Origin: an uncultured Candidatus Rokubacteria bacterium
GTDB taxonomy: Bacteria; Methylomirabilota; Methylomirabilia; Rokubacteriales; DASRDR01
Assembly (NCBI GenBank): GCA_963708025.1
Contig: CAVPSB010000034.1
Coordinates: forward strand, 96,001 to 160,000
Length of the DNA: 64,000 nt
Direction: 5' to 3'
Shown here: positions 1 through 64,000 of the stretch, piece after piece
How the letters are laid out: every line of letters begins with the position of its first letter
Numbering within the stretch: the first letter of the stretch is position 1
Notes under the pieces: model-generated
Database searches by the model: none
Told to the model about the DNA's origin: nothing
The model's input: only the letters and a program-made list of their open reading frames with translations
Program-made: the position numbers and the translations under genes

Positions 1-544
1 TCTGGATCGCGGCCATCCGGGAAGCGTTCGAGGAAGCGGGACTCCTCCTCGCCTACGACCGGAGCGGCGCCCCGCTTCGCGCCCGAGGCGTGGACGGCCG
101 AGCGGTTCGTCGAGCACCGCCGGCGTTGCCGGGCCGACAGCCGCGCGTTCCGGGCAATGGTCATCGAGGAGCAGCTCGCGCTGGCCACCGATCGCATGGC
201 GTACTGGGCCCACTGGATCACGCCGGAGGAGCGGCCGGTGCGCTACGACACCCGCTTCTTCGTCGCCGCCGCCTTTCCGGCATGGAACGCCCGATCCGGA
301 CGGCATGGAGGTGATCGGGTTCCGGTGGCTCACCACCGGAGACGCCGTCGCCCGCCACCGGGCCGGCGATCTCGTGCTGCCCGCGGTGACCCAGCAGATC
401 CTGGCGACCGTGGAGCCCTATCCGACGGTAGCGGCGCTGCTCGCGGCGGCGCCGACGCGCGAGATCCGGCCGATCCGCCCCCGCATCGTGCTACGGGACG
501 GCAAGGAGCGCATCCTGCTGCCCGACGATCCCGACTGGTTCTAG
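1..544 (+). CDS. NUDIX hydrolase, 5'-truncated by window, frameshifted
   Basis: Frame 3 from base 3 reads WIAAIREAFEEAGLLLA (Nudix box); continues as WAHWITPEERPVRYDTRFF (157 frame) and EVIGFRWLT...PDWF* (305 frame). Confidence 0.8.
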   Translation, partial: LDRGHPGSVRGSGTPPRLRPERRPASRPRRGRPSGSSSTAGVAGPTAARSGQWSSRSSSRWPPIAWRTGPTGSRRRSGRCATTPASSSPPPFRHGTPDPDGMEVIGFRWLTTGDAVARHRAGDLVLPAVTQQILATVEPYPTVAALLAAAPTREIRPIRPRIVLRDGKERILLPDDPDWF

Positions 545-547
545 CCC

Positions 548-1096
548 TTACAGGAGCGCGTCCGGGTCGGGGTAGGTGAGGGTCAGGCCCTCGACCCGGG
601 CGAAGGGCGTGAGGGCGTGACCGCGGGTCGTGCCCGGGCTCATGAGGTGCCGTACCTCGACGCCCCGGATCGTCAGCGCGTCGGCGATCAGCGACCGGTG
701 GCAGCGCCAGGGCTCGGCCTCGGTGCACGCGATCGCCGTCGCCGTGTCGCGAGCCAGCCCGAGCAGCTCCGTCAGGCCCGCCGCGAAGTCGGCCGTCTCC
801 ATGTAGTCGGCGTAGCCGCGGAAGGAGAGGTTGCGCCAGCCGGTGTTGGACGAGTCGGGCCGCGGCTTCCGGAAGCCACCGAGCGCGGGCAGGTGGCGAT
901 ACCGGATGCCGTGGGGGCCGAGGGCGCCGGCGGCGTACTCACGGTTCCACTGCGGCGTGTGGCGCGAGCGGGGCACCGTCCGCACGTCCACCAGCAGCTC
1001 CACCCCCGCGGCGCGGAGCAGCTCGACCCCGCGCTCGACGGTCCGCGTCGAGAACCCCAGCGTCCAGACACAGAGCGCGGCGACGCCGTCGCTCAC
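548..1096 (-). CDS. DUF488 family protein
   Basis: Motifs LVDVRTVPRSR, LGGFRK, FRGYADYM, ACTEAEPWRCHRSLIAD. Confidence 0.85.
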   Translation of the reverse strand: MSDGVAALCVWTLGFSTRTVERGVELLRAAGVELLVDVRTVPRSRHTPQWNREYAAGALGPHGIRYRHLPALGGFRKPRPDSSNTGWRNLSFRGYADYMETADFAAGLTELLGLARDTATAIACTEAEPWRCHRSLIADALTIRGVEVRHLMSPGTTRGHALTPFARVEGLTLTYPDPDALL

Positions 1097-1166
1097 GGCC
1101 CCTGAACCCCGGTCCGGTGCCTGTCGGTTTCTCGCAACGCTCTGATTCTGCCCACGCGGTCGTGGC

Positions 1167-1240
1167 GTTCCGCTTCGAGCCGCGGCTTGCCGCGGCCTCC
1201 GCGGGGGGGCATCGGGGGGGTCTTCCGAGACCCCCCCGAA
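1167..1240 (-). repeat. REP-like palindromic element, copy 1 (long form)
   Basis: CGGGGGGGTC-TTCCGA-GACCCCCCCG hairpin plus flank GTTCCGCTTCGAGCCGCGGC that recurs (reverse complement) at 9119-9212. Confidence 0.8.
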
Positions 1241-1245
1241 GCAAC

Positions 1246-2277
1246 TCAGGGGACCGTGATCACGAGCTTGCCGAACTGCTCCCCCTTCTGGAGGAGAGAC
1301 AGGGCGGCCGCCGTCTCGGCGAGCGGGAACGTCCGGTCGACGATCGCCTTGAGGCGTCCGGAAAAGAGTTGCCCCATCACCTCCCGGAACTCCCTCCGGT
1401 TGGCCATGGTGGAGCCGATGATCCGGAGCTGACGCCAGAAGACGATCCGGATATCCGTCTCGACGATGGGGCCGCTCGTGCCGCCGCAGGTCACCAGCCG
1501 GCCACCGCTGGCGAGCGACCGGATCGACCCCGCCCAGGTGGCCGTCCCGACGTCGTCGAGGACGACGTTGACGCCCCGCTTGCCGGTCCAGTCCCGCACG
1601 GCCTTGGTCCAGTCCCCCTGCGTGTAGTTGAACCCCTCGTCGGCGCCGAGGGCCTTGGCCCGGCGGAGCTTCTCGTCCGAGCTGGACGTGACGAAGACCC
1701 GGGCGCCGCAGAGTTTCCCGATCTGGACCGCGGTCGAGGCGACGCCGCCGCCGACCCCGAGGACGAGCAGGTCCTCGGCCGGCCGGAGCGCGGCCTGGGT
1801 GACCAGCATGCGCCAGGCGGTCATGTTGACCAGGACGAACGCCGCCGCCTCCTCGAAGCCGACGTGGGAGGGGAGCGGCAGCAGGTTCGCGGCCGCCGCC
1901 ACCACGTACTCCGCGAGGCCGCCCCGGATGTGCTCACCGAGAATGCCGTATCGCACGCACATCGAGTCCTCGCCGCGGACGCACCATTCGCAGACGCCGC
2001 ACGAGAGGCTCGGGTTCACCGCGACGCGCGTCCCGACCGGGGGACCGCTGACGCCGGCGCCCAGCGCCGCCACCTCGCCGGCGATGTCGCAGCCGGTCCA
2101 GAACGGAAGCGGCGTCTTGAGGGCGGGCAGTCCGCCGAGGACCCAGAGGTCCAGGTGGTTCAGCGCGCACGCGCGGACGCGGATGAGCGCCTCGCCCGCG
2201 CCGGGGGTGGGCGTCGGCACCTCCTCGACATGGACCCGCTCGGGCCCGCCGAACTCCTGGAAGACGGCTGCCTTCAT
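1246..2277 (-). CDS. Zinc-binding medium-chain dehydrogenase/reductase
   Basis: GroES-like N-terminus, structural Zn motif CGVCEWC...C, Rossmann GVGGGVA, C-terminal QFGKLVI. Confidence 0.9.
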   Translation of the reverse strand: MKAAVFQEFGGPERVHVEEVPTPTPGAGEALIRVRACALNHLDLWVLGGLPALKTPLPFWTGCDIAGEVAALGAGVSGPPVGTRVAVNPSLSCGVCEWCVRGEDSMCVRYGILGEHIRGGLAEYVVAAAANLLPLPSHVGFEEAAAFVLVNMTAWRMLVTQAALRPAEDLLVLGVGGGVASTAVQIGKLCGARVFVTSSSDEKLRRAKALGADEGFNYTQGDWTKAVRDWTGKRGVNVVLDDVGTATWAGSIRSLASGGRLVTCGGTSGPIVETDIRIVFWRQLRIIGSTMANRREFREVMGQLFSGRLKAIVDRTFPLAETAAALSLLQKGEQFGKLVITVP

Positions 2278-2384
2278 CCTTCGCTCCTCCGTGCTGCGAG
2301 ACGCAATCGAACGGTGGGTCGAAACGAACGGGCCTGCCGTGTGCCCACGGCAGGCCCCATTCTAGCGAAGTGGATCGGCTTGGA

Positions 2385-2819
2385 CTAGTAGCGGTAGCCG
2401 GGGACCCAGACCCATCCCCACCCGTTCCACACCCACTGGCCCGGGCGATAGTAAGGACCGGGCGCCCACCCCGCGTGGCCGTGACCCCACCCGGGCCGGC
2501 CGCTCCAGTAGTACCCGCCGCGATGACCCCATCCGTCGTGCCTGCCGCCGTCATGACCCCAGTCCCGGTCCCGGCCGCCACCGCGGCCATGGTCGGGGAC
2601 GCTGCCGTACCACTGCCCCCGGGGACCGCCCTGTCCCTGGGCCGGGACCGGGCTGATCGACCAGACGCCGCTCACCCCGGGCCGGGACGGCTGGATCTGC
2701 AGACTGCCGGCCGCCGCTAACACCGGCCACCCCGTCCCGGCGACCAGGAGCCCGAGGGCCAGCCCCAGGCCCATTGCCGCCTTCACACCGCCCCGCTTGC
2801 CTCGCATCGTCTCCATCAT
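2385..2819 (-). CDS. Small exported Gly/Trp/His-rich protein
   Basis: GGAGGG RBS before ATG; basic N-terminus plus hydrophobic signal; low-complexity [13 protein letters not shown]...[14 protein letters not shown] tail. Confidence 0.6.
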
Positions 2820-2919
2820 GCCCTCCTTCGTCTGGCCGGTTAGACGCCCGGGGTGGCGGCGGGTATTCGGAACCCGTGACCGGGAGTGCCGGCCGTACAA
2901 TGGACACGGGCGGTTCCGT

Positions 2920-5067
<2,148 letters not shown>

Positions 5068-5289
5068 TCGCCTCGGGGGGCCGCCGGGGTTCTTGACAAG
5101 CTTCCGGCCCGTCTGTTTAGATACCGGACAGACTCAGCCCTCGATCTGCAAGTGCGCGAGGCGGATCGCACCCTGTCCACCCTCACCCAACCTCTCCTCG
5201 AAGGGAGAAGGACTGGAGTGGGAGGGCCCCGAGTTTCCGAGCCTGATCTCCGGCCCGCCCCGGGCGGGCTGGACCTCCGGAGGCCAACG

Positions 5290-6480
5290 ATGACACGTCG
5301 AATCGGCATCGCGTCCCTCCTCCTGGTCGTCGTGGCGGCGGGCATCGTGCTCCTCGCCGGACCCGGGCTGGCCCAGGGCCCCGTCAAGATCGGCGCCTCC
5401 TTGTCCCTGACCGGGACCTATGCGGCGCCCGGCCAGAACCACCAGCGGGGCTACCAGCTCTGCGCCAAGCACGTGAACGAGAAGGGCGGCGTGCTGGGGC
5501 GGAAGCTCGAGTTCGTGCTCTACGACGACCAGTCCATGCCGGCCACCGCGGTGCGGCTGTACGAGCGGCTGGTCTCCCAGGACCGGGTCGACCTCCTGAT
5601 GGGGCCGTACTCGTCGCCCGTCAGCGAGGCGGTCGCCAGCGTCAACGAGAAGTACAAGATGCCCATGGTGGCGCCGATGGCGTCCACCACCTCGATCTTC
5701 AAGAAGGGACGCAAGTTCATCTTCATGGTCCAGTCGCCCGCCGAGGTGTACCTCGAGGGCGTCATCGAGCTGGCCGCCAAGAAGGGCTTGAAGACGGTGG
5801 CCCTGATCAACGAGGACACGCTCTTCCCCAAGGCCACGGTGCAGGGGACCATCGAGCTGGCCAAGAAGAAGGGACTCCAGGTCGTCTTCGTGGAGGCCTA
5901 CCCGAAGGGCCACACCGATTTCTCGGGGATCCTGACCAAGGTGAAGGCGACCAACCCCGACGTCCTGGGGGCCTCCACCTACTTCGACGACGCGGTGGCC
6001 ATCACCCGGCAGATGAAGGAGCTGAACGTCAACCCGAAGATGTACGCGGTGACGGTCGGCGGGGACCTGCCCAAGTTCTACGAGCTGCTCGGGAAGAACG
6101 CCGAGTTCGTGTATGGCGCGAGCCAGTGGGAGCCGGAGCTGCCCTACCCGGGCGCCGCCGAGTTCACCGAGGCGTACAAGAAGGAGTTCCCGGGAGCCGA
6201 TCTCTCCTACCACTCGGCCGGCGGGTACGGCGGCTGTCAGATCCTGGTCGAGGCCGTCAAGCGGGCCGGCTCGCTGGACGCGGAGAAGATCCGCGCCGAG
6301 ATCCTGAAGCTCGACACCAACACGGTCTACGGCGCGTTCAAGGTTGACGCCGACGGCTTCCAGCTCACGCACAAGATGGTCATGTTCCAGTGGCAGGACG
6401 GCAAGAAGGCCATCGTGTGGCCGGACGAGCTGGCGACCGGCCAGCTCCGGTACCCGACACCGCCCTGGAACGCGCGCTAG
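5290..6480 (+). CDS. Branched-chain amino acid-type ABC substrate-binding protein
   Basis: Signal peptide, KIGASLSLTG, NEKGGVLGRKLE, YDDQS; GGAGG RBS. Confidence 0.9.
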   Translation: MTRRIGIASLLLVVVAAGIVLLAGPGLAQGPVKIGASLSLTGTYAAPGQNHQRGYQLCAKHVNEKGGVLGRKLEFVLYDDQSMPATAVRLYERLVSQDRVDLLMGPYSSPVSEAVASVNEKYKMPMVAPMASTTSIFKKGRKFIFMVQSPAEVYLEGVIELAAKKGLKTVALINEDTLFPKATVQGTIELAKKKGLQVVFVEAYPKGHTDFSGILTKVKATNPDVLGASTYFDDAVAITRQMKELNVNPKMYAVTVGGDLPKFYELLGKNAEFVYGASQWEPELPYPGAAEFTEAYKKEFPGADLSYHSAGGYGGCQILVEAVKRAGSLDAEKIRAEILKLDTNTVYGAFKVDADGFQLTHKMVMFQWQDGKKAIVWPDELATGQLRYPTPPWNAR

Positions 6481-6558
6481 GGCGAGGGAGCCGCTGACCT
6501 CCGACGGCCGCGACGCCCGCCGGAAGACCGGCGGGCGTCCGTGCGTCAGGATCTCGCG

Positions 6559-7437
6559 ATGAACGTCCCGATCACCCCGGAGATGGTGGCCCAGGTGGTC
6601 GTCTCCGGTCTCCTGTCCGGCTCGCTGTACGCGATGGTCGCGCTCGGCCTGGCGCTCATCTACGGCGTGATGCGCGTCATCAACATCGCCCACGGGACCC
6701 TCCTCACGGTCGGCGCCTACACGACCTTCTGGTGGTTCAACCTGCTCGGGCTCAACCCGTACCTCTCGCTGGTGCTCTCGATGCCGCTCACCTTCGTGCT
6801 CGGGATGGGGCTCCAGCGCGTCATGGTGCGCCGGGTGGTCCGGGCCCCCGAGCTGTCCTCGCTCCTCCTGACCTTCGGCATCTCCATCGCGCTGGTGAAT
6901 GTCCTCCAGCTCTTCTTCAAATCGGACCTCCGCTCGGTCGAGTTCCTGACCGGCGCCTTCGTCGTCGGCCAGGTGGCCTTCTCGAAGTCCCGGGTGGTGG
7001 CCTTCGCCTTCGCGGTGGTGATCACGGCCCTGGCCTACTGGTTCCTCCAGCGGACGCGCTTCGGCAAGGCCATCCGCGCCACCTCCCAGAATCAGGAGGT
7101 GGCGATGGTCTGCGGCGTGAACGTGGAGCGCGTCCACATGTACACCTTCGGCATCGCCTCCGCGCTGGCGGCGGCCGGCGGCAGCCTGGTCGCGGTGATG
7201 ATCGCCATCCAGCCCGAGATGGGGCAGGTCTACACCTTCAAGTCCTTCCTGGTGATCGTGCTGGGCGGGGCCGGCAACTATCCGGGGGCCCTGCTGGGCG
7301 GGATGCTCCTGGGTCTCGTCGAGCAGCTCTCCTCGCTGTTCCTGACCACGCAGCTCAACGAGGCCGTCGCCTACACCCTGCTCGTGCTCGTCCTGCTGCT
7401 GCGCCCCACCGGGCTCCTGGGGGGCCGGGCGACGTGA
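6559..7437 (+). CDS. livH: Branched-chain amino acid ABC permease
   Basis: GLALIYGVMRVINIAHG, TRFGKAIRATSQN, LRPTGLLG. Confidence 0.9.
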   Translation: MNVPITPEMVAQVVVSGLLSGSLYAMVALGLALIYGVMRVINIAHGTLLTVGAYTTFWWFNLLGLNPYLSLVLSMPLTFVLGMGLQRVMVRRVVRAPELSSLLLTFGISIALVNVLQLFFKSDLRSVEFLTGAFVVGQVAFSKSRVVAFAFAVVITALAYWFLQRTRFGKAIRATSQNQEVAMVCGVNVERVHMYTFGIASALAAAGGSLVAVMIAIQPEMGQVYTFKSFLVIVLGGAGNYPGALLGGMLLGLVEQLSSLFLTTQLNEAVAYTLLVLVLLLRPTGLLGGRAT

Positions 7438-8354
7438 GGCGGGGCCTGCTGCTCGCCGGCGCCGCCGGTCTGGTCGCGCTCGGGCTCTACCCGCTGATCG
7501 GCAGCGGGTACGGCGTCCGCTTCATGCTCCAGCTCTTCATGTGGATCGCGCTCGCCCAGAGCTGGAACCTGATCTCCGGCCTGACCGGCTACGTCTCGTT
7601 CGGCCACGTCGCCTTCTTCGGCACCGGGGCCTACGCCACCGCGATCCTGGCCACCACCCACGGCTGGCACTGGGCGCCGGCGGCCCTGGGCGGCGGGGTG
7701 GCGGCGGTGGTGCTGGCGCTGGTCATCGGCTACCCGTGCCTGCGCCTGAAGGGCCCCTACTTCGCGATCTCGATGCTGGGGCTCAACGAGGTCATGCGGG
7801 TGCTCGTCTCGTACTTCGAGGGCCTGACCGGCGGCGGGCTGGGGCTGTCGCTCCCGGCCCTCTACGCCAGTGTCCCGATCTACTACGCCATGGGCCTGTC
7901 GGCGCTGGTGGTGACGGCGGCCGCCCACCTCATCATCACCTCGCGCTTCGGCCTCCGGCTCATGACCGTGCGCGAAGACGAGATCGCGGCGGAGGCGATG
8001 GGGATCGACACCGCCCGCCACAAGCTGTACGCGTTCCTGCTCTCGGCGTTCGTCCCCGGCGTCGTGGGCGGCCTCTTCGCCCGGGACCAGGGGTACATCG
8101 AGCCGGTCTCGGTGTTCCCGCTCGCCTTCACGATCACGATGGTGGTGATGGCGCTGTTCGGAGGGAAGGGGACGGTGTGGGGGCCGGTCCTGGGCGCGGT
8201 GTGCCTCTTCGTCTTCCAGGAGCTGGTGTGGGCGAACTTCATGTACCTGCACCAGCTCTTCTTCGGCGCGATCATCATCGTGGTGGTGCTGTTCCTGCCG
8301 CGCGGCATTCTCGGCGTGCTGCAGCAGCGCTATCGCCTCCCGCGGTATGTCTGA
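7434..8354 (+). CDS. livM: Branched-chain amino acid ABC permease
   Basis: GTGA overlap with livH; WNLISGLTGYVSFGH, LRLKGPYFAI, VREDEIAAEAMGID. Confidence 0.9.
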   Translation: MRRGLLLAGAAGLVALGLYPLIGSGYGVRFMLQLFMWIALAQSWNLISGLTGYVSFGHVAFFGTGAYATAILATTHGWHWAPAALGGGVAAVVLALVIGYPCLRLKGPYFAISMLGLNEVMRVLVSYFEGLTGGGLGLSLPALYASVPIYYAMGLSALVVTAAAHLIITSRFGLRLMTVREDEIAAEAMGIDTARHKLYAFLLSAFVPGVVGGLFARDQGYIEPVSVFPLAFTITMVVMALFGGKGTVWGPVLGAVCLFVFQELVWANFMYLHQLFFGAIIIVVVLFLPRGILGVLQQRYRLPRYV

Positions 8355-9114
8355 TCCGCCCGGGATCCGCGAGGCGAGACCGCCGGGGCCGCCGGGCGGG
8401 AACGGGGGGGCCGGCCCGATCCTCGAGGTGTCGGAGCTGACCAAGCGCTTCGGGGGCGTCACCGCCGTCAACCGCTGCTCTCTCACGCTGCCGCCCGGCC
8501 GCATCTACGGGCTCATCGGCCCGAACGGCTCGGGCAAGACCACGCTCTTCAACTGCATCACCGGCCTGGCCCTGCGGGACGCCGGGGCCATCCACTTCCG
8601 GGGTCGGCGGATCGACGGGCTCCCCGCCCACCGGATCGCCCGGCTCGGCATCGGGCGGACGTTCCAGGTCATCCGCGTCTTCCCCGAGCTCACGGCGCTG
8701 GAGAACCTCCTGGTCGTCTCCAGGGGCGACCGCGACGTGGCCATCGGGCGGGCCCGGAGCCTCCTGGTCTTCGTCCGGCTCGACCGGCTGGAGTCCGAGT
8801 TCGCCGGGAACCTCTCCTACGGCCAGCAGAAGCTTTTGGAGCTGATGCGGGTCCTGATGCTCGACCCGACGCTGATCCTGCTCGACGAGCCGGCGGCTGG
8901 CGTGAACCGGACGCTGCTCAACGAGCTGATCGAGGCGATCCGGCGGCTGCGGGACGAGGGGCGGACGATCCTGATCGTCGAGCACGACATGAAGGTCGTG
9001 ATGGGGCTCTGCGAGCGCGTCTTCGTCCTGGACTACGGGGAGAAGATCGCCGAGGGTCCGCCGGAGGCGATCCAGGCCGACGAGCGGGTCATCGAGGCGT
9101 ACTTTGGACGCTAA
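8347..9114 (+). CDS. livG: ABC ATP-binding protein (LivG-like)
   Basis: GPNGSGKTT, LSYGQQK, LLDEPAAG, VIEAYFG. Confidence 0.9.
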   Translation: MSDPPGIREARPPGPPGGNGGAGPILEVSELTKRFGGVTAVNRCSLTLPPGRIYGLIGPNGSGKTTLFNCITGLALRDAGAIHFRGRRIDGLPAHRIARLGIGRTFQVIRVFPELTALENLLVVSRGDRDVAIGRARSLLVFVRLDRLESEFAGNLSYGQQKLLELMRVLMLDPTLILLDEPAAGVNRTLLNELIEAIRRLRDEGRTILIVEHDMKVVMGLCERVFVLDYGEKIAEGPPEAIQADERVIEAYFGR

Positions 9115-9118
9115 GTCA

Positions 9119-9212
9119 TTCGGGGGGGTCTCGGAAGACCCCCCCGATGCCCCCCTCGGAGGCCGCGACTGTGGGACGGCCTTCGGCCTTTGGCCGCGGC
9201 TCGAAGTGGAAC
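9119..9212 (+). repeat. REP-like palindromic element, copy 2 (long form)
   Basis: TTCGGGGGGGTCTCGGAAGACCCCCCCGATGCCCCCC 4 nt after livG stop, followed by GGCCGCGGCTCGAAGTGGAAC matching the flank of copy 1. Confidence 0.8.
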
Positions 9213-10821
9213 GTCATGGCCGCGAGGCCTGAAGCGGGAGGGTGGCGAGAAGCCAGCGGGCGGCGGGAATGGGAGCCGCTGGGGCTCTTTCACGGATGCT
9301 CGCGCGGCGGCACTGGCCCCTCCGGTGGGGACCCACCGCGAGGCGCGGCTGGGCATTGCGACGCTGGCCGGAGTGGCGATCGGCGCCACCGGACTCCTCG
9401 CCGGGTACCTCACGATCAGGTCGCTGGGCTGGCCGCTCGTCCACGACGCGCCGCTGATGCACTACATCGCGGCGCGGCTGCTGGAGGGCGCGGTCCCCTA
9501 CCGGGACCTCTTCGACATGAACTTCCCCGGCGTCTACCTCGTGCACGCGCTGGGCCTCGCCCTCTTCGGACGGGGTGATCTCGCCTTCCGGGCCCTCGAC
9601 CTCCTCGTGCTGGCGGGAACGGTCGTGGGACTCGGCGTCGGGCTGGCGGGATTCGGGCGCCGGGCGGTGCTCGCCGCAGGCGTGCTCTTCTGGCTGTATC
9701 ACCTCGCCGGGGGCGCCTGGCGGGCCGGGCAGCGGGACTTCATCCTGTGCCTGCCCCTCGCCTGGTTCGCGGCCGCCGCCCTGGCCGACGTCGAGCGGCC
9801 GCGCCAGCGCACCCTCGGGCTGGCCGGGGTCGCGCTCGGTGCCGCTCTCTGGATGAAGCCGCACGCGATCTTCTTCCTCCCGCTGCTCGGCTGGCTCGCC
9901 GGGCGGCGGCCTCCCGGCGCTCGGGCTCGCGCCCTGGCGCAGGCCGCGCTGGGCGTGGCCCTGCCGGCGATCCCGGTGCTGGTCTGGCTGGCGGGGGCCG
10001 GGGCGCTGTCCGCGTTCGCCGACATCGTGGTTGGCTACCTCGTGCCGCTCTACAGCCGTCTCGGGCGCGAGTCGCTCGTCGCCGCCGTTCGGGGCCACGA
10101 TCTCGGCCCCCTGGTCCTCACCGGGCTCGGGCTGTGGGCGCTGGCGGGATGGCTGGCGCTCGGCGGCGCCCGGGTGCGCGACGGGCGGGCCGTGGTGCTG
10201 GCGGCCGGCGTTGCCTACGGCGTGCTCCACTTCGCGGTGCAGGGCAAGGGGTGGGAGTACCAGCTCTATCCGCTGGCCCTCTTCCTGGTGGCCTGCGGGG
10301 CGGCCGGCTTTGCCGTCGCGCTCGAGCGCGGTCGCCCCGCGCTGGCGGGGCTGCTGGTCGCCGGTCTGGTCGTCTCGGCCGGGGCCCTCGGCGTGAAGGG
10401 AGCCCGCAACCTGGATCCGGCCTGGATCGCCGCGAAGCGGGCTCGGGTGGCGGCGGTGACGGCCGCGCTGGCGCCGCTGGTCCCGGCCGGGGCCACCGTC
10501 CAGGTCCTCGACACGACGGACGGCGGCGTCCACGCGCTCTATCTCCTGCGGCTTCGCCAGCCCACCCGCTTCCTCTACGACTTCCACTTCTACCACGACG
10601 TCGAGCATCCGTTCGTCCGACGCCTCCGGGCCGAGCTGCTGGCGGGGCTGCGCGCGCGGCCGCCGGCGGCCGTGGTGCTCTTCGAGCGCGGCTGGCCCGG
10701 CGGCGACTACGGGCGACTCCGGCAATTCCCGGAGCTGGCCACGTGGCTCGAGGCCGGCTACCGGGTCGCGAGGGACGGCGACGGGTTCCGGGTCTATGCG
10801 GCGCGAGGGGCCGGGAGCTGA
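9190..10821 (+). CDS. Polytopic membrane glycosyltransferase, GT-C/ArnT-PMT-like (true start probably further downstream)
   Basis: HDAPLMHYIA...GAVPYRDLFDMNFPG motif after first TM, many TM segments, WMKP, soluble C-terminal domain. Confidence 0.65.
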   Translation: MAAARSGTSWPRGLKREGGEKPAGGGNGSRWGSFTDARAAALAPPVGTHREARLGIATLAGVAIGATGLLAGYLTIRSLGWPLVHDAPLMHYIAARLLEGAVPYRDLFDMNFPGVYLVHALGLALFGRGDLAFRALDLLVLAGTVVGLGVGLAGFGRRAVLAAGVLFWLYHLAGGAWRAGQRDFILCLPLAWFAAAALADVERPRQRTLGLAGVALGAALWMKPHAIFFLPLLGWLAGRRPPGARARALAQAALGVALPAIPVLVWLAGAGALSAFADIVVGYLVPLYSRLGRESLVAAVRGHDLGPLVLTGLGLWALAGWLALGGARVRDGRAVVLAAGVAYGVLHFAVQGKGWEYQLYPLALFLVACGAAGFAVALERGRPALAGLLVAGLVVSAGALGVKGARNLDPAWIAAKRARVAAVTAALAPLVPAGATVQVLDTTDGGVHALYLLRLRQPTRFLYDFHFYHDVEHPFVRRLRAELLAGLRARPPAAVVLFERGWPGGDYGRLRQFPELATWLEAGYRVARDGDGFRVYAARGAGS

Positions 10822-11476
10822 ATGCGACGCGAGGCGATCGCGCGCGTGGTCGCGGCCTACGACGACCCGATCATCCGGGCCTACTCGTGGGGACGGTTCC
10901 TGATCCTGCGCCAGCGCTTCCTCGACGAGATCGGCCAGTACCTGCCGGACGAGGGGACGGTGCTCGACATCGGCTGCGGCTTCGGCCTCTTCTCGCTCTA
11001 CTACGCGCAGCTCCTCCCGCGGCGCTTCCTTCCAGGGGGTCAACCTGAACGCCCGCCGGATCGCCCTGGCCACCGCGGCCGCACGGCGACTCGGGCTCGC
11101 CAACGTCGCCTACGCGGTGGATGACGCCCGCGGCTACCGGGTGGCGGGGACGCTGGCGGCCGCCTACATGCTCGACATCGTCCACCACGTCCCGCCGGAG
11201 ACGGTCGGGCCGCTGCTCTCGGAGCTGCACAAGGCGATCCGGCCGGGCGGGCGGCTCATCGTCAAGGACGTGGATACCCGGCCCACCTACAAGCGCTGGT
11301 TCACCCACGCGCTCGACCTCCTGATGAGCCCCCGGGGCGTCATCCACTACTGGCCGGCCGCCGAGCTGCAGCTCCTCCTCGAGCGCATCGGCTTCCGCGT
11401 GTACCGTCACCTCATGGTCAACGTCCTGCCGTACCCGCACGTGCTCTTCGTCTGCCACCGGGACCGAGATGGCTGA
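10822..11476 (+). CDS. Class I SAM-dependent methyltransferase, frameshift near 11030
   Basis: VLDIGCGFG; after shift DDAR...LDIVHHV...RPGGRLIVKD. Confidence 0.8.
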
Positions 11477-12188
11477 CGCGCCCCTGCTGGTCGTCGAGGA
11501 CGTCCACGCCGGCTACGGCCGGATCCCCGTCCTCCACGGGGTCACGCTCCGGGTGGGCGCCCGCGAGGTCGTCTCCATCATCGGCCCCAACGGCGCGGGG
11601 AAGTCAACGACCTTCAAGGTGATGGTCGGCCTCCTGACCCCCCGGCAGGGGCGCGTGCGCTTCGACGGCGAAGACGTCACCGGGCGCCGCCCCGACGAGG
11701 TGCTGCGCCGCGGGCTGGCCTACGTGCCGCAGGGCCGGCTCGTCTTTCCCCAGATGACCGTGCTGGAGAACCTGGAGATGGGGGCGTACATCGAGCGCGA
11801 CCGCCGCCGGTCGGCCGACGCCCTCGCCCGCGTCTACCAGCTCTTCCCGGTGCTGCAGGAGCGGTCCCGGCAGGCGGCGGGGACGCTCTCCGGGGGCGAG
11901 CAGCAGATGCTGGCCATCGGTCGGGCTCTCATGACCCAGCCACGGCTCCTCCTGCTCGACGAGCCATCGCTCGGCCTCTCCCCCAAGTTTCTCGCGATCA
12001 TCTTCGAGAAGATCGCCGAGCTGAAGGCGGCCGGGATGACGATGATGATCGTCGAGCAGAACGCGGTCAAGGCGCTGGCGGTGGCGGACCGCGCGTACGT
12101 CCTGGAGCTGGGCCGGAACCGGTTCGAAGGTCCTGGCCCCGCGCTCCTGGCCGATCCCGACGTCAAGCGCCTCTACCTCGGCGGGTAG
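11469..12188 (+). CDS. livF: ABC ATP-binding protein (LivF-like)
   Basis: GPNGAGKST, YVPQGR, LSGGEQQMLA, LLDEPSLGLSP, VEQNA, YLGG. Confidence 0.92.
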   Translation: MADAPLLVVEDVHAGYGRIPVLHGVTLRVGAREVVSIIGPNGAGKSTTFKVMVGLLTPRQGRVRFDGEDVTGRRPDEVLRRGLAYVPQGRLVFPQMTVLENLEMGAYIERDRRRSADALARVYQLFPVLQERSRQAAGTLSGGEQQMLAIGRALMTQPRLLLLDEPSLGLSPKFLAIIFEKIAELKAAGMTMMIVEQNAVKALAVADRAYVLELGRNRFEGPGPALLADPDVKRLYLGG

Positions 12189-12234
12189 TGCGACCGTTCT
12201 CGGCCCGGTCGCCGACCCATGAGATGATTGCCCC

Positions 12235-13905
12235 GTGATCGAGCTCGAGACCCTCCTCCGCGCGGTCATGTCGCGGAAACCCTCCGACATCCACCTTCGC
12301 GTCGGGCTCCAGCCGATCCTCCGGATATCCAACAAGCTGGTCTCCTTCGAGGAGTTGCCCCCCCTGTCGGTGGACGATCTCGAGGACATGGCGCGGCGGC
12401 TGGTCTCCCCGGAGCGCTTCGCCCGGCTGGCCGCGATCGGGGGCGTCAACGTGCCGCTGACGTACCCCGAGCTGGGCCGGTTCCGACTGACCCTGCTGCA
12501 GGCCCGCGGCTACCCGTGCATCGCCATCCGCGCCCTGGCCCACCACGTCCCGACGCTGGAAACCCTGAACCTGCCGCCGGTGGTCGGCCGCTTCGCCACC
12601 GAGCGACGCGGGCTCGTCCTGGTGACCGGACCGGCTGGCTCGGGCAAGTCCACCACGCTGGCCGCCATGGTCGGCCTGATGAACCAGGAGCGGAACGACC
12701 ACGTCGTCACCATCGAGGACCCGATCGAGTACGTCCTCGAGAACGGCACGTGCTACATCACCCAGCGGGAGATCGGGGTGGACGTCCCGAACTACGACGC
12801 CGCGCTCCGGCTCGCTCTCCGCCAGGACCCGAACGTGGTGGTGGTCGGCGAGATGCGGGACGCCGAGACGTTCCGGGCGGTCCTGACGCTGGCCCAGACC
12901 GGCCACCTGGTTCTCTCCACGCTCCACACGGGCGGGGCGGTGGATACCGTGAACCGGATCATCACCGCCTTCCCCCACGCCCGTGAGACGTCGATCCGCG
13001 CCCAGCTCGCCCACGTGCTCAAGGGGGTGATCGGGCAGCGCCTCATCGAGCGGGCCGACGGCTCCGGGCTGCTGCCGGCGACCGAGATCCTCGTGATGAC
13101 CGGGAGCATCTTCCGGGCCATCATGGAGCCACACCTCACCGGGACGATCCCGACGATCATGTCCCGGAGCCGGGACCTCTTCGAGATGCAGACCTTCGAT
13201 CAGTGCGCCCTGGACCTCTTCCTCCGGGGCCTGATCACCGAGGACACCGCGATCCGCACCGCCAACTCGCCGATGGACTTCGAGGTCGCGCTGCGGCGCT
13301 CCCGCCAGTACACGCGCTTCGAGGCGCTGGCCAGCCAGGAGGGCCGGGCGGCCGGCTCCCGGATGGAGGCCATCGTGGTCCTGGAGGTCGTGGGCATGAC
13401 CGACCTCCTCATCACGCACGGCGACGACACCTTCCGCAAGTTCAGCGAGCGGGTGGCGGCCCAGCTCAGCCGCATGGCCAAGGAGTACCGGGCGCGGGCG
13501 ATCGAGCGCCACCTCGATGGCTTCCTCATGACCTTCCCGAACGTGGACTGGGCGGTCCTCACCCTCCGCTCCGTCTTCAACCGCCTCTCCGAGTTCAACG
13601 AGCTGACGGAGATGGAGGTTGCGTTCCGCGGCGCCCTCCACTACGGGAGCACCTGGGTGGACCCCCACTCGAACCGGGTCGGCGCCGCCGTCCACAAGGC
13701 CTTCCGGGTCTGCGCGGCCGTCGGGACCCCGGACGTCTGGGGGCCGGGCCGGCCGAGGGACAAGAACGTGGTGGTGGCGACCGAGGAGACCCGGGAGATG
13801 CTCTTCCCCTACAACGTCTCCTCGCGCCCGCTCGGCTCCATCCCCCTCAAGGGGTTCGAGGGCCTCCACCCCATCTACGAGCTGACCCTCGGACCCGGCA
13901 CGTGA
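12235..13905 (+). CDS. PilT/PilU-family ATPase fused to C-terminal class III nucleotidyl-cyclase-like domain
   Basis: SDIHL, GPAGSGKSTT, TIEDPIE, LRQDPNVVVVGEMRD, TGHLVLSTLH, MQTFDQ; from ~13363 cyclase-like pattern LEVVGMT..HGD..LDGFLMTF..FRGALHYG..VGAAVHKAFR..LKGF..IYEL. Confidence 0.85.
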   Translation: MIELETLLRAVMSRKPSDIHLRVGLQPILRISNKLVSFEELPPLSVDDLEDMARRLVSPERFARLAAIGGVNVPLTYPELGRFRLTLLQARGYPCIAIRALAHHVPTLETLNLPPVVGRFATERRGLVLVTGPAGSGKSTTLAAMVGLMNQERNDHVVTIEDPIEYVLENGTCYITQREIGVDVPNYDAALRLALRQDPNVVVVGEMRDAETFRAVLTLAQTGHLVLSTLHTGGAVDTVNRIITAFPHARETSIRAQLAHVLKGVIGQRLIERADGSGLLPATEILVMTGSIFRAIMEPHLTGTIPTIMSRSRDLFEMQTFDQCALDLFLRGLITEDTAIRTANSPMDFEVALRRSRQYTRFEALASQEGRAAGSRMEAIVVLEVVGMTDLLITHGDDTFRKFSERVAAQLSRMAKEYRARAIERHLDGFLMTFPNVDWAVLTLRSVFNRLSEFNELTEMEVAFRGALHYGSTWVDPHSNRVGAAVHKAFRVCAAVGTPDVWGPGRPRDKNVVVATEETREMLFPYNVSSRPLGSIPLKGFEGLHPIYELTLGPGT

Positions 13906-14666
13906 CGATCCGGGCCATCACCGTCAACTTCTGGGGCACCCTCCTCTTCGAGCCACCCGCGAGCGACGATCGCCACAAGCCGCGACGGCTCGCCGATTTC
14001 GAGACGATCCTGGGGGGAGCGGGAGTGACGGCCGGTCCCGCCGCGCTGGAGCGCGCCTACCGGGACTCGGCGGCGTTCCTGGGCCAGCTCTGGCAGCAGA
14101 ACCGGGACGTGCCGGTCGAGGACCACGTTCGGGCCATCCTGGTCGGCCTCGATCCCGAGCTCCCGCGCCGTCTCGCGGCCGAGGTCTTCCGCGATCTCGT
14201 GGAGGCCTACGCGCGGCCGGCTCTGCTGGCGCCGCCCGCCGTCAACACCGGCGCCCGGGAGGCGCTGACCGCGCTGGCCGAGCAGGGCTACCGGCTGGCC
14301 CTGGTGTCGAACACGATGCGGACGCCGGGGCGGATCCTGCGCGAGCTGCTCCGGCACTATGGCCTCCTGCCCTGCTTCGCCCACCTCACCTTCTCGGACG
14401 AGTGCGGGGTCCGGAAGCCCGAGCCGGCGATCTTCCACCGGACCCTGCGCGCGGTCGGCGCCGAGCCGGCCGAGGCGATCCACGTCGGCGACGATCCGGT
14501 TCTCGACGTCGAGGGTGCCCGGTCGGCCGGGATGCGGGTCATCCAGGTCACGACGACCCGCCCGCCGTGGCTGGGGCGCCACCGGCCCCACGCGACCATC
14601 CCGGACCTGGCGGGGCTCCCCGACGCGGTGGCCCGGCTCGACCGCCGCCGGCGCCGCCGGGACTGA
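13902..14666 (+). CDS. HAD-superfamily hydrolase (motif I Asp reads as Asn)
   Basis: GTGA overlap with PilT fusion; IRAITVNFWGTL, LVSNT, RKPEPAIF, HVGDDPVLDVEGA. Confidence 0.85.
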   Translation: MTIRAITVNFWGTLLFEPPASDDRHKPRRLADFETILGGAGVTAGPAALERAYRDSAAFLGQLWQQNRDVPVEDHVRAILVGLDPELPRRLAAEVFRDLVEAYARPALLAPPAVNTGAREALTALAEQGYRLALVSNTMRTPGRILRELLRHYGLLPCFAHLTFSDECGVRKPEPAIFHRTLRAVGAEPAEAIHVGDDPVLDVEGARSAGMRVIQVTTTRPPWLGRHRPHATIPDLAGLPDAVARLDRRRRRRD

Positions 14667-14747
14667 ACCTCCCGGTGTCGGGAGTTCATCGTTGACGAGG
14701 TAGCGAGGACCGGCCCCTGCTTGCTACCCCAGGTTCGCGGAGAGGGC

Positions 14748-15344
14748 CTACCAGATGAACAGGATCACGGACGCGGCGAGGAGCGCTCCCATGGCGCCAT
14801 TGAAGATGCGCCGGGCGCGCTCGGAGCGCAGCCAGCGCTGCAAGACGGCGCCGAAGGCGAGCCAGGGGAAACAGCTGGGGAGGGACGCCAGCACGAAGAC
14901 GAGCCCGAAGGCGGCGGACTGACCCAGGGCGCTGCCCGCGCGGGCATCGAGGAAGGTCGCCGTCGCGCTGGCACAGACGAGCCATGACTTCGGGTTGATC
15001 CACTGAAAGGCCGCGGCGCCGGCGAATCCGACCGGCTTGCCGCCCGCGGTGGCACCGGCGCGGCCAGCCGTCGCGATCTTCCAGGCGAGCCAGCCCAGAA
15101 CCCCGGCCCCGCACCACTTGACGACCTCCAGGACGACGGGATTGCCGAGGATCACGCTCCCGAGACCGAAGGCCACGACGAACATCATCACCCCCATGCC
15201 GACGCTGACCCCGAGCAGGCAGGGCAGGCCGCGCAGCACGCCCACGTTCGCCCCTGTGGCCGTCAGCAGCGCGTTGCTGGGGCCCGGCGTGCCGGCCGCG
15301 GCGACCGAGAAGACGAAGAAGGCGAGGGCCTGCTCCAGCGTCAT
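14748..15344 (-). CDS. LysE family translocator
   Basis: TPGPSNALL, FQWINPKSW, six hydrophobic segments. Confidence 0.9.
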   Translation of the reverse strand: MTLEQALAFFVFSVAAAGTPGPSNALLTATGANVGVLRGLPCLLGVSVGMGVMMFVVAFGLGSVILGNPVVLEVVKWCGAGVLGWLAWKIATAGRAGATAGGKPVGFAGAAAFQWINPKSWLVCASATATFLDARAGSALGQSAAFGLVFVLASLPSCFPWLAFGAVLQRWLRSERARRIFNGAMGALLAASVILFIW

Positions 15345-15380
15345 TCCGGTCACCCCACCCGTCTCTGGTAGACTCGCCGC

Positions 15381-16298
15381 ATGGCGCCGATGATGGGCCG
15401 ATCGGGCGGGGAGGGTCTTGAACGTTCGTGCGGAGGGGACGACTGGGTGCAGGGTCGCGAGCCGATCGGGGGCGTCGAGCTGCTCCGGGCCTGGTTCGGC
15501 GGGCGCGCCTACGCCAGGCATCGCCACGACACCTACGCGATCGGCGTGACCGAGGCCGGTGTCCAGATGTTCGACTATCGCGGCCGGGTCGAGCGCAGCA
15601 CGCCGGGCCAGGTCGTCGTGCTCCACCCCGACGAAGCGCACGACGGCCGCGCCGGCGCGAAGGGCGGGTTCGGCTACCGGATCGTCTATGTCGACCCGGC
15701 GCGCATCGCCGCCGCCGTCCGCGCGATCACCGGTCGCCCGACGCCGCTGCCCTTCGTCGGCGCGCCCGTTTCGCGCAACCCGACGCTGGCGGGCGCCGTC
15801 ACGGCCGCATTCCGGTCGGCGCCGGAGCCCCTGGCGCTGGACGCTCTCGTTCTGCGATTGGCCGAAGGCCTGATCGAAGGGGGTCCGGACGGCCCATCCG
15901 CTGGCGCCCCCCGCCGTCTCGACCACGCGGCGCTCGCGCGGGGCCGTGCTTTCCTGGACAGCCGCCGCGCCATCGTGCGGTCGGCCGAGCTGGAGGCGGT
16001 CACCGGGCTGAGCCGCTACGAGCTCGCCCGCCAGTTCCGGGCATGGTACGGGACGAGCCCCTACCGCTATTCGCTCATGCGGCGGCTCGATTTCGCGCGG
16101 AGCCAGCTGTGCGGCGGGAGACCGCTGGCCGAGCTGGCGCTGACGGCGGGCTTTGCCGACCAGGCGCACTTCACGCGCATGTTCAGATCGGCCTACGGCG
16201 TCACGCCGGGACGCTACGCGAGGCTTCACGCCGCGGGAGCCGCCTGGACCGCCAGGATGGGCCCGATGCCCACCTTTTCGGCCACCGGGCGGGCCTAG
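15381..16298 (+). CDS. AraC family transcriptional regulator
   Basis: RHRHDTYAIG cupin domain; C-terminal GFADQAHFTRMFRSAYGVTPGRY; divergent from LysE gene. Confidence 0.9.
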   Translation: MAPMMGRSGGEGLERSCGGDDWVQGREPIGGVELLRAWFGGRAYARHRHDTYAIGVTEAGVQMFDYRGRVERSTPGQVVVLHPDEAHDGRAGAKGGFGYRIVYVDPARIAAAVRAITGRPTPLPFVGAPVSRNPTLAGAVTAAFRSAPEPLALDALVLRLAEGLIEGGPDGPSAGAPRRLDHAALARGRAFLDSRRAIVRSAELEAVTGLSRYELARQFRAWYGTSPYRYSLMRRLDFARSQLCGGRPLAELALTAGFADQAHFTRMFRSAYGVTPGRYARLHAAGAAWTARMGPMPTFSATGRA

Positions 16299-16405
16299 AG
16301 CGGCCGGCGCCGCCCGAAGGAGAGGAGGGCGAACTCGCGTGGCTCGAGGTTCTGCTGGACCGACACCGCGCGGATGCCGCTCACCATGTCGGCGACCCGG
16401 GAACC

Positions 16406-17179
16406 TCAGGGCCGCACGGCGGGCGCCTCGAACGCCATCCCGCGCGCGCGCCACATGAGGTAGAGCTCGAGATCGACGAGCTCGGGGGCGCCGTATTCGT
16501 ACGGTTCCGCGCGGATCCCGACGAGACAGTTGCGCAGCCGGCGCTGGAGCGAGCCGAGCCCCTGCCACTCCAGCCGGTAGAGCGGGTACCCGGTCGGGTG
16601 CGCCTGCGGGATGACGTTGCCCGCGAGCCGCCGCCCCCAGTGGTCGTCGTGACACTGGCTGCAGGCAAGATTGAGCTGGCCCTGGCGCCGATGGAAGGTC
16701 GCGCGGCCGGCGTCGAGGAACGGCTGCGTCCGTGCGTCGATCGCGAGGTCGATCGGCAGGCCGCGCGACTGGCGCGCGACGTAGGCGGTCAGCATCAGGA
16801 GATCCCGGCTCTCGTAGGCGAGCGGCGGCGCCTTCTGCCGGTCGGCGCGGCAGAGGTTGATGCGCTGCTCGAGGTTGACCGGCCGGCCCTGCGCGGCGTC
16901 GAACGACGGGTGGCGCGCGGCCACGCCCTTCATGCTGGTGCGGGCATCGCCGTGACAATCGGCGCAGGCGCGGCCGGCGGCGCCGGTCTTCCGGTTCCAC
17001 AGGGATTCGCCCTCGAGCACCCAGAGCATCCCGGGGTTCGCGGTGTCGTCGTCCTGCATCGCGCGCGTCTCACGGCTCATGAAGTCGTAGCCGGAGCGGC
17101 GGTCGGCGGGCGGGATCTCGCCGGCGAATGCCGCCGCCGCCAGCGCCATCGCGCCCACCGCGGCGCCGAATCGCCGCAC
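16406..17179 (-). CDS. soxA: SoxA-family diheme c-type cytochrome
   Basis: MQDDDTANPG, CADCH, CSQCH, GYPLYRLEWQGLGSLQRRLRNC, LELYL. Confidence 0.9.
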   Translation of the reverse strand: MRRFGAAVGAMALAAAAFAGEIPPADRRSGYDFMSRETRAMQDDDTANPGMLWVLEGESLWNRKTGAAGRACADCHGDARTSMKGVAARHPSFDAAQGRPVNLEQRINLCRADRQKAPPLAYESRDLLMLTAYVARQSRGLPIDLAIDARTQPFLDAGRATFHRRQGQLNLACSQCHDDHWGRRLAGNVIPQAHPTGYPLYRLEWQGLGSLQRRLRNCLVGIRAEPYEYGAPELVDLELYLMWRARGMAFEAPAVRP

Positions 17180-17499
17180 TACTCGACGGTGATGGCGACC
17201 GACTCCGTCACCGAGAAGCCGTTGTCGCCCGTCCAGTGGAACGCGAGCGTTCCGCTCTCCGTGGCGACCGTCGAGAACACGATGAACGGATTCGCGGCGA
17301 TCGCGGGGTGGAGCTCGGCGCGGAAGACTTCGGTGCCGTTGTAGGTGCACACGAACGACCTGATGATGTCGCGCGGGATCGGCGCGCCGAACTGGGTGCG
17401 GCGATACCCGGTCTCCATCGGGTGCGAGATCAGCGTCTTGATCTCGATGACCTCGCCGCGCTTCGCCCGGGCCGGGACGTTGATGAGCGCGCTCGCCAC
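17179..17499 (-). CDS. soxZ: SoxZ-family carrier subunit
   Basis: LISHPMETGYR, HPAIAANPFIVF, WTGDNG. Confidence 0.9.
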   Translation of the reverse strand: MASALINVPARAKRGEVIEIKTLISHPMETGYRRTQFGAPIPRDIIRSFVCTYNGTEVFRAELHPAIAANPFIVFSTVATESGTLAFHWTGDNGFSVTESVAITVE

Positions 17500-17501
17500 G
17501 G

Positions 17502-17975
17502 CTACGCGTCCTCCAGACACGCGGCGAGCGTCACCACGACGTCGACGCTCGCGGACCAGAACGAGCCGTCGCTCAGCTCCGAGATCGCGACCACGGTCTG
17601 GGTGTCGGCGAGGCGGATGCGGGTCGCCACGCGCGCTCGCCCGGCGCGCGGCCCGAGGCGGAAGCTCACGACCTCGGGCTGCGGGTTCTTCTCGGTGAAG
17701 ACGTGGATGGCCCGCACGTGGTCGGCCTCGGTCATCGGGCTCTCGACGCTGACCGCGAGCGGCACGGTGTTGCCGTTCTCGACCAGCGGCGGCAGCTCGA
17801 GCTTCACCTTGCCCGCGGTGAGGCGAGCCGTGCCCACCACCTTGGCGATCGCCTCCTGCATCGCCGCGGGCGTGGCGCGCGCGGGCGCGACCGTCATCAC
17901 GGACGCGAGCCCGACACCCGCCGCGGCGCCGCCGGCGGCCACGAGAAATTCGCGACGCGAGGTGCGACGGCTCAT
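17502..17975 (-). CDS. SoxY paralog with AAC-type C-terminal arm
   Basis: Tat signal SRREFL; ENGNTVP, EKNPQP, RIRLADTQ; ends VTLAACLEDA instead of GGCGG. Confidence 0.88.
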   Translation of the reverse strand: MSRRTSRREFLVAAGGAAAGVGLASVMTVAPARATPAAMQEAIAKVVGTARLTAGKVKLELPPLVENGNTVPLAVSVESPMTEADHVRAIHVFTEKNPQPEVVSFRLGPRAGRARVATRIRLADTQTVVAISELSDGSFWSASVDVVVTLAACLEDA

Positions 17976-18389
17976 TCAGTCCTTCAACGTCATCAAGAAG
18001 GCCACGACGTCCTCGATCTGCTCCGCGCTCAAGACGGGTTTGCCGCGCCAGGCCGGCGCCACCCGCGCCAGCCCCTCGGTCCGATGATACGCCGGCATGA
18101 TCGTCGCGGGGTTGATCCGGCCCGAATCGACGATCCGGAGCCGCAGCTGGCCTTCGGACCAGCGCGCGCCGGCTCCCCTGAGATCGGGCGCAAGATCGCC
18201 CTGGAACCGCTCCTCCGGGAACGGCCCGCTGTGACAGAGCAGGCACAGGCCGACCTGGCGGTTCGTGACGATCGCGCGGCCACGCGCCGGATCGCCCTTG
18301 GCGCCGGTGAGCGAAGCCGGCATCGCATCCTGGCCACTCGCCACGCCCGCCATGCAGCAGACCGCGACGATCGCGGCCGCCGATCTCAC
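17976..18389 (-). CDS. soxX: SoxX-family monoheme cytochrome c
   Basis: GDPARGRAI, CLLCH, GDLAPDL, NPATIMP, IEDVVAFL. Confidence 0.9.
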   Translation of the reverse strand: MRSAAAIVAVCCMAGVASGQDAMPASLTGAKGDPARGRAIVTNRQVGLCLLCHSGPFPEERFQGDLAPDLRGAGARWSEGQLRLRIVDSGRINPATIMPAYHRTEGLARVAPAWRGKPVLSAEQIEDVVAFLMTLKD

Positions 18390-19660
18390 CCGAACACCTC
18401 GCCGGTGATCGTGCGGAACCAGGCCTCGGCCAGCACGGCCTCGGCCGCCCGCGTCGCGCGCGGCGCGTCCAGGGGGCTGACGCCGCCGGAGCCGGGGACC
18501 TCGGCGAGCTGTCCGCCCGAAGGCGCGTAGACGCCGGCGACCGAGATCCCGTAGTCGGGCGCGACGAGGCTGTAGCAGGTGTTGATGAGCTTGGGCGCGG
18601 ACGGCGCGGCGCCGGTGAGGAGCCGCGCCACCGCCGCCGCGCACGTCTTGGCCTGCGCGTTCGCGGCGAAGGCCGATTTCGGCATCGCGCCGGCGATCGC
18701 GGCGTCGCCGATGACGTGAATGCGCGCCTGCAGCTTCGACTCGAACGTCACCGGATCGATCGGGCACCAGCCGCTGCGGTCGGCGACGCCGGCGGCGTCC
18801 GCGATGCGGCCCGCCTTCTGCGGCGGGATGACGTTGGCCACTTTCGCCTGGTGCCGGCCGAAATCGGTCACCAGCGTGCGGGTCGCGGCGTCCACCGAGG
18901 TGACGTTGCCGCCCTTGGACAGCGGCACCCACTCGAGCAGGCCCGGGTACAGCTCGGCCCAGGCGGCCTGGAACAGCCGCTGCTTGGAGAACGCGTCCTT
19001 GGCGTCGAGGACGATCAGCTTGGAGCGCGGCTTGCTCGTCTTGAGGTAGTGCGCGATCAGGCTGGCGCGCTCGTAGGGCCCGGGCGGGCAGCGGAACGGG
19101 TTCGCCGGCGCCGAGATGACGACGAGCCCGCCATCGTCCATGGCCTCGAGCTGGCGGCGCAGGAGCAGCGTCTGCTCGCCCGCGCGCCAGGCGTGCGGCA
19201 TGTGGGCGGCCGCCGCCTCGTCGTAGCCGGGAAGCGCGCCCCAGCGGATGTCGATGCCGGGCGCCAGCACCAGCCGGTCGTACGGCAGGCGCGTGCCCTC
19301 GGCGAGCGTGACCGACCGCGCCTGGGCGTCGACCGCGGTCGCCGTCGCGCGGACGACGGCGATGCCGTCGGCGGCGACGCGCTCGTACGTGAACTGCTGC
19401 GCGGAGAGCTCTCGCCGGCCGCCGATCACGACGTTGCTGAACGGGCAGGCGGTGAACGTCGCGTTCGCCTCGACCAGCGTCACGGCGATGCGCGGGTCGG
19501 CCTGCCGGAGCGCGCGGGCGCAGCTCGCGCCGGCGAACCCTCCACCCACCACGACGACGCGCGGCGCGGCTCCTTGGGCGAAGGCGGGAGCGGGGAACAG
19601 GGCGGCCGAGGCGGTGGCCGCCACACCGAGCCTCAGGAACTCGCGGCGACCCGGCTTCAC
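18386..19660 (-). CDS. fccB: Flavocytochrome c sulfide dehydrogenase flavoprotein (FccB/SoxF)
   Basis: Tat GRREFL; VVGGGFAG, CPFSN, RCPPGPYER, MPKSA, NTCYS. Confidence 0.9.
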   Translation of the reverse strand: MKPGRREFLRLGVAATASAALFPAPAFAQGAAPRVVVVGGGFAGASCARALRQADPRIAVTLVEANATFTACPFSNVVIGGRRELSAQQFTYERVAADGIAVVRATATAVDAQARSVTLAEGTRLPYDRLVLAPGIDIRWGALPGYDEAAAAHMPHAWRAGEQTLLLRRQLEAMDDGGLVVISAPANPFRCPPGPYERASLIAHYLKTSKPRSKLIVLDAKDAFSKQRLFQAAWAELYPGLLEWVPLSKGGNVTSVDAATRTLVTDFGRHQAKVANVIPPQKAGRIADAAGVADRSGWCPIDPVTFESKLQARIHVIGDAAIAGAMPKSAFAANAQAKTCAAAVARLLTGAAPSAPKLINTCYSLVAPDYGISVAGVYAPSGGQLAEVPGSGGVSPLDAPRATRAAEAVLAEAWFRTITGEVFG

Positions 19661-19949
19661 GGCTGCGCGGCGTACCAGGCGGCGATCGCCTGGATCTCCT
19701 CGTCGGTGAAGCCCTTGGCGATCCGGTCCATGACCGTCGCCGCCCGCGCCCCCGAGCGGAAGTCCTGCAGGGCCTTGACGATCGCGGCCCGATCGAGCCC
19801 GGCCAGCCGCGGCACCGGCGACGTCACGCGTGCCGACGCGGGATGACAGCCGGAGCACGCCGCGGCGCCGGCGGGCGGCTCCGCCGACGCCGCCAGCGGC
19901 CGCGGCGATCGAGAGGAGCCCGATCGCAGCGGCCACGAGCCTTCGACAT
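19657..19949 (-). CDS. Small monoheme cytochrome c (FccA-like), frameshifted N-terminus
   Basis: Frame missed by the ORF track reads EPPAGAAACSGCH...LAGL...TVMDRIAKGFTDEEIQAIAAWYAAQP*; signal-like segment lies in another frame. Confidence 0.8.
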
Positions 19950-19954
19950 CCGCC

Positions 19955-22136
19955 TCACACCATCTGGATACCGTGGTTCTTCAGCGGGAACGTGCGGATG
20001 CGCCGGCCGGTCGCGTCGAAGTACGCGTTCAGGACCGCCGGCGCCGCCACGCAGATCGTCGGCTCCCCGACCCCGCCCCAGAACCCGCCGGACGGCATGA
20101 TGATCGACTCGACCTTCGGCATCTGCGCGATCCGCATCGAGTCGTAGCTGTGGAAGTTCTCCTGCTCGATGCGGCCGGCCTTGACCGTGCACTCCTCCAT
20201 GAACAGCGCGGACAGGCCGTAGACGAACGACCCGGAGATCTGCCGCTCGATCTGCGCCGGGTTGACGGCATACCCGGAATCGGTCGCGGCGACGATGCGC
20301 CGGACCTTCACCTTGGTGCCGTCGCTGACGGAGATCTCCGCGCACGCCGCCACGTAGCTGCCGAACGCCATCATCTGCGCCAGACCGCGATGCACGCCCT
20401 GCGGCGCCGGCTTGCCCCAGCCCGCGCGATCGGCCACCGCGTTCAGCACGGCCAGGTGCTTGGGATGCTTGCTCATCAGCTTGCGCCGGAACTCGAGCGC
20501 ATCCTGGCCGGCGGCATGCGCCAGCTCGTCCATGAAGCATTCCATGAAGATGGCGTTCTGGTTGATGTTCACGCCGCGCCAGAACCCCGGCGGGACGTGC
20601 GTGTTGCGCATCGCATGGTCGATCAAGAGATTGGGGACGCTGTACCCGAACGCGAAATCACCGCTCGGGTCGAGCCCCTGGAAGGCCAGATTGTCCCTCC
20701 CGTCCTGGAGGTTCTGCGGGAACACGGCCGCGATGATGGACTGGCCGGACAGGCGGCAGTGCAGCCCCGTCAGATTCCCGGCCGCGTCCAGCGCCCCGGT
20801 CAGCTTCGCCTGCATGACCGGGTGATACCGGCCGTGGGTCATGTCCTCCTCGCGCGACCACAGGAGCTTCACGTGCGTGCCCGGAATCTGCTTGGCGATC
20901 AGGACGGCCTGGGTCACGTAGTCGTGGAAGGCCCCCCGCCGGCCGAAGCCGCCACCGAGATTGAGCTTGTAGACCTCGCACTTGTCGGCCGGCAGACCGG
21001 ACGCGGCCAGCGTCGCCGCGAATGCGGCCTCGCCATTCTGCGTCGGGACCCAGACCTCGCAGCGATCCGCCGTGTACTTCGCCGTCGCGTTCATCGGCTC
21101 CATCGGCGCGTGGTTCTGGAACGGATAGGCGTACACCGCCTCGACCTTCTTCGACCGCGCCCGCGATGGCTGCCTTCACGTCGCCGCTCTGGTTGCGCAC
21201 GAAGGCCTGATCGGCATCGAGGCCGGCCTTCAGCATCTCGGCGATCGTCGCGCTCGACACCGCGGCGTTCGGGCCCTCGTCCCAGACGATGGGCAGCGCG
21301 TCGAGCGCGGTCTTCGCCTGCCACCACGTGTCGGCCACGACGGCGACCGCGGAATCGCCGACCGGCACCACGTGCCGGACGCCGGGCATGCCCGTCACCT
21401 TGGCGGCCTCGAAGCTCTTCACCTTGCCGCCGAACACCGGACAGTCCTTGATCGCGGCATTGAGCATCCCGGGGAACCTCAGGTCGAAGCCGTAGACCTG
21501 CGCCCCGGTCACCTTCGGCAGCGTGTCGAGGCGCTTCACCGACTTGCCGATGAGCTTCCAGTCCTTCGGGTCCTTGAGCGCCACGCTCGCCGGCGGGGTC
21601 AGCTTCGCGGCGGCCTCCGCGACCTTGCCGTACGTGGTCGTGCGGCCGGTGGGCTTGTGCGTGATCACGCTGTTGGCGGCGCTGCACTCCGAGGCCGGCA
21701 CCCCCCAGGCGTCGGCCGCGGCCTGGACCAGCATCACCCGCGCGGTGGCGCCGCCCTGGCGGACGTACTCGTGCGACGTCCGGATGCCGCGGCTGCCGCC
21801 CGTGGAGAAATCGCCCCACACGCGCTTGCGCGCGACGCTCTGGCCGGGCGTCGGGTACTCGGTCGTCACCTTCGACCAGTCGCACTCGAGCTCCTCGGCC
21901 ACCATCTGCGCGAGGCCGGTGAGCGTGCCCTGCCCCATCTCGGACCGCGCGATCCGGATCACGACCGTGTCGTCCGGGCGGATGACCACCCAGGCGGTGA
22001 TCTCGGGCGAGCCGTCCTGGGCGCGGACCACGCTCGTGCCGAACGGGATCTTCAGGCCCAGGGCGAGCCCGGCGCCGACGGCGGTGGTGCCCACGATGAA
22101 GGAGCGGCGATCGATCCTCGCAGTCTTGGTGATCAT
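19955..22136 (-). CDS. Xanthine oxidase-family molybdopterin subunit (IorB-like), frameshift near 21150
   Basis: Tat [42 protein letters not shown]. Confidence 0.9.
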
Positions 22137-22149
22137 GGCCCGTTCCCCC

Positions 22150-22600
22150 TTATGCCTTCGCCGCGGCGTGGATCGCTTCGCGCACCTGCTGGAACGTGCC
22201 GCACCGGCAGATGTTCGTGATCGAGGCGTCGATGTCGGCATCGGTCGGCATCGGCTTGTCCTTCAGGAGCGCGGCCACCGCCATGATCATCCCGGACTGG
22301 CAATAGCCGCACTGCGGCACGTCGTGCTCGACCCAGGCCTTCTGCACCTTGTGCAGGACGCCACCGGTGGCGAGGCCTTCGATGGTGGTGATCTGCTTGC
22401 CCTCCACCGCGCCGACGGGCATCACGCAGGAGCGGACCGGCCTGGCCGTCGATGTGCACCGTGCACGCGCCGCACTGCGCCACGCCGCAGCCGTACTTGG
22501 TGCCCGTCAGGCCGACCTGCTCCCGGATGGCCCACAGCAGGGGTGTGCTGGGATCGACGTTGACCTCGCTGGTTCTGCCGTTGATCGTCAGGCGTGCCAT
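22150..22600 (-). CDS. (2Fe-2S) subunit (IorA-like), frameshift near 22430
   Basis: [31 protein letters not shown]. Confidence 0.92.
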
Positions 22601-22903
22601 GGCTGCTCCTCCCTCAAATCGCGGTTCGGCAAACGTGAACGGCAAGCGATCTCGCGTCGGGGGGTGTCGCGTCGGGACGCGCGCGTGACGCGCGGCGTCG
22701 GCCGGAGCACTCAGGCGTTCGCGCCGACGCCCGATGCTCCGCGCCTCCGAACATACGCCGTCCAACGCACCTGTCGGATCCTCCTGCCGGCGGCCGCGGT
22801 CACCCCGGGCCGTCACCCCGGTGGCCGTCCCCGGGGTGGGATGGAGTGTAGCGCGCCCGGGCCGGACTCCGCAACGCCCCCGTAGGGCGACCCTCCCGGG
22901 GGA

Positions 22904-23965
22904 CTACTCCAGGCCGGTCACCGTGACGTCGAGCATGCGCGTCTGGCGGGGGGCCCGCTGCCACTGCACGAGGATCGGGCTCTGGTAGATGCCCTCGACG
23001 GGCGCGAGGCGGCCGCTCCCCGCTTCGGCCACCAGCAGGCTGATGGACCGCCGCATGCGGAAGAACCGGGCGGCGGGCACGGCCAGCGTGCGCGCCAGCA
23101 CCTTCTCGACGATCGAGCCTTGCAGGCCCAGGGTGTCGAGGCCCGAGTTCAGCACGCGGACGAGGTCGTGCTTCGCGTACCCCAGCGCCTTGCCCGGAAC
23201 GGCTCGCGGGTTCGCGACCGCGTGTCGATAGCCCTCCGCCATGAACCGCACGGGATTCCGGAGGACCGCCGCCAGGTCGTGCTTCATGAGAAGCGTCTCG
23301 AACTCGTTGACCGTGAGCGCCGCGTGCCGCTCGGCCGGATCGAGCGCGATGTGCAGCCGGCCCTTGACGGCCCCGGCCCGGGCCACCAGCTCGCAGAGCT
23401 GGTCGTAGATCCCCAGCCTGGCGTCCTTGATGTTGACCGAATCGATGGGATGCGTGGACACCGGCACGCTGATCCGCGTCTGCTGGATGACGACCTCACG
23501 ATGGAACCCGATCACGCGGGCGAGCCGACGGCGCGAGCGCCCCTCGTTGATGCCGTCCAGATCGACGAAGCAGACGGCCTGGTCGGGGCGGTTCGGATGC
23601 GTCACGCACGGCCGGAGGCCCCCCGCCATGAAGGCGAGGTGGGAGTCGGCATTGCGCGGCTCGACCGCGCGCTGGGCGGCGTCCAGATCCCGCCGCCGCT
23701 CCAGGCGGTCGTGGGCGTACCCGGCCCCCTCCGGGAAGATCCGGCGCAGTGTCTCGACGTAGGTCGGGACGTGCGTCGCGCTGAGCCGCGCCGTGAGGCT
23801 GCGATCGAGGAACCCGGCCGTCGTGTGGGCCGACCAGTACAGGCAGTGTGGGTAGGGCGCCAGGACGTCGTGGTGCTCGCTCGGGAAGCGTGACCGCAGC
23901 TCCACCACGTCGAACCGGGAGCGCGGCGCGATCTCCAGGGTCAGCTCGAGCAGCCCCATCGGCAT
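22904..23965 (-). CDS. Hypothetical protein with two YjbQ/UPF0047-like halves
   Basis: First half HTTAG..P..GYAHD..NADSHL..FVDLDG..RRR; second half HAALTVNE..SISLLV..GIYQ..LVQW..PRQTR. Confidence 0.6.
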   Translation of the reverse strand: MPMGLLELTLEIAPRSRFDVVELRSRFPSEHHDVLAPYPHCLYWSAHTTAGFLDRSLTARLSATHVPTYVETLRRIFPEGAGYAHDRLERRRDLDAAQRAVEPRNADSHLAFMAGGLRPCVTHPNRPDQAVCFVDLDGINEGRSRRRLARVIGFHREVVIQQTRISVPVSTHPIDSVNIKDARLGIYDQLCELVARAGAVKGRLHIALDPAERHAALTVNEFETLLMKHDLAAVLRNPVRFMAEGYRHAVANPRAVPGKALGYAKHDLVRVLNSGLDTLGLQGSIVEKVLARTLAVPAARFFRMRRSISLLVAEAGSGRLAPVEGIYQSPILVQWQRAPRQTRMLDVTVTGLE

Positions 23966-23985
23966 CCGTCCTCTTGGCGGCGCGG

Positions 23986-24738
23986 TCAGGCCCCGGCCCG
24001 GCGCGTCGGCGGCGCCTCGAGGCGTGTGCCCACGACCGCGACCAGCCTGGCGGCCGCCAGCAGCCGGATGACGAGCCACGACGGGTCCAGCTCCGAGCGC
24101 CGGAGGGCGAACTTCGGCGCGCGCGGAAAGGCATGGTGGTTGTTGTGCAGGCTCTCCCCGCCGGTGAGCCAGGCGAGCACGCGGGAATTGTAGGCGGTGT
24201 TCCCGAAGTTCTGGGCGCCCGCCCAGTGTCCCAGGCCGTTGATCAGCGGCCCGATCACGAAGACGAAGAGGATCCCGTGCCCGAGCATGGCCGCCACGCC
24301 CTGCCACCAGCCGAGAGCCAGGCTCACGACCGTCATGCCGATCGCCAGACCGGTCCAGCCCCAGGCGAACAGGCGCCGGTCCCACGCATCCGGGGCGAGG
24401 TCCGGGGCGAACCGCTGCACCGTCTCCGGGTTCCGGGCCTCCCGGACGTAGTAGTACACGTTGCCCAGCTGGACCTTCCAGAAGCCCAGCAGCTGCGGGC
24501 TGTGGGGATCGCCCTCGCGGTCCGTGAACGTGTGGTGCTTCCGGTGGACCGCGACCCATTGCTGTCGGTCCTGGCCGGTCAGTAGCCACAGGACCAGGCG
24601 GAACAGCAAGTCCATGCCCGGTCGCAGCTTGAGCGACCGGTGCGCGAGCGCCCGGTGGAGGTAGATCGAGGTGGCGAAGGTCGCGAGCTGGGACAGCAGG
24701 ATCGCGGTGATCGCGATGATCAGGATCTGACGAGTCAC
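23986..24738 (-). CDS. Membrane fatty acid desaturase (delta-9-like)
   Basis: Three His boxes HRALAH, HRKHH, HNNHH; GDPHSP; INGLGH. Confidence 0.92.
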   Translation of the reverse strand: MTRQILIIAITAILLSQLATFATSIYLHRALAHRSLKLRPGMDLLFRLVLWLLTGQDRQQWVAVHRKHHTFTDREGDPHSPQLLGFWKVQLGNVYYYVREARNPETVQRFAPDLAPDAWDRRLFAWGWTGLAIGMTVVSLALGWWQGVAAMLGHGILFVFVIGPLINGLGHWAGAQNFGNTAYNSRVLAWLTGGESLHNNHHAFPRAPKFALRRSELDPSWLVIRLLAAARLVAVVGTRLEAPPTRRAGA

Positions 24739-24762
24739 GCTCGTTCCTTTCCGGACCGGCCC

Positions 24763-25670
24763 TCAGACCGAGGGGCTGCCATAGAGGTGCTCCCGGGTGC
24801 GCGGCGCGTGGCCACCCGTCGGGTCACGGTGCTTCCGCATCAGCATCTGGTAGAGGCCGATCGAGCCGCCCTCGAAGGCGACGGCCGAGCACGTCAGGTA
24901 CAGGAGCCACGTCCGGTACGTGCGCTCCCCGACCAGGGCGCGGGCCTCGTCGGCTCTCGCGCGCAGCCGCTCCACCCACTGCCGGCACGTCCGCGCGTAG
25001 TGGAGCCGCAGCCCCTCGACGTCCAGGATCTCCCAATTCGCGCGCTCGGCCTCGGTCAGCGTCTCGCTGAGCCCCGCCAGGTCGCCGTTCGGGAAGACGT
25101 GCCGGTACAGGAACTCGGTCTGGCTGGTGGGCTTCCAGTGGAACTCGTGCACGATCCCGTGGTTGAGGTACAGGCCGCCATCCTTCAGTCGGCTGCGCAC
25201 GCCGCCGAAGAACGCCGGGTAGTTCGGGATCCCCACGTGCTCGATCAGCCCGACCGCGGCGATCTTGTCGTAGGTGACGTCCGGAGCCAGGTCCCGGTAG
25301 TCCCGGTGCTCGACGCGGCAGCGCGCCTGCAGCCCTTCCCTCCGGATGCGGTCGGTGGCGTACGCGGCCTGCTCTCTGCGACAGCGTCACGCCGTGCGCG
25401 TGCACGCCGTAGTGCTGGGCCGCCCAGATCGCCAGGCTGCCCCAGCCGCACCCGATGTCGAGCAGCGTCTCGCCGGGCCGGAGCGCCAGCTTGCGACACA
25501 CCAGGTCGAGCTTGTCCTGCTGCGCCTGGTCGAGCTTGCCGTCCGGATCGCGGTAGTACGCGCACGTGTAGACCATCAGCGGGTCGAGGAAGAGCGCGTA
25601 GAACTCGTTCGAGACGTCGTAGTGGTGGGCGATCGCCTCCTGGTCCCGCTCCCGGCTCGCGCGGCTTCAT
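24763..25670 (-). CDS. Cyclopropane-fatty-acyl synthase-family methyltransferase, catalytic domain only (frameshifted)
   Basis: [65 protein letters not shown]. Confidence 0.88.
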
Positions 25671-26795
25671 GACGGCACCTCCCGCATCCCGAAGACCGCC
25701 CCCAGGACCACGTGGCGGCGGGTGACCTGCACGCCCAGCATGGTCTGCACCAGCGCCCGGACCATGGCGTCCGGCAGCCGGCCGAGCTGGCGGCCCAGCC
25801 AGCCGGCCTCACCGGTCCCGTAGGCGGCGCACGATCTCCCGCGCGTACGCCTCCAGCGCCACGCCCCGCCGGAGCCGGGCCTCGACGGCCCGGGCGGCGA
25901 GGATGCCGCTCCGGATGGCCGGTCCGATGCCCTCGCCGCTGAGGTCTCGCGCGAGCCCCGCGGCGTCGCCCACGAGGCAGAACCGCTCCCCGGCGAGCCG
26001 CCGCGGCGCTCGGCGCCGGACGACGTAGGCGTGGCCCCGGAACGGCTCGATCGGGAGGTCCGCGGGAAGCCGGCCCGAGGCCCGCAGGGCCTCGACGAGC
26101 CGGCTCCGGCGCTGTCGCAGATCCACGCCGGGTCCCGCGACGCAGCCGATCCCGATGTTGAGGACGTCCTGCTTGGGGAAGAACCAGCCGTAGCCCTTGA
26201 GGTCCGGCTCCACGTAGAGCTCCGGCACCCGGGAGGCCTCCTCGAGAGCCGTCCCCGGGGTCGGCGGCAGCCGCGTCTCGCTCTCCTGGGCGATCACGAC
26301 CTCTTCCTGCTCGGACACCTCGCCGAGCGCGCGGGCCACCGGGCAGAAATGGCCGCCGGCCCCGATGACCACGGACGCCGTGAAGACACCGTCGCCGGTG
26401 ACGAGCTCGATCCGGTCCCCGGCCGGCCTGACCGCGGTCACGCGCGCTCCGTCCTGCACGTCGGCGCCGGCGCCGCGGGCGCGCTCCAGGAGATAGTGGT
26501 CGAACTCCCGCCGGACGATCCCGTAGCTGGCCGGCCGGCGCCAGCGAGTCTCGTGGCGCGCCCCGTCGAACTCGAACCGGCAGGCGGAGAAGGCCTGGAT
26601 GGTGTGCGGATACGTCTCCGGGTCGACCTCGACGTCGGCCAGCGCCTGGGGGGTCACCCAGCCGGCGCAGACCTTCACCCGCGGGAACCGGGCGGCGTCG
26701 AGGACCAGCGGCCGAAGGCCGGCCCGGGCCAGCTGCCAGGCGGCGGAGCTGCCCCCCGGTCCGCCGCCAACGACGACGACCTCGCGATGATCCAC
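25667..26795 (-). CDS. Geranylgeranyl-reductase-like FAD-dependent oxidoreductase (frameshift near 25830)
   Basis: VVGGGPGGS, FPRVKVCAG, RREFDHYL, GYGWFFPK, LVGDAAG...GEGIGPA; tail in shifted frame ends MREVPS* overlapping the next ATG. Confidence 0.88.
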
Positions 26796-26796
26796 G

Positions 26797-27142
26797 TCAG
26801 CCCCGCCACATCGCGAGCAGGATCCGTACGCGGTCGGTCAGCGACACCCGGATCCCCTCGATGCTGTCCGCGATCTTCATCGCCTCGAACAGGTCCCCCT
26901 CGATGTCGAGCGCGCCCTCCACGTAGGCCTCGGCGAAGTTCAGCGGGGTCGGATCGCGGATCAGGCGGACGAACGTCTCGGGCTGGTGCATGACGGCCGT
27001 GCACACCGGCGGGCTCGCTCCCAGGGTCACCAGGGTTCCGTCCCAGAGACGGAAGGCGAACCCGACCGGGACGCCGTCGAACACCCGGTGCAGGATGTCC
27101 GCCGCCCGCCGGGAGGCTGAGTCGCCGCGACAGCCGGGTCAC
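26797..27142 (-). CDS. Stand-alone N-terminal domain of long-form CFA synthases (start frameshifted)
   Basis: FRLWDG, PLNFAEAYVEGALDIEGDL, the motif found N-terminal to the catalytic domain in many CFA synthases. Confidence 0.7.
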
Positions 27143-27333
27143 CTCTCGGGGATCTCCTCGCGCCGAGTGCTCACCGTTCCACACCCGGCGGGGCCGCCCG
27201 GCACCGTGACCGGACCCCGGAGACCAAGGCGGGCCGGGGCGTCACGCGGACAGGACTCGAAGGTGCGGACTCGACGAAACCGACTGCGGCACCCGGGCCT
27301 CCCCTCGAAGACCGGTCAGAAAAACTCGAGTCC

Positions 27334-27510
27334 CGGGCAGGTTTCCTGACTCTCGGATCACCCTACTCGCCGCCGTCTTCCCGGCACCGCCTGTCCGACG
27401 CCAGTGACTCGATGGCAGCTTTCGTCCCCGATCACAGTGACGGGGTCGTGGCGGATTCGCGCCGCCTTCCCTCTTCGCCCCACAGGGAGCGCACCCGGGA
27501 CCCCTGACAA
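27334..27510 (-). ncRNA. Cobalamin (B12) riboswitch
   Basis: Minus strand reads CAGG...AAGAGGGAAGGCGGCGCGAATCCGCCACGACCCCGTCACTGTGA...CACTGG...CCGGGAAGAC...GAGTCAGGAAACCTGCC: hallmark segments in order, including B12 box and P1 CAGG/CCTG. Confidence 0.92.
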
Positions 27511-27518
27511 CGTCGGCG

Positions 27519-27547
27519 ACACTAGCAGACGCCTCCGGCGCGGTCAA
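27519..27547 (-). promoter_or_regulatory. sigma70-type promoter driving the riboswitch leader
   Basis: TTGACC (27547-27542), 17 nt spacer, TAGTGT (27524-27519) with extended -10 TG. Confidence 0.7.
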
Positions 27548-27774
27548 GGGCCGGCGGCGAGGGCCGGCGGTGAGGGTCCGCGGCGCCACCGCCCCCGGAA
27601 GGCGGCGCGAGGACGACCGGATCGGAGGGGTCCCGATCTGCTGCCGTCGTTTCGCCGCAATTCGCCCTCATCTTTCCGCGCGCGGGCCACCACGCCGGCA
27701 CGACGCCGATGCCGCGAACGGAAAAGTTTGAGGCTCGATGACCGTGTGCTAGCCTCGACGAGCCGAGAGAGTAT

Positions 27775-28599
27775 ATGGCCGTTCACGCGGGCACCGCCGA
27801 TGTTGACCTCGGACACCCGGCCCGGAGCCGCCCGGCTCGGGACGTCTCCCACCGGTTCCGGCGCCAGCCGGCTGGCAAGGGGGCTTGGCTGTTCCTGGCC
27901 ATCGGCGTCGCGGTCCTTCTCGCGGTGGCCCTGCGCCCGGTGGTCGGGCCGCGGCGCGATCTCGCCCGTGGTGCCCATCCCGAGCCGGCGCCGTCGACGA
28001 CCCGTCAGCTGATCGCGACCCCGCCGATCCTCGCCGACCCACCGGCGATCTCGGACGGCCCAGCGGTGATCCCGGCCGACGCACCGCCGATCCTCGCCGA
28101 CCCGGGGCCGATCTCCACCGAGCCGCCCGCCGCATCGGGTCTCGTGTTCCGGGTCCAGGTCGGGTCGTTCCTCGATCTTCGGAACGCGCTGCGCATGGTC
28201 GAGCGACTACGAGGCGAGGGCCTCCCGGCCGATCTCCGGGTCGCCCAGGGCCATCAGGTGCGGTACCGTGTCCTCGTGACACCTGGGACGGGCGAGACCG
28301 ACGAGAAGCTGCTCGCCCGCCTCAGCGTGCTGGGCGTCTCGGCGACGGCCGTAAACGGGGAATTCGCCGTCACGGGCTTCGTGCCGACCGAGGACGCCGA
28401 CGCGATCGCCAGTCGCCTGGAAGACGAAGCGATCGCGGTGCGCGTCGAGGGGGAGCAGCGGGTGGTCTCCTACCACGCGGTGCGCGTGGGCACCTATCGC
28501 GCGGCTCAGGACGCTGATCGGGCCCGGGTCGAGCTGACCGCTCGCGGGCTGGCGGGGCTCGTCGTGCGGGAATCGGACGACGGCTCCGGAGGCGAGTAA
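27775..28599 (+). CDS. SPOR-domain membrane-anchored protein
   Basis: Single TM, Pro-rich linker with repeated PPILADP, FRVQVGSF..NA, VRVGTY..A. Confidence 0.75.
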   Translation: MAVHAGTADVDLGHPARSRPARDVSHRFRRQPAGKGAWLFLAIGVAVLLAVALRPVVGPRRDLARGAHPEPAPSTTRQLIATPPILADPPAISDGPAVIPADAPPILADPGPISTEPPAASGLVFRVQVGSFLDLRNALRMVERLRGEGLPADLRVAQGHQVRYRVLVTPGTGETDEKLLARLSVLGVSATAVNGEFAVTGFVPTEDADAIASRLEDEAIAVRVEGEQRVVSYHAVRVGTYRAAQDADRARVELTARGLAGLVVRESDDGSGGE

Positions 28600-28601
28600 G
28601 C

Positions 28602-29543
28602 TCAGTCCGCGCCGGCCACGGCCTGGGAGAGACGACGCGCCAGCTCGCGATGCCGCGTGAAGTAGTACGCGAGCATGGCCCCCGCCGCGCACAGGTTGGC
28701 GACCGCGACCGCCCAGCCCGCCAGGTGGTCGAACACCCACCGCGCCAGCACGAGAACGACGGCGAAGAATAGCACCTCGAAGCCGAGGTAGAGGACGACC
28801 AGCAGGAAGAAGAACATGGGGTCCCGCTCGGCGCCCGCGACCAGGAGAGCTCCGACGATGCCGAGCACGACGAAGGCGCCCACGTGGACCAGCGTGTACG
28901 AGAGCACCCCGCCGAGCGGATCCGCCTGCCCGAGGAGCGCCTTGGCGAGGATCCGGGGCGTCGTGAGCGGCTCGCCGGCCACCGCGTCGAGGACGAGGAA
29001 CCAGGCCATCACCACGGCCGCGCCGATGAGCCCCGCGACCACGCCCTCGCGCAGCACGGGCCCCGACGCGCCCACGAGGGGCGCCGCCGCCCCCGGGTGG
29101 GCGCGGAGGAAGAACCAGAGCATGCCCACCGCCGCCAGGAGGTTCGCCCCGAGGATGCGCCACCAGACCAGCGCGCCGAGCAGCGAAGGGCCCAGTCGCT
29201 CCAGGACGAGGAAGAACGAGACTTCGAACGCCGCGAACAGGACGACGAAGGCGACGAACATCGCGGGCTCCCGCTCGCTGGTGGCGAGCAGGCTGGCCGC
29301 CACGATGCCGAAGCCCACGAACGCGGCGACGTGGATGAGGGTGTAGCCCAGCACCGGGCCGAGGGCGATCTGGACGGTCGCCGGATCGGCGGCGCCCCGG
29401 AACACGGCCGCGCCGAGGAGGCCCGGGGTCAGGAGCGGCTGCCCGCGGCCCACGTCGAGCACGAGAAACCACAGGGCGACGATGGCGGCGCCGACGACGC
29501 CGGCCAGCACGCCCTCCCGCAGCACCGAGCTCCGCGCGTTCAT
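28602..29543 (-). CDS. Hypothetical polytopic membrane protein with internal duplication
   Basis: Two repeats beginning VLREGVLAGVVGAA..WFLVLD..G.PL.TP and VLREGVVAGLIGAA..WFLVLD..GEPLTTP. Confidence 0.8.
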   Translation of the reverse strand: MNARSSVLREGVLAGVVGAAIVALWFLVLDVGRGQPLLTPGLLGAAVFRGAADPATVQIALGPVLGYTLIHVAAFVGFGIVAASLLATSEREPAMFVAFVVLFAAFEVSFFLVLERLGPSLLGALVWWRILGANLLAAVGMLWFFLRAHPGAAAPLVGASGPVLREGVVAGLIGAAVVMAWFLVLDAVAGEPLTTPRILAKALLGQADPLGGVLSYTLVHVGAFVVLGIVGALLVAGAERDPMFFFLLVVLYLGFEVLFFAVVLVLARWVFDHLAGWAVAVANLCAAGAMLAYYFTRHRELARRLSQAVAGAD

Positions 29544-29588
29544 GGGCCCCTCCCCCGGCCGCTGTCCGGGCGCCCACGCCCCGGCCGG

Positions 29589-29870
29589 TCAGGCACTCCC
29601 GCCGCTCCCGGAATCGAACGCCGAGCCCGGGCCGGAGCGTCGCCCGGCCGCCGACAGGTGCCGGCGGAGCCAGGCGCCCGCGACGACCACCGCCACGAAC
29701 GGGAGCACCGTGAGAACGACGGCACTCCAGTAGAACCCGGGGTTCAGGCCCGTTCCCTCGCGCCCCCCGCCGATGCAGACCGCGCAGGCCTCCGCCGCGA
29801 CGGGACCGAGCAGGGGTACGACCGCGAGGACGGCTCGGGCCGTCTCCCGGGTCCAGCGGCGTGCGCGCAT
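29589..29870 (-). CDS. Small CxxC membrane protein in oxidase operon
   Basis: Signal-like N-terminus, AEACAVC, one TM helix. Confidence 0.65.
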   Translation of the reverse strand: MRARRWTRETARAVLAVVPLLGPVAAEACAVCIGGGREGTGLNPGFYWSAVVLTVLPFVAVVVAGAWLRRHLSAAGRRSGPGSAFDSGSGGSA

Positions 29871-29881
29871 CGCTGATTCCC

Positions 29882-30619
29882 TCACCAGAGGTAGACGAGA
29901 CCCCACAGGACCGGCCAGAGCAAGACGACGAAGGTCCAGTAGAGGCCCGCGGCCGCCAGCGGGCCCGGCGCGGGCCGATTCCCCCGAGCTCTCCCTGCCT
30001 GGGCGCGGAGCAGGACGAGCCAGCCGAGCGCCGCCGCCACGTGGGCCGCGTGGGCGCCGACCAGCACGTAGAAGGTCGCCCCGTACACGCCCGACGGCGC
30101 GGTGAAGCCGAACCTCACGAGGCGCGCCCACTCGAACCCCTGCATGAAGAGGAAGATCGCCCCGCCCAGCGCGGCCTGCTCGAGCCGCAGGCACAGCGAG
30201 CGGCGGTCCGCTGCCCCGACCGCCCGGCGCATGGCGTGCCCGCTCCACAGGAGCACGGCCGTGCCGAGCGCGGTGATCCCGACCGGGAGGCGCGGCTCCC
30301 CCTGCGGAGGCCAGGCCGGGGAGCCGAGCCGGAACACGAGGAACGCCGCGACGAGGCCGCCGAAAAGCATCGTCTCGGCCACGAGCAGCACCACGATCCC
30401 CACGCGGACAGCGTCGGCGCGCTGCTCGGCGCCCCCGTCCCACCCCGGCCATCGGCCCTCCTCGACCGGCCCGACGGGCGGCGGCGGCCGCCCCGCGGCC
30501 CCCGCCGGACGGCCCACGACCGGCTCGGTCTCGAGCAGCCGGGACGCCGGCATCTCGGCGCGCCTCACCCCGTCCGGTCCGACACGGGGGAGTCCGGCGA
30601 CGGCCCTCGACGTCTGCAC
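29882..30619 (-). CDS. Cytochrome c oxidase subunit III-family protein, copy 2 (start uncertain)
   Basis: AETMLFGGL, FYVLVGAHAAHV, LYWTFVVLLWPVL. Confidence 0.85.
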   Translation of the reverse strand: MQTSRAVAGLPRVGPDGVRRAEMPASRLLETEPVVGRPAGAAGRPPPPVGPVEEGRWPGWDGGAEQRADAVRVGIVVLLVAETMLFGGLVAAFLVFRLGSPAWPPQGEPRLPVGITALGTAVLLWSGHAMRRAVGAADRRSLCLRLEQAALGGAIFLFMQGFEWARLVRFGFTAPSGVYGATFYVLVGAHAAHVAAALGWLVLLRAQAGRARGNRPAPGPLAAAGLYWTFVVLLWPVLWGLVYLW

Positions 30620-30631
30620 GCGTCGGTCACC

Positions 30632-30913
30632 TCAGCGGTGGAACACGAAGTCCGGGAAGAGCGCGATCAGGAGGCCCAGGACGAACAGGACGGGGAGGAT
30701 CGCCAGGGCATAGAGGAAGCGCGGCTCCCAGCGCAGGTGCATGAAGTTCCCGGCGACCAGCACCGCCTTGACCACCGCCGTCGCGAAGATGAGCAGGAGC
30801 GCGACCGTGCGTCCTCCGGGCAGGTAGTTCGCGAAGAGGCTCACGACCAGGAGAGCCACGAGCCAGCCCCAGATCACCACGTAGCTGGGCCGTGCCGCAC
30901 CGGATGCCATCAC
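30632..30913 (-). CDS. Cytochrome c oxidase subunit IV family
   Basis: KAVLVAGNFMHLRWE, three TMs. Confidence 0.85.
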   Translation of the reverse strand: MMASGAARPSYVVIWGWLVALLVVSLFANYLPGGRTVALLLIFATAVVKAVLVAGNFMHLRWEPRFLYALAILPVLFVLGLLIALFPDFVFHR

Positions 30914-30944
30914 CGTCCTCCGGGGCCCCCCGCCGCCCGCCGCC

Positions 30945-31523
30945 TCAGGAGAGATAGACGAGCGGGAAGAGGAAGATCCACACGATGTTCACGAAGTGCC
31001 AGTAGAGCCCTGCCAGCTCCACGCGATCCGGGCGCTCCGTCCCGGCTACCGCGAACAGGAGCCCGTTCAGGATCAGACCGGCCAGCACATGGAGCGCGTG
31101 GAGTCCCGTCAGCGTGTAGTAGAAGGACCAGAAGATCCCGGCCCCGGGCGTGTACCCGGCCTGGATCTTGCCCGTGTACTCGAAGGCCTTGATGGCGAGG
31201 AACGCCAGCCCCAGCGCGATCGTCGCCAGCAGGTACCAGCGAAACCCGCCCGCATCGCCCCGCTCGGCCGCGCCGTACGCCTGCACCACGGTCAGGCTGC
31301 TCGTCAGGAGCACCAGGGTGTTGAGCGCCGCCAGCGGCACCGAGAGGTGGGCGGACTCCTCGTGCCACCCGCCGGCCCCGACGCGGAAGACGACGAACGC
31401 CGCCAGGAGGCCGCCGAACACCATGATCTCGGAGGCCAGGAACCACCACATCGCGAGCTTGCCGGCCGGCACGCCGGCAAAGGCCGGGCGCTCGGCTGCG
31501 GGGGCGTGGACGCCGACGGCCAT
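30945..31523 (-). CDS. Cytochrome c oxidase subunit III
   Basis: KLAMWWFLASE, LTGLHALHV, GLYWHFV. Confidence 0.9.
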   Translation of the reverse strand: MAVGVHAPAAERPAFAGVPAGKLAMWWFLASEIMVFGGLLAAFVVFRVGAGGWHEESAHLSVPLAALNTLVLLTSSLTVVQAYGAAERGDAGGFRWYLLATIALGLAFLAIKAFEYTGKIQAGYTPGAGIFWSFYYTLTGLHALHVLAGLILNGLLFAVAGTERPDRVELAGLYWHFVNIVWIFLFPLVYLS

Positions 31524-31540
31524 CAGCGCGACTCCTCGGG

Positions 31541-33256
31541 TCAGCGGGACAAAGCGAGGGCCTGGTCCTGGGGGACCCAGTCCTGCCGCGCCGCGGGGTG
31601 GCTGTACTCGTAGGGTCCGTGGTGGACCACCGGCACCCGCTCACCCCAGTTGCCGTGCGGCGGCGGGGACGGCGCCGACCAGTCGAGCGTGTTCGCCTCC
31701 CACGGGTTCGCCGGCGCGCGGCGGCCGGCCGCCAGGCTCCAGGCCACGTTGGCGACCAGCACGACCTGCGATGCCATGAGCCCGAACGCCCCGTACGAGA
31801 TCAGCACGTTCAGCCACTGGTGGGGGACCAGCGCGTCGTACTGGAGCGGGTTCGCGATCCGCCGGACCATGCCGGCGAGCCCGATGTTGTGCATCGGGAA
31901 GAAGGTGAGGTTGAAGAACACGACCGTCAGCCAGAAGTGGAGCTTCCCGAGGCCCTCGGACAGCATCCGGCCGCTCATCTTCGGGAACCAGAAGTAGAGG
32001 CCGGCGAAGCCCCCGAAGAACACGGCGCTGAACAGCGTGTAGTGGAAGTGCGCGACGACGAAGTAGGTGTTGTTGATGTAGATGTCGACCGGGGCCGACC
32101 CGTTGAAGATGCCGGTGAGCCCGCCCACGATGAACATCGTGACGAAGCCGAGGGCCCAGAGCATCGGGGTGTCGAAGCGGATCGAGCCCCGCCACAGCGT
32201 CGCGATCATCGCGAACATCACGAAGGCGAACGGCACCGAGATCAGGATGGTCGTGACCGAGAAGGGCATCGCCAGACGCGGGTCCATGCCACTCACGAAC
32301 ATGTGGTGCGCCCACACGATGAACGACAGCGCCCCCGCCACCAGGGTGGCCCAGATGATCCACCGGTACCCGAAGATCGGCTTCCGGGAGAACACCGGCA
32401 GGACCTCCAGCACGAAGCCGACGGCGGGCAGCAGCACGACGTAGACCTCGGGGTGCCCGAAGAACCAGAAGAGATGCTGCCAGAGGAGCGGGTCCCCGCC
32501 GCCGGCCGGCGCGAAGAACTGCGTCCCGATCGTCCGGTCCAGGAGGAGCATCACCGCCCCGCCGATCAGGGGCCCCACCGACAGCAGGAAGATCACCGCC
32601 GCCATGAGTTGATGCCACACGACCAGCGGGAGCCGGAAGAAGCCCATGCCCGGGGCTCGCAGGACGATCGCGGTCGTCACGTAGTTGACCCCGCCCATCA
32701 GGAACGACGCGAACTCCAGCGCGTGGGCCAGGAGCCAGAGGTTCAGCCCCCACGTCACCCCGGTGAAGTCCGGCCGCGCCGACAGCGGCGGGTACCCGGT
32801 CCAGCCCGCCGAGGCCGCCCCGCCCGGCACGAAGAAGGACACGAGCAGGAGCAGGGAGGCGACGAGGAACACCCAGACCGAGAGCATGTTCAGGCGCGGG
32901 AAGACCATGTCCCGGGCGCCGATCATGAGCGGGATCAGGAAGTTTCCGAACGCCCCCAGCAGGATGGGCATCGCCACGAAGAACACCATGATGGTCCCGT
33001 GCATCGTGACGAAGACGTTGTAGGCCTCGGGCCCGACCTCGCCCAGCACCGGAACTGGCGCCTCCGGCCAGGCGAGCTGGTATCGCATCAGGAACGCGAG
33101 AAAGCTCCCCACCAGGATCCAGAACACCCCGAGGCCGAGGTACTGCATCCCGATGGTCTTGTGGTCGGTCGCGAAGACGTACCGCCCCCAGAATCCCGGC
33201 GCCGCGTGCTGGGCGACGTGCGCCACCGCCGCCGTCCCGGCCCCCGCCTCGCTCAT
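31541..33256 (-). CDS. coxA: Cytochrome c oxidase subunit I (A1 type)
   Basis: TDHKTIG, TMHG, DMVFPRLN, WFFGHPEVY, WAHHM, VAHFHY. Confidence 0.95.
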   Translation of the reverse strand: MSEAGAGTAAVAHVAQHAAPGFWGRYVFATDHKTIGMQYLGLGVFWILVGSFLAFLMRYQLAWPEAPVPVLGEVGPEAYNVFVTMHGTIMVFFVAMPILLGAFGNFLIPLMIGARDMVFPRLNMLSVWVFLVASLLLLVSFFVPGGAASAGWTGYPPLSARPDFTGVTWGLNLWLLAHALEFASFLMGGVNYVTTAIVLRAPGMGFFRLPLVVWHQLMAAVIFLLSVGPLIGGAVMLLLDRTIGTQFFAPAGGGDPLLWQHLFWFFGHPEVYVVLLPAVGFVLEVLPVFSRKPIFGYRWIIWATLVAGALSFIVWAHHMFVSGMDPRLAMPFSVTTILISVPFAFVMFAMIATLWRGSIRFDTPMLWALGFVTMFIVGGLTGIFNGSAPVDIYINNTYFVVAHFHYTLFSAVFFGGFAGLYFWFPKMSGRMLSEGLGKLHFWLTVVFFNLTFFPMHNIGLAGMVRRIANPLQYDALVPHQWLNVLISYGAFGLMASQVVLVANVAWSLAAGRRAPANPWEANTLDWSAPSPPPHGNWGERVPVVHHGPYEYSHPAARQDWVPQDQALALSR

Positions 33257-33281
33257 GTGGTCGTCTCCCGGCCCGTGTCCG

Positions 33282-33959
33282 TCAGGATCCCCACTGCTCG
33301 GCCCGCCACCGGTCGAAGACCTCCGGCGTCTCGACGAAGAGGTATCCCTTCATCCCGGAGTGCCCGAACCCGCAGAGCATGGCGCAGGGAAGCTCGTACT
33401 TGCCGGTCTTCGTCGCCTCGAACCAGGCGTCGATCACGCGCCCCGGCACCACGTCCTGCTTGAGACGGAGGTTGGGCAGGAAGAAGCTGTGGATGACGTC
33501 CTTCGAGCGGAGCTCGAGCCGCACCGGCTTCCCGACCGGGACGTGGATCTCGTTGTCGAAGGTCCGGTCGTCCGTGGTGTCGAACTTCCCGTCCGGCCCC
33601 GGGTAGACGACCTCCCAGTTGAACTGCTTGCCGGTGACCCGGATCGTCAGCTCCGCCGGCGGCCGCTCCAGCTTGACCCGCGCCCAGGCCGGCGCGCCCT
33701 TGAAGTCGATCCAGAAATCGAGCACCAGCACGACCGCCACCGGGACGAGCAGCCACGCCACCTCGCCGAGCCGCTCGCCGCGCACGTACGCCGCGCGCTG
33801 GCCCGGGCGGCGCCGGTAGCGGACGAGGAACCAGCCGATGGCGCCGAAGGTGATGAAGAACCAGATGATCGTGAGGTAGTAAACCAGGCCGAAGACCGCG
33901 TCGATCTCGCCACCGTAGGTCGAGACGTTCTCGGGCAGCCACCGGAACCAGTTGAGCAT
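33282..33959 (-). CDS. coxB: Cytochrome c oxidase subunit II
   Basis: DVIHSF, CuA motif CAMLCGFGHSGM. Confidence 0.93.
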   Translation of the reverse strand: MLNWFRWLPENVSTYGGEIDAVFGLVYYLTIIWFFITFGAIGWFLVRYRRRPGQRAAYVRGERLGEVAWLLVPVAVVLVLDFWIDFKGAPAWARVKLERPPAELTIRVTGKQFNWEVVYPGPDGKFDTTDDRTFDNEIHVPVGKPVRLELRSKDVIHSFFLPNLRLKQDVVPGRVIDAWFEATKTGKYELPCAMLCGFGHSGMKGYLFVETPEVFDRWRAEQWGS

Positions 33960-34390
33960 CAGGACGCCTCCCGCCGCGTCGGGGGGGTGTGAGCCGGGAC
34001 CAGGTCGTCGATGCGCACCGCCTCGAGCTCCCGGGTGACGAGCGCCTGGATCCGGAGCCAGACTGGATGGACCGGGCACGTGCCGGCCCGGGCACACCGC
34101 GGTGGCCGGGTCACGCACCGGTTGAGCGCCATCGGCCCCTCGACGGCCTCGATGACCCGCCGGAGGCTGATCGTGTGCGGGCTCGCCGCGAGCGAGACGC
34201 CACCCAGCGCGCCGCGCCGCGTGTGCACCAGACCGTCCCGCGCGAGGGCCTGGACGATCTTGGTCAGGTAGGCCCGGGGCACCTCGGTGCGCCGGCCGAG
34301 GTCGTCCGTCCTGACGGTCGTCCCCGCCGGCTGCGCCGCCAGATCGACGACGACCCGCACCGCGTAGTCGCCCTTGCGCGTGAGCTCCAT
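33959..34390 (-). CDS. Rrf2 family regulator with three Cys
   Basis: DYAVR, YLTKIVQAL, RGALGG, VIEAVEG, CVTRPPRCARAGTCPVH. Confidence 0.9.
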   Translation of the reverse strand: MELTRKGDYAVRVVVDLAAQPAGTTVRTDDLGRRTEVPRAYLTKIVQALARDGLVHTRRGALGGVSLAASPHTISLRRVIEAVEGPMALNRCVTRPPRCARAGTCPVHPVWLRIQALVTRELEAVRIDDLVPAHTPPTRREAS

Positions 34391-34610
34391 GGAGTGGACC
34401 TTGTTGATCCCGTTGGTCCAGAAGGACCTACCCGAGGATCGCTCACGGGCCACGGCGCGGACAATGAGGCATCCGCATCATTTCCCTAGTCCGGGCGACC
34501 CGGTCGTCCGGCACCTCGACGAAGCGAGCCGGCGCCGTCTCGAGGAACGCCTCGGGTGGCGGCGCGCCTCGTCCACCGCTGAAAGGGTCGGAACGGCCGG
34601 CGCAGCCCCC

Positions 34611-34652
34611 GGGGGGGGGAGAATCGAGGGGGGGGTCTTCCGAGCCCTCGAA
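34611..34652 (-). repeat. REP-like element, degenerate copy
   Basis: ATCGAGGGGGGGGTCTTCCGAGCCCTCGAA, 4 nt after stop at 34657. Confidence 0.6.
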
Positions 34653-34656
34653 GGGA

Positions 34657-37600
34657 CTACCGGGTCTCGACCGCCGGGAGACCGCCTTCGCGCACGAGCG
34701 TGTTGAACGCGGACACGTCGGCGTCGACCAGCGCCTGGAGGCGACCGAGCTCCCGGCGGACCTGGGCCGCCAGGTGCTCGTAGACCTCGACGGCCTGCCG
34801 GGGTGGGGCGGCGTCGGCGCTCGACAGCACGCTGACCAGGGAGGCCAGGCGGAGGTTGAGGCGCGCGGGATACCGGAGCGCGTCCATCGAGTTCCGGGCG
34901 CCGGTCTGGACCAGCTCGGTCTCGATCTCGGTGAGCCGGGCCACGAGCGCCTCGGCCGCGCCGGCGATGGCGAGGAGACGCTCGGGGGCCTCGCCGGGCG
35001 CCGTGGACTCGCGGACGCGCTGGGACCACTCGCCCACCTGACGGCGGATCCGCCGGAGGCGGTTGATGCCGGCATGCGTCTCCGACAGCGTGTCGCGGAT
35101 GCGGCTCCACAGGGCGAACTGCGCGTCGAGATCGGCCTGGCTGGCCGGCACCCGGGGATCCTTGCGCACCTCGAACGACTGCGTCCACGACCGGTCGCCG
35201 ACCGTCAGACGGACCTGGTAGGTGCCGGGCGGAGCGAGCGGGCCGGTGATCGCCTTCTCGGTGGTGACGTCACCCGGCACCTTTTCCGCGCCGGGGTAGC
35301 GGAGGTCCCACACGAAGCGGTTGAGGCCCGGCCGGGCCGTGATGTAACGCTCGTCCTTCGGCGCGGCTTCGGGGGCGACCGACGTCGTCTCGGCGCCAGG
35401 CGGCCGGCTCGTTCCGCCGTCGGCTGCCGGCTCCTCCGGCCGTGTCCCGAACGTGCGGATCACGGCGCCCCCGGATTCCAGGAAGCCGAGCGACACGGGA
35501 CCGGCAGGCGCGCCGGGAAGGACGTAGTAGACGATGGCGCCGGTCGGCGGGTTCTCGCCGGCGTCGAGGAACGTCCGCAGGCGCTCGCCCTCGGGCGTCC
35601 GGTCCTCGTAGAAGGTCAGCCCGGTCCCCAGCGCCATCATGTAGTTCTTGTGGTGCTTGCCCGGCCCCCGGAAGAGGTCCACGCTCCAGTTCTGCCAGGG
35701 CCGCACGGTGGCGCGCGGCGGGAGGAGCCGGGCGGCCTCGGCCGCGCTCGCCGTCGCCTCGCGCAGCGGGGTCAGGTCGTCGAGGATCCAGAACGACCGG
35801 CCGTGGGTCGCGGCGACCAGGTCGCCGTTCTTGACGGCGAGGTCGTAGACCGGCGCCACCGGCAGGTTCCCGGGAAGCCGGTGCCAGGTCGTCCCGTCGT
35901 CCCCGGACACCACGACCCCGGTCTCCGTCCCGACGTAGAGGAGCCCGCGCCGCGCCGGGTCCTCCCGGATGACGCGGCTGATCTCGCCGGCCGGGAAGTC
36001 CCCGGCCAGGGCGCGCCAGGTGTGGCCGTAGTCGTCGGTCCGGTAGAGGTAGGCGTGGTAGTCGTCGAGCTTGTAGCGGGTGGCGGCCACGTAGGCCGTG
36101 CCGCGCGCGTGCGGCGAGACCTCGATCGTCGCGATCAGGGACCACTCGGGCAGATCGGGCGGCGTCACGTTCTGCCAGCGTCTGGCCGTCGTCCCGCGAG
36201 ACGTGGACGAGGCCGTCGTCGCTCCCTGCCCACAGGACGCCCCGCTCGTGCGGGCGACTCGGCAAAGGCGTAGACGGTGCCGTAGTGCTCGGCGCCGCTG
36301 GTGTCCTTGGTCAGCGGCCCGCCCGAGGCTTCGAGCTTGGTCGGGTCCTGCCGGGTGAGGTCCGGGCTGATCGCCTCCCAGCTCGAGCCCTCGTCGCGGG
36401 TGCGGAAGACGAGGTTGCCGGTGGCGTAGAGCGTGCCGGGGTCGTGGGGCGAGAAGACGATGGGGAAGGTCCAGGCGAAGCGGTACTTGAGGTCCCGGGC
36501 GCCCCAGCCGTAGTACACCTCCGGCCACACGGTGACGAGCCGGATCTGGCGCGTGCGGTGGTCGTAGCGCTGGAGCGCCCCACCGCCGCCGGGCGAGCTG
36601 CCGACCGCGCCGACGTAGACGACGTTCGGATCGCGCGGGTGGACCGCGATGTACCCGCTCTCCCCGGTGCCGGCCGGGTAGCAGTCGCCCCAGGTGATGC
36701 CGCCGTTCTCGGAGGCGCTTGGCACGCTCACGCTCGAGTTGTCCTGCTGGGTGCCGTAGACGCGGTAGGGGTGCTGGTCGTCGGTGGCCACGTGATAGAA
36801 CTGCGCGGTGAGCTGGTTGTAGATGGTGGACCAGCTCCCGCCCGCCGTTGAACGAGACGCAGGCGCCGCCGTCGTTCCCCTCGATCATGCGCCGGGGATC
36901 CCGGGGGTCGATCCAGAGATCGTGGTTGTCGCCGTGCGGCGTGGTGATCTCGGCGAAGGTGCGCCCGCCGTCGGTCGACTTCCACATCTTGAGATTGGTC
37001 ACGTAGACCGTGTCGGGGTCGACCGGGTCCGCGAAGACGTGGCAGTAGTACCAGGGGCGATGGATCAGGTCGCGGTTGTCGGAGACGAGCTCCCACGTTC
37101 GCCCGCCGTCGTCCGAGCGGTAGAGGCCCGCGCTCGACGCCTCGACGATGGCCCAGACGCGATCGCCCCGGGCCGGGGACACGCTGACCCCGATCTTGCC
37201 CTTGATCCCGCGCGGCAGCCCCGGATTGTCGGTGATGTCCGTCCAGGTGTCGCCCCCGTCGGTCGACTTGTAGATCCGGCTGTCCGGGCCCCCGCTGGAG
37301 AGCGTCCAGAAGTGGCGGTACACCTCCCAGGTGGCCGCGTAGAGGACGCGGGGGTTGCCCGGGTCGAGGGCGAGGTCGATCGCGCCCGCCTTGTCGCTCG
37401 TGAAGAGGACCTGCTGCCAGCTGCGGCCGCCGTCCCGGGAGCGGAAGACCCCGCGCTCCCGGTTGGGTCCGAACGCGTGGCCGAGCGCGGCGACGTACAC
37501 CAGGTCGGGGTCGCGGGGGTGGACGCGGATCTTGCCGATGTGACGGCTGTCGGCCAGCCCCACGTGCGTCCACGTCTGGCCGCCGTCGGTCGTCTTGTAG

Positions 37601-37896
37601 ACGCCGTCGCCGTAGGAGACGTCGATCCGGATGGTCGCCTCCCCCGTTCCCGCGTAGATGACGCTGGGATCCGACTCGGCCACCGCCAGCGCACCGATGG
37701 CCGCCGTTCGGAAGTAGCCGTCGGAGACGTTCTCCCAGTACGTGCCGCCGTCCGTCGTCTTCCACACCCCACCGGCCACGGCACCGAAGTAGAACACCGC
37801 CGGCTCGGTTGGATGGCCGGCGACCGCGACCACCCGCCCGCCGCGCGGGGGACCGATGCAGCGCCACCGGAGGGTCTGGAACAGGGCTGGGTCCAT
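34657..37896 (-). CDS. BNR/Asp-box (VPS10/sortilin-like) beta-propeller glycosyl hydrolase-like protein; central part frameshifted
   Basis: WRCIGPPRGGR, repeated S/TxDGGxTW boxes, ATHGRSFWILDD; ~36180-36840 continues in another frame (YGTQQDNS, RFAWTFP). Confidence 0.85.
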   Translation of the reverse strand: MDPALFQTLRWRCIGPPRGGRVVAVAGHPTEPAVFYFGAVAGGVWKTTDGGTYWENVSDGYFRTAAIGALAVAESDPSVIYAGTGEATIRIDVSYGDGVYKTTDGGQTWTHVGLADSRHIGKIRVHPRDPDLVYVAALGHAFGPNRERGVFRSRDGGRSWQQVLFTSDKAGAIDLALDPGNPRVLYAATWEVYRHFWTLSSGGPDSRIYKSTDGGDTWTDITDNPGLPRGIKGKIGVSVSPARGDRVWAIVEASSAGLYRSDDGGRTWELVSDNRDLIHRPWYYCHVFADPVDPDTVYVTNLKMWKSTDGGRTFAEITTPHGDNHDLWIDPRDPRRMIEGNDGGACVSFNGGRELVHHLQPAHRAVLSRGHRRPAPLPRLRHPAGQLERERAKRLRERRHHLGRLLPGRHRGERVHRGPPARSERRLRRRGRQLARRRWGAPALRPPHAPDPARHRVAGGVLRLGRPGPQVPLRLDLPHRLLAPRPRHALRHRQPRLPHPRRGLELGGDQPGPHPAGPDQARSLGRAADQGHQRRRALRHRLRLCRVARTSGASCGQGATTASSTSRGTTARRWQNVTPPDLPEWSLIATIEVSPHARGTAYVAATRYKLDDYHAYLYRTDDYGHTWRALAGDFPAGEISRVIREDPARRGLLYVGTETGVVVSGDDGTTWHRLPGNLPVAPVYDLAVKNGDLVAATHGRSFWILDDLTPLREATASAAEAARLLPPRATVRPWQNWSVDLFRGPGKHHKNYMMALGTGLTFYEDRTPEGERLRTFLDAGENPPTGAIVYYVLPGAPAGPVSLGFLESGGAVIRTFGTRPEEPAADGGTSRPPGAETTSVAPEAAPKDERYITARPGLNRFVWDLRYPGAEKVPGDVTTEKAITGPLAPPGTYQVRLTVGDRSWTQSFEVRKDPRVPASQADLDAQFALWSRIRDTLSETHAGINRLRRIRRQVGEWSQRVRESTAPGEAPERLLAIAGAAEALVARLTEIETELVQTGARNSMDALRYPARLNLRLASLVSVLSSADAAPPRQAVEVYEHLAAQVRRELGRLQALVDADVSAFNTLVREGGLPAVETR

Positions 37897-38022
37897 CGGA
37901 TCGACCTCGCAAGCTCGGAGTTTTCGCCGCCGTTCGGATCGCGATCGGAACTAGAGGCCGTCCGCGATGATAGGCCAGCGCGGGCCAGTGGCGCAACCGG
38001 CCACGATGCGGCCGACTCGCGG

Positions 38023-38051
38023 TTGACAGTCCGGGGCCGGCCGTCTAGTGT
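38023..38051 (+). promoter_or_regulatory. sigma70-type promoter
   Basis: TTGACA, 17 nt, TAGTGT upstream of the 38094 gene. Confidence 0.65.
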
Positions 38052-38093
38052 CTCATCGACGGCCGATCGGTCCACCGACAGGAGGAGGACGCC

Positions 38094-38360
38094 ATGGAGG
38101 AAGTGTTTCCCGTAGGCTCGGGGGTGGTTCTGGGACTCGCCATCGCCTACCTGGTCCCGGGGCGACTACGAGGTTGGGTCCTCGGCTGCTTCAGCGTGCT
38201 CATCGGCGCGATGGCCAGCTGGGTCAGCGGGGAGCTGGCGATCAGCTGGGTCTATCTCCTGATCGACACCGCCCAGGTGCTGGTGGCCGGCGCGATGACC
38301 TGGTTCCTGGCGGTCCGCTGGAGACGCTTCGCCGCTGCCTCCGGCCGACGAAACGCCTGA
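38094..38360 (+). CDS. Small three-TM membrane protein
   Basis: Strong AGGAGG RBS, upstream promoter, hydrophobic 88 aa. Confidence 0.75.
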   Translation: MEEVFPVGSGVVLGLAIAYLVPGRLRGWVLGCFSVLIGAMASWVSGELAISWVYLLIDTAQVLVAGAMTWFLAVRWRRFAAASGRRNA

Positions 38361-38424
38361 CGCCCCTCCCGGACTGATTCCGAGCGGCGGCTCCGCCGGC
38401 CGGCCCACCCACCCGACCCGAAAA

Positions 38425-38462
38425 GGGGGGGCATCGGGGGGGTGTTCCGACACCCCCCCGAA
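38425..38462 (-). repeat. REP-like element with compensatory base-pair change
   Basis: GGGGGGGCATCGGGGGGGTGTTCCGACACCCCCCCGAA, 3 nt after stop at 38466. Confidence 0.8.
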
Positions 38463-38465
38463 GGC

Positions 38466-39473
38466 CTAGCGGAGGAAGGTGGCCTGCCGCGCCGTCTCGA
38501 TACAGCGCAGCGCGTCGGCCGGCGTCAGGATCTCGCGGGCCAGGAGCCGCTCGAACTCCTTCCGGAGCGTCGTCCGGAGGAGGTAGGTCCCGTCGGTGTT
38601 GATCGTGGTCCGGACGCCGGCGGCGCGGAAGCGGGCGAAGATCTCCCGCAGCTCCGCCCAGCCCGAGATGGCCCGGGTGCGGTGGTTCGACGACGGACAG
38701 ATCTCCAGCACGATGTTGCGCTCGACGAGCTTCGCCATCAGCTCCTCGCTCTGGGCGGCGGCGATCCCGTGGCCGATCCGGTCCGGCTCGAGCTTCTCGA
38801 TGACCGCCAGCACCCCCTCGGGCCCGGTGTGGGAGGTCTCGCCGGTGTGGATGGTGGTGCCGAGACCGGCCGCCCGGGCCCTCGCGAACAGCTCCCGGTA
38901 GCGGTCCACGTCGCCCCCGAACTCGAGCGTGTGGCGCTCGGGTCCGGCCAGATCGATCCCCACCACCCCCCGGTCGCGATAGCGCTCGGCCTTGCGGACG
39001 AGGATGTCGTTCAGCTCGTAGTCGAACTCGCGAGCGAGACAGAAGATCAGGCCGGCCCGGACGCCGTAGGCGAGGCAGGCCCGCTCCATGCCGCGAATGG
39101 CGGCGGCGATGATGTGGTCGAGGTCGCGCTCGCCGCCGACGTTCCGCTTCATGGGGTTGAAGCGGAGCTCGATGGTCGAGACGCGGGAGGAGCGGTACTC
39201 CTTGCCGATGATGGCGTAGACCGACCGCTCGATGGCGGAGGGTGACGACTGGATCCGCTCCGTCCAGCGGTGCATGATGTCGAGGTAGCTGTCCAGGGAC
39301 GACACCCGGGCGGGGTCGGCGTAGACGAGGTCGCGGAACTCCCAGTAGGTCCTGACCGGCAGCTTGAAGCCGTGGTCGTGCGCGATCTCCCACAGCACCT
39401 GGGGGGCGACGGCGCCTCCCACGTGGATGTGGAGGTCGGTCAGCTCGATCGTATCGAGGCTGAAGTCGCTCAG
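38466..39473 (-). CDS. Adenosine deaminase family (start uncertain)
   Basis: ELTDLHIHVGG, ELRFNP, GIDLAGPE, HTGET, RIGHG, EICPSSN, INTDG. Confidence 0.88.
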   Translation of the reverse strand: MSDFSLDTIELTDLHIHVGGAVAPQVLWEIAHDHGFKLPVRTYWEFRDLVYADPARVSSLDSYLDIMHRWTERIQSSPSAIERSVYAIIGKEYRSSRVSTIELRFNPMKRNVGGERDLDHIIAAAIRGMERACLAYGVRAGLIFCLAREFDYELNDILVRKAERYRDRGVVGIDLAGPERHTLEFGGDVDRYRELFARARAAGLGTTIHTGETSHTGPEGVLAVIEKLEPDRIGHGIAAAQSEELMAKLVERNIVLEICPSSNHRTRAISGWAELREIFARFRAAGVRTTINTDGTYLLRTTLRKEFERLLAREILTPADALRCIETARQATFLR

Positions 39474-39503
39474 CTCGGCTCCGACGTCACGGTCCCGGGC
39501 ACG

Positions 39504-40076
39504 CTACCTCGCCGCCAGCGCGGTCTCGATGTCCTTCCGCAGACCCGCGTCGTCCGGCGTCACCCGGCTCGGATAGAACTTCACGACCCGGCCGTCCCGG
39601 GCGACCAGGTACTTGCCGAAGTTCCAGCCCGGCAGCTCGCCGGACTGCTTCTGGAGATTGGCGTACACGGGGGACTGGCCGGTGCCGGCCCGGGTGACGA
39701 CCTTCTCGAACAGCGGGAAGCTGACGTCGTAGGTGAGCGAGCAGAACTGGCGGATCTCCCGGGCCGTCCCCGGCTCCTGGCCGCCGAAGTCGTTGCTCGG
39801 GAAGCCCAGGACGAGGAAGTCCCGGCCGCGGAGGTCGCGGTAGAGCTTCTCCAGGCCCGCGTACTGGGGCGTGTAGCCGCACTGGCTGGCCAAGTTGACG
39901 ACGAGGGTGACCTTGCCGGCGTAGGCCTTGAGATCGGCGGGCTGCCCCTCCAGGGTCTTCGTCGTCAGGCGATAGAGCGAGTCCGGGGCCAAGGCGATCT
40001 CCTTCTTGCTCTCCTGGGCCTCGGACGCGAGCGTCAGGGCCAGCAGGGCGAGGCCAACGGTCCACACGCGGCGCAT
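39504..40076 (-). CDS. Glutathione peroxidase family, exported, Cys-type
   Basis: Signal peptide; NLASQCGYTPQY, GFPSNDFGGQEPG, WNFGKYL. Confidence 0.92.
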   Translation of the reverse strand: MRRVWTVGLALLALTLASEAQESKKEIALAPDSLYRLTTKTLEGQPADLKAYAGKVTLVVNLASQCGYTPQYAGLEKLYRDLRGRDFLVLGFPSNDFGGQEPGTAREIRQFCSLTYDVSFPLFEKVVTRAGTGQSPVYANLQKQSGELPGWNFGKYLVARDGRVVKFYPSRVTPDDAGLRKDIETALAAR

Positions 40077-40101
40077 GGGTCGTCTCCTGTGCCCGGGTTT
40101 G

Positions 40102-40581
40102 TCAGCGAGCCGAGGGGCCGCCGAGGGCGGCCTCCATGTCCTTCACCCGGTGAGCCCCCGAGTGCCCGTCGAGGTCGGCGGGCCAGTGGGCGGAGCGCTC
40201 CCGGCGGCCGAACCACTCGGCGGGGGTCCTGGCGAGCGTCCTCAGCACGTCGGCGTGGACCCGACGATGCCACGCGATGACCTGGCCCGGCCGCTGGCGA
40301 TGCCAGCGCTCGTAGATGAGGCGGTTGATCTGGTTCACGTCGAGGCCCCGCATCTCCGGCAGCCGCCGCTCGCCGCGGATCACGCGGGCGGTGTGCTCTT
40401 TCCAGTAGACGATGTGGGCGAGGGCGTCCTTGACGGTCCACGGATCGCGTGTCGGCGGCCGCGGCACCCGCCGGTTCCAGTCCGCCGGGCGCAGCCGCGC
40501 GACCAGCCGGTCGAGCCGGGCGAACTCGCGGCGGGTCCGGTCGAGAACCTCCCGGCGGGTGTGACGCATGTCGGGAAGCAT
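40102..40581 (-). CDS. DinB-superfamily four-helix-bundle protein
   Basis: WTVKDALAHIVYW, NRLIYE, C-terminal HSGAH. Confidence 0.75.
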   Translation of the reverse strand: MLPDMRHTRREVLDRTRREFARLDRLVARLRPADWNRRVPRPPTRDPWTVKDALAHIVYWKEHTARVIRGERRLPEMRGLDVNQINRLIYERWHRQRPGQVIAWHRRVHADVLRTLARTPAEWFGRRERSAHWPADLDGHSGAHRVKDMEAALGGPSAR

Positions 40582-40668
40582 CCTACACCGCCGGGCTCAC
40601 CGGCGCGACTGGCGCGATGCCGCACCGGGGCGAGACGGAGGCGGTATACTGAAACGACAGGAAATACG

Positions 40669-41148
40669 ATGCGTTCACGCCTCGTCGCCGCGGGTGGCGC
40701 CCTGATGCTGACGGTGGCGGCCGCCCTCGCCCCGACCGCGCCGCTCGCGGATCCCAGCTCGCCGGCCGTCGAGCAGCGGCGCCAGCCCCCGGCCGCGGAG
40801 ACCGCCGACAGCGAGTACAACCGCGGCGTGCGGGCCCGCGTCGCCCAGGACTGGAAGGCGGCCGAGGCCGCGTTCCGCCGCGCCATCGCCCTGCGCCCCG
40901 GCTTCCCGGACGCCTGGAACGAGCTCGGGTATGCCCTGCGCAACCAGAGCCGCTACCCGGAGTCACTCCGGGCCTACGACGAGGCGCTCCGGCTGCGGCC
41001 CGACTTCCCGGAGGCGCTCGAGTATCTCGGCGAGGCCTACGTGAAGGTCGGCCGGCTCCCGGACGCGCGCCGCGTCCTCGACCGGCTGCGTGCCCTCGAC
41101 CCCCGCCGCGCCCGAGAGCTGGCCGAGGTCATCGAGAAGGGAAACTAG
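40669..41148 (+). CDS. Exported TPR protein
   Basis: Signal peptide; AWNELGYALR, ALEYLGEAY TPR units. Confidence 0.85.
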   Translation: MRSRLVAAGGALMLTVAAALAPTAPLADPSSPAVEQRRQPPAAETADSEYNRGVRARVAQDWKAAEAAFRRAIALRPGFPDAWNELGYALRNQSRYPESLRAYDEALRLRPDFPEALEYLGEAYVKVGRLPDARRVLDRLRALDPRRARELAEVIEKGN

Positions 41149-41354
41149 CCCCGCCCCTATCCCCCCAAGCGCCCGCCCCGGTGCTTGGGCCCGCTCTAGT
41201 TCCTTGGCGTACCGGGTCAAGCTGTCGGGGGCGGGGCCGAGGAGCGAGCAGCGCTAGGACGCAGGGAGTCGCCCACCGCAGGCGTATGCCGCATACGCCG
41301 AGGATGGGCGACGACCGAGGACGACGCGATGCGACGCTCATCGGCCCCGCCCCC

Positions 41355-43013
41355 CTAAAACCGCGAGGACGAGAGCTGGACGTCGGCCTTGCCCCAGGCC
41401 TTGCGGAAGGCCGCCTCCACGCGCGCAGCCTCGGCCGTGTTCCCCTGGGCTCGCAGGCTCTGGGTCAGCCCGAACAGCGACCAGCCGTTGTCCGGGTTCC
41501 GGGCGAGGTCCTCGCGGTAGACTTGCTCCGCCTCGCGGGGCCGACCGGCCTGGAGCAGCACCGCGCCGAGGGTTTGCCGCACCGGGAAGTACCACGGCGG
41601 GGGCTCGGTGAACCAGTGGGTGTCCTGCTCGGCCACCGCCGCGCGGAGCAGCCGCTCCGCGGTCGCCATGTCCCCCGCCTTGGCCGCCAGCTCGCCGGCC
41701 AGCACGTTCGCGGCGAGCTGGAGCATGTTCCGGGCGCGGAAGAAGAAGGCGACGGTCCGCTCCGCGGGGACCGACTGGAGGAGCGCCTCCAGCGCGGCCA
41801 GCTCCTGCCGGGCCTCGGCGGCTTGCCCCTTCGCGTTGAACGCCAGGCCGCGGGCGTAGTGCCACACCCCCCGGGTGTACGACCACTCCCGCGGAGGGGC
41901 CGGGTACCGGAGCACGTCGTCCCAGCGGCCGAAGCGCGCCAGGGCCACGAACGGCGCCACCGGCGCCGTCTCCATGTCCGGCATCTCCTTGATCATCTCC
42001 GCCGGCGCGGCGTCACCGAACTCGCGAGCCGCGCGGATGGTCTCCGCGGCGCGTCCCTGCATGGCCGCCGACTGCCAGATGAAGTCGAGGTTGTGCGGGT
42101 AGTAGAGCCCGCGGTAGATGGGACTCGGGCTGGCCGTCGCGAAGTACCGGCGGTCCGCCTGCACCGCCGCCGCGTTGGAGGCGACAGCGTCCGCGTAGCG
42201 TCCCACTCGCCAGTAGATGTGCGAGGGCATGTGGACGAGATGCCCCGCCCCGGGCATCAGCTTCAGCAGGCGGTCGGCCGGCGCCTCGGCGCGCCGGGGA
42301 TCCGGGCTGGCCTCGACGGCGTGGATGTACAGGTGGATGGCGCCGGGATGATCGGGGTTCCGGGCCAGGACCCGCTCGAGCGTCCGGACGATCTCCTCCG
42401 TGCCCGGCTGCGGCTGGCCCTCGGGGGTCCAGAGGTTCCACGGCCGGAGGTTCATCATGGCGTCCGCGAAGAACGTGGCGACCTCCGGGTCGTCCGGGAA
42501 CTCACGCGCGACCTGCCGCATGGCATCGGCGTAGGCCTGGTCGAGCGCCTCGCGCTTGACGCCGGGATCGGCCGAGTGACGCTTCGCGATCGCCTGGATC
42601 AGCGCCCGCTCGCGAGGGCTCGTGGAGGCCGCGGCCCGCGTCGCCTCCTGGACGGCGGCCAGCGCCTTCTTCTCACGGTCCGCGTCGGTGGGACTGTTGT
42701 AGTTCGAGCCTTCGGTGAGCGCGATTCCCCAGTAGCACAGGGCGCACGCGGGATCGAGGCGGGCGGCCTCCCGGAACGACTTCTCCGCCTCGGAGTGATT
42801 GAAGGCGTAGACCAGCCGCAGGCCCTGGTCGAACCAGCGCTGGGCCTCCGGGGACGCGGTGGTGATCCGGGAGGAGTAGCTCCCGAGCGAGTCGTAGAGG
42901 GCCGGGCGATCCGTGGCCGCCGCGCCACCGTGCGTCATGTCGTGCCGCTGCGTCGAGCAGGCGGCCAGCCCAATGAGGAGTGTCGGGACGAGAATCCGGC
43001 GCCATGCCTTCAT
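41355..43013 (-). CDS. TPR-like lipoprotein
   Basis: Lipobox LAAC; FDQGLRLVYAFNH, HPGAIHLYIHAVEAS, HLVHMPSHIY, NGWSLFGL. Confidence 0.85.
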   Translation of the reverse strand: MKAWRRILVPTLLIGLAACSTQRHDMTHGGAAATDRPALYDSLGSYSSRITTASPEAQRWFDQGLRLVYAFNHSEAEKSFREAARLDPACALCYWGIALTEGSNYNSPTDADREKKALAAVQEATRAAASTSPRERALIQAIAKRHSADPGVKREALDQAYADAMRQVAREFPDDPEVATFFADAMMNLRPWNLWTPEGQPQPGTEEIVRTLERVLARNPDHPGAIHLYIHAVEASPDPRRAEAPADRLLKLMPGAGHLVHMPSHIYWRVGRYADAVASNAAAVQADRRYFATASPSPIYRGLYYPHNLDFIWQSAAMQGRAAETIRAAREFGDAAPAEMIKEMPDMETAPVAPFVALARFGRWDDVLRYPAPPREWSYTRGVWHYARGLAFNAKGQAAEARQELAALEALLQSVPAERTVAFFFRARNMLQLAANVLAGELAAKAGDMATAERLLRAAVAEQDTHWFTEPPPWYFPVRQTLGAVLLQAGRPREAEQVYREDLARNPDNGWSLFGLTQSLRAQGNTAEAARVEAAFRKAWGKADVQLSSSRF

Positions 43014-43081
43014 CGATGTTCCTCCTTCATGGTGAGCGCGGCGTCCGCTCGATTCCGCGGGGGCGGCGTCTCGGTGACCCG

Positions 43082-43933
43082 TCACGCGGGCGAGCGGCTC
43101 ACGGAGCGCTCGATGCGCGCCAGCCGGGCGAGCACGTCGCCTTGCAGGCGGTCCACCTTCTCGTGCAGGTGGGCGACCTCCAGCTCGGCCTTCAGGTTCA
43201 CGTCGTACTCGATGTCGGAGCGGATCCGGTCCTTCGCGGCCATCCGGTTCTGACTGATCAGCACGAAGATCGAGAGGAAGATCGCCTCCAGGGACACCGC
43301 CATGGTCAGGAGGCCGAAGGGGAACGGATCGAAGGCGGGGAGCCCGGGGACGAGGTCCACGTTCGCCACGATCCACACCAGGAAGAACAGCGCGTTCAGG
43401 GCGAGGAAGACCATGCTGCCGCTGAAGTCGGCGATCCAGTCGGCGGCCTTCTGGACGAGTGTCCGGTGATCCTCCATCTCCTCGTTGACGTTCCGGGATG
43501 CGGTGTGGCGGAGCTGCTCCGCGCTCGCCCGCAGGCGGCGTCCCATGACCGCCAGCATGTCGAGCGCCGCCGAGGGGTACCGGTTCAGGAACTGCTCGAG
43601 GTCGGGACGGTCCAGCCGCAGCGCCTCCAGGTCCTCGGTCGCGACCACCGCCGCCGTGCGCGGCCCGCTGTCGAGGAGCGAGATCTCCCCGAAGTAATCC
43701 CCGACCCCGGACGTCTCCAGGACGATCCGCTTGCCGGTGTCGTCGGTGACGAAGATCTCGACCGCGCCCGCGCGGACGATGTAGAGCGAGTCTCCGGGGT
43801 CGTTGTAGTTGAACACCAGCTGGTTCGCCGGCACCCGCACCACGTCCAGGACCCCGGCCAGGGCCGTGCGCTCCTGCTCGTCCATCAGCTGGAAGAAGGG
43901 GACTTCCTTCAGCAGTGCGGCATCGGTCGGCAT
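43082..43933 (-). CDS. cNMP-binding domain plus DUF1003 membrane protein
   Basis: FGEISLLDSGPRTA; FDPFPFGLLTMAVSLEAIFLSIFVLISQNR. Confidence 0.88.
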   Translation of the reverse strand: MPTDAALLKEVPFFQLMDEQERTALAGVLDVVRVPANQLVFNYNDPGDSLYIVRAGAVEIFVTDDTGKRIVLETSGVGDYFGEISLLDSGPRTAAVVATEDLEALRLDRPDLEQFLNRYPSAALDMLAVMGRRLRASAEQLRHTASRNVNEEMEDHRTLVQKAADWIADFSGSMVFLALNALFFLVWIVANVDLVPGLPAFDPFPFGLLTMAVSLEAIFLSIFVLISQNRMAAKDRIRSDIEYDVNLKAELEVAHLHEKVDRLQGDVLARLARIERSVSRSPA

Positions 43934-44182
43934 GGTGACCCCCTCATCTGTCGCTCCCGCCCCGGTGGCCCTGGTGACGCCCGGTTGTCCTCCCTGGCGG
44001 TCCGGGGAGCGCGGATCACCGCGAGCGTAGCACACCTGGCGAGAGGTCGAGGAGCCGGAGCCGGCTCACGGCTCCACCGTCGCGCGCCCGGGAGGAAGCG
44101 AGCCGGGGGCTGAACGGAGCTGGAACGAACGACTCGCACGCCGCGATTGTGGCAAACTGGACGAGTTGTGCCGGAACGCGCC

Positions 44183-45418
44183 ATGGAGAGGTCAGAGCTC
44201 CTCAAGCAGCTCCACATCGATCGCGGCACCAACGGAACCCCGCGGTCGCGCGCCCGCCGGCTCGGGCTCGGGGCGGCCGTGCTGCTGGTCCTGGCCGGAG
44301 TCGTCTGGCTCGCGCTGGGCCGGCGAGAGCCGCCCACCGTGCGCACCGCCGTGGCCCGGGCCGCCGGCCCCGCCGCCGGTGCGGGGTCGGTGCTCGACGC
44401 CAGTGGCTACGTCACCGCACGCCGCCAGGCCACCGTCTCGGCCAAGATCACGGGCAAGGTCGCCGAGGTGCTGATCGAGGAAGGCATGCGCGTCCAGGAG
44501 GGCGCCGTGCTGGCCCGGCTCGACGACACCGAGGCCCGGGCCCAGCTCTCGCTGGCCCAGGCGCAGCTCACCGCGGCGCGCTCGCAACAGGCCGAGATCC
44601 GGGCCCAGCTCGAGCAGGCCGAGCGGGACTACGCGCGCCAGAGCGAGCTCTATCGGCGGGAGCTCATCGCCGCGCAGACGCTGGACGCCGCCCAGGCGCA
44701 GCGCGACACGCTCCGGGCCCGGCTGGCCAGCGCCGGCGAGCAGATCAAGGTGGCGCAGGAATCGGTCACGGTGGCCGAGGTCCAGCTCGCCAACACCGTG
44801 GTGCGCGCCCCGTTCACCGGGGTGGTGGTCGCCAAGGCGGCCCAGCCGGGGGAGATGATCTCGCCGATCTCGGCCGGCGGCGGCTTCACACGGACCGGGA
44901 TCGGCACCATCGTGGACATGGACTCGCTCGAGATCCAGGTCGACGTCAACGAGGCCTACATCAATCGCGTCACCCCGGGCCAGCCGGTGGAAGCCACACT
45001 GAACGCCTACCCGGACTGGAAGATCCCGGCCGAGGTGATCGCCATCATCCCCAGCGCCGATCGCAGCAAGGCCACGGTCAAGGTGCGCATCGCCATCAAG
45101 CCGAAGGATGGCCGCATCGTGCCGGACATGGGCGTGCGGGTGGCCTTCCTGAGCGCGCCCTCGACCGCCCCTCCGGTGCCGACGGCGGCCTCGCCCGGGG
45201 TGCTGGTGCCCGCCGAGGCGGTCAGGGTGGACGGCGGCCAGAGCGTGGTGTTCGTGCACGCCAACGGCAAGGTGGAGCGCCGCCCCGTCACGCTGGGCCC
45301 GAGCGTCGGGGGCCACCGGCACGTGCTCACCGGCCTCCGTGACGGCGAGCGGGTGGTGCTGTCCCCGCCGGAGTCGCTCGAGGACGGCGCCGCCGTGAAG
45401 CTGGCCGAGAGCGGCTGA
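44183..45418 (+). CDS. Membrane fusion protein (MacA/HlyD-like)
   Basis: ASGYVTARRQATVSAKITG, coiled hairpin, RAPFTGVV, DRSKATVKV. Confidence 0.9.
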   Translation: MERSELLKQLHIDRGTNGTPRSRARRLGLGAAVLLVLAGVVWLALGRREPPTVRTAVARAAGPAAGAGSVLDASGYVTARRQATVSAKITGKVAEVLIEEGMRVQEGAVLARLDDTEARAQLSLAQAQLTAARSQQAEIRAQLEQAERDYARQSELYRRELIAAQTLDAAQAQRDTLRARLASAGEQIKVAQESVTVAEVQLANTVVRAPFTGVVVAKAAQPGEMISPISAGGGFTRTGIGTIVDMDSLEIQVDVNEAYINRVTPGQPVEATLNAYPDWKIPAEVIAIIPSADRSKATVKVRIAIKPKDGRIVPDMGVRVAFLSAPSTAPPVPTAASPGVLVPAEAVRVDGGQSVVFVHANGKVERRPVTLGPSVGGHRHVLTGLRDGERVVLSPPESLEDGAAVKLAESG

Positions 45419-45460
45419 CGGCTCGCCGGCCGGATCCCGAAGGGACCCCGCGAATTCCCG

Positions 45461-46159
45461 ATGGCCACGCTGGTCGAGGTCCGCGGCGTGACGAAGGTCT
45501 ATCGGCGCGGCAGCACGACGATCGAGGTGCTGCACGGCGTCGACCTCGACATCCCCCGGGGCGACTTCGTGGCGTTCATGGGTCCGTCCGGGTCCGGCAA
45601 GACGACCCTGCTGAATCTCATCGGCGGCCTGGACTCGCCGACCTCGGGCAGCATCGTGGTGGACGGCCAGCGCATCGACCGGCTTTCGAGCGGCGAGCTG
45701 TCGCGCTGGCGGGCCGCGAACGTCGGCTTCGTGTTCCAGGCCTACAACCTGCTGCCCGTGCTGTCGGCCCAGAAGAACGTGGAGCTCCCGCTCCTGCTCA
45801 CCAGCCTGTCGGCGGCCCAGCGGCGCCGGCACGCCCGGATCGCGCTGACGCTGATGGGCCTCGCGGACCGCGCCCAGCACAAGCCCAAGGAGCTGTCGGG
45901 CGGCCAGGAGCAACGGGTGGCGATCGCGCGCGCCATCGTGTCCGACCCCACGCTCCTGGTCTGTGACGAGCCGACCGGCGACCTCGACCGCGCCACCGCC
46001 GACGAGATCCTGACGCTGCTGCAGATGCTCAACCGGGAGCACGGCAAGACCATCGTGATGGTCACCCACGATCCCAAGGCCGCCGGCTACGCGCAGCGTC
46101 GCCTGCACCTGGACAAGGGGACGCTGGCGCCGGACGACGCGGCCGGTCGCCCGTCATGA
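45461..46159 (+). CDS. ABC ATP-binding protein (LolD/MacB-like)
   Basis: [30 protein letters not shown]. Confidence 0.93.
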
Positions 46160-47322
46160 GGTACCTGCCCCTCCTGTGGGCGGGGCTCTTCCGCAAGAAG
46201 ACCCGCACCGTCCTGACGCTCTCCTCGGTGATCGTGGCTTTCCTGCTGTTCGGCCTCCTGCAGGGGGTCAAGGTGGCGTTCGAGTCGGGCGCGGACACCG
46301 CGGACGCCAAGCGGCTGCTGACCACCGCCCGCTATTCGATCATCGAGCCCCTGCCGATCGCCTACCTGCGGCGGATCGAGCAGGTCCCGGGGGTGATCGG
46401 GGTGGCCCACGCCGAGTGGTTCGGCGCCAAGTACCAGAACGAGAGCAACGCCTTCCCGGTGTTCGCGGTGAACCCGGCCCGCTATCTGGACATGTACCCG
46501 GAGTTCACCGTCGCCCGGGACCAGCGCGAGGCCTTCATCAAGACGCGGACCGGGGCGGTGGCGGGCCGGCGTCTGGTCGACCGCTTCGGCTGGAGGCTGG
46601 GCCAGAAGCTGCCGATCAGCTCCGAGATCCACCCCCGGGCCAACGGGGACATGAACTGGGAGTTCGACCTGGTCGGCATCCTCGACGCCGAGGATCCGGC
46701 GGTGCGCGGCAACACGGACGTGGTGCTCATCGGCGCCGAGTACTTCGACGAGGCCCGCCAGATGGGCAAGGGCCGGACCGGCTGGTACATCGAGCGCATC
46801 GCCGATCCGGGGCAAGCCCGGGCCATCTCGGCCGACATCGACCGGCAGTTCACGAACTCCCCCGACGAGACCAAGACCCAGCCCGAGAAGGAGTTCGCCA
46901 TCGGCTTCGCCAAGCAGATCGGGGACCTGGGCGCCCTGGTCACCCGGATCCTGGCCGCGGTGTTCTTCACCATCCTGATCCTGACCGGCAACATCATGGC
47001 CCAGTCGATCCGGGAGCGGACCGCGGAGCTCGCCATTCTCAAGACGCTCGGCTTCTCCGACGGGAAGGTGACGGCGCTGGTGCTGGCGGAGGCCCTCCTG
47101 CTGCTGGGTCTGGGCGGTGGGCTGGGCATGGTGGCGGCGGTGGCCGCGCTGCCCTTCCTGAACGGCGCCACCGGCGGCCGCTTCCCCCCGCTGTTCGTGA
47201 GCGGCGCCACCTGGCTGATGGCCGCCGGCATCACCACGGCGCTGGCGCTGGCGGTCGGGCTGCCCCCGGCGCTCCGGGCCCGGCGGCTCCGGATCGTGGA
47301 AGCGCTGGCCGGCCGCCGATGA
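46156..47322 (+). CDS. ABC permease (FtsX/MacB-like) 1
   Basis: TM1, periplasmic domain, RERTAELAILKTLGF. Confidence 0.9.
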   Translation: MRYLPLLWAGLFRKKTRTVLTLSSVIVAFLLFGLLQGVKVAFESGADTADAKRLLTTARYSIIEPLPIAYLRRIEQVPGVIGVAHAEWFGAKYQNESNAFPVFAVNPARYLDMYPEFTVARDQREAFIKTRTGAVAGRRLVDRFGWRLGQKLPISSEIHPRANGDMNWEFDLVGILDAEDPAVRGNTDVVLIGAEYFDEARQMGKGRTGWYIERIADPGQARAISADIDRQFTNSPDETKTQPEKEFAIGFAKQIGDLGALVTRILAAVFFTILILTGNIMAQSIRERTAELAILKTLGFSDGKVTALVLAEALLLLGLGGGLGMVAAVAALPFLNGATGGRFPPLFVSGATWLMAAGITTALALAVGLPPALRARRLRIVEALAGRR

Positions 47323-47347
47323 TCAATGCTTGTCCGAGGGTCGCTCG

Positions 47348-48538
47348 ATGATCAACCAGATCGTGCAGATCACGCTCGATGAACCTGCGCAACGTCCCGC
47401 AGCGCCTGGGCGCGTCGCTGGTCGTGATCGTCGGGATCGGCGGCGTGGTCGGCGTGCTGGTGTCGATCCTGGCGATGTCGGAGGGCTTCCGCCACACCCT
47501 GGCCAGCACCGGGCGGAGCCACCGCGTGATCATGCTCCGGTCCGGGTCCGACACCGAGCTCTCCAGCGGCCTGCCGCGGGAGCAGGCCACGCTGCTCGGC
47601 AACCTGCCCGGGGTCGCGCGCGACGCCGGCGGGACGCCCGCTGGCGTCGGCCGAGCTGATGGTGATGGTGGACCTGCCGCGGCGGGGCGAGACGAATCCC
47701 AACAACGTGCCGTTCCGCGGCGTGCAGCCGGTGGCCTTCGCGATCCGCGACGAGCTCCGGATCGTGGCCGGGCGCCGGTTCGAGCGCGGCGTGCGCGAGG
47801 TGATCGTGGGCCGGAAGGCCTCCCGGCAGTTCGCCGGGCTGAGCGTCGGCTCGAGGATCGGCTTCCGCGACAGCGACTGGACCGTGGTCGGCGTCTTCGA
47901 GAGCGGCGGCGACGTGCACGAATCCGAGATCTGGGCGGATGCCGAGGTGGCCATGTCGGCGTTCCGGCGCCCGGGCTACCAGTCGGTCACCGCCGTGCTC
48001 GCCGACGGCTCGGCGAGCCGGCTTCGGGGCCCTCGAGGCGACGATCGGCCGCGATCCGCGCTTCTCGATCAAGGTGCTGCGCGAGCCGGAGTACTATGCC
48101 CGGCAGGCCAGGATCCTGTCGGACCTGATCAACGTGCTGGGCTACACGGTCGCCGCCTTCATGGCGATCGGCGCGATGTTCGGCGCGCTGAACTGCATGT
48201 ACTCGGCGGTGGCCAGCCGCCAGGTGGAGATCGCCACGCTCCGCGCGATCGGGTTCGGCGGCCTGCCGGTGGTGATCTCGGTGATGATCGAGGCGCTGCT
48301 CCTCGCGCTGCTGGGCGGCGCGGTGGGCGGCGCCCTGGCCTATCTCTACTGCGACGGCGCCTCGCTCTCCACGCTGAACTTCAGCACCTTCTCCCAGGTC
48401 GCCTTCGACCTGCGGGTGACGCCGACCCTGCTGGTCCAGGGGCTCGCGTGGGCGCTCGCCATCGGCGTCGCCGGCGGGCTGCTCCCGGCCGTCCGGGCGG
48501 CGCGCCTGCCAGTGACCCTCGCGCTCCGCGCCCTGTAG
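47348..48538 (+). CDS. ABC permease (FtsX/MacB-like) 2, several frameshifts
   Basis: NLRNVPQRLGAS...; GRRFERGVRE; SRQVEIATLRAIGF in successive frames. Confidence 0.82.
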
Positions 48539-48657
48539 ACTGGTTCGGGGGGTCCCCGGCATCCGCTCGGAGCGCTGGCTCGGCGTCGGAGCTTGCCTCG
48601 GCCTGGCCGGCCTCGGACCGCCGGACTCTCCGACACGCCCGGGAGCGCGGTACGCGG

Positions 48658-50155
48658 TCAGACGGTCGGCCGGGTCACGTAGCCGTAGCGTCGATTGGTG
48701 CGGCCCGGACCCTCCTCCTCGTACGCGGCCCGGGCGACCGCGATGCGGTCGGTCGCGAGCGCGGCGCGCCGGTCGTACCGGTAGAGCGCCGCCGAGTTCT
48801 CGCCGAAGATCGCCCGCTTGACCGGGCCGTCGGCGGGACCGAGCGGGGCGAACCCGTGCTTCTTCTGCATGTCCTCGGGGATCTCCAGCCGGCGCAGCGC
48901 CTCGATCTGCCACTGGGGCGCGCCGGTCCAGACGGCGTCGGTGCCCCACACCACGTGGTCGGCCCCCAGCCCCTTGACGAGCTGGCCCAGCATCGCGGCG
49001 CACAGGCGGGGCTCCGCCACCGTGCTCTGGGCGAAGATCTGGCCGAGGTCGCCGTACACGTTGGTGACGCCGTACCGGGCCGGGATCTCGGACAGGTCGG
49101 TCACCCAGTCCACGCGCCCCGTCTGCTCGAACTGCGTCCAGCCGTCGGCCTGGGCGCCGCCGGTGAAGCGGAATCCCGAGTGGTAGATGATGAAGTTGAG
49201 CTGCGGCCAGTCCTTGGCGGCCTTGCCGACGTCGCGCACGTCCGCGTACTCCAGGAGCTGCGGGAACTGCTTGGTGGTCGACGGCGGGTAGAGCCCCTTG
49301 TGGACGCACACGTTGACCAGCCCGGCCTTCTGGAGCTTCTCGTAGAAGGGATAGAGCAGCTTCTCGTCGTCCATGCGCCACGGGTGCCGGGCCAGCTGCT
49401 TGTTGGTGTTGTCGCCGACCGTGTAGCCCTTGAACGAGTCGGGCTTCAGCGTCGCGATCGCGTGGTCCACCGCTTCCATCCACCCCGGCATGCCCGGCAT
49501 GAAGATCGCGTGCGAGAGCATGCGCCGGGAGCCGGTGAGCTTGTTCACCCGGGCCCGCGCCTCGGCCTTCATCTCGTTGGTCAGGAACCAGTCGCGCGGG
49601 TCCTCCGAGCCCGACCCCGAGATGAGGGCGACCTTGGTGTCGCTGTCGAAGTAGATCTCCTTGAAGTAGTTCGCGAACTTGAGGTCCTCGAGCGTCTGGG
49701 GCTTGCCGACCAGGGCCGGGTTCCAGCCGGCCTGACCGACGGCCTCCCGCGAGCGCACGAAGCCCACCAGGCGCGTGTCGTCGCGCAGGAAGTGGGTGTG
49801 CATGTCCATGATGAACTGGTCGGCCAGCGCCTTGGCGCGCTCGTTGGCCAGGTCCGGCGCGGCAGCCTCGGCGCGGCTGACACCGAAGAGCGGGCCGTAG
49901 ACCTCGTTCATCGCCACGAAGGCCGCGGCCATGCCGGCGGCGGTCTGGAAGAAGCGGCGCCGGCTCAGGCCCTGGTGTTTCGCCAGCTCGCGTCCCCAGC
50001 GCCTTCACGCGGGCCTCGACCTGCCGCTGCTTCGCGGTCTGCGGCAGCGGCATGAACTCGTCGCTGGAGACGAACTGCGTGGGGATCGGTGACGCGAAGG
50101 CGGCGGTCTCGGCGGGCAGGAGCTGGGCGAGTTCTTCCGGATCGAGCGACGGCAT
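48658..50155 (-). CDS. Amidohydrolase family, frameshift near 49985
   Basis: PIPTQFVSSDEF, RRRFFQTAAG, DMHTH, CVHKG, IYHSG, WGTDAVW. Confidence 0.85.
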
Positions 50156-50347
50156 GGATGCCCTCCTGGTGCGAGGAGTGTCGGCCCGCGGCCGCCCGTT
50201 TCCGGCGGGCGGCCGCCGGCCATGGCCGCATGGTTCCGAGACATCTTCGATCGTCCGTCGGCGCGGTGTCAAGCGGCCGAGGGCACTTCCGAGGGGCCAT
50301 CCGTACGCTCTCGACCCGGGGCGGCCCTCGCGCTATCATCCAGCGGT

Positions 50348-51031
50348 ATGCCGATCCGGATCGTCAGCGAGCCGATCTCCGTCGATGACCTCCGGCGGAT
50401 CGCCCGCGACCAGTTCGGCGACTTCGTGAAGGCGGTGGTGGACGTCCGGCAGGGGGTGATGGCGATCGGCGCCGAGCTCCATGCCGACGAGGAGGCCTGG
50501 CTCCTGGATCGGGACGCCCGACAGGCCGACCTCTGGGGGATCAATCTCTATCCGGACCGGCCCGAGGGCAAGCGCGTCGAGTTCGACTCGCTGATCAACG
50601 TGCGGCCGTCGCAGGGGAACCGATCCCGCTCCGTCGACGACGCCGCGATCCGCCAGCAGATCGGCGCCATCGTGGCGCGGCTCGTCGAGCCCGTGACGGT
50701 CTCTGGGTTCCGGCACGCCGAGCTCGCGGCCGGCCGCTGGGGCCAGCTTTCGCTGGTCGAGCAGCTCGCCAACGCCGGGACCGAGGTGGGGCGCATGCGC
50801 CGGTGGTACGGGCGAGACCACGCGCTGGCGGCGGCGGCGTTCGAGCGCGCGCTCGAGCTGCTCGACCTGACCCTCGCCGACCCGCGCTGGCGCGGCCGGC
50901 GGAAGGAGGTCGCCCGGGCGCGCGAGCTCCTCGGCGACGCCGCCACCGGCGGCCACGAGCACGGCGCCACGCTGGAGGATCTGGACCGCTACTTCCTCGC
51001 CTTCGCCCTGGCCGCCCGGGCCGGCCGCTAG
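50348..51031 (+). CDS. DUF5674-like domain followed by a small helical domain (fused, or two genes joined by an indel)
   Basis: VKAVVDV..GAELHADEE..LWGINLYP..FDSLINVRP..NRS; then HAELAAGRW..SLVEQLANAGTEVGR. Confidence 0.7.
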   Translation: MPIRIVSEPISVDDLRRIARDQFGDFVKAVVDVRQGVMAIGAELHADEEAWLLDRDARQADLWGINLYPDRPEGKRVEFDSLINVRPSQGNRSRSVDDAAIRQQIGAIVARLVEPVTVSGFRHAELAAGRWGQLSLVEQLANAGTEVGRMRRWYGRDHALAAAAFERALELLDLTLADPRWRGRRKEVARARELLGDAATGGHEHGATLEDLDRYFLAFALAARAGR

Positions 51032-51067
51032 CCAGGCCAGTGCCGCGGCCTCCGAGTGGCCGGAGTC

Positions 51068-51092
51068 CGGGGGTCTTCCGAGACCCCCCGAA
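51068..51092 (-). repeat. REP-like element, short copy
   Basis: CGGGGGTCTTCCGAGACCCCCCGAA, 3 nt after stop at 51096. Confidence 0.75.
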
Positions 51093-51095
51093 AAC

Positions 51096-52594
51096 TCAGA
51101 CGTACTCGCGCTCGGCCCGGCGGATGGCCCGGTAGCGCTCGAACGCCTTGCGCTCGTCCTCGAGCCCCAGGAGCGACCGCCAGAAGCTCGAGCCGCGGAA
51201 CGTGTGGGCGAGCATCCGCCCCCCGTTCCGGAGCACGAACCCCGGGCTGTGGAAGAGGACCGAGCCCATGTGACGGACCTTCAGCCAGCGCTCGGCCCGC
51301 CAGCGGAGGAACTCGATCTCCTCGGCCTCGAGGTGCTCGCTGCGGACGACCGCGGTGGTGCCGTCGTACTCCTCCAGCCGCTCGTTGATGATGAGCCCCC
51401 GCTCGCGGAAGTCCTTGGTCATCGGCGTCCGCGGGTAGGGGGTGGGGTGCTGGATGTACGGGTAGTCCACGTACTGCCGCGCGAACGCCAGGTTGGCCTC
51501 GATGGACTCCCGGGTGTCGTCCGGGTTGCCGACGATCAGGCCGCCGACCACCCACAGCCCGTGCCGGTGGAGGTGCTCGATCGCCGTGATCGTGGCGTTG
51601 CCCGCCGTGCGGCCGTTCTCGCGGTGGAGGTTCTTGGCCCGGGCGCGGAGGAACGCCAGGTCCGTCGTCCAGGATGTTCTCGATGCCGAGGAAGACGTAG
51701 CGGAAGCCGGCCCGACGCATGAGGGGCGCCAGCGTGGCGCCGTGGCTCGGCGATGGACGAGGTCATCGCCTGGACCAGGTAGTCGACGTCGTTCAGACCG
51801 GCATCGACGATGGCCTGGCAGAGCGCCTCGAAGCGGCGAACGTTCAGCGTGAGGTTGTCGTCGACCAGGAAGATGGCCCGGGCGCCGTGGGCGCGGGCGT
51901 CCGCGATGTCGGCCAGCACCCGATCGAACGTGTAGGTGTGGAAGTTGCGCCCGCGCATCTCGATGATCGAGCAGAAGCTGCAGTCGAACGTGCAGCCGCG
52001 CGAGGTCTCGACGACGTCGACCTGCCGGCCGAGGAGCGTGTAGCCGTGGAGCACGCGGGCGCTCCGGTTCGGCGGCCGGATGTCGCCGTCCTCGAGCCCG
52101 TTGACCGGGCGATCCGGATTGTGGAGGAAGCCGTCACCCTGGCGGTGGGAGAGGCCCGGGATCGTCTCGTAGCCGCCACCGGCCTCCAGGGCGCGCACGA
52201 GCGCCCGGAAGGTCAGCTCGCCCTCGCCCCGGACGATGAAGTCCACGCCGGCGTCCGGGTCCGTGTAGGCCTCGGGGGCCAGGCTCGGATCGTAGCCCCC
52301 GACCACCACCCGCACCCCGGGCCGGAGGCCGCGCACGAGCCGGATCAGCCGCAGCGCCGTCCGCCGCTGGAACGTCATCACCGACAGCCCGACGACGTCG
52401 GGCGCCTGCTCGCGGACCAGCCGCTCGACGGTCTCCCGCACCCGGGACTGGACGAGGACCAGGTCGGCGACCGCCACCCGGTGGTGCGGGTCGAGGTTGC
52501 CGGCCACCGAGCTGAGCGCACCGTTCGGCATGCGGATGCCGACGGTCGGCATGTGCTCGAACGAGTCCGGCATCGAGAATAGGAGGACGTTCAT
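51096..52594 (-). CDS. B12-binding radical SAM protein (frameshifts near 51750 and 51665)
   Basis: PDVVGLS, VVGGYDPS, RGEGE, ETSRGCTFDCSFC, VDDN, FLGIEN, TPYPRT. Confidence 0.9.
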
Positions 52595-52610
52595 CGGGAT
52601 CCTCCCGGGG

Positions 52611-53480
52611 CTACTTCAGCCGGAAGAGTCGCTCCGCGTTCGCGTGGGCGATCCGGTCGGCGACGTCCGGGGGCAGCTCGCCGAGGACGCGCCGGGTCCA
52701 GCGCATCAGGCGGTCGAGCATCTCCGGCTTGAAGAGCTGGGGCGCCCACACGTCAATGCCCATCAGGAGGCGGTCGGCATGCTCGGTCAGGAGGGCCTTC
52801 CACTCCGGCTTGAGCGGCCCGGTCTCGGTCGCCAGCGCCGGGGTGCGGAGGAAGTGCATCCCGGAGAGGTCGACCCGGAGGTTCGGGTGCCGAGCCAGCA
52901 GGCCAGCCACCGCCGGCGGCTCGCCGCTGCCGGCGTGGGCCAGCACGATCGTCGCCTGGGGGTTGTGAGCGAGGGCGCGCTCCAGTTCGGCCGCCGTCTC
53001 CGGGATCAGCTCGTCGTGGATCACCAGGGGGGCGCCGTGGCGGGTGCAGACGTCGAGCACGGCGAGGACCGGGGCCGCGTCGGCGGCCCGGCGGATCTTG
53101 CGCGAGGCCTGGTGGATGTGCACCTCGCCCGCGCCCTTGAAGCGCCCGGTCGCCAGGAGCGCGTCGAGCCGCTTGGCGGCGTCCGCCGCGGTCGGGTCGG
53201 GGACGGGGGCGACCGCGATGACGCGGTCCGGGAATCGGCGGGCGGCGGTCTCGATCCAGGCCTGGTCGTCCTTCTGCACGCCGCCCACTCCCATCAGCCC
53301 GACGCGCGCGATCTTGTGGCGGTCCATCGCGGCGACGAGCGGGTCGAGGGCCTGGAGGCTCGGCAGGTGGGAGTGGGCGTCGATGAGCGGCCCCGCGTAC
53401 GGCTCGGCGGCCGCCGCCGGCCGGCGCCCGAAGAGCCCCAGCGTCAGCGCGAGAGCGGCGAGGGCGAGCCGACGCTCCAC
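52611..53480 (-). CDS. Exported amidohydrolase_2-family protein
   Basis: Signal peptide; IDAHSH, GEVH, LAHAG, VDLS, MGID, NAERLF. Confidence 0.85.
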   Translation of the reverse strand: MERRLALAALALTLGLFGRRPAAAAEPYAGPLIDAHSHLPSLQALDPLVAAMDRHKIARVGLMGVGGVQKDDQAWIETAARRFPDRVIAVAPVPDPTAADAAKRLDALLATGRFKGAGEVHIHQASRKIRRAADAAPVLAVLDVCTRHGAPLVIHDELIPETAAELERALAHNPQATIVLAHAGSGEPPAVAGLLARHPNLRVDLSGMHFLRTPALATETGPLKPEWKALLTEHADRLLMGIDVWAPQLFKPEMLDRLMRWTRRVLGELPPDVADRIAHANAERLFRLK

Positions 53481-53486
53481 GAGCCG

Positions 53487-53515
53487 AGCCTAGCCGACGG
53501 CCGGCGGGCTGTCAA
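53487..53515 (-). promoter_or_regulatory. sigma70-type promoter, probably leaderless transcript
   Basis: TTGACA (53515-53510), 17 nt, TAGGCT (53492-53487); expected start site coincides with GTG at 53480. Confidence 0.6.
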
Positions 53516-53589
53516 ACGGCGCGCCGGGCGGGGCCGAGGCTTTGGGATTCGGTGAGGCGGCATCTATACTGCCAGTAGGGGATTTGCGC

Positions 53590-54759
53590 ATGGACTTTGC
53601 CCTCACCGAGCCCCAGGAGCTGATCCGGAAAGAGGTCGGCGCGCTCGCCCGCGGCTTCGGGTGGGAGTACTGGCGCGAGAAGGACCGGAAGGCCGAGTAC
53701 CCCACGGAGTTCGTGCAGGCCTTCGCCCGGGCCGGCTGGCTCGGCCTCGCGATTCCCGAGGCCTACGGGGGCGCCGGCCTCGGCGTCGTCGAGGCCGTGC
53801 TCATGCTGGAGGCGATCTGCGCGTCGGGGGCGGGGCTCTCCGGCGCCTCGCCGATCCACTTCGCGGTCTTCCCGCCGATGCCGATCATCAAGCACGGGAG
53901 CGAGGACCTCCGCCGGCGGATCCTGCCCGGGATCGCGGACGGGAGCCTGAGCCTGGCGTTCGGTGTCACCGAGCCGGATGCCGGGACCGACACCAGCCGG
54001 ATCCAGACGACGGCCCGGCGCGACGGCGCCGGCTGGGTCGTCACCGGGCGCAAGGTCTGGACCTCGAACGCGCGCCACTCGGCGAAGTTCCTGCTGCTGG
54101 CCCGCACCACGCCGTACGACGAGGTCGGATCCCGCAAGCTCGAGGGCCTGACCCTGTTCGTCGCCGACCTCGACCCGGCCGCCGTGACGCTCCGGGAGAT
54201 CGACAAGCTGGGCCGCGCCGCCGTGGACTCGAACGAGGTCGTCATCGACGGCCTGCGGGTGACCGACGCGGACGTGGTGGGCGAGGTGGGTCGCGGCTTC
54301 TACCACCTGCTCGACTCCCTCAACCCGGAGCGGATCCTGGTGGCCGCCGAGGCCGTCGGGATCGGCCGCGCCGCGCTGGAGCGCGCCGCGGAGTACGCGC
54401 GGGAGCGGATCGTGTTCGGGCGGCCGATCGGGCAGAACCAGGCGATCGCCCACCCGCTGGCGGCGGCCTGGGCGCGCCTCGAGGCCGGCTGGGCCCTGAC
54501 CCTGCGGGCGGCGTGGCTCTTCGATCGCGGGCTCCCGTGCGGCGCCGAGGCGAACGCGGCCAAGCTCGTCACCGCCGAGGCCGGCTTCGAGGCGTGCGAC
54601 GCCGCGCTCCAGACCTTCGGCGGCTTCGGGTACGCCAAGGAGTTCCACATCGAGCGGCTCTGGCGGGAGGTCCGGCTCTACAAGATCGCGCCAGTCCCCC
54701 AGCAGATGGCGCTGAACTACCTGGCCGAGCGGGTCCTGGGCCTCCCGAAGTCCTACTGA
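53590..54759 (+). CDS. Acyl-CoA dehydrogenase
   Basis: IPEAYGGAG, FGVTEPDAGTD, GRKVWTS, RIVFGRPIGQNQAI, QTFGGFGY. Confidence 0.93.
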   Translation: MDFALTEPQELIRKEVGALARGFGWEYWREKDRKAEYPTEFVQAFARAGWLGLAIPEAYGGAGLGVVEAVLMLEAICASGAGLSGASPIHFAVFPPMPIIKHGSEDLRRRILPGIADGSLSLAFGVTEPDAGTDTSRIQTTARRDGAGWVVTGRKVWTSNARHSAKFLLLARTTPYDEVGSRKLEGLTLFVADLDPAAVTLREIDKLGRAAVDSNEVVIDGLRVTDADVVGEVGRGFYHLLDSLNPERILVAAEAVGIGRAALERAAEYARERIVFGRPIGQNQAIAHPLAAAWARLEAGWALTLRAAWLFDRGLPCGAEANAAKLVTAEAGFEACDAALQTFGGFGYAKEFHIERLWREVRLYKIAPVPQQMALNYLAERVLGLPKSY

Positions 54760-54783
54760 GCGGAGCCCGTCTAAGCCGGTACA

Positions 54784-57351
54784 TGCCGCCTCACTCGCTG
54801 GATCCGCAGCCACCGTGTCCTCGCCGCCTTCGCGGCCGGCGTGCTGCTGACCCTCGTGGCGCTGGCGGCGGCCGGCTACTACGTCCTGTCCGACCAGCGA
54901 CGGTCGGCTCGCGTGCTTGCCGGCGCCCTCTCCCAGGCGCTGGCCCGCGAGGTGCGCATCGACCGGGTGACGGATCTCGGGACGGACCGGGTCGTCATGC
55001 GGGGAGTGGAGCTGCCGCGCACGGGCGGCTGGCCGGCCACGATCGTGGCCGAGCGGGTCGAGGCGACCGGCCCCCTGCTGGCGGCGGCGCGCGGAGACGC
55101 GGCGCCCGTCCGGCTGGCCGTGACCCGTCCGACGGTCGACCTCGGGGTCGGGGGCGGTGGCGGCCTGGCGGGGCTCGAGGGGCTGCCGGAGACCCTCAAG
55201 GGCTTCCTGTCGAGCTCGCTGCTGCTCGATCGTCCGCCTGACCGGGGGAACGGCCCGGCACGCCGGCGGCGCCGCCGGGTTCGACCTCACCCTGCTCAAG
55301 GGGCCGGGCGAGGTGCGCGGCGAGCTGACGCTACACGAGGCCAACGCTCCGCCGCTCACGCTGCGGCTGGAGGCCCACCTCGCCGGCGACACTCCGCAGC
55401 TCGCGCTCACCGGCACGGGCGGCCTCGCGCCGGTCGCCGCGCTGGCTGCCCGCCGGGGCGGCGGCGAGCGGTCCGCGATCGGACGCTCGAGCTGCAGCTC
55501 GACGTGGATCTCGGCGCGAAGGACCGACTCACCGCCCGGGGTCGGGCCCGCGTCGGCGACGCGCTCGCGGCCGAGGGCTCGGCCACGCTCGTCCGGGGGA
55601 CTCTCGAGGTCGCGCTGCCGCAGGCCACCGTGGACCTCGGCTTCGCCGCGGCGGCCACCGGTCTCGGCGGTGGCGCGACCGGGCGGGCCGAGCTGAGCGA
55701 GGTGACCGCGACCTGGCGGCCCGAGGCGGGCATCCGGCCCACGCTGCGGGCGCGGCTCCGGCTGCCCGAGCTGGCCGTGCCGGCGACGACCGCCGGCATC
55801 GACGTCGCCGCCGCCGAGCTCGACGGCCGCGTCCTGGTCGAGCCGGTCGGCGCGGGGCTCGCCCTCTCGGGGGAGGCGCGCGTGGCGCGACTCCGCGCGG
55901 CGGGCTTCGAGGTGGCCCCGGTCGAGACGCGGTACCGGGTGGCGCTGGATGACCGGGGGAGCGTGACCCGCGCCGAGCTGGACGGGCTCCAGGGGCGCCT
56001 CCAGGGTGCGGCCCTGGCAGGCCAGGTCGTCTACGACGCCGTCGCCCGGCGGCTCGAGGCGCGGCTCGACGGCGATCAGGTGGAAGCGGGCGAGATCGCG
56101 CGGCGACTGGCCCCCGGGTGGCTCGGACCCGCCGACCGGCTGCGGCTCACCGGCCTGCGGCTGACCGCGACCGGGCTCGAGCCCCGGGAGCTCCAGGAGG
56201 GGACCGTACGGCTCGAGGCCCGCGGTTTCCGCCTCGATCGGCCGGACGGCCAGCTCACCGGGGGCGCGCTGGGCGCCCGCGCCGAGCTGGTCCGGGACGG
56301 CGTGAGCCTCGCGATCGACGCCGAGCGCGTCGTCTCCACGCTGCCGGCCCTCGTCGCCGACGTTCCGCGCCTGGCTGTCTCGGGGCAGCTGACGCGACGC
56401 GGCGATGCCCGGCTCGGCCCCGAGCGCGGCGCGCTCACCGCCCGCGACCGCGAGGGTCGCGAGTTGATCGTGGCCAGCCTGGCGCCGGCCGCCGTCGCCG
56501 GCCGGCTCCGGCTGACGGCGCGGGCGCCTGCGCTGGAGCGCCTCGACGGGTTCTGGCCGGCGATTCCCCGGCGCCTGACGGGATCGGCGCGGCTCGAGGT
56601 CGACCTCGCCGGCCCCGACTTCCAGACCGGGGAGGGCGGCCTCGCGCTGGCGGTTCCCGAGGGGGAGCTGTGGAACGGCCAGGTGTCGATCCGGGACCTG
56701 ACGGCTGACGTGCCGCTGCGGCGCGGTGAGAGCGGGGGGGAGCCGCCGTGGGGACAGCTCGCGTTCGGCGAGCTGATCGCCTACGGCGTGGTGGTCCGGG
56801 ACCTCACGACCCCCGCCCGCCTCTGGCACGATCGGCTGAGCTTGAACGATCTCACGTACGCTCTGTACTCTGGGACCGGCAAGGGCTGGGGGGAGGTCGA
56901 GCTGCAGCCGGCCGGCGTGTCGCTGAAGGGCCAGCTCACCGGTGACCGGGTCCGGATCGAGGAGTTCATGACGGCCTACGGGGTCCGGGGCGGCACGATG
57001 ACGGGACTCTTGAAGTACCAGCTCGACTACCAGTACCGGGCCGGGCGCCTGGCGCTGAACGGCCGCTTCGAGGTGCCCGAGGGCGGCGTGGTGAGCATCG
57101 AGCTGCTGAACCGGATCCTCGGCTACGCGGAATCCGACCCCAGCGGCGTGACCCGGAGCGCGCTGGAGAACCTCCGCCAGTTCGACTACAAGCGCGCCGA
57201 GGCGCAGGTCCGGTCCACGGGCGACGACATCCTGCTCAGCCTGTCCCTGCAGGGTCGGGAGCGGTTCCTGATCTTTCCCGCGAAGGTCCAGGAGATCAAC
57301 GTCCGGAGCATGCCGCTGTCGTTCCTGGCGCGGCAGTTTCCGGGAAGCTGA
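54784..57351 (+). CDS. YdbH/AsmA-like beta-taco protein (frameshifted; start approximate)
   Basis: N-terminal TM, long beta-rich body, C-terminal ALENLRQFDY..LSLQG..IN typical of YdbH; precedes YnbE/YdbL-like gene. Confidence 0.65.
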   Translation, partial: CRLTRWIRSHRVLAAFAAGVLLTLVALAAAGYYVLSDQRRSARVLAGALSQALAREVRIDRVTDLGTDRVVMRGVELPRTGGWPATIVAERVEATGPLLAAARGDAAPVRLAVTRPTVDLGVGGGGGLAGLEGLPETLKGFLSSSLLLDRPPDRGNGPARRRRRRVRPHPAQGAGRGARRADATRGQRSAAHAAAGGPPRRRHSAARAHRHGRPRAGRRAGCPPGRRRAVRDRTLELQLDVDLGAKDRLTARGRARVGDALAAEGSATLVRGTLEVALPQATVDLGFAAAATGLGGGATGRAELSEVTATWRPEAGIRPTLRARLRLPELAVPATTAGIDVAAAELDGRVLVEPVGAGLALSGEARVARLRAAGFEVAPVETRYRVALDDRGSVTRAELDGLQGRLQGAALAGQVVYDAVARRLEARLDGDQVEAGEIARRLAPGWLGPADRLRLTGLRLTATGLEPRELQEGTVRLEARGFRLDRPDGQLTGGALGARAELVRDGVSLAIDAERVVSTLPALVADVPRLAVSGQLTRRGDARLGPERGALTARDREGRELIVASLAPAAVAGRLRLTARAPALERLDGFWPAIPRRLTGSARLEVDLAGPDFQTGEGGLALAVPEGELWNGQVSIRDLTADVPLRRGESGGEPPWGQLAFGELIAYGVVVRDLTTPARLWHDRLSLNDLTYALYSGTGKGWGEVELQPAGVSLKGQLTGDRVRIEEFMTAYGVRGGTMTGLLKYQLDYQYRAGRLALNGRFEVPEGGVVSIELLNRILGYAESDPSGVTRSALENLRQFDYKRAEAQVRSTGDDILLSLSLQGRERFLIFPAKVQEINVRSMPLSFLARQFPGS

Positions 57352-57369
57352 CAACGAGGAGGACGACTC

Positions 57370-57979
57370 ATGCCGGGAATTCGCTCATTGCCGTGGCTCG
57401 CGTTGCTCGGTCTGGCTTGCATCGTCGGGGCTTGCGTGCCGGTGACGGTGAACATCAGCTTCCCACAGGACAGGCTCGACGACGCGGCCCGGCAGATCGA
57501 GAATCAGGTCCGAAGCCCGGAGAACCCGAAGCCGGCCCCCGACCCGACGAAGCCGCAGAGCTCGCTGAGCGATCTCCTGCTGGCGATGCTCGGGCCGCGG
57601 GAGGCGGAGGCGCAGGGCCGGACCATCGTCGTCGCCCAGGAGCCGCGGACCGACAGCCCTGAAATCCAGCGGGCAAACACCGCGCGGAGCGCGCGCGTCG
57701 GCCAGCATCGACCAGTGGAAGGCCCGGGGCTGCATCGGCGAGACGAACCAGGGCTTGCTCGAGACGCGACCGGGCGCAGGGCTGCGGCGGCGAGGCGGCC
57801 TCGCTGGTCGGCGCCGAGAACGCGGATCGCCAGCTCATCTGGATGCGTTCATGCGACAGAACCGCATGCCGGCGAGCGACACCCCCCGGGTGCGCGAGGC
57901 GTTCGCGAAGGCCAACCGCGAGAAGGCAAGGCCGGGGGAGTGGGTGCAGCAGCCCAACGGCCAGTGGGCCCGCAAGTGA
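57370..57979 (+). CDS. YnbE-like lipoprotein with YdbL (DUF1318)-like C-terminus, frameshifted
   Basis: Lipobox VGAC-VPVTVNISFP; later GCIGETNQGLL, AENADR, FAKANREKARPGEWVQQPNGQWARK. Confidence 0.75.
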
Positions 57980-58139
57980 CGCCATGCCGATAACCGTCGC
58001 CATCTTCATCTCGGCCGTGACCCGCTCGGCCTGCGGCCTCGCGTCCGTCCCGGCCTATGGTCGTCCTCGGTCGTCAACCCCCTGCGTCCTGGCGCTGCTC
58101 GGCTCTCGGCCCGGCTAGTTGGCGCAGGGGCGGCGACTG

Positions 58140-58834
58140 ATGAAAATCCGGGCGGTCTTTCTGGATGCCGGGAACACGATTGTCAGCCTGGATTACGAGG
58201 TCATTGCCGAGCGGATCCGGGCGGATGGGCACCGGGTCGCCGCCGACCAGGTGCGCCGGGCCGAGCAGCGGGCGCGGGTGCGGCTGGATCCCCACCTGGG
58301 CGGCCACTCGACGGAGACGCCTCGACACCTTCCGGCTCTACCTCCGCTACACGCTGGAGGGGCTCGGCATCCCCTGGGACGCGGCGGCCGATCGGATCGC
58401 CGGCGATCTGAGGTCCGCCAAGCCGCCCTACGGCCTCTGGTCCACGCTGGTCCCCGAGGCCCCGGCCGTGCTCGCCGGAGCTCCGCCGCCGGGGGCTGCG
58501 CCTGGCGGTGGTCTCGAACTCGAACGGCACCGTGGCCGACATCCTCCGGCTGGTCGGCCTGGCCGGATACCTCGACGCGGTCATGGACTCGGGAGTGATC
58601 GGGGCCGAGAAGCCTCAGCCGAAGATCTTCATCGCCGCCGCGGCGGCCGTCGGCGTGCGGCCGGAGGAGGCCGTCCACATCGGCGATCTCTACTCGGTCA
58701 ACGTCGCGGGGGCCCGGGCCGCGGGGTGCGGGGCGATCCTGCTGGATCCGGCCGGCGCGTGGGGCGCCGTGGACTGCCCGACGGCGCCCGACCTGCCGGC
58801 CGCCGCCCGCCTCATCGAGTCCATCCGCTGGTGA
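58140..58834 (+). CDS. HAD-IA hydrolase, frameshifted
   Basis: AVFLDAGNT, VSNSNG, EKPQPKIF, HIGDLYSVNVAGA. Confidence 0.85.
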
Positions 58835-58878
58835 AGATCCCAAGACACTGGACGCCGAGGGGTTGGGAGGGTGCGGCG

Positions 58879-60006
58879 ATGAGAAGGACGCTAGGGGGGG
58901 TCGCGTTGTCTCTCCTGGTCGGGTCTGTCGTGTCACCCGCCAAGGCATCAGTGCCGATCCCGGAATCCTACGGCCTCTACGCGATCGAACGCGACCAGCT
59001 CAGCGATGGAACGAAAGTCCCGGAGGCCGGATTCAGCCCTTCGGTCCAGTTTCTCTTCTTCAGCAAGACCGTGAGCATGGAAGGTCGGGATATTTTCCTT
59101 CAGCGAGCGGCATACGTGAGATACCACGTCGACGTCGGCGCCTGGGTCGTTCCGGATACCGGGCCGGTTCCCGTGAAGGAGGTGAGACCGGTAAAGGAGT
59201 GGAGTCAGCCGGCGGGGTCCGGGTTCCGGAGGCCGGCCTTTCTCGGCAAGGTGGAGCTCAGGGTGGAGCCGGTTCCCGGACAGGGCGAGATGATTCTCAT
59301 CGTACCGGCGGAGCCTCTGAAGCCCGGCGTGTACGTGCTGCAGGTCCAGCCTGGTACATGGTGGCGATTTGCCGTTGAGCGCTCGAAGCTTGTCGAGATG
59401 GAGCCGTGCCTGGACTTCTATCTCCCGATGTCTCTTGCGGGCGCCCAGTACGAGCCCTGCGCGCGATACGATGCTCTCGAGAGCTCGAGCGGGCCGGGAC
59501 GGCAAGCCAAGGCGCCGACACCGGATCCCAAGGCGCCGACATCCCCGGATCCCGCGCGCCCGTCGCCGGGTGCCGGCAAGCCAGCACCCGGCCCCGGTCA
59601 GACGACACTCGAGACGCTGACGCGGGACCTCGTGGACGCGAAGTCGTTTGCGGCAAAGGACAAGGTGTTCCCCGTCGCGTTCGATGCGGTGTGGACGACG
59701 GCGCTTCAGGTGTTCTCGGAGAAGGGCGATCCTCTCGAGGGCTTCGGCTCTGACAGGATTGCGACCGCCGATCGTGAACGGGGCGTTCTCATCACGCGAC
59801 CGTCGTTGCACTCGCGAATCCCGGGGACGTCGTTACAGCGCCAGTACGTGATTCTCATCGAGCGATTTGGTGACACATCCACTCGAGTGGGTGTCAAGGG
59901 CCTGTGTTACGACGTCCGCGGCTCGCGAACAATCACGCGATGGCCACCCGAGCGGTGCACCGATGTGTTCCTGGAGGAGCTCGCCAGGCGGCTGCCCGCC
60001 AACTAG
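58879..60006 (+). CDS. Exported two-domain hypothetical protein with Pro-rich linker
   Basis: GGGAGG RBS, signal peptide, KAPTPDPKAPTSPDP linker, C-terminal FDAVWTTAL..IATADRERGVLIT (BamC/DUF3568-like pattern). Confidence 0.7.
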   Translation: MRRTLGGVALSLLVGSVVSPAKASVPIPESYGLYAIERDQLSDGTKVPEAGFSPSVQFLFFSKTVSMEGRDIFLQRAAYVRYHVDVGAWVVPDTGPVPVKEVRPVKEWSQPAGSGFRRPAFLGKVELRVEPVPGQGEMILIVPAEPLKPGVYVLQVQPGTWWRFAVERSKLVEMEPCLDFYLPMSLAGAQYEPCARYDALESSSGPGRQAKAPTPDPKAPTSPDPARPSPGAGKPAPGPGQTTLETLTRDLVDAKSFAAKDKVFPVAFDAVWTTALQVFSEKGDPLEGFGSDRIATADRERGVLITRPSLHSRIPGTSLQRQYVILIERFGDTSTRVGVKGLCYDVRGSRTITRWPPERCTDVFLEELARRLPAN

Positions 60007-60072
60007 CCCCGATCGGCGATTCGTCGAATGACCGCGACCACGCGGGCCCCAGGTCCGGCGCCGCGCCTAGGG

Positions 60073-61170
60073 TTAGCGGGCGACGACGCGGTTCCGGCCG
60101 AGCCGCTTGGCCTCGGTGACCGCCTGCTCGGCGGCGCTCAGCAATTCCTCGGCCGACCCCGCATCACCCGGGATGGACGCGACCCCCAGGCTCGCGGTCA
60201 GCGGACCGTGGCGGAAGGCGTGGGACGCGATCGCGCACCGGATCCGCTCGGCGTAGGTGACCCCGCCCGCCTTCGGCGTGCTCGCCAGCACGATCCCGAA
60301 GTTGTCGCCGCCGTACCGGCTCACGACCGTAAAGCTCCGGGAGTGGCGCAGCAGCAGTCGGGCGACCTGGCGAAGCACCTCGTGGCCGGCGGCCGGCCCG
60401 AGCCGGTCGTAGACCGACTTGAAGTCGTCCAGGTCCAGGGCCACGACCGAGATCGGCTCGCCCGTCCGCACGTGACGCTGGCACTCCTCGCCGAGCCGCA
60501 CCCCGAGGTAGCGCCGGTTATAGGCCTCGGTGACGTCGTCCTTCAGCGCCAGGGCGTCGAGCCGCGCGTTGCGGATCGCCACCGCTGCCTGGGAGGCGAG
60601 CGTGCGCACCAGGGTCTCGTACTGAGGGTCGAACGCGATCACCTGGCCGTCCCGGTTGAGTGCGTTGATGAGCTGGATCACGCCCAGGATCCTCCCGGAC
60701 GGGTCCGGCAAGGGCACGACGAGGACCGACTGGGTCCGGTACTCGCACCGATTATCCACCCGCTTGTCGAAGGCGTAGGGTCGGTCGGCCGGGATCATGT
60801 GCGTGTCGTGGAGATTGAGGATGTCGCCCGTCAAGGCGACGTGGCCGGCGAGGCTGGGCTCGGTCAGCGTCAGGGGCTCGGCCTGCAGCATCTGCTTCAT
60901 CGCGTCCCCGCCGAGTCGGCGGGCCAGTCGGTCGTTCTGGACGACCGCGAAGTGGAGCAGGTCGCCCTCGAGAAGGTACAGGGTTCCCGCCTCGGCCGAG
61001 GTGAACCAGCGGGCTTCCGTGAGCACGCGGTCGAGGAGGGTGGGAAGATCGGTCTCCTGGGTCAGGGCGAGACCGATCCGCACCAGATCCTGATAGGCCC
61101 TGCTCAGGTCCTGTACAGGAGGCATAGGGGTGCCCGACCGTGATGCGATCGCCGTGCCAATATTCGTCAT
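60073..61170 (-). CDS. GAF plus degenerate GGDEF protein
   Basis: GAF (AEAGTLYL, YRTQSVLVVP, QLINA); DLDDFK, RYGGDNF, TASLGVA, AKRLGRNRV. Confidence 0.88.
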   Translation of the reverse strand: MTNIGTAIASRSGTPMPPVQDLSRAYQDLVRIGLALTQETDLPTLLDRVLTEARWFTSAEAGTLYLLEGDLLHFAVVQNDRLARRLGGDAMKQMLQAEPLTLTEPSLAGHVALTGDILNLHDTHMIPADRPYAFDKRVDNRCEYRTQSVLVVPLPDPSGRILGVIQLINALNRDGQVIAFDPQYETLVRTLASQAAVAIRNARLDALALKDDVTEAYNRRYLGVRLGEECQRHVRTGEPISVVALDLDDFKSVYDRLGPAAGHEVLRQVARLLLRHSRSFTVVSRYGGDNFGIVLASTPKAGGVTYAERIRCAIASHAFRHGPLTASLGVASIPGDAGSAEELLSAAEQAVTEAKRLGRNRVVAR

Positions 61171-61274
61171 TGGGACGATTTTGATTTGATGACACGTAGA
61201 TCGAGTGAATGCGGCGAAGTGGGCCTGAGAAAGAACTGGCCCATTCTAGAGCGTCCTGATCAGGTTCTGATCAC

Positions 61275-62045
61275 CTACCGAGGTGGGGCCATGACTCCAT
61301 TGAGCGCGAGCCGGCCCCCGTCGGCGTAGATGGTGGTGCCGGTGACGTAGGAGGCGTCCTCCGAAGCCAGGAACACGGCCACCCGGGCGATCTCTTCCGG
61401 CTCGGCGATGCGGCCGAGCGGCGTCCGCATGAGGAAGCGGTCGATCATCCCCGGCATGCTGAAGAAGTTGGCGTTGATCGGCGTGTTCACGGTGCCCGGG
61501 CCGATGGCGTTGACGCGGATGCCGTGGGGCGCCAGCGCCACTGCCATCCCCTTCGTCAGCATTGCGATGCCGCCCTTGGTCGCCGCGTAGTGGACGAGCA
61601 CCGGGTGGGTGGCGACCGCGTTGATCGAGCTGATGTTGACGATCGCCCCCCGCCGGCCCGTCTCCACCATGTGTCGCGCCGCGGTCTGGCCGCACAGGAA
61701 GGTGCCCTTCAGGTTCACGCGAACCACCCGGTCGAACTCCTCCTCGGTGAGGTCCAGAAACGGGATCTCCGCCTGGACGGCCGCATTCGCCACCATGATG
61801 TCCAGCCCGCCAAACTTCCGGATGGTCTCGCCGGCCAGCGCCCGCACCTGCCCGGCGTCGCCCACGTCGGTCGGGACGGCATGGGCCCCGGCACCGAGGG
61901 CGGCCGCCTCTCGGCGGACCTCGTCGGCCAGCCAGTCAGCCAGGACGACCCGTGCGCCCTCGTTGACGAACGCTTGCGCGATGGCGAGCCCGATGCCGCG
62001 GGCGGCCCCCGTCACGACTGCCACCTTGCCCTGGAGCCGCATCAC
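61275..62045 (-). CDS. Short-chain dehydrogenase/reductase
   Basis: TGAARGIG, NISS, YAATK, IRVNAIGPG. Confidence 0.93.
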   Translation of the reverse strand: MMRLQGKVAVVTGAARGIGLAIAQAFVNEGARVVLADWLADEVRREAAALGAGAHAVPTDVGDAGQVRALAGETIRKFGGLDIMVANAAVQAEIPFLDLTEEEFDRVVRVNLKGTFLCGQTAARHMVETGRRGAIVNISSINAVATHPVLVHYAATKGGIAMLTKGMAVALAPHGIRVNAIGPGTVNTPINANFFSMPGMIDRFLMRTPLGRIAEPEEIARVAVFLASEDASYVTGTTIYADGGRLALNGVMAPPR

Positions 62046-62379
62046 CGACCCTCCCTGGTCTCACGACTGACCACGCCGACCGTGCACTGCTCAGCCCGTC
62101 AAAGGCGAAGCCGATTCTGGGCGATGCCCGGGGAAAAGACAAGTCGCCGGCGTCACGACAGTGACGGGACCGTATGCCTGGGCATCCTGTCGGGGAAGAC
62201 ACCAGGGCCGGGATGGTCGCCGGCGGATCGGAGCGACCCGAGGCTAACTGACGGCGAAGAAATGCGGGATCGTCGGTTTGCGAACACGCGCAGACGCGAT
62301 TGGCATCGTCGTCGCACTGAGGACGGCAGCGCTGGAGACATGTTCCGGCAACGGCCCTGGAACCAAAAGGAGGTCGGCG

Positions 62380-62610
62380 ATGTTCGGCTTCATGCTCGAT
62401 GAGACGGACAGCCCTGAGCGGGCGGGTCAGGCGGTGGCGTGCCGTTCGTGCCACATCCGGCTCGCGCCCCGCGCACCTCGCGTGGTGGACGGAGACACGT
62501 CGTACCACCGGGACTGCTTCGAGGCGGTGCACCGGAAGCGCACCGGGAAGCGCCCGACCCTGGTGTCCACCAGCCACGGCGATCGCTTCAGCTTCCGCCT
62601 GGCTGCCTGA
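62380..62610 (+). CDS. Small putative zinc-binding protein
   Basis: AAGGAGGT RBS; CRSC...YHRDC. Confidence 0.6.
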   Translation: MFGFMLDETDSPERAGQAVACRSCHIRLAPRAPRVVDGDTSYHRDCFEAVHRKRTGKRPTLVSTSHGDRFSFRLAA

Positions 62611-62743
62611 GAGCGACCTCGCCCATCGTAACCTCGCGGGCGACACCGTTCGCCCGCTTCCCGAGCCGGCGGGCCGGGCCGCCGACAGGCCGCCCGACTC
62701 GCCTGGCGATGACGAGATAACGGGGAGGGAAAGGAGTGACCAC

Positions 62744-62968
62744 GTGAATCGCGACACCCTGAAGGGGCAGTGGATGCAGATCAAGGGCAAGATCCGGGAG
62801 CAGTGGGGCAAGCTCACGGAAGACGACATCGACCAGATGCAGGGCAACGCCGAGCAGCTCATCGGGAAAATCCAGGAGCGCTATGGGCGGAGCCGCGAGC
62901 AGGCCGAGCAGGAAGTGAATCGCTGGCTCGGCCAGCAGGGCGGTGGCGTCGAGCGCAAGGCGTCCTAG
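62744..62968 (+). CDS. csbD: CsbD family stress protein
   Basis: AAGGAG RBS; KGQWMQIKGKIREQWGKLTEDD..GKIQERYG. Confidence 0.9.
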   Translation: MNRDTLKGQWMQIKGKIREQWGKLTEDDIDQMQGNAEQLIGKIQERYGRSREQAEQEVNRWLGQQGGGVERKAS

Positions 62969-63369
62969 CGCTCCGACTTCGCTGACCGGCGGCCGCGCGT
63001 CCCCTCGGGCGCGCGGCCGTTCGCGTCCTTGCGTGCCTGGATCGGTCCGCGTGCCTTGACCGGCCCGGAGGCTCGTGCTACCAAGTCCCTCGTGACGGGG
63101 ACGGCGGGGTCCGAGCCGTGGCGGCGCACCGGCGAGCTCGTCCGCGCCTTCAGCCGGAACTGGGACCTGTCGGGGCGGGCCGCGGAATTCGGCTCGTTCG
63201 ACTGGCCGGGCCCCTGACCGCCGGTCTCTCGGGCACCGCCCCTTCCGGCCCCCCCCTCCCCCCCGGTGGCTGCCGGAAGGACGGGACGTCGCGAGGGCCC
63301 GCAGGCCCGAGTCGTCCCGGGGATCCGGTCAAACGGAGGGGGGTTGGGGGGTAGGCGGGAGGTCCCGAA

Positions 63370-64000
63370 GTGACCACCGAGCGGACGCTCGAGGCGGCGC
63401 TGGAGGCGGCGAAGGCGGGCGGCGCCCTCGCCCTCCGGTACTTCGCCGGCGACTTCCAGGTCACCCTCAAGCCGGACCAGACGCCGGTGACGGAGGCCGA
63501 CCGCGAGGCGGAGCAGGCGATCGTCGGGCGTCTGCAGGCGGCCTTCCCCGAGATCGGGATCCTCGGCGAGGAGTACGGGGCCCAGGGCGCCCAGGGACGC
63601 CGCTGGATCATCGATCCGATCGACGGGACCAAGAACTTCATTCGTGGCATCCCGTACTGGGCGACGCTCATCGCGCTCGAGGAGGACGGGGAGGTGACCC
63701 TCGGCGTGGTGCACGCCCCGGCCACCGGGGATCTCCTGTGGGCGCAGCGAGGGGCCGGCGCCTTTGCCAACGGCCGGCCGCTCCGCGTGTCAACGATCGA
63801 CCGGCTGGCCGAGGCGACCCTGCTCCACTCGGGGCTGAGCTATCTCCGGCGCGTCCCGCCGTACTGGGACGGCTTCCTCCGGCTGGTGGACCGGAGCGGC
63901 CGCCAGCGGGGCTTCGGCGACTACCTCGGCTACACCTTCGTCCTGCGCGGCCAGGCGGAGCTGATGCTGGAGGCCGACCTCAAGCCCTGGGACCTGGCTC
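63370..64000 (+). CDS. Inositol monophosphatase family (HisN-like), runs off window
   Basis: KPDQTPVTEADREAE, ILGEE, WIIDPIDGTKNF, RGFGD, LKPWDLA. Confidence 0.9.
   Translation, partial: MTTERTLEAALEAAKAGGALALRYFAGDFQVTLKPDQTPVTEADREAEQAIVGRLQAAFPEIGILGEEYGAQGAQGRRWIIDPIDGTKNFIRGIPYWATLIALEEDGEVTLGVVHAPATGDLLWAQRGAGAFANGRPLRVSTIDRLAEATLLHSGLSYLRRVPPYWDGFLRLVDRSGRQRGFGDYLGYTFVLRGQAELMLEADLKPWDLA

Follow-up and report, generated by a model that had tools for sequence, protein, structure and literature searches.

A cobalamin riboswitch, apparently copied from a cobU leader, heads a putative lipid-remodelling operon in a Rokubacteria bacterium

Introduction

Cobalamin riboswitches almost always mark either genes of B12 supply or genes for B12-independent isozymes. 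The isozyme genes that they repress include metE (versus metH) and class I nrdAB (versus nrdJ). For desaturation, or for mid-chain methyl branching, we know of no B12-dependent isofunctional enzyme. [quoted passage not shown] The first-pass annotation of the locus described here stated that B12-riboswitch control of such a pathway had no description, which is too strong in view of that desaturase case and of the isozyme idea published with it. Our locus shares with the 2007 case a B12 riboswitch before a membrane fatty-acid desaturase (the desaturases being likened at the level of membrane desaturases) and the same isozyme proposal, but the 2007 report gives no operon partners, organism or origin of the switch.

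The enzymes have their nearest counterparts in tmpBA, the "ten-methyl palmitate" operon of Desulfobacteraceae, Marinobacter and Thiohalospira (Blitzblau et al., 2021; PMC7791843). As that report presents them, the Cfa-like TmpB makes 10-methylene palmitate, the GGR-like TmpA is a putative reductase whose activity was never shown, and TmpA and the actinomycete protein BfaA belong to different flavoprotein families. The actinomycete 10-methylstearate genes bfaAB likewise combine Cfa-like methylenation with a subsequent flavin-dependent reduction.

The five-gene operon

Within the window, by which we mean the whole 64-kb stretch of DNA analysed, five packed co-oriented genes on the minus strand follow the riboswitch, in the order cfaN, GGR-family flavoprotein, CMAS methyltransferase, desaturase and tandem YjbQ-fold protein. 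Only 1 nt separates cfaN from the GGR gene, the GGR and CMAS genes share an ATGA overlap, and the remaining two junctions are 24 and 20 nt. This agrees with the first-pass annotation, which had also correctly seen that there is no B12 gene among the five.

The first gene, cfaN (26797-27142), encodes, as a protein of its own, the N-terminal domain of a Cfa-type synthase (Pfam DUF7884, 32.3 bits) and is 71% identical to its orthologue at locus L013. The second (25667-26795) encodes, by domain match, a TmpA-like FAD protein of the geranylgeranyl-reductase (GGR) family. Its translation contains the stretch YGWFFP-x7-GIG, which we take to be the GGR-family motif, and the intact L013 orthologue, 75% identical to it, passes TIGR02032 (180.4 bits; cut-off 158.8). 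The third gene (24763-25670) supplies the CMAS (PF02353) catalytic half of a TmpB-like, Cfa-type SAM methyltransferase; both of its pieces in the window match the CMAS Pfam model, at 96 and 101 bits. On the same model the intact orthologue from L013 reaches 307.9 bits, and it aligns to positions 99-393 of CfaB. The fourth (23986-24738) is intact and encodes a DesA-like membrane fatty-acid desaturase (PF00487, 73.8 bits; cut-off 29.7) with the sequences HRALAH, HRKHH and HNNHH, presumably the three His boxes of membrane desaturases. It stays below the NCBIfam DesA equivalog cut-off (196.4 vs 400 bits, with profile positions 8-239 of 385 matched) and is about 130 residues shorter than that model.

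The last gene (22904-23965), also intact, encodes a 353-aa protein that we assign to a tandem YjbQ/UPF0047 fold from an AF2 model, Foldseek and profile search. Pfam PF01894 gave 18.4 bits for this protein, below the cut-off of 27, and did not match the L013 orthologue. When the AF2 model (pLDDT 85, pTM 0.84) was used in Foldseek, 17 matches at E<=0.001 outranked the first non-YjbQ entry; all matches listed are YjbQ/UPF0047 structures, with target-normalised TM scores of 0.62-0.71. A profile of the protein matches YjbQ chains twice, over residues 7-90 and again over residues 186-238. On the predicted structure, the YjbQ fold would thus occur twice in one chain.

Three of the genes are frameshifted relative to their orthologues, each time by one extra base: cfaN at about 27115, where the base is apparent against 19 orthologues and the segments are stop-free, the GGR gene at about 25825, and the CMAS gene at about 25658 and 25376. 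The four extra bases are likely assembly errors, because the one ileS that the assembly contains, an essential gene, is scattered over three frames, and the neighbouring molybdopterin oxidoreductase gene is split as well; rpoB is intact. Four single-base insertions striking three genes within 4.2 kb could also mean that the shifts are real and the operon dead in this organism. We hold this to be very unlikely, in that the segments flanking each shift are open, have high GC3 and are 61-84% identical to the orthologues on both sides, and the split ileS and oxidoreductase genes point to assembly indels.

Comparison with tmpBA

Judged by gene families, the core of the operon appears to be a split form of the published tmpBA and is in that sense already known. 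Both systems, likened by their families and by the published description, pair a Cfa-type SAM methyltransferase with a GGR-like flavoprotein in one operon, and the chemistry expected by analogy is the same, from olefin through a 10-methylene to a 10-methyl acyl chain. They differ in that a whole tmpB is followed by tmpA, whereas in the window the reductase gene lies between the two methyltransferase halves. The window further adds the desaturase and tandem YjbQ genes and, at the head, the cobalamin riboswitch. A search from a gammaproteobacterial homologue returned no named Marinobacter or Thiohalospira protein among the best 120 matches listed. The first-pass annotation had chosen the actinobacterial pair of CFA-like enzyme and flavin reductase as comparator; tmpBA is the right one, because the window flavoprotein belongs to the GGR family, whereas BfaA is of the FAD oxidase type and bfaAB has another gene order.

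The riboswitch and its leader

The first-pass annotation had proposed a complete cobalamin riboswitch and suggested an Rfam search, and this search bears it out. The covariance model RF00174 matches 27513-27319 on the minus strand over its full length (model positions 1-189 of 189) with 106.1 bits (gathering score 31.5) and an E-value of 1.5e-25; no other Rfam match was found across the window. Our custom model R1 gives this aptamer 176 bits. It is of the long form with a P6 extension and is probably of the AdoCbl type. Its core motif GCCACUG we take to be the B12-box (GUCACUGG in the RF00174 alignment, with one mismatch to the consensus gCCACUGg).

Just upstream (27519-27547, minus strand), a promoter-like site can be read by eye, with TTGACC at 27547-27542, a 17-nt spacer and TAGTGT at 27524-27519. 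The earlier call of a sigma70 promoter at this place is supported in part: the paralogous cobU leader keeps both hexamers and the orthologous leaders keep the TAGTGT box, but a sigma-70 consensus scan called no site there, since TAGTGT agrees with TATAAT at only three of six positions.

From the end of the aptamer (27319) to the cfaN GTG (27142) the leader measures 176 nt, slightly less than the 190 nt or so first estimated. It contains a strong RBS, GAGGGGAGG (27306-27298), a 16-codon uORF and a second, 24-codon ORF. A predicted hairpin (27295-27331, minus strand) that includes CCGGUC would sequester this RBS and form the expression platform; the z-scores of the fold are not significant. The CCGGUC may be the kissing-loop partner of GAUCGG in the aptamer. 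The first ORF, uORF1 (VPQSVSSSPHLRVLSA; 27242-27292, minus strand), starts at a GTG after the regulated RBS, and its stop overlaps the next GTG (GTGA); a homologue lies upstream of cobU in the same genome and in relatives of the family. The second is uORF2 (27171-27245, minus strand). With 28 nt between its stop and the cfaN start, the window shows no direct coupling of the uORF to cfaN.

Origin of the leader

Taken as a whole (promoter, aptamer, RBS hairpin, 16-codon uORF and GTGA overlap), the leader is paralogous to the one that precedes the B12-salvage operon cobU-cobT-btuFC of the same genome, whose genes lie on contig C3 and are identified by NCBIfam as encoding CobU, CobT, a BtuF-like protein and BtuC. 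The two leaders have 81% mean column identity over all 511 alignment columns, matching densely up to the shared GTGA and patchily beyond, and are identical between TGACCGGTC and GGGTGCC. An nhmmer search of the whole genome found only three elements, namely the window's, that of cobU, and an incomplete element near a gene for a TonB receptor. We suggest that uORF2 probably preserves, in decayed form, the opening codons of cobU, brought along with the duplicated leader. It bears a modest likeness to CobU N-termini, a score as high or higher being reached by 43 of 1000 DNA shuffles and 30 of 2000 peptide shuffles.

Two orthologous operons, at loci L013 and L045, also carry riboswitches. The window aptamer shares 81% identity with that of cobU, versus 63% with L013 and 61% with L045. 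In a tree of 25 aptamers it groups with cob riboswitches of its own family, inside a 13-member clade (support 99/99), and those of L013 and L045 pair elsewhere (92/88). A single clade for the three lipid-operon riboswitches was rejected by the AU test (p=0.0003). The tree and this test indicate that at least two origins are needed for the cobalamin riboswitches of this operon type.

Distribution among relatives

In many phyla, genes of this GGR clade are conserved partners of a Cfa-type enzyme gene. Among 80 species-level loci, cfaN lies directly upstream of the GGR gene in 53, with CMAS following in 50; CMAS is upstream of the GGR gene, as in the two-gene layout of tmpBA, in 25 of the 27 others (L057-L083). 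Riboswitches are far less widespread. We found them intact in only three operons (window, L013 and L045), the latter two being the only cases at the orthologous place among 14 des-holding genome loci of the relatives sampled. Decayed remnants occur at four more loci (L008, L017, L014 and L029). An intact riboswitch was present at none of the 18 metagenome loci with upstream region, and any riboswitch at none of the 24 tmp-only loci scanned with Rfam. Across the loci scanned, intact or decayed riboswitches stand only before operons with des-yjbQ (des presence at L029 is not established), and at L157 and L192 a decayed riboswitch directly precedes des-yjbQ without tmp genes. Thus the B12 switch follows the des-yjbQ pair across relatives and not the methyltransferase-reductase pair, and it is no conserved companion of the cfa and GGR genes. 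Since the riboswitch is intact in few relatives and decayed or absent in the rest, B12 control of the operon is dispensable and often lost.

That most orthologous operons have truncated remnants or nothing, and that the window leader still carries the relic of cobU codons, raises the possibility that the riboswitch is a by-product, a cob-leader copy that landed here and provides a promoter and RBS, with a B12 control that is non-adaptive and vanishing. We think this unlikely: the score of the aptamer is no lower than in cob operons (106 vs 95 bits), the expression platform is unchanged relative to the cobU leader, operons of this one type would have had to gain a riboswitch on at least two occasions, and the unrelated 2007 metagenome case ties B12 riboswitches to desaturases (PMC2211319).

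Proposed pathway and control

We consider it probable that the long-form cobalamin riboswitch exerts OFF-type control over the five genes, and that these remodel the acyl chains of the membrane by way of a desaturase and split TmpB-like and TmpA-like proteins. By analogy with cob operons, bound B12 would stabilise the hairpin that hides the uORF RBS, and the loss of uORF translation would shut off the downstream genes through chained coupled small ORFs or polarity. On this reading, scarcity of B12 would turn the operon on. The DesA-like desaturase would place a double bond, probably delta-9, in a phospholipid acyl chain; the split Cfa-type methyltransferase (cfaN plus CMAS) would convert it with SAM to a 10-methylene chain, as TmpB does; and the TmpA-like flavoprotein would reduce this to a 10-methyl branch. 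To turn on a SAM-consuming enzyme under B12 scarcity is no obvious economy.

The same succession of desaturation, methylenation and reduction had been put forward in the first-pass annotation, and it fits the gene content and the chemistry described for tmpBA (PMC7791843). From the families present, the operon most likely desaturates membrane fatty acids and adds a mid-chain methyl branch. Other products are conceivable. The methyltransferase might yield nothing beyond cyclopropane or methylene acids, or it and the GGR-like enzyme might have isoprenoid lipids (quinones, hopanoids or polyprenols, for instance) as substrates: CfaB, a cyclopropane synthase, is the NCBIfam family that the catalytic half matches best, no TmpA reductase activity was seen in the work as reported (PMC7791843), and the GGR relatives BchP, MenJ and DGGGPL reductase reduce isoprenoids. 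This alternative has a rather low probability in our estimation, given that the tmpBA report links the conserved pairing of Cfa-type enzyme and GGR clade to 10-methylene palmitate, that the desaturase of the same operon would supply the olefin, and that 10-methyl-16:0 is described as a typical lipid of Ca. Methylomirabilis, the cultured member of the phylum (PMC6581649).

For mid-chain branching under OFF-type control, as preferred here, the metE and nrdAB isozyme systems offer the regulatory parallel, with the same kind of cobalamin riboswitch before non-B12 genes; in the relative represented by L163, nrdA-nrdB adjoin the operon and have a strong riboswitch (82.5 bits) at their head. NrdB and the desaturase are both O2-dependent di-iron enzymes. 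By analogy with class I ribonucleotide reductase, the physiological logic would most likely be that, where B12 permits another route, the one that needs O2 and di-iron but no B12 is repressed. The B12 proteins of the genome comprise B12-binding radical-SAM proteins, acyl-CoA mutase B12 domains and HpnJ, none of them tied to desaturation or mid-chain branching.

A more specific version, that of the first-pass annotation, is that the operon stands in for a B12-dependent radical-SAM methylase that branches a saturated chain directly. Apart from HpnJ, we count at least six B12-binding radical-SAM proteins in the genome, several without assigned function, one gene is in the same window (51536-52615), and relatives apply the isozyme logic to nrdAB. 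We regard this version as decidedly improbable: HpnJ alone among these proteins passes a lipid-enzyme cut-off, the window gene sits amid amidohydrolase and acyl-CoA dehydrogenase genes, the riboswitch tracks des-yjbQ and not the branching genes (decayed copies standing even before des-yjbQ alone), and acyl-CoA mutases, a possible source of branched primers, are equally good candidates.

Implications

New here are the paralogy of the leader to that of cobU, its origin separate from L013 and L045, and the tie of the riboswitch to des-yjbQ. The recruitment of a riboswitch to a new operon is visible in sequence detail, as the insertion of a cob-leader copy of about 400 nt that retains its promoter, its uORF and probably the first cobU codons. 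The locus also offers material for tests, with a complete aptamer, intact orthologues (L013, L045), decayed controls and defined genes (des, split tmpB, tmpA, yjbQ). The inactivity of TmpA in E. coli and yeast may reflect missing partners or conditions.

That a lipid-remodelling operon lies in the B12 regulon suggests that some step of membrane lipid metabolism depends on B12. To our knowledge nobody has identified such a step, and the idea, raised in 2007, was never followed up. We tentatively propose, as a possibility well short of an even chance, that Rokubacteria of soil and the marine bacteria of the 2007 report hold an unrecognised B12-dependent route to membrane fluidity, to which the B12-repressed desaturase and split TmpB/TmpA are the back-up, as NrdAB is to NrdJ. 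Branched chains from primers derived by acyl-CoA mutases, or direct B12-radical-SAM methylation, may be that route. If so, the split TmpB/TmpA module would turn the double bond into an oxidation-proof methyl branch, and it would be by convergent adaptation that operons of this type recruited cob riboswitches on at least two occasions. Mid-chain methyl-branched acids serve as lipid biomarkers, and genes for them that B12 can control would affect how these biomarkers are read. The operon hints at a link between B12 supply and the make-up of membrane lipids.

A riboswitch-headed lipid operon

The window, which has a G+C content of 71.5% and whose nearest relatives are Rokubacteria/Methylomirabilota MAGs, yielded a single Rfam match over its whole length, to the aptamer of a cobalamin riboswitch (27513-27319, minus strand; 106.1 bits against a gathering score of 31.5, E 1.5e-25, model positions 1-189). 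Five genes follow on the same strand: cfaN, a stand-alone DUF7884 N-domain of Cfa-type synthases (27142-26797); GGR, for a geranylgeranyl-reductase-family FAD protein (26795-25667); CMAS, the catalytic half of a Cfa-type SAM methyltransferase (25670-24763); des, whose product is a membrane fatty-acid desaturase carrying three histidine boxes (24738-23986); and the gene for a tandem YjbQ-like protein of 353 residues (23965-22904). The genes are tightly packed: cfaN and GGR are 1 nt apart, GGR and CMAS overlap in ATGA, and gaps of 24 and 20 nt precede des and the YjbQ-like gene. A promoter-like site was read from the sequence directly upstream of the aptamer, also on the minus strand (TTGACC 27547-27542, 17-nt spacer, TAGTGT 27524-27519). 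A consensus promoter and terminator scan of 22500-28000 gave no sites of either type; the simple sigma-70 scan missed this one because its -10 hexamer matches TATAAT at three positions only. Both hexamers recur in the paralogous leader of cobU in the same genome, and the TAGTGT box recurs in orthologous leaders. The first-pass annotation of a complete cobalamin riboswitch heading a five-gene operon is confirmed as an observation.

Fold prediction encloses the ribosome binding site (RBS) in a hairpin 3′ of the aptamer, and this hairpin is letter for letter that of the cobU leader. The expression-platform hairpins are plausible, with folding z-scores (-0.1 to +1.4) that are not significant. Downstream runs a chain of a first small ORF (uORF1), a GTGA overlap, a second of 24 codons (uORF2, VTPRPALVSGVRSRCRAAPPGVER), 28 nt containing GAGGAGA, and the GTG start of cfaN; in the orthologous locus L013 the uORF stop overlaps the cfaN ATG. 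Because cob and btu genes are repressed by B12, we infer the same polarity here: bound B12 would hide the RBS and leave the uORF untranslated, and the operon would be off, with the structural genes controlled through translational coupling or polarity.

The core genes

We mapped the operon genes in 80 species-level loci retrieved with the GGR-like protein. cfaN lies directly 5′ of GGR in 53 (L004-L056, from Rokubacteria, Binatia and delta-proteobacteria-like MAGs), and CMAS comes next after GGR in 50 of these, the remaining three ending at GGR. CMAS is instead upstream of GGR in 25 of the 27 other loci (L057-L083, from Acidobacteriota, Gallionella, Gammaproteobacteria and others), and ten of those 25 have a separate cfaN match; L078 and L079 have the GGR gene alone. 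The CMAS-then-GGR arrangement is the published order of tmpB and tmpA in the tmpBA operon described by Blitzblau et al. (2021; PMC7791843). [quoted passage not shown] Since the mapping shows both layouts, the window core is, on gene order, best described as a tmpBA operon whose tmpB is divided around tmpA: tmpBA has a whole tmpB with tmpA adjoining, whereas the window has cfaN, GGR and CMAS as three genes. The comparator here is the published description, no Marinobacter or Thiohalospira name being among the 120 matches listed for the L083 homologue. The phylum's cultured member, Ca. Methylomirabilis, has 10-methylhexadecanoic acid as a typical lipid (PMC6581649, citing Kool 2012). The earlier idea of a route that desaturates, methylenates and reduces agrees with published tmpBA, but the B12-dependent counterpart for which it was to stand in is hypothetical.

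Compared with intact orthologues, the window operon has four single extra bases, at about 27115 (cfaN), 25825 (GGR), and 25658 and 25376 (both CMAS). They could record a real, very recent inactivation of the operon, which is possible; however, the frame is open on either side of each shift, and the product is 61–84% identical to the L013 proteins. Elsewhere in the window's own assembly (G000), the sole ileS is spread over three frames (contig C3 38677-41249; 618-3877 of L084, the cobU region of that contig), the gene for a molybdopterin oxidoreductase large subunit that adjoins the operon on its downstream side falls into two pieces (window 19955-22241), and rpoB is whole. In places, indels seem to occur in this assembly about once every 1–2 kb. 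Because the frames stay open and both ileS and the oxidoreductase gene are also split, the four insertions are probably assembly indels.

The desaturase and tandem YjbQ genes

Only 13 of the 80 genome loci have des and the 353-residue gene after CMAS; des is interrupted by a contig end in L017, and L011 has the 353-residue gene after CMAS without des. The desaturase scores above the Pfam FA_desaturase cut-off and below the NCBIfam DesA equivalog cut-off, and is about 130 residues shorter than the DesA model. A SPOR-domain gene and a cluster for cytochrome c oxidase (COX1, COX3, COX4; window 27775-33349) run divergently from the operon. They indicate an aerobic lifestyle, of the kind that an O2-dependent desaturase would need.

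The 353-residue protein belongs to a large family without Pfam coverage: it has 2088 relatives among 8000 scored candidates, and 478 cluster representatives match at E<=0.001. When a profile is built from 25 members, it weakly matches YjbQ/UPF0047 crystal structures over residues 7-90 and again over 186-238. As a Foldseek query, an AlphaFold model (pLDDT 85, pTM 0.84) has 17 matches at E<=0.001 that outrank the first row outside YjbQ, every one listed being a YjbQ-family structure. The label “tandem YjbQ-like” is therefore correct, resting on profile matches in two halves and on the structural search. Among the columns that do not vary across 25 diverse members are S45, H47, T48, T49, G51, Y83, H85, D86, E102, N105 and H109 (first half) and N220, E221, E223 and D230 (second half); such columns could be a metal or substrate site. 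Among five genomes queried for neighbors three gave no match, and the two matching Acidobacteriota genomes place the gene near a DEAD helicase, ABC ATPase, hydrolase, MoaA, HisRS and acyl-CoA synthetase. This context gives no clue to function, because lipid genes are absent there.

Conservation and decay of the association

Of the 13 closest loci, L013 and L045 have full riboswitches by Rfam (106.8 and 101.4 bits), L008 has a marginal half at 32.1 bits, and the other ten have no match. R1, a custom cobalamin-riboswitch model built in this analysis, again found L013 and L045 when applied to all 80 genome loci, with partials at the same place in L008 and L017 and five weak matches elsewhere. Two of the weak matches (L052, L077) are unsupported by Rfam and three (L024, L026, L031; E 0.43–0.86) are on the opposite strand, L031 also lacking an Rfam match, and all five were rejected. 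Alignment of upstream regions revealed decayed 5′ halves in L008, L017, L014 and L029. Rfam detected no cobalamin riboswitch in 24 loci with tmp genes but without des-yjbQ (18 with the split layout, 6 with the two-gene one).

A second set comprised 80 metagenome loci retrieved with the desaturase, 18 of which hold cfaN and its upstream region. R1 matched upstream of cfaN in 11 of the 18, several of them near-identical to each other, and all the matches are truncated or weak (22–49 bits, versus 175–186 for L013 and L045). Rfam scored 32–36 bits in L135, L137 and L138 and had no match upstream of cfaN in L136, L147, L152, L158 and L163. L157 and L192 carry a decayed L013-type riboswitch directly before des-yjbQ, with no tmp genes between; L192 has kept the uORF, whose stop overlaps the des start. 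des-yjbQ occurs without any match in L159, and R1 matched none of 46 more distant stand-alone des loci (51–69% identity), many of them on short contigs.

Truncated riboswitches at one orthologous site (L008 5522-5580, L017 5509-5611, L014, L029, L135-L145, L157 1659-1829, L192 3244-3351) take the form of a 5′ half only, a 3′ half only or a central deletion, and as aligned amount to a decay series of one putative regulatory RNA. Judged from the Rfam and R1 surveys of genome and metagenome loci, the switch tracks operons with des-yjbQ, is intact in only three and is repeatedly being lost. B12 control of the operon, as first proposed, is thus borne out to the extent that an apparently intact riboswitch stands in the window and, at the orthologous place, in L013 and L045, but it would be rare and linked to the desaturase module, and unstable over evolutionary time.

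Origin of the riboswitch

Both nhmmer and the family search found only three cobalamin elements in G000: that of the window and two on contig C3. One of the latter heads cobU-cobT-btuF-btuC (genes checked with NCBIfam). The other, further along (L084 9265-9376, G000 C3 47264-47375), is partial (26 bits, model positions 81-162 only) and stands upstream of a frame resembling a TonB-dependent receptor; this element is either a divergent switch of the btuB type or one that assembly errors have damaged.

The window and C3 cobU leaders align from the -35 box, through aptamer, RBS hairpin and 16-codon uORF, to a common GTGA stop-start overlap. The window aptamer is 81% identical to the C3 cobU aptamer, and 63 and 61% identical to those of L013 and L045 at the orthologous position. 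The design of riboswitch, RBS, uORF, GTGA and cobU, present on C3 (L084 4070-4400), repeats in family relatives (L113, L115, L116, L118, L120-L123), where the cobU and cbiA labels were assigned from translations, the NCBIfam check applying to the C3 genes only. The cobU-leader uORF of the family is about 16 codons, with the cobU start inside its stop (GTGA); four genomes of another family (G001-G004) have cobU directly after the RBS, without a uORF. uORF2 bears a modest likeness to CobU N-termini: scores as high come from 30 of 2000 peptide shuffles and from 43 of 1000 DNA shuffles. The segment that was duplicated probably took in the opening codons of cobU.

In a tree of 25 aptamers, aligned by fitting to R1, the window riboswitch falls inside a 99/99 clade of 13, all from its own taxonomic family; those of L013 and L045 form a pair (92/88) within the other group. 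Grouping the riboswitches of the three lipid operons in one clade is rejected by the AU test (p=0.0003). Either operons of this type acquired the switch on two or more occasions, or the local cob leader replaced an older one. Leader-like DNA is present in 20 of 21 genomes of the family, and the cfaN part of the query matches almost nothing. Among the 21, a close GGR orthologue is found only in the window's genome, with a 45% version in one other. When an insertion of the operon between flanks that adjoin in family relatives was looked for, both flanks matched only multi-copy paralogues, 65–75% identical, on scattered contigs. One relative, G015, has three leader-like copies within 2.5 kb (contig C73 7708-10168) and a fourth on another contig, which suggests that the leader is prone to duplication.

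B12 and the lipid operon

Use of B12 by the window's genome is clear: G000 encodes HpnJ, B12 domains of acyl-CoA mutases (at least three), a fragment of a corrinoid protein and several B12-radical-SAM proteins without an assignment. The window itself has a B12-binding radical-SAM gene (51536-52615, minus strand), whose 359-residue frame ends about 70 residues into the radical-SAM domain, probably cut by another frameshift. No lipid context was found for it: amidohydrolase genes flank it, with an acyl-CoA dehydrogenase gene nearby. A B12-radical-SAM methylase, as the first-pass annotation supposed, and acyl-CoA mutases, through branched primers, are both candidates for a hypothetical B12-dependent lipid counterpart. 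Overall, the first-pass annotation of the operon is confirmed as observation and supported in part as interpretation.

In the literature searched, which joined cobalamin riboswitches with cyclopropane fatty acids or desaturases or dealt with tmpA, tmpB and 10-methyl, no account of a B12 riboswitch heading an operon of the tmpBA type came to light. New here are the riboswitch on such an operon, its extended gene set (des and tandem YjbQ) and a record, at the level of sequence, of how a cob leader supplied a riboswitch to another operon.

The desaturase is an O2-dependent, di-iron enzyme of the same kind as NrdB. Beside the lipid operon of the metagenome locus L163, and convergent to it, class I nrdA-nrdB stand behind a strong riboswitch of 82.5 bits (7796-11440, minus strand); nrdA there was read in two pieces. 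L160 has a similarly placed strong riboswitch (76 bits; 7372-7567, minus strand), likewise convergent. A B12 element before ole1 in metagenomes was reported by Kazanov et al. (2007; PMC2211319), who proposed the same isozyme rule. Because a strong riboswitch heads nrdA-nrdB in L163, bacteria of this type can be taken, on gene arrangement, to apply the classical rule, by which B12 represses the O2-dependent, di-iron, B12-independent isozyme.
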